Made by a program: the position numbers and the translations under genes. A model generated the notes under the pieces. That model searched no databases. It was not told the DNA's origin and saw only the letters and a program-made list of their open reading frames with translations. Shown here one piece after another: positions 1-33,430 of a DNA stretch of 33,430 bases. Position 1 is the stretch's first letter. Each line of letters starts with the position of its first letter. This stretch comes from a virus (taxonomy: Duplodnaviria > Caudoviricetes), in the IMG/VR virus record IMGVR_UViG_3300049138_000113, positions 1-33,430 of that record, one strand, 5' to 3'.

Positions 1-133
1 CCTCCCGCCCGCGCAGCGGGCCGCCCTCGGCTACCCGTAACCCCCGATCCGGCCCCCCGCGCGCAGCCCTCATCCCATAGGCGGCGCCGGGGGCCGCACC
101 ACCCCCACCGAGCCGACCAGGAAGCAGGACCAC

Positions 134-433
134 ATGACGCACGTGGACGACCTGTACGAGCCGAACGACCGCGAGCCCGACGAGCCCGACATGCACGACG
201 AGCCCGTCGACGGCCCGGTCACGGCCGCCAACATCGCCGAACACCTCACCGGCAGCGACAACGACTACACCGAGGCCCTCGACGGCTGGCCCAGCATCCA
301 CGCCGTGGGCGACGTGCTGCACATCAAGTTCACCCCGATCAAGGAGACCGCGACCGGCGGCGAGGCCGACAAGGACAACGTCAGGTACTTCGAGGCGCGC
401 GTCGTCGAGGTGCCTGCGCCAAAGCAGCCCTAA
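134..433 (+). CDS. Phage hypothetical protein (acidic, 99 aa)
   Basis: ATG preceded by AGGA; GC3-rich codon usage. Confidence 0.7.
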   Translation: MTHVDDLYEPNDREPDEPDMHDEPVDGPVTAANIAEHLTGSDNDYTEALDGWPSIHAVGDVLHIKFTPIKETATGGEADKDNVRYFEARVVEVPAPKQP

Positions 434-579
434 CGCCCCTTAGACCGGCCCCTCCCCGACCGTCGATGGAAGCGGCGGCACGGGGAGGGGCCGCACCAGC
501 CCTACCGGCAGGCACCCCGGTTCGAGCCCGGAGAGCGGCACTCAGCACCACCAGCAACACCGTACGGAAGGGGCCCGCG

Positions 580-984
580 ATGGACTTCATACAGGTAGAC
601 AACCCCTTCGACAGCCTGAACGATCCGCCACCCGCTGAGATCATCGAGCAGCAGCACCTCATCGCCGAGTGCGCCGCCCGGCCGGGCGGGCACGCCTGGA
701 CCGTCGAGGGCGACTCCGGCGACTCGCCGTGGCTGTCGTGCGCGGACTGCCCTGCCAGCGGCGACGACGTCTACCCGGACGTCATCGACATGCTCGGCGA
801 TGAGCCGTACGAGCTCGGCGGGCGCACCATCGTCTTCGGCCAGGAGCTGCCCGACGACGACACCAGCGTGTTCACGATCCCCGTTCACGTGCGGGTCAAG
901 GAGACCCGGTACACGTCCATGAACTGCATCGGCTACGAGTACGACGTCGAGATCCACATCACCGACCGCGAGACAGCCGCCTGA
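580..984 (+). CDS. Phage hypothetical protein (134 aa, Cys/His motif)
   Basis: Start moved from 466 to ATG 580 (RBS GGAAGGG); ends 1 nt before the primase start. Confidence 0.7.
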   Translation: MDFIQVDNPFDSLNDPPPAEIIEQQHLIAECAARPGGHAWTVEGDSGDSPWLSCADCPASGDDVYPDVIDMLGDEPYELGGRTIVFGQELPDDDTSVFTIPVHVRVKETRYTSMNCIGYEYDVEIHITDRETAA

Positions 985-985
985 C

Positions 986-3334
986 GTGACCCTCTCCATC
1001 CCCGACATCGACCCCGACCAGGACACCCTGTCCGCCGCGTTGGCCTACGCCCGCGCGGGCTGGTACGTCCTGCCCGTCGACCAAGCCACCAAGCACGCGG
1101 GCAGCGTCCTCGGGAAGGGCTGGCCCGCCAAGAGCTCGCGCGACCCCGAGACGTTGATCGCGTGGTTCGCCGGCACCGACCTCGCGTTGGCGCTGCACGT
1201 CGGACGGTCCGGCGCCGTGTGCTTCGACGTCGACCGGCCGACCGAGCTGCCCGACCTGCTGCGCGCCGCGCTGCTCACCGTGCCGCCCCCGTACCAGTCC
1301 ACACGCGAGCACGACCCGGAGCGCGGCCACTACCTCTACGCGGTGCCAGACGGCCGCTCGCTCGGCAACTCGAACGGGCAGCTCGGCAAGGCGTGGGGTG
1401 AGGTTCGCGGGAAGAACGGAATCGTCGTCGTCGCCCCCTCGATCCACGAGAAGCACGAGCAGGGCGGCCGGTACGAGTGGGCCCGCGGCGGCATGCTGCC
1501 GATGCTGCCCGAGGTGCTCGCCGAGCAGCTGCCCGACGCAGGCGACAGCTCCGACGCGGCCACCGACCGCGAAGTCCTCGCCTTCCTCAACGCGCACACC
1601 GGCAACGCACGCCCAGAGCTCCTGTCCGGCGTCCTCAAACGCTGGGACGCCGCAGTCCAGGCCGGAGAGTCCCGGCACGGCGCCACCCTCACCGCCGCCG
1701 CCTGGGCCATGCGTGAGGCCGCCGCCGGGCTGTACCCCGCCATCGAGGCCGCGCAGAAGCTGCGCACCTACTTCACCATGGTGATGTCCGTCAGCCGCGA
1801 CGACGTCGAGCGGACTCTCACCCCGGGCCAGGCCGGCGCCGAGTTCGGCGGCATCCTCGCCTGGGCCATCGCCCAAACCGTCCACACCAGCCCCGAGACG
1901 ACCGCGGCCGCCGTCGACGAGCGGGCGCCCCGCGACGACTTCACGGACCTGCTGCCGCCCGACCACCCCTACCTCGCCCAGCAGGCGCCGCCCCCTTTCG
2001 CCGAACCCGGCATGGCCGCTGACGAGCCCCCCGTCGACGAGCACGGCGTCGACATCGAAGCCCTCGCCTTCGAGCGGATGGTCGCCGAGGAGCTACGCCG
2101 TATCAAGGTGCGGGAGGAAGCCGCCCGAAGGGCGAAGAAGGCCCGCACCGGCAACATCGCCCCGCCCGCGCCCATCCTCCTCACCGACTTCCTCAACGTC
2201 GCCGACGAGCCCGCCCGCTACCGCATCGACCAACTGTGGCCCGTCGGCGGACGCATCATGCTCGCCGCCCAGTTCAAAGCCGGAAAAACCACCATGGTCG
2301 GCAACCTCGTGCGCTCCCTCGCCGACAGCATGCCGTTCCTCGGCAAGTACGACGTCAACCCCTGCCGCGGCCGCATCGTCATCATCGACGACGAACTCGA
2401 CGAGCGCATGCTCCGCTCGTGGCTGCGCGACCAGGGCATCGCCCACACCGACAGCATCGCCGTCATCCCCCTGCGCGGCCGGCTATCCACCTTCGACCTG
2501 CTCGACCCCGAAACGCGCACCCGGTGGGCCGACGTGCTGCGCGCCCTGGACGCCAGCATCGTCATCTTCGACTGCCTCGCCCCCATCCTCGACGCGCTCG
2601 GCCTGTCCGAAGACAAAGAAGCCGGACGACTCCTGGTCGCATTCGACGAACTCATCCGTGAGGCAGACGCGGAAGAGGCTGCCGTCATTCACCACATGGG
2701 GCACAGCGGGGAACGTTCACGAGGCGCATCCCGGCTCCGCGACTGGCCGGATGTGGAATGGCGGCTCGTACGCGAGAAAGACGAAATGGGGGAAACAGAT
2801 CCGGCCGCACCGCGCTATTTCTCCGCGTACGGCCGGGACGTCGACGTGCCCGAGTCGCTGCTGTCCTTCGAGGCGTCCACGCGCCGCCTGGAGATCGCTG
2901 GAGGCTCCCGTAAGGACGCCAAGACGGAGTCCGCAGCCGACGCCATCCTCGACTTCCTGACGCTGTCTCCGAGCTCTTCAGGCCGTCAGATTGAGGACGC
3001 GCTGGTTGAGGCGCACGCCCAGAAGGCGATCCGTGACGCGTTGAAGAGGCTCACACACAGTGGCCATGTGGTCGCTGTGGATGGTCCTCGGCGGGCGAAG
3101 CTTCATTCTCTCAACCCCAACCGCGCCAGTGCGTTAAGTGCGTTGCCAGTGCGTCAACGCACTTGTAGTGAGTGCGTCAGTGCGTCTATAGAGACGCACT
3201 GCACTCACTACTCGCCAGACCCACGAGACCCCTACGACCTACTGACGCACTCACACGCTGACAACTGGACCCAGATCGACGGCGAGTGGGTCAACACCAC
3301 CACCGCCGAGATCCGATCGGAGCCACCGCGGTGA
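986..3334 (+). CDS. Bifunctional DNA primase/polymerase fused to AAA_25 (RepA/SF4-like) helicase with C-terminal winged helix
   Basis: N-terminal Prim-Pol motifs (ALAYARAGWYVLPV, FDVD, GHYLY, EVRG..G.VVVAPSIH..GGRYEW); Walker A AAQFKAGKTT; Walker B IVIFD; HHMGH..ERSRGASRL. Confidence 0.9.
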   Translation: MTLSIPDIDPDQDTLSAALAYARAGWYVLPVDQATKHAGSVLGKGWPAKSSRDPETLIAWFAGTDLALALHVGRSGAVCFDVDRPTELPDLLRAALLTVPPPYQSTREHDPERGHYLYAVPDGRSLGNSNGQLGKAWGEVRGKNGIVVVAPSIHEKHEQGGRYEWARGGMLPMLPEVLAEQLPDAGDSSDAATDREVLAFLNAHTGNARPELLSGVLKRWDAAVQAGESRHGATLTAAAWAMREAAAGLYPAIEAAQKLRTYFTMVMSVSRDDVERTLTPGQAGAEFGGILAWAIAQTVHTSPETTAAAVDERAPRDDFTDLLPPDHPYLAQQAPPPFAEPGMAADEPPVDEHGVDIEALAFERMVAEELRRIKVREEAARRAKKARTGNIAPPAPILLTDFLNVADEPARYRIDQLWPVGGRIMLAAQFKAGKTTMVGNLVRSLADSMPFLGKYDVNPCRGRIVIIDDELDERMLRSWLRDQGIAHTDSIAVIPLRGRLSTFDLLDPETRTRWADVLRALDASIVIFDCLAPILDALGLSEDKEAGRLLVAFDELIREADAEEAAVIHHMGHSGERSRGASRLRDWPDVEWRLVREKDEMGETDPAAPRYFSAYGRDVDVPESLLSFEASTRRLEIAGGSRKDAKTESAADAILDFLTLSPSSSGRQIEDALVEAHAQKAIRDALKRLTHSGHVVAVDGPRRAKLHSLNPNRASALSALPVRQRTCSECVSASIETHCTHYSPDPRDPYDLLTHSHADNWTQIDGEWVNTTTAEIRSEPPR
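3128..3251. repeat. Iteron cluster and inverted repeat, putative phage replication origin
   Basis: AGTGCGT at 3128, 3137, 3148, 3171, 3179 and reverse-complement copies at 3157, 3194, 3245; inverted repeat 3165-3211. Confidence 0.65.
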
Positions 3335-3702
3335 CCGCCCAGTGGCTGAAGGACCGACAGGCGGATTGGGCCCGCGCCGCCAACCTCCGAACCTGCCCGG
3401 CATGCCACACCACGGTGCTAGCCGGCCTCGACGCCGACGCGGCCGCGCTCCCCATCCGCTGCGACCCCACACCGCTCGACGCCTTAGGCGAAGCCGTCGC
3501 GCTACTCCAAGGCCGCACCACTTATGACCTCATCGAAACCAAGACCGGCCGCGAACTCTACGAACGCAGCGCCCACACCATTAAAAAGCCAAGGCGATAT
3601 CAGGTATTCGCCACACACAAATGCGCTGAATCCCTCGCCGCATTCATTCAGCAGCCTGCCGAGCAGAAAGCAGAGGCCGACCATGACCGCCCCCAATTCT
3701 GA
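3331..3702 (+). CDS. Phage hypothetical protein, putative Zn-binding (CPAC ... HKC)
   Basis: GTGA overlap with the primase stop; start moved from 3286. Confidence 0.75.
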   Translation: MTAQWLKDRQADWARAANLRTCPACHTTVLAGLDADAAALPIRCDPTPLDALGEAVALLQGRTTYDLIETKTGRELYERSAHTIKKPRRYQVFATHKCAESLAAFIQQPAEQKAEADHDRPQF

Positions 3703-4039
3703 AGTCACGGTCCGCTACCTGAAGGTGAAGGAGGTCGCCGCGCAGCTGCGCGTCACCCCCATGACCGTCTACCGGATGGTTCACGACGGCGACCTGCCCG
3801 GGACCATCCGCGTAAGAGGGTCCATCCGCGTCCCAGAAGCCAGCGTGCGCGCCCTGAGCGCCAAGCAGGTGTCCCAGGAACCCCAAGAGCTCTGCCTCAC
3901 CCCAGCAGACGCTCAGGCGCTTCTCGACGCGCTCGCCGCCGACTACCGCGCCCACGCCAGACAGCTGCACGGCCACCTCGAACGCCTGGCCGCCGGCGGG
4001 CCGCTCATCATCAGGAGCGGGCAGGAGACCAGCCGTTGA
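3683..4039 (+). CDS. Excisionase-like HTH_17 (MerR-type) DNA-binding protein, Rv0500A/BdtA-like
   Basis: YLKVKEVAAQLRVTPMTVYRMVHDGDLPGTIRVRGSIRVPE; RBS GAGG before ATG 3683. Confidence 0.85.
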   Translation: MTAPNSEVTVRYLKVKEVAAQLRVTPMTVYRMVHDGDLPGTIRVRGSIRVPEASVRALSAKQVSQEPQELCLTPADAQALLDALAADYRAHARQLHGHLERLAAGGPLIIRSGQETSR

Positions 4040-4725
4040 CTCACGCTGTGATCGAAACCCTGGACTGGCTGATCGAATACTGGCCAGACCTGCTCACCGC
4101 GCGCCTGCCGATGGCCACCCCGCGACCGTGGCAGCAAGCAACTCTTTCCCCAGAGGCAAAAGATCGACGCGACGAGCAGGCCCAGGCCGAACGCGCCGAG
4201 CGCTCGATCTGGGCGTTAGGCGAGTCGCCGGCACCCGTCGACGTCGCCGTGCTGCAGACCATCCTGGACGGCCTTGTACGGGCCGACGATCTTGCCGCAG
4301 CGCTCGCCCCACCCACCATGTGCCCCCCGCTCGCCGCGCCCGGCTACGGCGTCCTCGACGCCCGCCCGTGGCTCACCTACGCCGCAGCCCGCCTCCACGA
4401 ACTCCCCGAGGCGTGGCACGAGTGGGCGGAGCCGACCGTCCAGCGCATGTACGAGCAGGCAGCCAAGGCGCTCAGCATGCTCTACACCGGCCAGACCATC
4501 CGAGTGCTCTGCCCCTGGTGCGGCGGCTCGACACCCGAGCAGCCTGTGGGCGGCGCCTGGACGTGGCGTGTCGAAGTACTGCCCGGCAACCTGGTCGCCA
4601 TCGTCTGTGGGGGCGTGTGCGAGCCGCCGGCTCGGGAGGTGGGCACGTGGTGGCGCGGGCAACCCTGCTGGCCCATCGCGGACTGGGGCAGACTTGCGAA
4701 ACATCTCGGTCACATTGGCGCGTAA
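4036..4725 (+). CDS. Phage protein with Cys motifs (CPWC, CGGVC); possible late-transcription regulator
   Basis: TTGA overlap and RBS AGGAG; last early gene before the late promoter; function inferred from position only. Confidence 0.6.
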   Translation: MTHAVIETLDWLIEYWPDLLTARLPMATPRPWQQATLSPEAKDRRDEQAQAERAERSIWALGESPAPVDVAVLQTILDGLVRADDLAAALAPPTMCPPLAAPGYGVLDARPWLTYAAARLHELPEAWHEWAEPTVQRMYEQAAKALSMLYTGQTIRVLCPWCGGSTPEQPVGGAWTWRVEVLPGNLVAIVCGGVCEPPAREVGTWWRGQPCWPIADWGRLAKHLGHIGA

Positions 4726-4790
4726 TCTCAGTCTGCCTGCACTCCAGATGCCATCATTCTCCACCAAGGCAGGGAAGGCGGGAGGGTTGG

Positions 4791-5429
4791 ATGGCGATCC
4801 GCCGGAAGGATGCGACGGTCAAAACGACCTCCATGCATCATGTCCGCCTATACAGAGACGAGCTTGAGGGGATCGCCAAGGCGCTCTCAGAGTTTGGCGA
4901 GCTCGCCATCACCTACGACGCGTACGAAGCAACTGCTGCAGAGGACTTCACCGAACTACCCGAGACGGGCCGGGACGTCAAGATGACCGCCAAGAGCGGC
5001 GAAAGCAGCGTCACCGTAACACTCAGCCCCAGATCCGCCCGCATAGTAGAAGTCGAACCCACGAGCGCGACCCATGGACTCGCGTCTTTGATCCGCTCAA
5101 TAGCGGGCCGCGGTAGTCGGGTCCCACTACGGGCATGGTTAGGCTTGACGCCCGTAGTCATACCAACGCTGCTGGCCATCACCTATGCGCCGTCTCTCGG
5201 CGCCAATTGGTCCGTCATTGTTGTCCTTTTCACCATGCTGATCACAATGATCGTTCTCAGGCGAATTCCTGCAAGGATGACTGGTGAGAGCGCTCGTGTG
5301 ATCAATGCGTATCGTGCCGATCGCCCAACTTTTCTCCAGAGAACGCGGGATGACTGGGTGGTCGAACTCGTGTGCGTTGCCATCGGGCTCGTTGCCGGTT
5401 ACATCCTCGGGCGCCTAACCGGTGGATGA
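4791..5429 (+). CDS. Membrane protein (about 3 C-terminal TM helices), moron-like
   Basis: ATG 4791 with RBS GGAGGG; hydrophobic segments WLGLTPVVIPTLLAITYA, WSVIVVLFTMLITMIVL, WVVELVCVAIGLVAGYIL; more A/T-ending codons than neighbours. Confidence 0.75.
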   Translation: MAIRRKDATVKTTSMHHVRLYRDELEGIAKALSEFGELAITYDAYEATAAEDFTELPETGRDVKMTAKSGESSVTVTLSPRSARIVEVEPTSATHGLASLIRSIAGRGSRVPLRAWLGLTPVVIPTLLAITYAPSLGANWSVIVVLFTMLITMIVLRRIPARMTGESARVINAYRADRPTFLQRTRDDWVVELVCVAIGLVAGYILGRLTGG

Positions 5430-5443
5430 CGTAGTCCCCCAAC

Positions 5444-5472
5444 TTGACACCGGCCTGTGGATAACTCATGAT
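5444..5472 (+). promoter_or_regulatory. Putative late promoter TTGACA-N17-CATGAT with a DnaA box (TGTGGATAA, 5456-5464) in the spacer
   Basis: Perfect -35, 17-nt spacer, near-consensus -10, upstream of terS. Confidence 0.65.
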
Positions 5473-5545
5473 CGAGGCGTCTTCGGCATGCCCGAAGCCT
5501 GAAGGTGGTGGTCGACATGGCCTGACCACCCGCCAGCACGATTGA

Positions 5546-5580
5546 GCCCCGCCACCGAGCGGGGCATTCGCATGTTCGGG
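5546..5580 (+). terminator. Terminator-like hairpin in the late leader
   Basis: GCCCCGC-caccga-GCGGGGC followed by attcgcatgttc; two more leader hairpins upstream. Confidence 0.4.
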
Positions 5581-5591
5581 GGTGAGCTCGT

Positions 5592-6065
5592 GTGCCCCAG
5601 GGGAAGCCGCTCACCGACACCGTCATCGCCGCCATCCTCGCCAGCATCGACGCAGGCAAGAGCCGCAACGAGACCGCCCGCGAACACGAGGTCAGCGCCA
5701 GCACCGTAAGCCGCATCGCCGCCGCGAACGCACGCAGCTTCGACCGGTCCAAGACCAAGAACGCTACTGAGGCTGCCCGCGTCGACAACGCCGCGCTGCG
5801 TGCCTCGACGAGCCGGCGGTTCCTGGAGGAGGCGAACCGGTTCCTCGACGACCTGCACAAGCCGCACACCGCGTACAACTTCGGCGGCAAGGACAACACC
5901 TTCAACTCGAAGGAGTTCCCCGAACCGCCGGTCACCGACAAGCGCAACCTCATCACCGCCGCGGCCGTCGCGATCGACAAGCATCTCGCCGTCGAGAAGC
6001 ACGACAACTCGGGTGAGGCGCACGCCGCCGTCGACGCCTGGCTGCAGGAGATGACCGGGCTGTGA
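5592..6065 (+). CDS. terS: Terminase small subunit (HTH-containing)
   Basis: N-terminal HTH (GKSRNETAREHEVSASTVSRIA); overlaps the terL start (GTGA). Confidence 0.75.
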   Translation: MPQGKPLTDTVIAAILASIDAGKSRNETAREHEVSASTVSRIAAANARSFDRSKTKNATEAARVDNAALRASTSRRFLEEANRFLDDLHKPHTAYNFGGKDNTFNSKEFPEPPVTDKRNLITAAAVAIDKHLAVEKHDNSGEAHAAVDAWLQEMTGL

Positions 6066-7333
6066 ACGTCACCCCGCTCGTCGGCAAGCAGCGCGAGAGC
6101 GTGCAGCTGGCGACCGCCCGCCTCAACATCTGGGACGGCTCGGTCCGGTCGTCGAAGACCATCAGCTCCCTGCTGAAGTGGCTGAAGTTCGTCCGCGAGT
6201 GCCCGGCCGGCCCGCTCCTCATGGTGGGCAAGACCGAGCGCACCCTGAAGCGCAACATCATCGACCCGCTCACCGAGATGCTCGGCGAGAAGCGATGCAA
6301 GTTCGTCGCGGGCGCTGGCGAACTGCATCTGCTCGGCCGCGTCATCTACGTCGCGGGCGCCTACAACGAGGGCTCGGTCGACAAGATCCGAGGCTTGAGC
6401 TTGGTGGGCGCGTACGTCGACGAGGTCAGCACGATGCCGGAATCGTTCTGGACGATGCTGCTCACACGGCTCTCCATCCCCGGTGCTCAGCTGTTCGGGA
6501 CGACGAACCCGGACGGGCCGCAGCACTGGCTGCTCACCGGGTATCTGGAGCGCGCGGCCGTCCACTTGGACATTCACGGCCAGCTGCACCACCACGCTGG
6601 CGATGACCGGCTCAACCTGCACCGGTTCTCATTCCAGCTCAGGGACAACCCGAACCTCACCCAGCAGTACATCGACGACGTCTCCAGCGAGTTCACAGGG
6701 TTGTGGTACCGCCGGCTGATCCTCGGCGAATGGTGCCTGGCCGAGGGCGTCGTCTACGAGTCCTGGGATCCGGGCCGGCACGTCGTCCAGGAGCTGCCGT
6801 CGATCGCTCAGTGGATCGCCATTGCCATGGACTACGGCACCACGAACCCGTTCCACGCCTTGGCGATCGGCTTGGGCGTCGACGGGCGCCTGTACGTGGG
6901 GCACGAGTGGCGCTGGGACAGCAAGAAGATGCGCGGCGCGTTGACCGACGCCGAGTACTCCGGACGCGTCCGCGCCTGGGTCACCGGGTTGGGCATCACA
7001 CCGTCGTACACGATCGTCGACCCGTCCGCGAAGTCGTTCCGCGTGCAGCTGCACCGCGACGGCCAAGCCAGCACGCTCGCCGATAATGACGTGGTCGACG
7101 GCATCCGCGACGTGGCCTCGCTGTTTGCGACTGGCCGCCTGCTCGTGCACTCCGGATGCAAGGAACTCATCAAAGAGATTCCCGGCTACGCGTGGGATCC
7201 GGACGCGTCGGAGAAGGGCGAGGACAAGCCGCTCAAGATCGCAGACCACGGTGTGGATGCGCTCAGGTACGGGATCCGGACGACGCGCAACATCTGGCAC
7301 GGGCAGTTGGCCCCGCCGAGCAAGGCCGCGTGA
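6062..7333 (+). CDS. terL: Terminase large subunit, PBSX family
   Basis: Walker A WDGSVRSSKT, Walker B GAYVDEV, TTNPDGP.HW, DYGTTNP, nuclease motif DHGVDALRY. Confidence 0.95.
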   Translation: MNVTPLVGKQRESVQLATARLNIWDGSVRSSKTISSLLKWLKFVRECPAGPLLMVGKTERTLKRNIIDPLTEMLGEKRCKFVAGAGELHLLGRVIYVAGAYNEGSVDKIRGLSLVGAYVDEVSTMPESFWTMLLTRLSIPGAQLFGTTNPDGPQHWLLTGYLERAAVHLDIHGQLHHHAGDDRLNLHRFSFQLRDNPNLTQQYIDDVSSEFTGLWYRRLILGEWCLAEGVVYESWDPGRHVVQELPSIAQWIAIAMDYGTTNPFHALAIGLGVDGRLYVGHEWRWDSKKMRGALTDAEYSGRVRAWVTGLGITPSYTIVDPSAKSFRVQLHRDGQASTLADNDVVDGIRDVASLFATGRLLVHSGCKELIKEIPGYAWDPDASEKGEDKPLKIADHGVDALRYGIRTTRNIWHGQLAPPSKAA

Positions 7334-7346
7334 TCCAGGGCGAAGC

Positions 7347-7379
7347 GCTCTGGGCTACCGCTGATGGGTAGCCCAGAGC
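7347..7379. terminator. Perfect 13-bp stem hairpin between convergent terL and the small membrane gene
   Basis: GCTCTGGGCTACC-gctgatg-GGTAGCCCAGAGC. Confidence 0.7.
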
Positions 7380-7386
7380 AGGGATA

Positions 7387-7584
7387 TCAGCAGTGGAAGC
7401 CTCCTCGAAGGAGGATGAAGACCGTCTCCACGATGAGGTAGACGATCACGTGTGCGTACACTGCGTGCACCAGTTCGTGCGGCACATGCTGCCGCCAGGC
7501 CGAAGTGTCGCCGAGTCGGTAGGCGACGACCCAGCACACGAAGATGGCCAGGCTGAGGGCGACTGCCCAGTTGATGATTTCCAC
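7387..7584 (-). CDS. Small hydrophobic membrane protein (65 aa, 2 TM)
   Basis: Two hydrophobic helices; ends just before a strong hairpin; RBS weak. Confidence 0.6.
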   Translation of the reverse strand: MEIINWAVALSLAIFVCWVVAYRLGDTSAWRQHVPHELVHAVYAHVIVYLIVETVFILLRGGFHC

Positions 7585-7599
7585 GGATACCCGTCTGCG

Positions 7600-7885
7600 C
7601 TACACCTGCACCCGGCTTACAGGGGCAGCGTCGGACGGTTCTCCGTACTGACGCGCCCGAAGGCGTAAGGCCGAGACGTAGCCTCGAGGGTCATTCAGGT
7701 TCCGCTCACAGTCACAGTGACTCAGGAGCCTGATGCGGAGTCGGGCCGGGTAGCCGACCGCCGTCTCCCTCTCGGGTCTTCCTCTAGCCGTCCCTCTCGG
7801 TGGTCGCGGTACACCCCTTCGGCCGAATCCGTCACTTAGCTACGACGGCTGGCAGAGGCACTGACGATTCACCTTGAGTACAGCT
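7600..7885 (-). ncRNA. Candidate structured RNA or long 5' leader of the small membrane gene
   Basis: Multiple stems; on the - strand a cUUCGg hairpin (7654-7665) and two GAGA tetraloop hairpins (7767-7776, 7793-7800); possible promoter TTGTGG-N18-TATGGT ending near 7892. Confidence 0.4.
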
Positions 7886-8157
7886 AGCTAAACCATACAT
7901 CACCTGCGCAAACACCCACAATCCGCGCTCACAGGCAAGCCTGACTCATGCGATGTACTACACGACCACACATGGGGATCGGCGTCATAACCCACTGCGG
8001 ATCTGCGTCGGCCCCGTCTGGAAGAGCGGCGGCGAGTCTAGAAGTGCGATCCTCCCGCCGGGCGCGACGGCTGGCACCGGGACCGCCGTGTGGGATTCCT
8101 CGGTCGAACCACCCTAAGATCGCGATTGCGTGAGCACTGCTCTACTGATCGTTAACG

Positions 8158-8180
8158 TGCGGGAATCTTTACTTCCCGCA
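8158..8180. promoter_or_regulatory. 8-bp inverted repeat (operator-like) in an AT-rich stretch upstream of the portal-proximal genes
   Basis: TGCGGGAA-tctttac-TTCCCGCA; CATGAT at 8193-8198, same as the late promoter -10. Confidence 0.35.
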
Positions 8181-8224
8181 AGTTTATTCTTCCATGATCA
8201 CCGAGCCCGTAGGAAGGCACCCTC

Positions 8225-8479
8225 ATGTCCCAGATCCCGAGCGTGGGCCGCATCGTCCACTACGTCAGCTATGGCACGCCGGGCGGTGAGTACCCGAGCG
8301 TCTGCCGGGCGGCCATCATCACCGAGGTCTCCGGCTACGCGCCGCCCGAGCACGCCGACGACGACATGCAGGCACGCTGTCACCTCACCGTGATGAACCC
8401 GACGGGCATGTTCTTCAACGAGGTGGACTACGGCCCGCAGAACGTGCCGGGCACCTGGCACTGGCCGGAGCGTGTCTGA
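8225..8479 (+). CDS. Actinophage hypothetical protein (PSVGRIVHYV..GTPGGEY..CRAAIITEV..GTWHWPERV)
   Basis: RBS AGGAAGG; motif recognised from small actinophage proteins. Confidence 0.8.
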   Translation: MSQIPSVGRIVHYVSYGTPGGEYPSVCRAAIITEVSGYAPPEHADDDMQARCHLTVMNPTGMFFNEVDYGPQNVPGTWHWPERV

Positions 8480-8691
8480 TGGCAATCCACGCCGACACCG
8501 AGCAGGAAGCGCTCCGTACCATCACGCTCCCTCCCGGGCCTGCCCTTCTGTACGTCACCGAAGGCGACGCGCCCATGGTGACCATCCTCGACCGGGCCGA
8601 TGCCGGCCTCATGCCGTACCGTGACCGGTACATCTGCCGTGCGCTCGTGAGGTACGTCACGGAGGGCCTGGATGTAGTGGACGAGTCCTGA
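8479..8691 (+). CDS. Hypothetical protein (70 aa)
   Basis: TGATG coupling at both ends. Confidence 0.65.
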   Translation: MAIHADTEQEALRTITLPPGPALLYVTEGDAPMVTILDRADAGLMPYRDRYICRALVRYVTEGLDVVDES

Positions 8692-8966
8692 TGCGTCCTG
8701 CCCCTATCCCTGCCGAGGCCGTATGGCCAGGCGCCCAACGCGCGGTCATCGGCCCGCCCGACGGAGACCCCACCAACCCGGACGTCGCCGCCGTCGAAGT
8801 CGTCGTCGACCAGCCCGAATCCCTCGGCGCCCTGCGGTACAGCGCGCGCTGCGTCCTGGAGCCTGGCGACCTGGAGAAGCTCGCCGATGGCGGGCACGTG
8901 TGGGTTTCGTTCTACGGGTCGATGGTGCCGTTCTGCGTGGACGTCACCGACAAGAACGGCCAGTAG
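8691..8966 (+). CDS. Hypothetical protein (91 aa)
   Basis: TGATG coupling; typical codon usage. Confidence 0.7.
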   Translation: MRPAPIPAEAVWPGAQRAVIGPPDGDPTNPDVAAVEVVVDQPESLGALRYSARCVLEPGDLEKLADGGHVWVSFYGSMVPFCVDVTDKNGQ

Positions 8967-8992
8967 CCCGAGCCCTTGAGAGGAGCGTCATC

Positions 8993-10585
8993 GTGCCGCT
9001 GCCCAGCGGTGGCGGCACCTGGCCGCCCCAACACCTCCAACCCATCTACCAGCACTACAACACCCTCGACGCCTGGTACGTCGGCGACCAAGACCGCCTC
9101 GCCGCCCTCTACGGCGACCCGCGCGGCACCGCAGCCCCCGCCAACCGCCCCTCCCAGTACCGCGGCGGCATGGTCGGCACATTCGCCCGCATGTTCTGGG
9201 GCACACCCACACCCGCCGGCGAACGCCGCACCAAACTGCATGTCCCGGTAGCGTCCGACATCTGCACCATGAGCTCGGACCTGCTTTTCAGTGAGCCGCC
9301 CAGCATCACGTGCGAGAACCCGCAGACGCAGGAACGCATCGACGAGCTCCTCCCCAGCCTGCAAGCCACGCTGCTGGAAGGCAGCGAAGTCGGCGCCGCG
9401 CTCGGCGGCTACTACCTCAGGACCGTGTGGGACACGGAAGTGGCGGAGAAGCCGTGGCTGGCCGCCGTGCACGCAGACGCCGCCGTCCCCGAATTCCGGT
9501 GGGGCCGCCTGTACGCGGTCACGTTCTGGCGGATCATCGAGCAGGACGACAAAACCTGCTACATGCACCTGGAACGGCACGAGCCCGGCGCGATCTTGAA
9601 CGCGCTCTACGTGGGCGAGATCGGTTCGCTCGGCAAGATGGTGCCGCTCACCTTGCACGCCGAGACGGCCAAGATGCAGCCGTCCATCCCGACCAGGCTG
9701 GAAAGATGCACAGCCCAGTACGTGCCCAACATGAGGCCCAATCGGGTGTGGCGGAACTTCCCTGCCGGCGCCTCCCTCGGCCGCAGCGACTTCGACGGCC
9801 CAGTGCTGGGCATGATGGACGCCTTGGATGAGGTGTGGACCTCTTGGATGCGGGACATCCGCATCGGCAAAGGCCGCGTCCACGTCCCCTCTTCCTACCT
9901 GCAGTCGAACGGCAAGGGGCAGGGCGCCCACTGGGATCCCGACCGGGAAATCTATGAGGCGCTCAACGTGCTCGGCGGCGACGACCGCATGGAGCTGACC
10001 GCCACCCAGTTCGCCATCCGCGTCGTCGAGCACCGCGACACCTCCGCCGAACTCCTGGCCAACATCCTGCGGGCGACCGGCTACTCGGCCCAGAGCTTCG
10101 GGCTCAGCGGTGAGGTGGCCGTCACAGCCACCGAGGTCTCGGCGAAGGAGCGCCGCTCCATCATCACGCGCGGTCGCAAAGCGCTCTACACCGCCCCCGA
10201 GCTCGCCGAGGCGATCGAAACCCTGCTGGAGCTGGAAGCGTCGCTCGGCTTCGAGGGCGCCGTCACGCCGGAGCTGCCTACCGTCGTCTTCGGCGACTCC
10301 GTCTCACCCGACATCATGCAGCTCGCCCAGACGGCCGAGCTCATGCGAAGGGCCGAGGCCGCCTCCGACGAGACCCTGGTCAGGCTTCTCCACCCCGACT
10401 GGGATGAGGAGCAGATCCAAGCCGAAGTCGACGCCATCGCCGACGCGCGGCCGGACCCGATGGAGGATCCGTTCGCGCTGCCCGGGGAGATGGTGGGCGA
10501 GGACGGGGAGCCCGTCGACCCCGAAGACCCGAAGGCCAAGGACCCGAAGGCGAAGGCCCCGCCGCCGCCCGCGCGTGAGGAGTAG
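8993..10585 (+). CDS. Portal protein (SPP1 gp6/A118-like)
   Basis: GTG 8993 after AGGAG; KLHVPVASDICTMSSDLLFSEPP, YVPNMRPNR, GRSDF, TATEV, LLHPDWDEEQI; lies after terL. Confidence 0.9.
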   Translation: MPLPSGGGTWPPQHLQPIYQHYNTLDAWYVGDQDRLAALYGDPRGTAAPANRPSQYRGGMVGTFARMFWGTPTPAGERRTKLHVPVASDICTMSSDLLFSEPPSITCENPQTQERIDELLPSLQATLLEGSEVGAALGGYYLRTVWDTEVAEKPWLAAVHADAAVPEFRWGRLYAVTFWRIIEQDDKTCYMHLERHEPGAILNALYVGEIGSLGKMVPLTLHAETAKMQPSIPTRLERCTAQYVPNMRPNRVWRNFPAGASLGRSDFDGPVLGMMDALDEVWTSWMRDIRIGKGRVHVPSSYLQSNGKGQGAHWDPDREIYEALNVLGGDDRMELTATQFAIRVVEHRDTSAELLANILRATGYSAQSFGLSGEVAVTATEVSAKERRSIITRGRKALYTAPELAEAIETLLELEASLGFEGAVTPELPTVVFGDSVSPDIMQLAQTAELMRRAEAASDETLVRLLHPDWDEEQIQAEVDAIADARPDPMEDPFALPGEMVGEDGEPVDPEDPKAKDPKAKAPPPPAREE

Positions 10586-10588
10586 CCG

Positions 10589-10708
10589 ATGGCAAGGTAC
10601 CGTACGTCCCGCAACATCGCCGAGCTGCTCGGCATCCCTCTCGATGACCCGGACATAGAACTGGAGCCGGAGGAGGGGCAGGACGGGCCGTCCGAGCGTG
10701 AGGAATGA
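10589..10708 (+). CDS. Micro-ORF (39 aa, MARYRTSRNIAELLGIPLDDPDIELEPEE...)
   Basis: RBS GAGGAG, ATG 4 nt after the portal stop; below the ORF-track cutoff. Confidence 0.5.
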   Translation: MARYRTSRNIAELLGIPLDDPDIELEPEEGQDGPSEREE

Positions 10709-10857
10709 TGGGCGGCATGCTGTACAAGGTCACCTTCATCCGCCATGGCGGTCCTGACGAGCTGGTCTTCGCCTGCCAGGAGGACGCCGAGACGTTCGCC
10801 AAATGGCTGGAACCTTCCAGTGCCGGAATCGATCCGGAGGTCACTGAAGTGCCGTAA
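10705..10857 (+). CDS. Micro-ORF (about 50 aa, MMGGMLYKVTFIRHGGPDELVFACQEDAETFAKWLE...)
   Basis: ATGA overlap with the previous stop; RBS GAGGA; GC3 bias. Confidence 0.5.
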   Translation: MMGGMLYKVTFIRHGGPDELVFACQEDAETFAKWLEPSSAGIDPEVTEVP

Positions 10858-10878
10858 CGCAGCGAGGAGGTCCTCCTC

Positions 10879-13188
10879 GTGGCTGTCGACCAGGACCTCC
10901 TCGACTCCATCGCCTCGACGATCGCCGACCTGTACCGCGAGGTCGAGACGGCGATCGTCCGCACGGTGGCGCAACGCCTGCGCAAGGATCTTCCCCTCCC
11001 GTCCCCGTTTCAGGAGGGGAAGCTTGACGCCATCCGCCAGCTGCAGACGAGCGCGGCGCGGATCCTGGCCAAACTCCAGCAGGCCAGGGCGGGGATCATC
11101 CGTGACGCGGTCGCCCGCGCGTACAGGTCCGGCTCGGATGCCGCGATCGTGGATCTGCCCGCATCGTGGGACCCGAGCATCGGCCAGGCCGCACGCCGGG
11201 CCACCTCGGTCGTCCCGAACGCGCGTCTGCTCGAGAACCTGGCGGCCGCGCTGCACCGCGACATCGGCAGGGTGGATCAGAACATCCTGCGCGCTCCCGT
11301 TGACGCGTATCGCGCCGTCCAGGCCGGGGCCGCCGCCCGCATCGCCTCCGGCGCATACACGCGCCGTGAGGCTTCGCAGGCCGTCTGGCAACGGTTGATC
11401 GACCGGGGCATCACCAGCTTCACCGACCGGTCCGGCCGCACCTGGAAGCTCAGCAGCTACGTCGAGATGATGGGCCGCACCAACATCCAGAGGGCGGCCA
11501 TCCAAGGCCAGACCGACCGCCTGCAGTCGCTCGGCATCGACCTCGTATACATCAGCGACAACGTGCAGGAATGCCGCGTGTGCAGGCCCTTCGAGTCGAA
11601 GGTGCTCAGGCGTGACCTCGGACCGACCGGAGACATCCAGGTCGAGCACGCCACCCGCGACAACGAGCTCGTCACCGTGCACGTGGTCGACACGATGGCC
11701 GGCGCCATGGCGCGCGGACTCTTCCACCCGAACTGCAGGCACAGCGCCAGCGCCTACCTGCCCGGCGTGACCCGGCTGAAGAAGGGCACCGCCGACCCCG
11801 AAGGCGACAAGGCCCGCCAGAAGCAGCGCTACCTCGAACGCAAGATCCGCGCGGCGAAAGAGCAGGCCATCGGCGCGCTCACCCCCGAAGCCAAGAAGGA
11901 CGCCACCGCGGGCGTGCGCGCCGCCCAAGCCGCCCTGCGCGCCCACCTCGCCGCCCACCCGGCGCTGAAGAGGTTGCCGTACCGGGAGCAGATCGGCGCC
12001 GGCAACATCCCCAAGGGCGACGCCCCCGGCGGGCCCGTCAGCGGCCTCCAACCGCCCGCACAGCCCGACCCGGACGCCGCGGCGAAGGCCTCCGCCGACC
12101 GCCAGGCCGCCGAGCAGAAGGCCAGGCAGGAAGCCGAAGAGCAGGCCCGCAAGGAGGCGGAAGCCAAGGCAGCCGCTGAGGAGAAGGCGCGTCGTGAGGC
12201 TGAGGAGGCCGCCCGGCAGGCCGCGATCGAACAGGCCAAGCGGGAAGCCGCAGAGGAGAAGGCGCGCAAGGAAGCCCAGGAAAAGACCGAGAAGCCGAAG
12301 GCCTCCCAGACCGCCAAGCCCGGCAAGAAGATCGGCGTCGACTCCCGCAACGCCGCACTCCACATCGGCGACGACGTCACCGTCTCCGGCCAGCCCGGAC
12401 GCGTCATCGGCAAGGGCAAACACGGCGCCATCACCGTCGAAGTGGCCGGCCAGCAGCGGGACGTGTCACCGATGACCGTCCGGTCCACGCGCCCCGCCGA
12501 CGCCTCCGAGCAAGCAGCCTCGGCGGCACGCAAGGCGGCGATCGAGAAGCAGGCCGCCACGGCAGCGAAGGTCGAAGCCCTGCAAGCCCGCTACGGCGAC
12601 CGCCTCAAAATCCAGCACGCCACACGGCTCGGGCCGCGGCACGCCGCAGACTTCGCGAAGATCCCCGACGCCATCCACGATGTGCTCGCCGGGCATGTGC
12701 TTCGCGTAGACCTCGGCGAAGGCGCCATCACCGACTTCATGCCAGAGCTGCGCGCCCAAGCGCCGCGCGGCTGGACCTCGGGAACGATGGATGATGTGCC
12801 CGCCGCGTACGTGGGCGAGACCCGGCACATCATCGTCGGCGGCGGCCACGGGTTCGCGTCGGCGTCAACCTCGACGGCAGCACACGAGTCGGGCCACGCA
12901 CTCGACCACGCGCTGGGGATCGCCTCCACACGGGCGGACTTCCAAGCGCTGCACGCGGCCGCCCTGTCCCAAGGCGTCAGGCCGTACTACTCGCAGGCCG
13001 GCCACGCAGGCCTGTCGGAGATGTTCGCCGAGAGCTTCGCCGCCTGGGTCCTGCACCGAGACGACCCTCCCGCCGCCCGGGACGTCGCGGTCGGCCAAGC
13101 CATCGGCGTCCCGGCCGCGACCGCCGGCGGGATCGGCGGCCGCTTATCCGCGTACTTCAGTAACCTGCTCTCAACGCTGGAACGCTGA
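10879..13188 (+). CDS. MuF-type minor capsid protein (Phage_min_cap2) with charged linker and C-terminal zinc metallopeptidase domain
   Basis: GITSFTDRSGRTWKLSSYVEM, C..CRPFE, GLFHPNCRH, QKQRYLERKIR; HESGHALDH at 12883 and downstream EMFAESF. Confidence 0.85.
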   Translation: MAVDQDLLDSIASTIADLYREVETAIVRTVAQRLRKDLPLPSPFQEGKLDAIRQLQTSAARILAKLQQARAGIIRDAVARAYRSGSDAAIVDLPASWDPSIGQAARRATSVVPNARLLENLAAALHRDIGRVDQNILRAPVDAYRAVQAGAAARIASGAYTRREASQAVWQRLIDRGITSFTDRSGRTWKLSSYVEMMGRTNIQRAAIQGQTDRLQSLGIDLVYISDNVQECRVCRPFESKVLRRDLGPTGDIQVEHATRDNELVTVHVVDTMAGAMARGLFHPNCRHSASAYLPGVTRLKKGTADPEGDKARQKQRYLERKIRAAKEQAIGALTPEAKKDATAGVRAAQAALRAHLAAHPALKRLPYREQIGAGNIPKGDAPGGPVSGLQPPAQPDPDAAAKASADRQAAEQKARQEAEEQARKEAEAKAAAEEKARREAEEAARQAAIEQAKREAAEEKARKEAQEKTEKPKASQTAKPGKKIGVDSRNAALHIGDDVTVSGQPGRVIGKGKHGAITVEVAGQQRDVSPMTVRSTRPADASEQAASAARKAAIEKQAATAAKVEALQARYGDRLKIQHATRLGPRHAADFAKIPDAIHDVLAGHVLRVDLGEGAITDFMPELRAQAPRGWTSGTMDDVPAAYVGETRHIIVGGGHGFASASTSTAAHESGHALDHALGIASTRADFQALHAAALSQGVRPYYSQAGHAGLSEMFAESFAAWVLHRDDPPAARDVAVGQAIGVPAATAGGIGGRLSAYFSNLLSTLER

Positions 13189-13212
13189 ACCCGAGAGTCT
13201 GGAGTGCAGCTG

Positions 13213-13368
13213 GTGGATGCCACCCGCAACGCCGACGGCACCATCACCATCCCCCGACGCGCCGAAGGGCCCGGCGGGCTCATCGGAGACGCGATGGTCA
13301 CCATCGGCCCAGACGATCCCGAGTACGCCGCCTGGGACGCATGGTTCAAGAGCCAAGACGCGACCTAG
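13213..13368 (+). CDS. Small acidic protein (51 aa), candidate immunity protein
   Basis: GGAG 8 nt before GTG; MDATRNADGTITIPRRAEGPGGLIGDAMVTIGPDDPEYAAWDAWFKSQDAT; lies between the MuF gene and a terminator. Confidence 0.65.
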   Translation: MDATRNADGTITIPRRAEGPGGLIGDAMVTIGPDDPEYAAWDAWFKSQDAT

Positions 13369-13382
13369 ATCTTTCCCCCTGT

Positions 13383-13408
13383 AGGCCCGCCTGGTGCGGG
13401 CCTTTTTC
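13383..13408 (+). terminator. Rho-independent terminator
   Basis: AGGCCCGC-ctggt-GCGGGCCT followed by TTTT. Confidence 0.8.
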
Positions 13409-13524
13409 ATGCCCGCACACTTCCGCCGCACCATCGCGGCGGCGCCCCGTCCCGCGAGATGCGAGACGGGAATCCGGCATGCCCGGCGTGACGCCCGGCA
13501 TCCCACCTGAAGGAGCGCAGCCGC

Positions 13525-14124
13525 ATGGCTGACGACGACACCACCACCGACGACACCAACGCGCAGGACACGACCGGCGTGGTAGACGAGACGTCCACCG
13601 ACACCGACGACCTGGCCCGGCTGAAGTCGGCGCTCGCCTCCGAACGCGAGCAGCGCAAGGCCTTCGAGAAGCAGGCCAAGGCCAACAGCAAGGCGGCCGA
13701 GGAACTGCAGAAGACGCGCGAATCCGCGATGTCGGAGACGGAGAAGGCCGTCGCCGCGGCCAAGGCTGAAGGCCGTACTGAGGCCGCGCGCGAGCACGGC
13801 CGCACCCTGGCCGAAGCCAAGTTCGACGCCGCCCTCGCCCGCAAGGGGCTCGACCTGGGCCCGGCCGCCGACCTCATCGACAAGACACGGTTCGTCGCCG
13901 ACGACGGCAGCGTCGACGCCGACGCCATCAAAAAGGCCGTCGACCAGCTGGCCAAGCTCGCCCCCAAGGGGGCCGGCACCAGCGGCGGCGACTTCGGCGG
14001 CGGCAACGGATCCGGCACCCCCGCCAAAAGCCTCGACGAGCAGATCGCCGAAGCCGAAAAGGCACGCAATCACCGGCTGGCCATCAGCCTCAAGCGGCAG
14101 AAAGCCGCACTCACACCGCAGTAA
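13525..14124 (+). CDS. Capsid scaffolding protein
   Basis: Acidic N-terminus, coiled coil, MSETEKAVAAAKAEG; RBS AAGGAG; precedes the MCP. Confidence 0.85.
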   Translation: MADDDTTTDDTNAQDTTGVVDETSTDTDDLARLKSALASEREQRKAFEKQAKANSKAAEELQKTRESAMSETEKAVAAAKAEGRTEAAREHGRTLAEAKFDAALARKGLDLGPAADLIDKTRFVADDGSVDADAIKKAVDQLAKLAPKGAGTSGGDFGGGNGSGTPAKSLDEQIAEAEKARNHRLAISLKRQKAALTPQ

Positions 14125-14144
14125 CGATCATCTAGGAGACGACA

Positions 14145-15359
14145 ATGGCGGGCTCTGTTACCGGCATCGCAACCACGTTCGGGCTTCCGAACTACCACGG
14201 CCAGCTGTTCAGCCTGACGCCGGAGGAGACCCCGCTGCTGTCCGCGATCGGCGGACTGACCGGCGGCGGCCAGACCGACGCCACCGAATTCGAGTGGCAG
14301 TCCTACGACCTGCGGGACCCGGCGCAGCGGACCAAGGTGGAAGGCGCGGACGCGCCGACCGCTGAGGAGCGGGTGCGCGGCAACGTCCGCAACGTGGTCC
14401 AGATCCACCAGGAGACGGTGTCCGTCTCGTACACGAAGATGGCCGCCACCGGGCAGATCGCCACCCCGCAGTCGGCACCGTACACCGGCGTCCCCGGGTC
14501 GAACCCGGTCGTCTCGGAGATGGACTGGCAGGTCGAGCAGGCGCTCAAGAGCATCGCTCTCGACGTCAACTACTCGTTCATCAACGGCGTGTTCAACAAC
14601 CCGACCACGAACGCGACCGCGCGGAAGACGCGCGGCCTGCTGCAGGCGATCACCACCAACGCCGTCTCGAAGGCCACCTCGACCATCACCGGCCTGTCTT
14701 CGGCGACGGACACGATCACCGAGACGGCGACCGGCCTGGCCGACGGCGACAAGATCGTGTTCACCTCGACCGGGGACGCGACCAACATCGTGGCCGGCCG
14801 CACCTACTACGTGGTCAGCAAGGCGACGAACACGTTCAAGGTTGCCGCCACTTCGGGCGGCACCGCGATCACGCTCGGCACCTCCACCTCCAACATCAAC
14901 TACATCAAGCCGTGGACGACCGCGCTGACGACCACGCACATCGACGACCTCGCCCAGCAGGTGTTCGACAACGGCGGCCTGTCCGAGCAGGCGACCGCCA
15001 CCATCCTGGTCAACAGCGTGCAGAAGCGGGCGATCACCCGCGCGTACGCCGAGGCCGGGGTGAAGATCACCTACGTCGACCAGAGCAGGACGATGGGCGG
15101 CGTCACCGTCGACACCGTCATCACCGACTTCGGCCGGTTCAACATCATGCTCGACAGGCACATGCCCAGAGATGCGATGGCGATCGTCTCCATGGAGATG
15201 CTGAAGCCCGTCCTGCTGTCCGTGCCCGGGAAGGGCGTCTTCTTCGAGGAGCCCCTCGCCAAGACCGGCGCCTCGGAGAAGACAATGCTGTACGGCGAGA
15301 TCGGCCTGGAGTACGGCGTGGAGAAGGCGCACGGCCTGTACCGGGGTCTCGCCGTCTGA
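14145..15359 (+). CDS. Major capsid protein (DUF5309/SU10-like) with internal beta-rich insertion
   Basis: LPNYHGQLFSLTPEETPLLSAIGGL, NVVQIHQETVSVSYTK, TDFGRFNIMLDRHMP, LAKTG...YGEIGLEYG. Confidence 0.9.
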   Translation: MAGSVTGIATTFGLPNYHGQLFSLTPEETPLLSAIGGLTGGGQTDATEFEWQSYDLRDPAQRTKVEGADAPTAEERVRGNVRNVVQIHQETVSVSYTKMAATGQIATPQSAPYTGVPGSNPVVSEMDWQVEQALKSIALDVNYSFINGVFNNPTTNATARKTRGLLQAITTNAVSKATSTITGLSSATDTITETATGLADGDKIVFTSTGDATNIVAGRTYYVVSKATNTFKVAATSGGTAITLGTSTSNINYIKPWTTALTTTHIDDLAQQVFDNGGLSEQATATILVNSVQKRAITRAYAEAGVKITYVDQSRTMGGVTVDTVITDFGRFNIMLDRHMPRDAMAIVSMEMLKPVLLSVPGKGVFFEEPLAKTGASEKTMLYGEIGLEYGVEKAHGLYRGLAV

Positions 15360-15571
15360 TGCCCCTCTACGAGCGGTTCGTCGACGGCGTGAAAGTCGGG
15401 CGCGCGTTCACCGTCGACGGCTCCGAGGATGACGTCCGCCACGCTGCTCTCGCCGCATCCGGTGAGGGCGGCTGGCGGGCCGCAAACGTGGACGGGGGCG
15501 GGAACCACGGGCCCGCCCCCGCCACCCCCACACCGCGCTCGAAGCAGCGCACCAAGCCGAAGGAGGCGTAG
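15359..15571 (+). CDS. Small virion-associated hypothetical protein (70 aa)
   Basis: TGATG coupling to the MCP; basic C-terminus. Confidence 0.65.
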   Translation: MPLYERFVDGVKVGRAFTVDGSEDDVRHAALAASGEGGWRAANVDGGGNHGPAPATPTPRSKQRTKPKEA

Positions 15572-15574
15572 CCG

Positions 15575-15925
15575 ATGGCGCGCACCGCTGTCACGGTGAC
15601 CACGCTGACCGAGGCCGGCATCGACCCCGGCGACGTCGACCAGGCCGCCGAAATCACCGACGGCAACTCGTTCCCGTGGGCGCCGCACCGGCTCCTGTAC
15701 GTCCTCAACGGGGATGAGGCCGCCCTCACCGTGACCGTGCCCACGCCTGGGACGGTCGGCCGGGCAGGGCTGGCGATCGCCGACACCACCATCACCATCC
15801 CCGCCGGCGAGTACCGGCTGTGCGGCCCGTTCGGGCCCGAGCACCGGCAGGCCACGGGGCTCGTCCACATCGACTATGCGGGCACCACCCCGACCGGGGT
15901 GCTCGTCGCAGTCCTGGACGCATAG
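15575..15925 (+). CDS. Virion structural protein, possibly head decoration
   Basis: RBS AAGGAGG; beta-rich; position after the MCP. Confidence 0.7.
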   Translation: MARTAVTVTTLTEAGIDPGDVDQAAEITDGNSFPWAPHRLLYVLNGDEAALTVTVPTPGTVGRAGLAIADTTITIPAGEYRLCGPFGPEHRQATGLVHIDYAGTTPTGVLVAVLDA

Positions 15926-15928
15926 GGC

Positions 15929-15974
15929 GCGCGGGCGGGCGAGGGTCTGTGAGGGTGCGCACGCCCGCCCGCGC
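15929..15974 (+). terminator. Post-capsid stem-loop
   Basis: GCGCGGGCGGGCG ... CGCCCGCCCGCGC, 13-bp stem. Confidence 0.5.
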
Positions 15975-16001
15975 ACAACCATCGAGAGGGAGGGGCAGCC
16001 G

Positions 16002-16421
16002 ATGGCGTACGCCACCGAAGCGGAGTACGAGGACGAGACCGGCACGACCGCCCCGGCCAACATCGGCCGTCTCCTCACCCTCGCCTCCCGCGACGTGGAC
16101 GCCGCGCTGATCGCGGCCGTCTACGACGTCGAGGACGGCGCAGCAACCGACGCGGCCGTCGTCACCGCGCTGAAGGAAGCCACCATTGAGCAGGCCGCCT
16201 ACTGGCTCGACACCGGGGATACGACCGGTACCGGCGGCATAGCCGCATACGGCGACGTACAGATCGGCTCCGTACGGCTCGGCCGCCCCTCGACCGGGGG
16301 GACGGGTGGAGGCTCGGCCGCCCGTCCCCTCGCACCACAAGCCCTCGCGGTGCTACAGCTGGCAGGCCTCACCGGCCATGAGCCGTACACCTACCCGGTC
16401 TGCGCGGCCGCCGATGGGTAG
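16002..16421 (+). CDS. Head-to-tail adaptor
   Basis: MAYAT.., RLLTLASRDVD, LKEATIEQAAYW, VQIGSVRL; RBS GGAGG. Confidence 0.8.
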   Translation: MAYATEAEYEDETGTTAPANIGRLLTLASRDVDAALIAAVYDVEDGAATDAAVVTALKEATIEQAAYWLDTGDTTGTGGIAAYGDVQIGSVRLGRPSTGGTGGGSAARPLAPQALAVLQLAGLTGHEPYTYPVCAAADG

Positions 16422-16728
16422 CATCCCGTCCTGGCTGCTACGCCACACCGTCAGCGTGGAGCCGTACCTGCAAGAGGGCACGTTCGGCCCCGAGTACGGG
16501 TCCGCGGTCGACGTGGCCTGCTTCGTCGACGACAAGCGGCGCCTGGTGCGCAACAAGACCGGCGAAGAAGTCGTCTCCGAGTCGACCTTCTACGCGCGGC
16601 TCGACGTCGACTGCCCGATCGACTCCCGCGTCACCGTCAACGGCCGAACCACCACGGTCCTGGCCACCGCGAGACGCGACGGCGGCGGCCTCCCCACACC
16701 CGACCACCTTGAGGTGAATCTCCAGTAG
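16414..16728 (+). CDS. Head-to-tail stopper / head closure protein
   Basis: HTVSVEPY..G..YG, RRLVRNKTGEEVVS, PDHLEVNL; synteny. Confidence 0.8.
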   Translation: MGSIPSWLLRHTVSVEPYLQEGTFGPEYGSAVDVACFVDDKRRLVRNKTGEEVVSESTFYARLDVDCPIDSRVTVNGRTTTVLATARRDGGGLPTPDHLEVNLQ

Positions 16729-16741
16729 GGAGGCGGCGGCG

Positions 16742-17092
16742 ATGGTCCAGCGCGCCAAGCTCAACCTCAACACCAAGCAGATCAAAGCGAAGCAGCGAGC
16801 CGGCGCGTTGAAAGGCCTGAAGGTCGCCTTGGAGCACCTCCTGCAGTCCAGCCGGGAACTGGTGCCGTTGGAGGAGGGCACGCTCGCACGCTCCGGCACC
16901 ACCACCGTCGATGCGGCCAACCTGCGAGGCGCTGTCTCCTACGACGGCCCGTACGCGGTCCGCCAGCATGAGGAACTCACCTGGCGGCACGACCCCGGCA
17001 AGCAGGCCAAATACTTGGAGCAGCCGCTCAACGATGAGGCCGGCACGATGCAGGAGCTGATCGCAGCCCAGATCCGGCGGAGCCTGCAATGA
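16742..17092 (+). CDS. Neck / tail completion protein (HK97 gp10-like)
   Basis: VPLEEGTLARSG, YDGPYAVRQHE, AKYLEQPL. Confidence 0.8.
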   Translation: MVQRAKLNLNTKQIKAKQRAGALKGLKVALEHLLQSSRELVPLEEGTLARSGTTTVDAANLRGAVSYDGPYAVRQHEELTWRHDPGKQAKYLEQPLNDEAGTMQELIAAQIRRSLQ

Positions 17093-17496
17093 CGCTCCTC
17101 GAAGAGTTCATCGCGCTGCTCGACCTGCTCGCCCTGGACGTCGGGCCCCGCTTCTCGGCGAAGATGCCCTCCTCCCCTGACCGGTGCGTGGTCCTGGCCC
17201 GCTACGGCGGCGACGAATCCCTGCTGGCCGACAACTACGACGAGCCCAGAATCCAGCTGCGGACGCGCGGCCCAGCGACGGACGCCCGCATAGCCGAGGC
17301 TGACGCCGAACTGCTCTACGACCACCTGAACGGGCTCGGCACGATGACGCTGCCGGGCGGCACCTGGCTGCAACTCGCCGTCGGCCTCAACGGCGGCCCC
17401 GTCTACATCGGCCAGGACGCCAACAACCGGGCCGAGTACACCGTCAACCTCCGCTGCGACGTCAGCAGGACCGCAACGAACAGGAGTAACCCGTGA
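17089..17496 (+). CDS. Tail terminator protein
   Basis: MPSSPDRCV, EPRIQLRTRG, IGQDANNRAEYTVN; precedes the major tail gene. Confidence 0.75.
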   Translation: MTLLEEFIALLDLLALDVGPRFSAKMPSSPDRCVVLARYGGDESLLADNYDEPRIQLRTRGPATDARIAEADAELLYDHLNGLGTMTLPGGTWLQLAVGLNGGPVYIGQDANNRAEYTVNLRCDVSRTATNRSNP

Positions 17497-17951
17497 CCCA
17501 GCGGAAGATCAACGCCCGGGACATCATCATCGAGGTCGAAACCGAGGTGACCGACACCTTCATCAGGATCGAAAACCTCGCCTCCGTCACCGTCAACCGC
17601 TCCGAAAACGAAGAGACCGCCGACACGACCGACTTCGACTCCGAAGGCTCATACGAGCAGCAGATCATGCAGCGCGGCGCCAACATGGCGCTCGCCGGCC
17701 TGGAGCTGAAGGACCACCTGACTGGCGTGTTGCAGCCGGGCCGCGCCCGCGTGGAGGAGATGGCCGGCGAAGACAAGGTCGGCGCAGACTCGCTCGGCCG
17801 GGTCCGCTTCCGCCACCCTGTCGACACCGACTGGAAGATCTGGACGTGCACGTTCTCCGTGGGTGAGACCGGCGGGGAGACGAACGCCAAGTCGGCGTGG
17901 TCGGCGACGATCACGAAGAGCGGGCTGACGACCACGGATTCGGTGGCCTAA
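17493..17951 (+). CDS. Major tail tube protein
   Basis: ADTTDFDSEG.EQQIMQRG, GGETNAKSAWSATITKSG; synteny. Confidence 0.85.
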   Translation: MTQRKINARDIIIEVETEVTDTFIRIENLASVTVNRSENEETADTTDFDSEGSYEQQIMQRGANMALAGLELKDHLTGVLQPGRARVEEMAGEDKVGADSLGRVRFRHPVDTDWKIWTCTFSVGETGGETNAKSAWSATITKSGLTTTDSVA

Positions 17952-17953
17952 CC

Positions 17954-18472
17954 ATGTCGACTACCGAGCCAATCGACACCGAGCACGACAACGTCGACGC
18001 CGTCCAGGAGCCGAACCCGGACCAGTCCTGGGACGATTTCTGGGCTGAAGTTCAGCGCGCCGAAGCCGACGCCCGCACCGGGCCTCCCACGCAGACGATC
18101 CGCGGCATCGAAGTGCGGGTGCCGCACGACCTGCCGCTCCTGTTCGAGCGCAAAGTCGACCAGCTCAAGGGCTCCGACGATGAAGACGCGTTCGCTGACC
18201 TGCTCGCCGACCTGTTCGGTGCGGACGTGCTCGACGCCTGGACCGAGGCGGGCATGACGGCGCGCGAGTTCCAGGTGGCGCTCGCCTGGGGGATGGCCAA
18301 CGGCAAGGGCAAGCCGATGACGTTCCGGGAGGCGTACGAGCTGGTGATGGACCGGGACGGCGACGAGGGAAAAGCGAGCAGCTCGACCCGCACGAACGGC
18401 AGATCCGGCGGCTCTGGTGGGCGATCGAAGCGGACTTCCGGCGCGAGTACCGGCTCACGCCGCAAGAGATAG
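17954..18472 (+). CDS. Tail assembly chaperone (gpG-like)
   Basis: Between the MTP and TMP; contains a slippery site. Confidence 0.8.
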   Translation: MSTTEPIDTEHDNVDAVQEPNPDQSWDDFWAEVQRAEADARTGPPTQTIRGIEVRVPHDLPLLFERKVDQLKGSDDEDAFADLLADLFGADVLDAWTEAGMTAREFQVALAWGMANGKGKPMTFREAYELVMDRDGDEGKASSSTRTNGRSGGSGGRSKRTSGASTGSRRKR

Positions 18473-18606
18473 CCGCCCTCACCCGCCGCCAGTTCCACAC
18501 CCTTCTGGCCGGCCTGTCGTCGCAGTCGATCTACCGGCATATCGCCGCGAACGAGCTCGAAGAGCTGTCCGCCGGCGAAGCCCAGTCCTACCTGAACACC
18601 CTGTAG
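18367..18606 (+). CDS. -1 frameshift extension of the tail chaperone (gpGT-like)
   Basis: Slippery G GGA AAA at 18367-18373; -1 frame reads SEQLDPHERQIRRLWWAIEADFRREYRL...FHTLLAGLSSQS...NTL, stop at 18606. Confidence 0.8.
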   Translation, partial: GKSEQLDPHERQIRRLWWAIEADFRREYRLTPQEIAALTRRQFHTLLAGLSSQSIYRHIAANELEELSAGEAQSYLNTL

Positions 18607-18627
18607 CGCGGAAGGCGGTGGCCTCCC

Positions 18628-21363
18628 GTGTCTATGACCGTCGGCGAGCTCGTCGGATACATCGACCTCGAAGACCAGGGCTTCGACCGGGGTCTCGGCC
18701 AGGCCGAGCAGCGGCTACGGCGCCTGCAGTCCACCACCAGCTCCACCACCGGCCGCATCGAGTCCACCGTCATCGACGCGTTCGCCAAGGTGGCGGACGC
18801 GATCGGCGACGGCATGGACCCCGATGAGGCGCTCGCCGACCTGGCCCGCCTTGTTGACGGCGTCGACGACACGCTCACTCAGGTGGAGCGGCGTGCGCGC
18901 GACGCCAGCGACGTCATCGACGAGGCGATCGGTGACGGGGCGGAGCGGGGCGGCGGCCGGTTCAAGAAGGCTCTGAGCGGCGCGTTCGACGTCGCCCAGG
19001 CCGGCCTGTCCGGGGTCATGGCCGTGTCCAAGTTCGCCACGCTCGGCGTGGCAGGGCTCGGCCTGGCCGCGCTCGCCACAGCCGCTGCGGTCGCCGCGAT
19101 CGGCGGCGCCATCACCCTCGGCGTCGCCGGGCTCGGCGTGTTCCTGGCCGCGAACAAGCAGGTGAAGAAGGAAGTTGCCGCCCTCGGCAAGGAGGCGTTG
19201 ACCGCTTTTCAGAAGGCGGCCGCGCCGTTGCGGGGCCCGCTGTTGGAGGGCCTGGAGCGCATCCAGGGCAAGATCAAACCTTTCGCGAAGATGCTGTCCG
19301 GCGTGTTCGAGAAGAGCGCCCCTCTGATCGAGAAGGCGTTCGACGTCGCCCTCGACGTGATCGACACCTTGATCGAGCGGCTGCCCGGCATCATCGACAA
19401 GGGCATGCCGGTCGCCGAGTTCTTCTTGAACACGCTCGGCGGCGCCATCTCCGGCTTCTTCGAGTTCATCGACTGGGGCCTCGGCAAGATCGAAGAGTTC
19501 AAGGCCGCGTTCAACGACAGCTCGACCACGCTCGGCGGCTGGGCCGAACGGATCGGCGGCATCGTCGAACAGGTCAAAGCCTTCTTCGGCGACGTGTTCT
19601 CAACCGTCGCAACCTGGATCTCCGAAAACCAGGGCAAGATCACCGAGTGGGGGGCGAAGCTCGAAGAGGGCTGGGCCACAGCCTCCGAAGCGATCTCGTC
19701 GGCCATCGAACTCATCACCCTGCTGTGGGAACAGTTCGGCGACGACATCCTCAACGCGCTCGGCATCCTCGTCGACACGTTCCTCGGCGTCTGGAACGGC
19801 CTGTGGACCACCATCTCCGGCATCCTCGACGTCGCAGTCGGGCTGCTCACCGGCGACATGGATCGGCTCAAAGAGGGCCTCGAAAAGATCTGGAACGGCC
19901 TGTGGGAAGCGGTCGAATCCATCCTGGTCGGCGCCCTCGATTTGATCAAAAACCAGATTGCCGCCGCCTGGGGCTTCCTGGAGAGCCGGACCGGCGTCAC
20001 CTGGGCGATGTTCAAGCAGGCCATCTCCGACGCGATCGACAACGCGATCAGCATCATCAAGGGATTGCCGGGACAGATCAAGGCCGGGCTCGGCAACATC
20101 GGCACCCTGCTGCTCCAGGCAGGCCGGGACCTGATTCAAGGCATGATCAACGGGATCCGGGCGAAAGCGGCGGAGCTGGTCACCGCCGCGCAGGGAACCG
20201 TTCAATCCGCGGTCGACGGGGCCAAGAACCTGCTCGGCATCTCCAGCCCTTCGCGGGTGTTCGAGGAGATCGGAAAGTGGACGGTCGCCGGGCTCGTGCG
20301 CGGCCTGACCGACAGCAAGGCCCAGGCCGTCGACGTCGTCACGCGGATGGTCGACGAGATCAAGACCGCCTTCAAAAGCCAGCCGGACGTCGCGGACGGC
20401 CTGATCAAGTTCGTCCAGGTCGGCAACGACTCGCTGGCCGCGTTGGCGAAGCAGCGCGAGGATCTCGTGGCCCGGTTGGCGGCGGCGAAGGAGATGGCGA
20501 AGAAAGTCGCCGGCGACGCGGCTGAGTGGGCGGCCCTCACCGGGTTGAAGGCGGAGGACTTCACCGGGGCCGGCGACATGGCGGGCGAACTGTCGAAGAA
20601 GGCCAGCGCGATCAACAACTTCGCCAACAACATCAACGCTTTGGCGAAGCGCGGCCTCAACAAGGCGACGATTCAGCAGATCATCGACGCCGGCGTGGAG
20701 AAGGGCGCCACCTTCGCCGAGATGCTGGTCGGTTCGGACGGCAGCGAAATCAAAGCCCTGAACAAGGCGCAGGCGGCTGTCGACAAGGCGTCGAAGAAGC
20801 TGGGCAAGGCTTCGGCAGATGCTATGTACGACACCGGCAAAAAGGCTGGTGAGGGCTATCTGAAGGGCTTGCAGGACAGCCTGAAGAAGTTGGACAAGGA
20901 GATGTCCAAGATCGTCAAAGCTCTGGTGGCGGCGATCAAGAAAGAGCTCAAGATCAAAAGCCCCAGCCAGGTGATGGCCGAGATCGGCGTCAACACCATG
21001 GCCGGCTGGATCGAAGGCATCACCAGCATGGCCGGTGCAGTCGTGGGCGCCGCCCAAGGCGTCATCGGCCAAGCCGTCTCAGCCGCAGCCAATGGCGCGG
21101 CCAGCGTCGCCGGCTCGACGCCGAACCTCGCCGGATCCAACGCCGTCGGCAACGCAGGCGGCCAGGGCGGCGAAGGATTCTCGCAGAAGTACGGCTTCGC
21201 GGTCGGCCGCGGCTTCGGCGTCATGGCCGAACCCATGCCAGCCGCCGGCCAGGGCGTGAACGTCAACATCGACATGTCCAACAGCGTGGTCCGCGAGGAA
21301 CCCGACCTGGACAAGATCGGCAACCAGGTCGGGTTCCGGATCCTGGCGGCCGGGCTGACATGA
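18628..21363 (+). CDS. Tape measure protein
   Basis: 911 aa, Ala/Gly-rich helical; TVGELVGYIDL start, Trp/Phe periodic repeats, GISSPSRVF. Confidence 0.92.
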   Translation: MSMTVGELVGYIDLEDQGFDRGLGQAEQRLRRLQSTTSSTTGRIESTVIDAFAKVADAIGDGMDPDEALADLARLVDGVDDTLTQVERRARDASDVIDEAIGDGAERGGGRFKKALSGAFDVAQAGLSGVMAVSKFATLGVAGLGLAALATAAAVAAIGGAITLGVAGLGVFLAANKQVKKEVAALGKEALTAFQKAAAPLRGPLLEGLERIQGKIKPFAKMLSGVFEKSAPLIEKAFDVALDVIDTLIERLPGIIDKGMPVAEFFLNTLGGAISGFFEFIDWGLGKIEEFKAAFNDSSTTLGGWAERIGGIVEQVKAFFGDVFSTVATWISENQGKITEWGAKLEEGWATASEAISSAIELITLLWEQFGDDILNALGILVDTFLGVWNGLWTTISGILDVAVGLLTGDMDRLKEGLEKIWNGLWEAVESILVGALDLIKNQIAAAWGFLESRTGVTWAMFKQAISDAIDNAISIIKGLPGQIKAGLGNIGTLLLQAGRDLIQGMINGIRAKAAELVTAAQGTVQSAVDGAKNLLGISSPSRVFEEIGKWTVAGLVRGLTDSKAQAVDVVTRMVDEIKTAFKSQPDVADGLIKFVQVGNDSLAALAKQREDLVARLAAAKEMAKKVAGDAAEWAALTGLKAEDFTGAGDMAGELSKKASAINNFANNINALAKRGLNKATIQQIIDAGVEKGATFAEMLVGSDGSEIKALNKAQAAVDKASKKLGKASADAMYDTGKKAGEGYLKGLQDSLKKLDKEMSKIVKALVAAIKKELKIKSPSQVMAEIGVNTMAGWIEGITSMAGAVVGAAQGVIGQAVSAAANGAASVAGSTPNLAGSNAVGNAGGQGGEGFSQKYGFAVGRGFGVMAEPMPAAGQGVNVNIDMSNSVVREEPDLDKIGNQVGFRILAAGLT

Positions 21364-21635
21364 GGAGGACGCGCGTGGGCGTGCAGGGATACACCAAGGC
21401 AGACCTGCGGCGGCTCAAGTCCGTCGCGGTCCGGCCGCGCGGCTTCAGCCACGGGGTCCGGCCGGTCGTGCGGGAGTACCGGGACGTGGTCACCGGCCAC
21501 TGGATCAAGGTCATCACGAACGAGCAGGGCAACCGGCAGCGGATGCGCTGGTCCGGGCAGGACGCGATCGTGACCCTGCCCCACTTCACCGTCTCCCCAT
21601 GGACCGGGGTCACGATCTCGAAGGAGTACAGATGA
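21360..21635 (+). CDS. Basic hypothetical protein (91 aa)
   Basis: ATGA overlaps at both ends; the true start may be a downstream GTG after GAGGAGG. Confidence 0.6.
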   Translation: MRRTRVGVQGYTKADLRRLKSVAVRPRGFSHGVRPVVREYRDVVTGHWIKVITNEQGNRQRMRWSGQDAIVTLPHFTVSPWTGVTISKEYR

Positions 21636-22174
21636 AACGGATTGTGCGCCACGGCCAGCGGGCCCGGGCGGCGGTGCGCGCCCTGGAAGACGCATGCACC
21701 CCGCTGGAAGAGGCGCTGTACGAGGCCAAGGAGAACTACTGGGAGGCCGTCGACGGCGGCGACCCGGCCGCGATCCGGGAGGCGAAGACGGCCAAGCAGA
21801 CGGCGGCGGCCGCGTTCGAGGAAACCCGCACGTGGCTGCGCAGGGAGGCGGAGATCGTCAAGCTGCAGACGCGGACGATCCCGCGCCTTGAGCAGATCCT
21901 GGCCGGGCCGATGCTGGTCAAGGACGGCAAGAACGACGCCCGGGACGACGCGAAGGCGCGCGCCGAGGTTGAAGCCGCGCTGGCTGCCGCCGTAGCCGAA
22001 CTGGAGAAGAGCCTCGCGCTCGCGCTGCCGCTCCGGCAGGCTCTGCAGGAGCTCGGCGGTGTCGTCGAAGGCGATCCGGTGCCGCCCGACCTGCCGCCCG
22101 GGAGCGCGGACGTGACCGCGCCGAGCATCAACGTCAAGCCGCGGGCGCGCGCCACCGCCAAGAAGGAGAGCTGA
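21632..22174 (+). CDS. Alpha-helical hypothetical protein (180 aa)
   Basis: RBS AAGGAG; ATGA overlap. Confidence 0.7.
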   Translation: MKRIVRHGQRARAAVRALEDACTPLEEALYEAKENYWEAVDGGDPAAIREAKTAKQTAAAAFEETRTWLRREAEIVKLQTRTIPRLEQILAGPMLVKDGKNDARDDAKARAEVEAALAAAVAELEKSLALALPLRQALQELGGVVEGDPVPPDLPPGSADVTAPSINVKPRARATAKKES

Positions 22175-22175
22175 C

Positions 22176-22610
22176 ATGGCTTCTGGCGTGTACCTACCCA
22201 CCATGGAAGACATCCTCGACGCCACCGCGCTGAACCTGGCGTGGGACGCCGAGGACCACCAGGCCGCCCTCTACAACGCCACCCGCGCGGCCGCGGCCGA
22301 CTACAACGCCAACACCGTCTACACGACAACGAACGAGATCACAGGCACCGGCTACACCGCAGGCGGGGTTGTCGTCACAGGCACCGCGTTCACCCGGCCC
22401 GGCAGCGGCTTGATGAAGTTCAGCTCGAACGCGTTCCAGTGGGCCAGCTCCACACTAAGCGGCGTCGCACACATCGACGTCTACGCAGCCAACGTCACCG
22501 CTGATCCGCTCATGTTCGGAATCACGATCACCCCCGTCAACACCAGCGACGGAACTCTGCTCGTCACACCGCACAGCAACGGGCTCGTGACCTTCGATTT
22601 GACCCCGTAA
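22176..22610 (+). CDS. Minor tail / virion structural protein
   Basis: NEITGTGYTAGG motif typical of phage tail proteins; RBS AAGGAG. Confidence 0.7.
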   Translation: MASGVYLPTMEDILDATALNLAWDAEDHQAALYNATRAAAADYNANTVYTTTNEITGTGYTAGGVVVTGTAFTRPGSGLMKFSSNAFQWASSTLSGVAHIDVYAANVTADPLMFGITITPVNTSDGTLLVTPHSNGLVTFDLTP

Positions 22611-22630
22611 CCCCAGCCCCGCTGACGACT

Positions 22631-22654
22631 GCCGCCTCCCGGGGCGGCTTTCTC
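22631..22654 (+). terminator. Rho-independent terminator
   Basis: GCCGCC-tcccgg-GGCGGC followed by TTTCTC. Confidence 0.6.
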
Positions 22655-22676
22655 ATGTCCACGGAAGGAGGGCTAC

Positions 22677-24527
22677 GTGACGGCTACCTTCCGATCCAAC
22701 ACCGCCGCCGCCTCCAGCAGCGCCAGCTACACGATCGCCCGCCCGGCAGGCGTGGTCGAAAACGACATCCTCGTGCTGGCCCAGTTCGCCGACGTGGGCG
22801 CCCTCACCGACATGCCGACCCCGTCCGGGTGGACGCAGCTGCTCGCGGTGGATGCGTCCGGCGGTTCCAACATGCGCGGCAAGCTATGGGTTAAGGAAGC
22901 GTCCGGGTCCGAGCCATCCACCTACAGCCTGGCGCACGGGGGCGGCTCTGACGGCGTAGCCCACCTGTTCGCCTTCGTAGACGGCGCCCTGCCTGCCACG
23001 GCGGCATCATCCACGGCCGGCACCGGGACGGCCGTCACCACGCCGGGCATCACCCCGGTCAGGTCCGACGATGTGGAGGTCCGTTTCGCTGCCGCGAACG
23101 GTGCTGAAGCCGTTCGCACCTTCACCCCCGCCGCCGGATTCACCGAACCGGCGGGCGCGGACACGAACTCTTCCGGCTACACGACAGCGGCGGGCGGCTA
23201 CCGAACGCTCGCCTCCTCCGCCGCCACGTCGGCCGCCAACTGGACCGCGTCCGGCACCATCACGGCGGCGGCCCGTCTCGGCTTCACCGTCACCATCCCC
23301 AGCTCGGGCGAGGACGCGGAAGCCACCCCAGACACGGTCGCCGCAACCACGGCCGTGCCCGCACCCACGGTCACCGTCTCCGCCAACCCGGCACTGGCCA
23401 CGGTGGCCGCCACCGCAGCACTACCAGGCCCGGCCCTTTCAACAGGCGCGGGGTCCACCCCGGACACGGTGGCCGTCGCCGCCACTGTCCCCGACCCGTC
23501 GGTGACGACTCAGGACGTCGAGATCGTCACCCCGGCCACGGTGGAGGCGGCGGCCGGGGTGCCCGATCTGGGGATCTCGGCCAGCGCGGACGCCACCCTC
23601 AACACCATCGAGGCGATCATCGCCTTGTACGCGCCTGAGGTTTCGGCCGGCGCCAGCGTCACCCTCGCCCCCATCCAGGTGGTGGCCGACGTCCACACGC
23701 CGTCCACGGCCGTACCCGTCCTACCCGGCGACCAGATCAGCCGGCCGGGACAGATCGAGTGGAACGGTTTCCTGCTCGGCAGCCTCACCCCGTACTCGTG
23801 GCAGGAGTTGCAGGGCTGGACGGATTCGGCCCCGTTCATCTCCGGCAACGTCGAACGCCCCGACAGCAGCGGTTCGTATCCCGGCCAGCCGTACCTGGCC
23901 GAACGCGCCATCAACTGGACCACCCTGATCAAAGCGCCGCGCGACTCGATCGGCCAGACGGTGCACGACCTGGTGATGGCCACCGGACCCGCCCAGTCGG
24001 AGGACGAAGGGTGGTTGGTCATCTGGGATTGGGATGATCTGCAGCCGTACCTGGTACGCGCGCACCTCTCCGACCGGAAGCCGGGCCCGATCAACAAGCA
24101 AGCCCGCCTCGGCCTGATGCGCGGCGCCCTCCAATGGATAGCCAGTGATCAGCGCAGGTACGACCCGGTCAGATCGTCGCTCACCATCGTCAAGGACGTC
24201 GAAACGTCGATCTTGAATGACGGCAACGATGCGTCGCCCGGCGAGTTCCGCTTCCCCGGGCCGGTCGTCGGCGTCCAGCTGGAGAACTTGACCACGGACC
24301 GGGTGATCGCCGTCTCCACCACGGTCACCGACGGCGAAACCCTGGTGATCGACGTCAAGGAAGGCACCGTCGCCATCGGCGACGTCAACCACCTGAACGA
24401 CCTCGTAGAGGGCTCGGCCAGCGTGCAGGACATGGTGTTCAACCCCGGCGCGAACACCCTCATCTGGACGGCCGACTCCGGCGGCAGCGCCGGCATGGAG
24501 ACGTTCTGGCGGCACGCCGTCAGCTAA
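22677..24527 (+). CDS. Distal tail protein (Dit-like C-terminus) with N-terminal beta-sandwich domain and Thr/Ala/Pro repeats
   Basis: C-terminal GQIEWNGFLLG..ELQGW, LQWIASDQRRY, GETLVIDV, PGANTL; RBS GGAGGG. Confidence 0.75.
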   Translation: MTATFRSNTAAASSSASYTIARPAGVVENDILVLAQFADVGALTDMPTPSGWTQLLAVDASGGSNMRGKLWVKEASGSEPSTYSLAHGGGSDGVAHLFAFVDGALPATAASSTAGTGTAVTTPGITPVRSDDVEVRFAAANGAEAVRTFTPAAGFTEPAGADTNSSGYTTAAGGYRTLASSAATSAANWTASGTITAAARLGFTVTIPSSGEDAEATPDTVAATTAVPAPTVTVSANPALATVAATAALPGPALSTGAGSTPDTVAVAATVPDPSVTTQDVEIVTPATVEAAAGVPDLGISASADATLNTIEAIIALYAPEVSAGASVTLAPIQVVADVHTPSTAVPVLPGDQISRPGQIEWNGFLLGSLTPYSWQELQGWTDSAPFISGNVERPDSSGSYPGQPYLAERAINWTTLIKAPRDSIGQTVHDLVMATGPAQSEDEGWLVIWDWDDLQPYLVRAHLSDRKPGPINKQARLGLMRGALQWIASDQRRYDPVRSSLTIVKDVETSILNDGNDASPGEFRFPGPVVGVQLENLTTDRVIAVSTTVTDGETLVIDVKEGTVAIGDVNHLNDLVEGSASVQDMVFNPGANTLIWTADSGGSAGMETFWRHAVS

Positions 24528-24536
24528 GGGGGCGGC

Positions 24537-26345
24537 ATGGCAGTCCAACCACGCGCCGTAACGGTCACCCCCATCGGGGATGACGACCTGGTCGACGCCC
24601 CCACCGACGTCCAATCCGGAGACATCCTCCTCGCTTGGGTAGAGACGGCCGGGTCCGTCGACGACATCGACGTCACCGGCGGCACACCCTGGGTCGCCAT
24701 CGCCGAGAACACCAGCCAGTTCAGCACCCGCCTGTTCGCCCAGGTGGCCGGCACCACCAACCCAGGCAGCTACTCCGTCGAGCTCGGCGACGGCGACTCC
24801 GGCCTGGTCGGGCTCGCACACCTGCGCGGCGCCACGCTCGCCGACCTCGTGATCGAATCCACCAGCGGCGGCTTCCGATCCAGCGGTGTCCCCTGTCCAG
24901 CAGCTGAACCGGGCGTCGCAGGCGGTGCCGAGATTCGCGTCGCGCTGGCGTCCAACGCGTTCATCGATATCGAGTTTTCGGGCGGCTACTCGCGTGAAGG
25001 CCAAGCAGCCGATGACGGCGACGCCATGTACGTCGGGGCCCGCACCGCCCTGTCGTCAGCGGATCTGCCGCAGCAGGTCATCTCCACCGAGTCCGCGATC
25101 GTCAACGGCTGGCAGGCGTGGACCGTCATCGTCGCGCCCGGCTCCACAGTGCCGCCGCCCCCGCCGACGCCGGCGTTCGCGGTCCGCGGCAGGGCGTTGT
25201 ACAGGTACACCGCCCATGACTTTCTGACCGGCACGTACATCGACGACATCTATCCGCGCGATGTCGAATACGGCAAGGGACTCCGCGGGCCTGGACCCTT
25301 CACCGGCACGCTGCCGATCCCCAACAGCCGGGTCGCACGGGCCGTCCGCCGCGTCATCCCCCAGACCAAGGCGGATTTCACCACCGGGCCGGGACGTGTA
25401 GAGATCCGCATCTGGCGGGACGGCGAGCTGCGCGGCCGGTACTGGCTGACCGGGTCTCAGCTGACTCGCGGCCGGGACGGCAAGATCAGCATCGCGCTGC
25501 GCGGCAGCACCCTGGACGCCTACTGGTACTCCCTGATGGTCCGGGCCACCCTGAACGGCGCAGACGACGAGCAGATCGACAACGCGCGCACCTTCCTGGC
25601 TTTCGCCTTGAGCGAAGCCGACGCCGACCTCGGCATCACCTTCCAGTCCGGATCCTCCGAGGTGTTCCGGCCGCTGACGGTGAAACCGGAGGACAACACG
25701 AACTACGGGCGCGTCGTCGAGGAGTACAGCAAATCGCAGGACGGCTTCGAATACTTCCTGGCCGAGACCGTGGATGAGACCGGGGTCGTCTCCACCTGGC
25801 GGTGGGCGAGCCCCAAGTTCGACACCGGCATCAGCCACGTCTTCAGCAGCAGCCCACACGGCGGAGACATCGCCGAAACCGGCGTCGACATCGACGCCCT
25901 GCGCGGCGGCACAGACTGGCGAGCTCGCGGCGGCACTCTCCAGCCGGACCCGGAAGAGGACGGTTTCGCCGTCTTCAGCGACCCGGTCGAAACCCCGCAC
26001 CGCGCCGCCGGGTGGCCGAGGATCGATCACCACGTGGACCACCCGGCCGAGTCGACCGACGGAGACGAACTGGAAGGGCTGGCCCACTACTACGCCGCGA
26101 TCGGTGGCGGAGCGCTCTGGGTCCGCACCGTGGTGGTGCTCCCGTCGAAGAAGTCGACGCTGACCATGAACTCGCTCGGCGACCGGGCGCGCCTGCTGAT
26201 CACCGACGTGTGGCACGAGAGCGTCGACGGCGGCGCCGGCCTCGACATCAGCGAGCGAATCCTGGAGATCCGCGTCCGGCCGTCCGGCCGGGGCCGAGGC
26301 CGAGAAGAAGTGACGTTGACGCTCGAATCTGTGGAGGTGCCATGA
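24537..26345 (+). CDS. Baseplate hub / Tal (Gp37-like) minor tail protein with extra N-terminal domain
   Basis: YRYTAHDFLTG, GPGPFTGTL, GWPRID, LGDRARLLI; follows the Dit gene. Confidence 0.75.
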   Translation: MAVQPRAVTVTPIGDDDLVDAPTDVQSGDILLAWVETAGSVDDIDVTGGTPWVAIAENTSQFSTRLFAQVAGTTNPGSYSVELGDGDSGLVGLAHLRGATLADLVIESTSGGFRSSGVPCPAAEPGVAGGAEIRVALASNAFIDIEFSGGYSREGQAADDGDAMYVGARTALSSADLPQQVISTESAIVNGWQAWTVIVAPGSTVPPPPPTPAFAVRGRALYRYTAHDFLTGTYIDDIYPRDVEYGKGLRGPGPFTGTLPIPNSRVARAVRRVIPQTKADFTTGPGRVEIRIWRDGELRGRYWLTGSQLTRGRDGKISIALRGSTLDAYWYSLMVRATLNGADDEQIDNARTFLAFALSEADADLGITFQSGSSEVFRPLTVKPEDNTNYGRVVEEYSKSQDGFEYFLAETVDETGVVSTWRWASPKFDTGISHVFSSSPHGGDIAETGVDIDALRGGTDWRARGGTLQPDPEEDGFAVFSDPVETPHRAAGWPRIDHHVDHPAESTDGDELEGLAHYYAAIGGGALWVRTVVVLPSKKSTLTMNSLGDRARLLITDVWHESVDGGAGLDISERILEIRVRPSGRGRGREEVTLTLESVEVP

Positions 26346-26623
26346 CCGACCAGTACGGGGCCAACCTCGAAAGGATCTTGCAGAACTTCGAGCGCCGGCT
26401 GCAGAAGCTGGAGACGGCCGCCCGCACCGTCAAGGGCGTGCCGATCCCGCCGCCGCCGACCGCATCAGACCCGGGCGGCCTGGACGGGCTCACCACGCCG
26501 GCCAACTGGCCGACCACCTATTCGGACGTGGTCGGGGAAAACGTCACCGTCGACCTGCAGTCGATCCGCCTGTACGCGCTCTCAATCCGGTCGGCCCTGC
26601 AGTCGGCCGGGATCTTCATCTGA
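26342..26623 (+). CDS. Small tail-tip protein (93 aa, coiled-coil N-terminus)
   Basis: RBS GGAGG, ATGA overlap; LERILQNFERRLQKLETAAR. Confidence 0.7.
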   Translation: MTDQYGANLERILQNFERRLQKLETAARTVKGVPIPPPPTASDPGGLDGLTTPANWPTTYSDVVGENVTVDLQSIRLYALSIRSALQSAGIFI

Positions 26624-26637
26624 CTTCTGGAGTTCGT

Positions 26638-26925
26638 GTGACCGAGATCCTCGCCGCCTGCGGCGCCCTAGTCGTCCTTGCGGGCGGCGGCGTCGTCGTC
26701 GTGAAACTCCTGCGAATCCTGAAAAGGGTCGGGGACTTCGTGGACGACTGGCAGGGCGAGCCAGCACGCCGCGGCGTCCCCTCCAGGCCGGGGGTGATGG
26801 AGCGCCTGGAATCGATCGAGGCCCAGTTGAAGCCGAACGGCGGCAGCTCACTCAGGGACGCAGTCAACCGTGTCGAGCAGACCACCGCACGCCTGGACGA
26901 GCACCTCACACCTCAGGAGGACTGA
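26638..26925 (+). CDS. Membrane protein of the lysis cassette (1 TM plus coiled coil)
   Basis: N-terminal TM; DDWQGEP.R.GV..RPGVMERL..IE..LKPNGGSSLRD motif common in actinophages. Confidence 0.75.
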   Translation: MTEILAACGALVVLAGGGVVVVKLLRILKRVGDFVDDWQGEPARRGVPSRPGVMERLESIEAQLKPNGGSSLRDAVNRVEQTTARLDEHLTPQED

Positions 26926-26927
26926 CC

Positions 26928-27734
26928 GTGGCGTCACTCATCTCACGCGCCGGTTGGGGCGCCGTACCCCCCTCACAGCGCCTGCAGCGCATCACCTCGA
27001 CGCGCGGGGTGAAGGTGCATTACACGGGCGGCTGGGTGGATCCCAGGATCGTCGACGACCACCGCGAGTGCATCGCCCTCATGCTCAGCATTCAGCGGAT
27101 GCACATGGCGGGCGGCCGCGGCGAGAAGTACTCCGACTTCGGCTACAACATGGCGGCCTGCCCGCACCGCCGCGTCTTCGTCGGCCGCGGACCCAACTTC
27201 CTGCCGGCGGCGAACGGGCCCGGACTCAACTCGCAGCACTACGCCGTCTTGGCCATGGTCGGTAGCAAGGGCTACGTCGTCCCCGGCGAGCAGCTGCTGC
27301 ACGGCGTCCTCGACGCCATCGAGTACCTGCGCGAGCACGGGAACGCCGGCCGGGAGATCAAGCGCCACGGTGACGGCTACGCCACCGACTGCCCCGGCGC
27401 CCGGCTGACCGCGTGGGTCCGCGCCGGCGCACCCAGACCCAAGACGACGAGCGCGAGCACCAGCTCGTGGACGGAGGGCCTCGTGAAGGATCTGCCCACT
27501 CTCAAGCAGGGCGCGAAGGGCTTCGACGTCAAAACGGTCAGGAGCTGTCTGTTCGCGCGCGGCGGCCTGGCCGAGGCGTCGTATGACGGCGTCGGGCTGC
27601 AGTCGTGGCTGGAGCGCACCGAGTTCGACGACGGCCTGGCCGCCGACGTGAAGGCCTTCCAGGCGTCCCGCAAGCTCGCCGCGGACGGGGTCGTCGGCCC
27701 GAAGACGTGGCCGCACCTTCTGCGAGTCAGCTGA
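26928..27734 (+). CDS. Endolysin: N-acetylmuramoyl-L-alanine amidase (Amidase_2/PGRP-like) with PG-binding domain
   Basis: ISRAGWGA, VKVHYTG, IQRMHM, DFGYN, H.D..ATDCPG; C-terminal VKAFQ...LAADGVVGPKTW. Confidence 0.92.
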   Translation: MASLISRAGWGAVPPSQRLQRITSTRGVKVHYTGGWVDPRIVDDHRECIALMLSIQRMHMAGGRGEKYSDFGYNMAACPHRRVFVGRGPNFLPAANGPGLNSQHYAVLAMVGSKGYVVPGEQLLHGVLDAIEYLREHGNAGREIKRHGDGYATDCPGARLTAWVRAGAPRPKTTSASTSSWTEGLVKDLPTLKQGAKGFDVKTVRSCLFARGGLAEASYDGVGLQSWLERTEFDDGLAADVKAFQASRKLAADGVVGPKTWPHLLRVS

Positions 27735-27847
27735 TGGCGGACGGCCTGTTCGCCCGCTGGTGGCCGCCGCCTCCCGAACTGCTTGACGACATCGACCCCG
27801 ACGAGCGGCCGGGCCGCGTTCCGGGTCTGTTCGACGAAACCAACTAG
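27734..27847 (+). CDS. Micro-ORF (37 aa, MADGLFARWWPPPPELLDD...)
   Basis: TGATG coupling to the endolysin; ends just before a terminator. Confidence 0.45.
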   Translation: MADGLFARWWPPPPELLDDIDPDERPGRVPGLFDETN

Positions 27848-27851
27848 ACGT

Positions 27852-27877
27852 CCCAGGGCCAAGGCCTTGGGCTTTTC
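27852..27877 (+). terminator. Rho-independent terminator
   Basis: CCCAGGGC-caag-GCCTTGGG followed by CTTTT. Confidence 0.6.
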
Positions 27878-27904
27878 CATGTCCCCCGAGCACTGGAGCA
27901 ATCC

Positions 27905-28468
27905 GTGTTGAAGAAGATCTGTACGTCCGTCGTAGCCGCTGTCGCGGTCGTCCTCACCCTCGGCGCGGGCGGCGCCTCGGCCTCCCCGGCGGCCGCCGCC
28001 GAGATCGCCACTCTGGACATCACGGCAATCAACTACAACTCGTACGGCGCGGACACCGTGACGAACAACACCGAGTACGTCGAGGTCAAGGCCAGCGCCG
28101 CCGTCAACGTAGCCAACCTGCTCGTGCAGGACGCGTGGGCCAAGGGGCGCGACAAGACCTGGGGCTGCAATACGTTCCGGCTCGCCGCCGGCGCCCTCCC
28201 CGTCGAGACCGGCGCGACCGTAGACGAGCTCCCCGCAGGTGCCGTGCTACGCCTCCACATGGGCAAGGGCACCGCGGCCATCGACCGGTCGGGCGTCCGG
28301 CACGTCTACCGCTCCATGCCGGCCGTCTGCGGCTACAACAGCAACGTCCTCAACAACAGCGGGCCCAAGGGCAACAGGTTCGCCGACTGGGACCGCGTCT
28401 GGATCACCCTCGGCAGCGAGGTCGAGTCGAAGGGCTACAACTTCTCCTTCGGCTACGTCGCCAAGTAG
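27905..28468 (+). CDS. Secreted lamin-tail-domain (LTD)-like protein
   Basis: Sec signal (MLKK, hydrophobic core, ASA); ITAINYNSYGAD..N.EYVEV, V.VANL.VQD, LPAGAVLRLHMGKG, VLNN..D..TL. Confidence 0.65.
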   Translation: MLKKICTSVVAAVAVVLTLGAGGASASPAAAAEIATLDITAINYNSYGADTVTNNTEYVEVKASAAVNVANLLVQDAWAKGRDKTWGCNTFRLAAGALPVETGATVDELPAGAVLRLHMGKGTAAIDRSGVRHVYRSMPAVCGYNSNVLNNSGPKGNRFADWDRVWITLGSEVESKGYNFSFGYVAK

Positions 28469-28474
28469 TCCCCC

Positions 28475-28501
28475 GCCCCGGCCAGGCTCGGCCGGGGCTT
28501 C
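28475..28501 (+). terminator. Stem-loop after the LTD gene
   Basis: GCCCCGGCC-aggctc-GGCCGGGGC-ttc. Confidence 0.5.
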
Positions 28502-28525
28502 GGCATCCCCCACGGGAGGTTGACC

Positions 28526-28810
28526 ATGTACGACCTGTTCCTGTCCTGGGTGCGCACCGCCGTACCCGCCGCCATCGGCTCCTTCATCGCCTGGCTCGCC
28601 GTCAAGGGCATCGTCCTCGACCCGGCCGAGGCCACCGGCCTGATCCTGGCCGTGGGCGGCGCCTGCGTCACCCTCTACCAGGTGGCCGTGTCCACGCTGC
28701 AGCGCAAGTGGCCGATCGTCGGCGTCCTGCTGGGTAGCACCAAGATGCCGTCCTACGCGGAGCACGCCCACCCGGGTGTCCACTCCGATCGTGACCTGCG
28801 CGGCCTGTAA
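28526..28810 (+). CDS. Holin-like membrane protein
   Basis: RBS GGAGG; VRTAVP..IG..IAWL, LYQ....LQRKWP.VG.LLG motif; 2 TM. Confidence 0.7.
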   Translation: MYDLFLSWVRTAVPAAIGSFIAWLAVKGIVLDPAEATGLILAVGGACVTLYQVAVSTLQRKWPIVGVLLGSTKMPSYAEHAHPGVHSDRDLRGL

Positions 28811-28811
28811 C

Positions 28812-28872
28812 CACGCGCGAAACAGCCCCCGTCGCCACCATCACGGTGGGGGCGGGGGCCGTCTTTCGCGTG
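28812..28872. terminator. Bidirectional terminator at the phage/tra convergence
   Basis: Long imperfect stem: CGCGAAA..GCCCCCGTCGCCACC-atcac-GGTGGGGGCGGGGGC..TTTCGCG. Confidence 0.75.
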
Positions 28873-28880
28873 CCCGAAGG

Positions 28881-29570
28881 TCAGCCGGCCAGGCTCACCT
28901 TTACCCCGCTGGAGAACAGGCTGTCGTGCAGCTCGATCGTCTCCGGCTTCACGCTCTTCGGCACGTCGAACAGGACAACGCCCTCCACCTTGTTGCCCGG
29001 GTTGATCTTCTCGTACAAGGATTTGGAATCTTCCAGGTAGATGGAGGCGCCCGTGTCCGCGTCGAACTCCTTGCCGCCCGCGTACAGCTTCTGGGCGGTG
29101 CTGGTGAAGGCTTGGGCCTCGTCTCCGATGTTCTCCACGGTGACGTGCACGAGCAGGAAAACGCCCTGAGCCTCGGTGCCGATGACGTCGCTGCCGACGC
29201 GCGGCCGCTTCTCCAACTTGGTCACGGTGAAGGCGAACTTGCCGTCCTTGACGGTGGCGCCGATCCCCGCGGTCTTCGCCACCCGCTCCTTCGTCGTCTT
29301 CTTCGCATTGCCGCCGGCGTCGGACTGGTCGGGCTCGGCCACTGCGCGGGTGGTCGGCTCACCTCCGCCGTTGCCGAGTGCGGCGATCACGACCGCGCAC
29401 CCGCCGAACAGGACGAGCATCACGACGCCGATGACGACGAGGATGAGCGGCGCGCTGCTCTTCTTCCTGTACGGGGGCGGGCCATACCCGGGCGGCGGCC
29501 CGTACCCCTGCTGGGGCGGATGCTGCGGCGGCTGGTATCCATGCGGATCTTGCCCATATGGCTGCGACAT
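28881..29570 (-). CDS. DUF4352 domain membrane protein (Mpr-like)
   Basis: ATG 29570 with GGAG; Pro/Gln/Gly-rich N-terminus, TM, IGATVKDGKFAFTVT, AQGVFLLVHVTVENIG, INPGN.VEGVVLFDVP, IELHDS.FS.G. Confidence 0.85.
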   Translation of the reverse strand: MSQPYGQDPHGYQPPQHPPQQGYGPPPGYGPPPYRKKSSAPLILVVIGVVMLVLFGGCAVVIAALGNGGGEPTTRAVAEPDQSDAGGNAKKTTKERVAKTAGIGATVKDGKFAFTVTKLEKRPRVGSDVIGTEAQGVFLLVHVTVENIGDEAQAFTSTAQKLYAGGKEFDADTGASIYLEDSKSLYEKINPGNKVEGVVLFDVPKSVKPETIELHDSLFSSGVKVSLAG

Positions 29571-29727
29571 CGGGTCTCCGATCGACTGGGGGAGAACGGG
29601 TGAGGGTTGGGACGTTCCAAACGCTGCTGTGGTTGGCGTCGTGTCCGGATCGGCATGTCCCAATCCGGTCACGTACCGTGGTGGGGTGGCGCCCGGCCGT
29701 GGGGAAGCGTCCGGGCGCCGCCGCACG

Positions 29728-29898
29728 CTACTCGTCGTCCTCGTCGGCACTGCGGTCGACGCCGACGCGCCCGACGGCCTTGCCGTCACTGTCGTACGCG
29801 GTCACCCCGCGGACCGTGATCGGCCCGCTGGTGTTGTGCACGACGCGCGCGTTCTGCCGGATCCTGATCCTGGGCCGCTTGGGCTGGTCCTTCGTCAT
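29728..29898 (-). CDS. Small hypothetical protein (56 aa, basic N-terminus, acidic C-terminus)
   Basis: RBS AAGGAG before ATG 29898. Confidence 0.6.
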   Translation of the reverse strand: MTKDQPKRPRIRIRQNARVVHNTSGPITVRGVTAYDSDGKAVGRVGVDRSADEDDE

Positions 29899-29983
29899 GC
29901 TGATCTCCTTCGGTTGTTGTGGTGGTGTGCGGCTTGCGGCTGCGCGTGGGATCCGCGACCGCACCTCTTTTTGATCTTGTGCG

Positions 29984-30091
29984 GGTGTCGGCAAGGTGTC
30001 GCGACGGGTGTCGCCAGCCTGTCGCGACAGGTGTCGCAAGCCTCCGACCTGTAACTCCCTCACGAAACCCCCGGGCCCCTGTCGCGACACC
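29984..30091. repeat. Candidate clt (cis-acting locus of transfer): phased 8-bp repeats GGTGTCGC/CCTGTCGC
   Basis: Copies at 29984, 29995, 30007, 30018, 30030 (11/12-bp period), plus 30078 and an inverted copy at 30084; directly downstream of traB. Confidence 0.7.
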
Positions 30092-32065
30092 TCACACCCC
30101 TGCGGGCTCGCCGAGCAGCACGTCCGCGCGGACGATCCGGTAGCAGCGCTTCTCGTCGTCCCGCTCGATCACGCCGTCCTCGGCGAGCAGCGCCAGCTGG
30201 TCGTTGAGCCAGCCGCGCGAGCTGAAGCCCGTCCTGGCCTTCACCTCCTTCAGGTCTCGCACGGCGAACTCTTGGCGCTCCTCGCGCGCCCACACGGCGA
30301 GCTGGGCGAGCAGCACGCCGCGCGCCTCCCCCGCAGGCATCCGCGGGCCCGGCCGGGCCGGGAACTTGGTGTTGTCGACAGGTTCGATCGGGTCGTCGAT
30401 CCCCGCCTTCAGCTCCGGCGACGGATCCTCCGTGGACACCTTGGCCGCCACGCCCCCCTCCTCCTGGCCGCCGCCGAGCCCGGCCGCCACGGCGGGCCCA
30501 TAGTTCGCCGCGATGATTGCGGTGAACTCGTCGACCTCCTTCGCCGCGGCCGGCCAGGCGTCGGCGTGCGCCCGCATCCGCGCGCTGGCCTCCTGGTCGT
30601 CCTCGCCCCAGTCCCACGAGCGGAGCGCCATCGCGATGCGCTCTTCGGGGATGCTGGGGGCGTCGAGGTAGGCCATTCCGGGCTGCTTCTGCGCCCACAT
30701 CTCGGGCCGGGCGCCCGCGTCCCGCTGAGCAGGCGACAGGCCAAACTTCGCGTCCGAGGCGGACTCGACACCGAGGCACATCTTGGCCAGCTGGCCGCGC
30801 GCGATCGTCGGCATCTGCGTGTAGTCCGACCGCTGCAGGCTGAGCACCACGGTGCCGCCCGCCGACCGGATGGCCTTGAGCATGCTGAGGAACTCTTCCT
30901 GCTCCTTCTCTGGCAGCGCGTCGAAGATGTCGGGGAACTCCTCCAGCCACACGATCCAGTAGGTGAGGCCACACCCGGGCATCCACTTCTGGTAGCCGTG
31001 CGCGGCCAGCCACGCCGTCCGCTGAGGGAGCTGGGCTTGGATGTCGCGCAGCATGGCCCGCGCCTTCTCTGCCGTGTATGCCACGCGGTGCAGGCCCTTC
31101 TCCAGCGGGCCGAGCGTCTGGTCGGCCTTGGTGATGTCGGCAGCGAAGATCGCGGCGTCGAAACGGGTCATGATCTCGGCGAGGATGTTCCAGCAGGCGC
31201 CGATGCTCTTGCCGGATCCGGACATGCCCATGATCTGCAGGTGGAAGCTGAACAGCAGCAGCTCGACGATGTCGAGGTCCTGCCACAGGCCCAGCCGGAG
31301 CGGCTCACCGATCGACCCGCCCGGCCTGGACGGTCCGGGCCACGGGATCCGGTTCTTCAGCACGCGCGGGTCCGAGATGGTGACCTTGGTCTTGGAGGCG
31401 TCGTCAGGGTCGAGCGCCACCGTGATCGAGCCGGGCGGCAGGCCGGGGATGCCGGATTCGATGTACGGGACCTTCTTCTGCAGGTCCTCCGCGATGCCCT
31501 TGCCAGGGTCGAGCTGCACCGACCCCTCGACCTTGTGCTCGCCTGTCTTCGTCGTGGTCGCGTCGGCGGTGATCCCGGCCCGAGCTGCCCCGGCGCCGAA
31601 CAGCGCCTTCAGCGGGTCGGCCACCAGCTGGTCGCCGTCGACGCCCTTGCGCCGGAGGGCGGCCCGGATGTTGAAGGAGAAGATGACGGTCAGGCCGCCG
31701 ATGAGGGCGAGCCGTCCCGGCCAGGTGGCGGCCGGCGAGTTGATGGTGGCCGCGACCATCCACATGCCGGCCGACAGGGTGGTGGCGGTGGTGTGCACCC
31801 TGCCCCACATGCTGCGCGCGTGTGACTGAAACCAGGTGACGACGGTGAGCGCGATCACGCACACGGTCATCAGCACCATCGTCCACGCGATCGTCTGCGG
31901 ATCATCGGAGCGCAACGTGACGTGCAGCACCCAGCCGAGCCCGTACAGGAGTGGGCCGACGATCCACGGCGGCGCGTACACCATCGCCTTGGACACCTCG
32001 CGGGCGGCCACCTTCTCCAGCGAGGACTCGTGCACCTCGCCCTCGACGATCGTCTTGCGCGCCAT
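30092..32065 (-). CDS. traB: Conjugative DNA translocase TraB (FtsK/SpoIIIE family)
   Basis: N-terminal TM helices; HLQIMGMSGSGKS Walker A; IVWLEE Walker B; RSAG..VVLSLQR; PE.W..KQPGMAYL; C-terminal winged helix; ATG 32065 coupled to the upstream stop. Confidence 0.88.
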   Translation of the reverse strand: MARKTIVEGEVHESSLEKVAAREVSKAMVYAPPWIVGPLLYGLGWVLHVTLRSDDPQTIAWTMVLMTVCVIALTVVTWFQSHARSMWGRVHTTATTLSAGMWMVAATINSPAATWPGRLALIGGLTVIFSFNIRAALRRKGVDGDQLVADPLKALFGAGAARAGITADATTTKTGEHKVEGSVQLDPGKGIAEDLQKKVPYIESGIPGLPPGSITVALDPDDASKTKVTISDPRVLKNRIPWPGPSRPGGSIGEPLRLGLWQDLDIVELLLFSFHLQIMGMSGSGKSIGACWNILAEIMTRFDAAIFAADITKADQTLGPLEKGLHRVAYTAEKARAMLRDIQAQLPQRTAWLAAHGYQKWMPGCGLTYWIVWLEEFPDIFDALPEKEQEEFLSMLKAIRSAGGTVVLSLQRSDYTQMPTIARGQLAKMCLGVESASDAKFGLSPAQRDAGARPEMWAQKQPGMAYLDAPSIPEERIAMALRSWDWGEDDQEASARMRAHADAWPAAAKEVDEFTAIIAANYGPAVAAGLGGGQEEGGVAAKVSTEDPSPELKAGIDDPIEPVDNTKFPARPGPRMPAGEARGVLLAQLAVWAREERQEFAVRDLKEVKARTGFSSRGWLNDQLALLAEDGVIERDDEKRCYRIVRADVLLGEPAGV

Positions 32066-32418
32066 CACCACGTCCACTTTCGGACGCGCTTCTTCTCCGG
32101 CGCGACCAGCTCGGCGAACTGCTTCTTGTACTCCTGATTCAGCAGGACGGACTCGACGGCCACCCAGGACGCCATCTCCGCCATCCGCTCCAGCCGCTTG
32201 GCCACCTTCTTGGCCCGGTGCTTGACGTCGATGCCGAAGGCGAGCGGATGCCCCGAGCCGATCTCCTTCAGCAGGCCGTACAGGTCGTCCGCGGCTGCCT
32301 CGTACTCCTGCGACAGGGCGCGGTTGTGGTCGCGGGAAGTGAGCGCGTACGCGGCCACGGACTCGCTGCCGTCGAACTCGATCACGTCCAAGCCGCCGGG
32401 CGACTTCTTGACGGCCAT
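32065..32418 (-). CDS. traA: Plasmid transfer protein TraA-like
   Basis: Immediately upstream of traB; LYGLL...RAKKVAKRLERMA...Y..QF.E...W pattern resembling Streptomyces plasmid TraA. Confidence 0.6.
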   Translation of the reverse strand: MAVKKSPGGLDVIEFDGSESVAAYALTSRDHNRALSQEYEAAADDLYGLLKEIGSGHPLAFGIDVKHRAKKVAKRLERMAEMASWVAVESVLLNQEYKKQFAELVAPEKKRVRKWTW

Positions 32419-32651
32419 CACGCCTCCCACATCTCGGCCAGGGCCGCCCGCACCCGCCGGGACACCACGGCGATGCGGGGGACGCCGAGCATGGCGGTGA
32501 CGATCGCATCGGCGGCGCCGGCGGCCTGCACGATGACGTGCCCGGTCCAGGCGAACGCGTGCACGACGCGGGCGGCCGCCAGGTACACCGCGTCCCGGAT
32601 GGCTCGACGGCGCGCGCCCGGGGCAGTAGTCACGACGTACACGGTCCTCAC
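32418..32651 (-). CDS. Small hypothetical protein of the tra operon (77 aa)
   Basis: GTGA and TGATG couplings. Confidence 0.6.
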   Translation of the reverse strand: MRTVYVVTTAPGARRRAIRDAVYLAAARVVHAFAWTGHVIVQAAGAADAIVTAMLGVPRIAVVSRRVRAALAEMWEA

Positions 32652-33430
32652 CGGAGCACCTCGGCGAGGTCGTCGAGCCCGCCCTGCCGGTGCCCGTTCA
32701 ACCGGGTCTCTCCGCGGTACGGTTCCGGCTCGCCGGCCTCGGCGGGCGGCTCCTCGGCGGGCTCGCCGCCGGAGCGGTCGCGGTCGACTTCGTCCCGGAT
32801 GCTGTCAGCTTCCCGCTCGCTGATCCCCCACCGGTTCGCCAGGGCTCGACGGCCGGCCTTCCGGCGGCCGTCCTGGAGGCTGTCCTCGTAGTCCCACGCC
32901 GCGGCCTCGTACCGGTCCTTCGGCAGCGTCCGCTCGACGCGTACCACTTCGACCGACACCTCCCGGTCGCGGTACACGATCTTCTCGACAGGCTCGACGG
33001 GCTCCGGCTCGACGTGGTCCTGGCCGGAGCGGACGAGCCACATCAGCAGCTCGTAGGCGCCGACGAACGCGACCGGCGCGAGGGCGCTGAGCAGGCGTGA
33101 TCCGAGGCCGCCGTCCCAGCCCTGGGCGACGTTCGCGGCCAGGGTGACCGCGCCGCCGAGGGCGAGCGCAACCCAGGCGAGGACCGGTACGGGCAGGCCG
33201 CGGCGCGAGCAGTACACCATCACCAGGGAGGCCATGACGATCACCCCGTCGGACATGGCCGGGTACAGGATCGCCATGTCGTGCCGCTCGCCCAGGTCGA
33301 TGGCGAGCGCGTAGAAGTGGTGGTACGACACGTACGCGGCGGCGGCCGCGACGGCGAGGAGGACGACGACGGCGACGCCTCGGATGACCCCGCCTCCCGG
33401 GTGCGGCGCGGGGACGGTGCGCGGCTTGGG
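32648..33430 (-). CDS. DUF2637 / Spd-like membrane protein (5' partial)
   Basis: Frame open to the window edge; AAYVSY.H...LA...GE, P...DG, TLAANVA, ALAPVAFVGAYELL; C-terminal HTH-like GRRALANRWGI. Confidence 0.75.
   Translation of the reverse strand, partial: PKPRTVPAPHPGGGVIRGVAVVVLLAVAAAAAYVSYHHFYALAIDLGERHDMAILYPAMSDGVIVMASLVMVYCSRRGLPVPVLAWVALALGGAVTLAANVAQGWDGGLGSRLLSALAPVAFVGAYELLMWLVRSGQDHVEPEPVEPVEKIVYRDREVSVEVVRVERTLPKDRYEAAAWDYEDSLQDGRRKAGRRALANRWGISEREADSIRDEVDRDRSGGEPAEEPPAEAGEPEPYRGETRLNGHRQGGLDDLAEVLR

Follow-up and report, generated by a model that had tools for sequence, protein, structure and literature searches.

A tailed phage genome with a TraB/clt-type transfer module and integrated relatives in filamentous actinomycetes

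Virion genes and conjugation functions are combined in free plasmids of Streptomyces, such as pFP4, reportedly the subject of Chen et al. 2012, and pZL12/phiZL12, a Streptomyces plasmid-phage that Zhong et al. 2010 are said to have described. As at the locus presented here, a DUF2637-ORF-traA-traB block and tail genes converge in the 41-kb Streptomyces plasmid-phage pFP4 (NC_017833), which also shares a divergent GntR gene and a Prim-Pol. Its TraB is 30% identical and of the same NCBIfam family, yet falls into a different TraB subclade, and pFP4 itself differs in host family, in being a circular plasmid record, in having ParA and in its head module. According to the available portion of PMC4170104, plasmid-phages both conjugate and make particles. 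The likeness of pZL12, drawn by description only, lies in virion genes and tra-dependent transfer within one replicon, the transfer requiring tra and two adjacent genes (PMC3583192, in part); it differs as an autonomous ParAB plasmid (PMC4487206, in part). AICEs and plasmids of the pSN22/pJV1/pWTY27 type share the GntR-Spd-traA-traB-clt layout, short repeats right behind traB and tRNA integration, with TraB proteins 27-31% identical to the one described here; they are without virion genes, however, and their Rep-Int block after traB is replaced here by a full phage genome. In pWTY27 the repeat is TGACACC, and tra plus clt suffice for transfer (PMC3583192, in part). The temperate tailed actinophages phiC31 and VWB have putative SpdB2 homologues, which have been suggested to aid the spread of phage DNA (PMC4447253, in the text available), whereas a search of 50,697 GenBank phage records gave no TraB of the present family; pFP4 TraB as a query of GenBank phages likewise gave partial FtsK matches only, and the DUF2637 protein of the present locus gave no match among phage records. 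Phi1207.3, a "conjugative prophage" of Streptococcus pyogenes, is integrated and reported to transfer by mating, yet belongs to another phylum and has no visible link to TraB/clt in the available part of PMC4260502. Free-plasmid phage/TraB hybrids are already published, and SpdB2-assisted spread of phage DNA has already been proposed. What is new is an integrating form of the conjugative plasmid-phage type, together with its recurrence, dual transfer being predicted from sequence. A full-text literature search, most subscription papers lying outside its reach, turned up no account of a TraB prophage bounded by att sites, and the available parts of PMC4487206, PMC3218068, PMC9513070 and PMC12282955 describe no such integrating element.

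The stretch of DNA analysed here (the window) is the whole virus record IMGVR_UViG_3300049138_000113, 33,430 bases long, and is a fragment, since the record has no terminal repeat. By its gene content it is most of one tailed phage genome with a complete-looking TraB/clt transfer module, and the host is likely a Nonomuraea-type filamentous actinomycete. Family scans of 48 window ORFs, together with gene calls, place on the forward strand a Prim-Pol/AAA_25 replicase (986-3334; PF09250, 1.8e-23; PF13481, 4e-20) and an HTH_17 excisionase-like DNA-binding protein (3683-4039, start from the gene calls; PF12728, 3e-11; phrog_66). These are followed by a late operon that runs from 5592 to 28810 with every frame open and mostly tight spacing. 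It comprises a probable small terminase, named by position, and the large terminase (5592-7333; phrog_2, 4e-41), which are 73% and 87% identical to their counterparts in the prophage of Nonomuraea sp. NPDC005650 discussed below; the portal, MuF-type minor head protein, scaffold and SU10-type major capsid (8993-15359; PF05133, PF06152, PF06810, PF17236); and head-tail connectors, tail tube, chaperone, a tape measure of 909 aa, Dit, a Tal-like protein and small tail genes (15575-26623; PHROG tail/connector matches and gene calls). The lysis cassette (26638-28810; phrog_15431, phrog_1493 at 2e-33, PF01471, phrog_10742) codes for a holin-like protein, an endolysin with a peptidoglycan-binding domain, a 187-aa protein with a signal-like N-terminus and a second holin-like protein. 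The scans and gene calls thus give a complete, unbroken set for head, long non-contractile tail and lysis; none of the window ORFs was identified as a separate tail fibre gene. The capsid homologues come from phages with genomes of 37-44 kb and 86-90 kb, which makes a genome of 44-47 kb plausible.

Between the lysis genes and the converging tra operon lies a long hairpin (28814-28872; z -5.8 on the forward and -4.9 on the reverse strand), which none of 200 shuffles matched in folding. A first-pass annotation of this DNA had described an apparently intact siphovirus late operon that ends at a bidirectional terminator. The open, unbroken frames bear out the operon; the terminator is a likely function suggested by position, the hairpin being uncalled by a strict T-run terminator scan. 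Beyond it, on the reverse strand, stand an accessory gene for a DUF4352 membrane-anchored protein (28881-29570; PF11611, 4.9e-27), which is present in the related IMG/VR provirus (L001/G002) and was not found in the Nonomuraea prophage, and a 56-aa ORF (29728-29898) without a family and without matches in these two close relatives. These are followed by clt-like repeats and a coupled DUF2637-ORF-traA-traB operon, a layout that the first-pass annotation had drawn and that family scans and gene overlaps confirm. It had likewise seen no integrase, tRNA or att-like junction between the late and tra operons, in agreement with the present scans: no tRNA and no Rfam family was found across the window, eight integrase/Rep/GntR/Par queries gave no tblastn match to it, ParA/ParB had no match in it, no att site lies between the two operons, and tRNA fragments matched the junction at chance level only.

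At least half of the words of 24500-33430 were found in each of four soil metagenome runs; no RNA dataset is listed among the runs sharing these words. In the best-matching run, X1, which is possibly the source sample, a single 4,603-bp contig covers 28081-32683 with zero differences. An assembly chimera of phage and plasmid would suit a metagenome-derived fragment whose junction is bridged only in part by X2-X4 contigs (in the rows shown), but it is hardly credible and is refuted by two independent genomes that have the same junction, one of a cultured isolate and one of an IMG/VR provirus; the tail contig and the tra contig of X1 also have the same depth, 24.6.

TraB (30092-32065, reverse strand) matches NF041214 over nearly its full length (E 3.6e-119), with 399 bits against an NCBIfam cut-off of 800, under which the pFP4 TraB also falls (426 bits); it has no Pfam match. 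The protein is laid out as an N-terminal membrane region, anchored by hydrophobic segments at residues 58-76 and 119-137, an FtsK-type ATPase with Walker A GMSGSGKS and Walker B-like VWLEE, and a putative C-terminal winged-helix-like domain. A single-sequence search of the PDB returned noise only, whereas a profile of 52 TraB sequences retrieved FtsK motor structures (2.6e-11) and one conjugative coupling protein. Across this alignment G280, G283, K286, E375, E376, R412 and W619 are invariant, so that the catalytic residues (Walker A, acidic pair, R412) are identical throughout; FtsK_gamma (PF09397) was matched in 14 of the 52 relatives and not in the window protein. Upstream lie a TraA-like gene (32065-32418; NF041213, E 6e-7), whose 30 bits stand below the cut-off of 80, as do the 34 bits of pFP4 TraA, and a 77-aa ORF with a single hydrophobic segment (32418-32651), taken as Spd-like by size and position, homologues of which sit upstream of traA in three further loci (L024, L083, L085). 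The operon begins with a DUF2637 protein with four hydrophobic segments, a four-helix SpdB2-like membrane protein (32648-33430; PF10935) whose start codon lies past the window end. Its profile aligns at an HHalign probability of 98.4% with the membrane proteins encoded behind traB-clt in pJV1 and pSN22, which we take to be SpdB2, a name that the database records do not give. Stop/start overlaps GTGA, TGATG and TGATG couple DUF2637, ORF, traA and traB translationally. A divergent GntR(-UTRA) gene, of the TraR/Kor type, is found in both close relatives and in a second complete element (G123), and the window ends before that locus.

Immediately behind traB, the clt-like locus (29937-30091, reverse strand) consists of GCGACA(CC) repeats, the repeats proper spanning 29984-30091, two TGTCGCGACA palindromes, which are the two sites of this palindrome in the window, and conserved flanking words. 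Within 121 bp there are seven copies of GCGACA, where the rest of the window would predict 0.06; a generic repeat finder did not pick up such short clt words. The same hexamer occurs seven and six times behind traB of the two closest relatives, in both of which traA-traB-clt is 74-76% identical in nucleotides, and at most once behind the remaining 69 of 72 traB genes. Seven words were picked post hoc with the data already seen; for 43 of the 52 aligned rows, at least three copies of one of them lie behind traB, and the method recovers the known words CCGCACA of pJV1 and TGACACC of pWTY27. Recognition-helix residues are more similar in pairs that share a word than in pairs that do not, at 0.76 versus 0.48 near 60% core identity and 0.81 versus 0.61 near 80%, the pairs being phylogenetically non-independent. 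The repeat word accordingly tracks the TraB recognition helix, and the repeats are putative docking sites cognate to their TraB. Such repeat-helix pairings, available for about 40 TraB proteins, form a natural set for decoding TraB specificity.

The nearest TraB proteins, at 69% identity, are those of the IMG/VR provirus and of Nonomuraea sp. NPDC005650 (L005/G001). The first-pass annotation had regarded both modules as one element, and had proposed a search for relatives that keep the lysis-traB linkage and an inspection of the flanks for a single integrase/att pair. The linkage is kept in both relatives, where lysis and tail genes converge on traB, and the flank question was answered on the Nonomuraea genome. 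There, on contig G001:C22, a complete prophage of 44.2 kb lies between two perfect copies (24417 and 68653) of a 43-bp repeat that corresponds to the 5' half of tRNA-Arg(ACG). The empty site is seen in another genome (G281), where the complete tRNA adjoins the same left flank. Within the one attL/attR pair of the prophage lie GntR-UTRA, DUF2637, traA, traB, lysis, tail, head, Prim-Pol and early genes, and a sole integrase of the tyrosine type (67427-68471), all of which supports the one-element view. By homology this prophage carries an integrase, an FtsK-type Tra and a Prim-Pol, the set that the AICE definition of Ghinet et al. seeks within 30-60 kb (Int + Tra + Rep), and virion genes besides; its TraB is unmatched by PF01580, the AICE-survey profile in the available part of PMC3218068.

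Window positions 4047-33390 are collinear with the Nonomuraea prophage, at 75-81% nucleotide identity in the tra genes and 67-80% in other blocks. By this map the window would stop about 2.4 kb short at its right end and lack about 12 kb at its left end. Its ends are missing and its own integrase, att sites and GntR gene are deduced from relatives, which counts against a reading with two transfer routes. The first-pass annotation had supposed that the Prim-Pol replicase would serve both modes of spread. The Prim-Pol of the prophage is D5-type and unmatched by that of the window, so the replicase is exchangeable. This difference, the gene order of pFP4 and a window without integrase would be in keeping with an extrachromosomal, non-integrating plasmid-phage like pFP4 or pZL12; such a state is nevertheless very improbable, for both nearest relatives are integrated (one att-bounded, the other classed as a provirus), ParA/ParB was matched neither in the window nor among the scanned proteins of the Nonomuraea prophage, and the early region of about 12 kb that the window misses is where that prophage has its integrase.

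The tra block might also be a functionless captured AICE remnant or an adjacent separate element, given that AICEs hold most close TraB relatives (26 chromosomal loci so labelled for their Prim-Pol and/or integrase matches, two of them with their own att repeats), that a separate RepSA AICE lies just outside attR in the Nonomuraea genome, and that recombinase or cargo genes separate the modules in two other genomes (G348, G168). For the present clade this is quite improbable and largely refuted by the single att pair; moreover, the gap from traB to the holin gene in the Nonomuraea prophage is only about 500 bp, and the stretch from its tra operon to attL contains neither an integrase nor a Rep. 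The three phages of the clade, about 30% diverged in protein, all retain intact reading frames, motifs and cognate repeats. Nei-Gojobori dN/dS, although likely inflated by high GC3, is well below 1, at 0.31-0.44 for traB (core 0.29) and 0.25-0.40 for traA, compared with 0.19-0.59 for virion genes (portal 0.28, capsid 0.53). The tra genes are thus conserved as well as the virion genes, and the module looks maintained.

A DNA pump, matching repeats and a membrane partner inside a phage genome make it likely that the phage spreads both as particles and as DNA passed from hypha to hypha. The favoured reading, judged reasonably probable, is therefore that of a temperate integrating phage whose excised circle would be pumped by TraB between hyphae and also packed into virions. 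On the model of known TraB biology (PMC4447253, PMC3583192 and PMC2440964, each in the part available), the tra operon would be repressed in the lysogen by the GntR-UTRA protein of the divergent gene. Once the element has excised and replicated, TraB hexamers anchored in the membrane would use their winged helix to bind the GCGACA repeats and would move the circle, double-stranded and uncut, into another hypha, and the SpdB2-like protein would carry the spread across septa. In the recipient compartment the DNA would integrate or turn lytic, and the same circle would be packaged during lytic growth. The module would stem from the AICE/plasmid pool, with one capture by the ancestor of the three phages and independent captures by other phages. 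Against this reading, excision usually accompanies lytic induction, so that the time for mating between colonies may be short. No long-lived plasmid state is evident, as ParA/ParB is unmatched in the window and among the scanned proteins of the Nonomuraea prophage. This lends some weight to the view that the module serves only to move replicating phage DNA through the septa of a single mycelium, in lytic growth or following infection, without useful transfer between colonies. This narrower role is nonetheless unlikely, because the full traR-traA-traB-clt set is kept, the primary transfer of plasmids needs TraB and clt (PMC3583192, PMC4447253, in part), and AICEs too transfer from the integrated state via a transient circle (PMC2440964, in part). 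If TraB transfer works as in the two-route reading, prophages could bypass receptor resistance and spread without cycles of lysis and reinfection, and the boundary between phage and ICE would be blurred in antibiotic-producing soil bacteria. The complete att-bounded 44-kb element in a cultured strain makes the published suggestion of Spd/Tra-aided phage spread directly testable.

The combination recurs. TraB matched 84 of 401 genomes drawn around the Nonomuraea genome, and 40 of the best-scoring loci were studied, plus seven earlier ones. A second complete element of about 60 kb (G123:C9) is inserted in comM, with a serine integrase at one end and the tra module (traB, traA, GntR) at the other; it has a different head module, lysis genes and then, ahead of traB, a tRNA-Tyr without a duplicated copy. 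Among 23 IMG/VR loci, lysis or tail genes converge on traB within 10 kb in eight, and terminase plus portal lie downstream in three (82 of 153 downstream ORFs scanned); two loci (G405, G408) have a far-end integrase, as in the Nonomuraea prophage. In two of 49 genomes (G001, G168) the phrog_2 profile placed a terminase no further than about 35 kb from traB, a count that is too low, since the terminase of G123 was missed. In a FastTree phylogeny of 71 TraB proteins, from which the frameshifted L051 was omitted, the window groups with its two relatives on a branch made up of phages only, with a support of 100. Over 15 phage-linked and 30 AICE/plasmid rows, counted without G348 and G168, there are 10 label changes, nine of them forced by well-supported branches, which points to repeated exchange of TraB between unrelated phages and the AICE/plasmid pool. 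Tentatively, then, filamentous actinomycetes may host recurrent integrating phages with two self-transmission routes, which would have captured TraB/clt repeatedly from AICEs, possess a repeat-helix specificity of their own, pass between mycelia without a phage receptor and perhaps mobilise host DNA, the latter being conceivable because clt would be located in the chromosome of the lysogen.

Several candidates were set aside in this count. Two ambiguous prophage-adjacent cases, which count against the favoured reading, were taken out of the phage-linked set for what lies between their modules: a tyrosine recombinase and cargo separate traB from lysis in G348/G404, and cargo with a weak integrase fragment does so in G168/G406. 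Tape-measure-like matches beside traB were not read as phages in three further genomes: the one in G256 is accompanied by no other virion match, and those in G282 and G385 belong to att-bounded AICEs of 19 and 28 kb.

The att core bounding the 44-kb prophage of Nonomuraea sp. NPDC005650, the closest relative (contig G001:C22, 24417-24459 and 68653-68695), corresponds to the 5' half of tRNA-Arg(ACG), and thus the 5' end of the tRNA, together with its upstream region, is supplied by the phage. In the same genome, a RepSA AICE (actinomycete integrative conjugative element) lies directly past the 3' end of this tRNA-Arg(ACG), and a Prim-Pol AICE is found at the corresponding place, beyond the tRNA-Arg(ACG) 3' end, in G281, a genome with an empty tRNA-Arg site. 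The tra module has a small GntR-type helix-turn-helix gene at its outer end in G001:C22 (about 24590-24870), in G123 (which carries a second complete element, in comM), in G348 and at the traB loci L083 and L087. In both G001 and G123 this gene adjoins the att site; it is a candidate directionality factor or regulator.

The clt-like GCGACA repeats behind traB are flanked by the words CCCACGCGCAGCCG (window 29937-29950), CAAGATCRAAAA (29968-29979) and TACAGGTC (30046-30053), which recur behind 15, 11 and 16, respectively, of the 72 traB genes compared, independently of which repeat word is present. These words are possibly sites for a second protein.

In G348 and G168, cell-wall genes lie between traB and the lysis genes (MurA-like, MurB and a beta-lactamase-fold hydrolase at L024:5246-9435; MurJ at L063:12240-13826), and plasmid pWTY27 has, downstream of traB-clt, a gene whose annotation reads phage major capsid protein (L106:10642-12102). 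Large tape-measure-like proteins are coded near traB in AICE-like elements (L022:3922-7269, L026:9169-10890 and L027:10924-12183), in which no other virion match was found. A TraB-carrying virus record contains a TROVE/Ro60-like gene adjoining tRNA-Asn and tRNA-Gln calls (L088:2473-4403), possibly a Ro/Y-RNA locus.

Within window 4620-10534, contig depth in X1, a soil metagenome run which may be the source sample, reaches 72 at 6730-8481, versus ~25-30 elsewhere. This rise hints weakly at headful packaging near the terminase genes, and could be caused by related strains instead. The major capsid protein (14145-15359) has an insertion of ~70 aa at residues 178-249, which matches a repeat known from tail-fibre families. 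The MuF-type minor head protein (10879-13188) has an additional C-terminal part of ~380 aa, which includes an HExxH motif and gave no match in a Pfam search; the orthologues lack this extension, ending at 407 aa in G001 and at 370 aa in the IMG/VR provirus G002. The extended protein is possibly a metallopeptidase carried in the virion.
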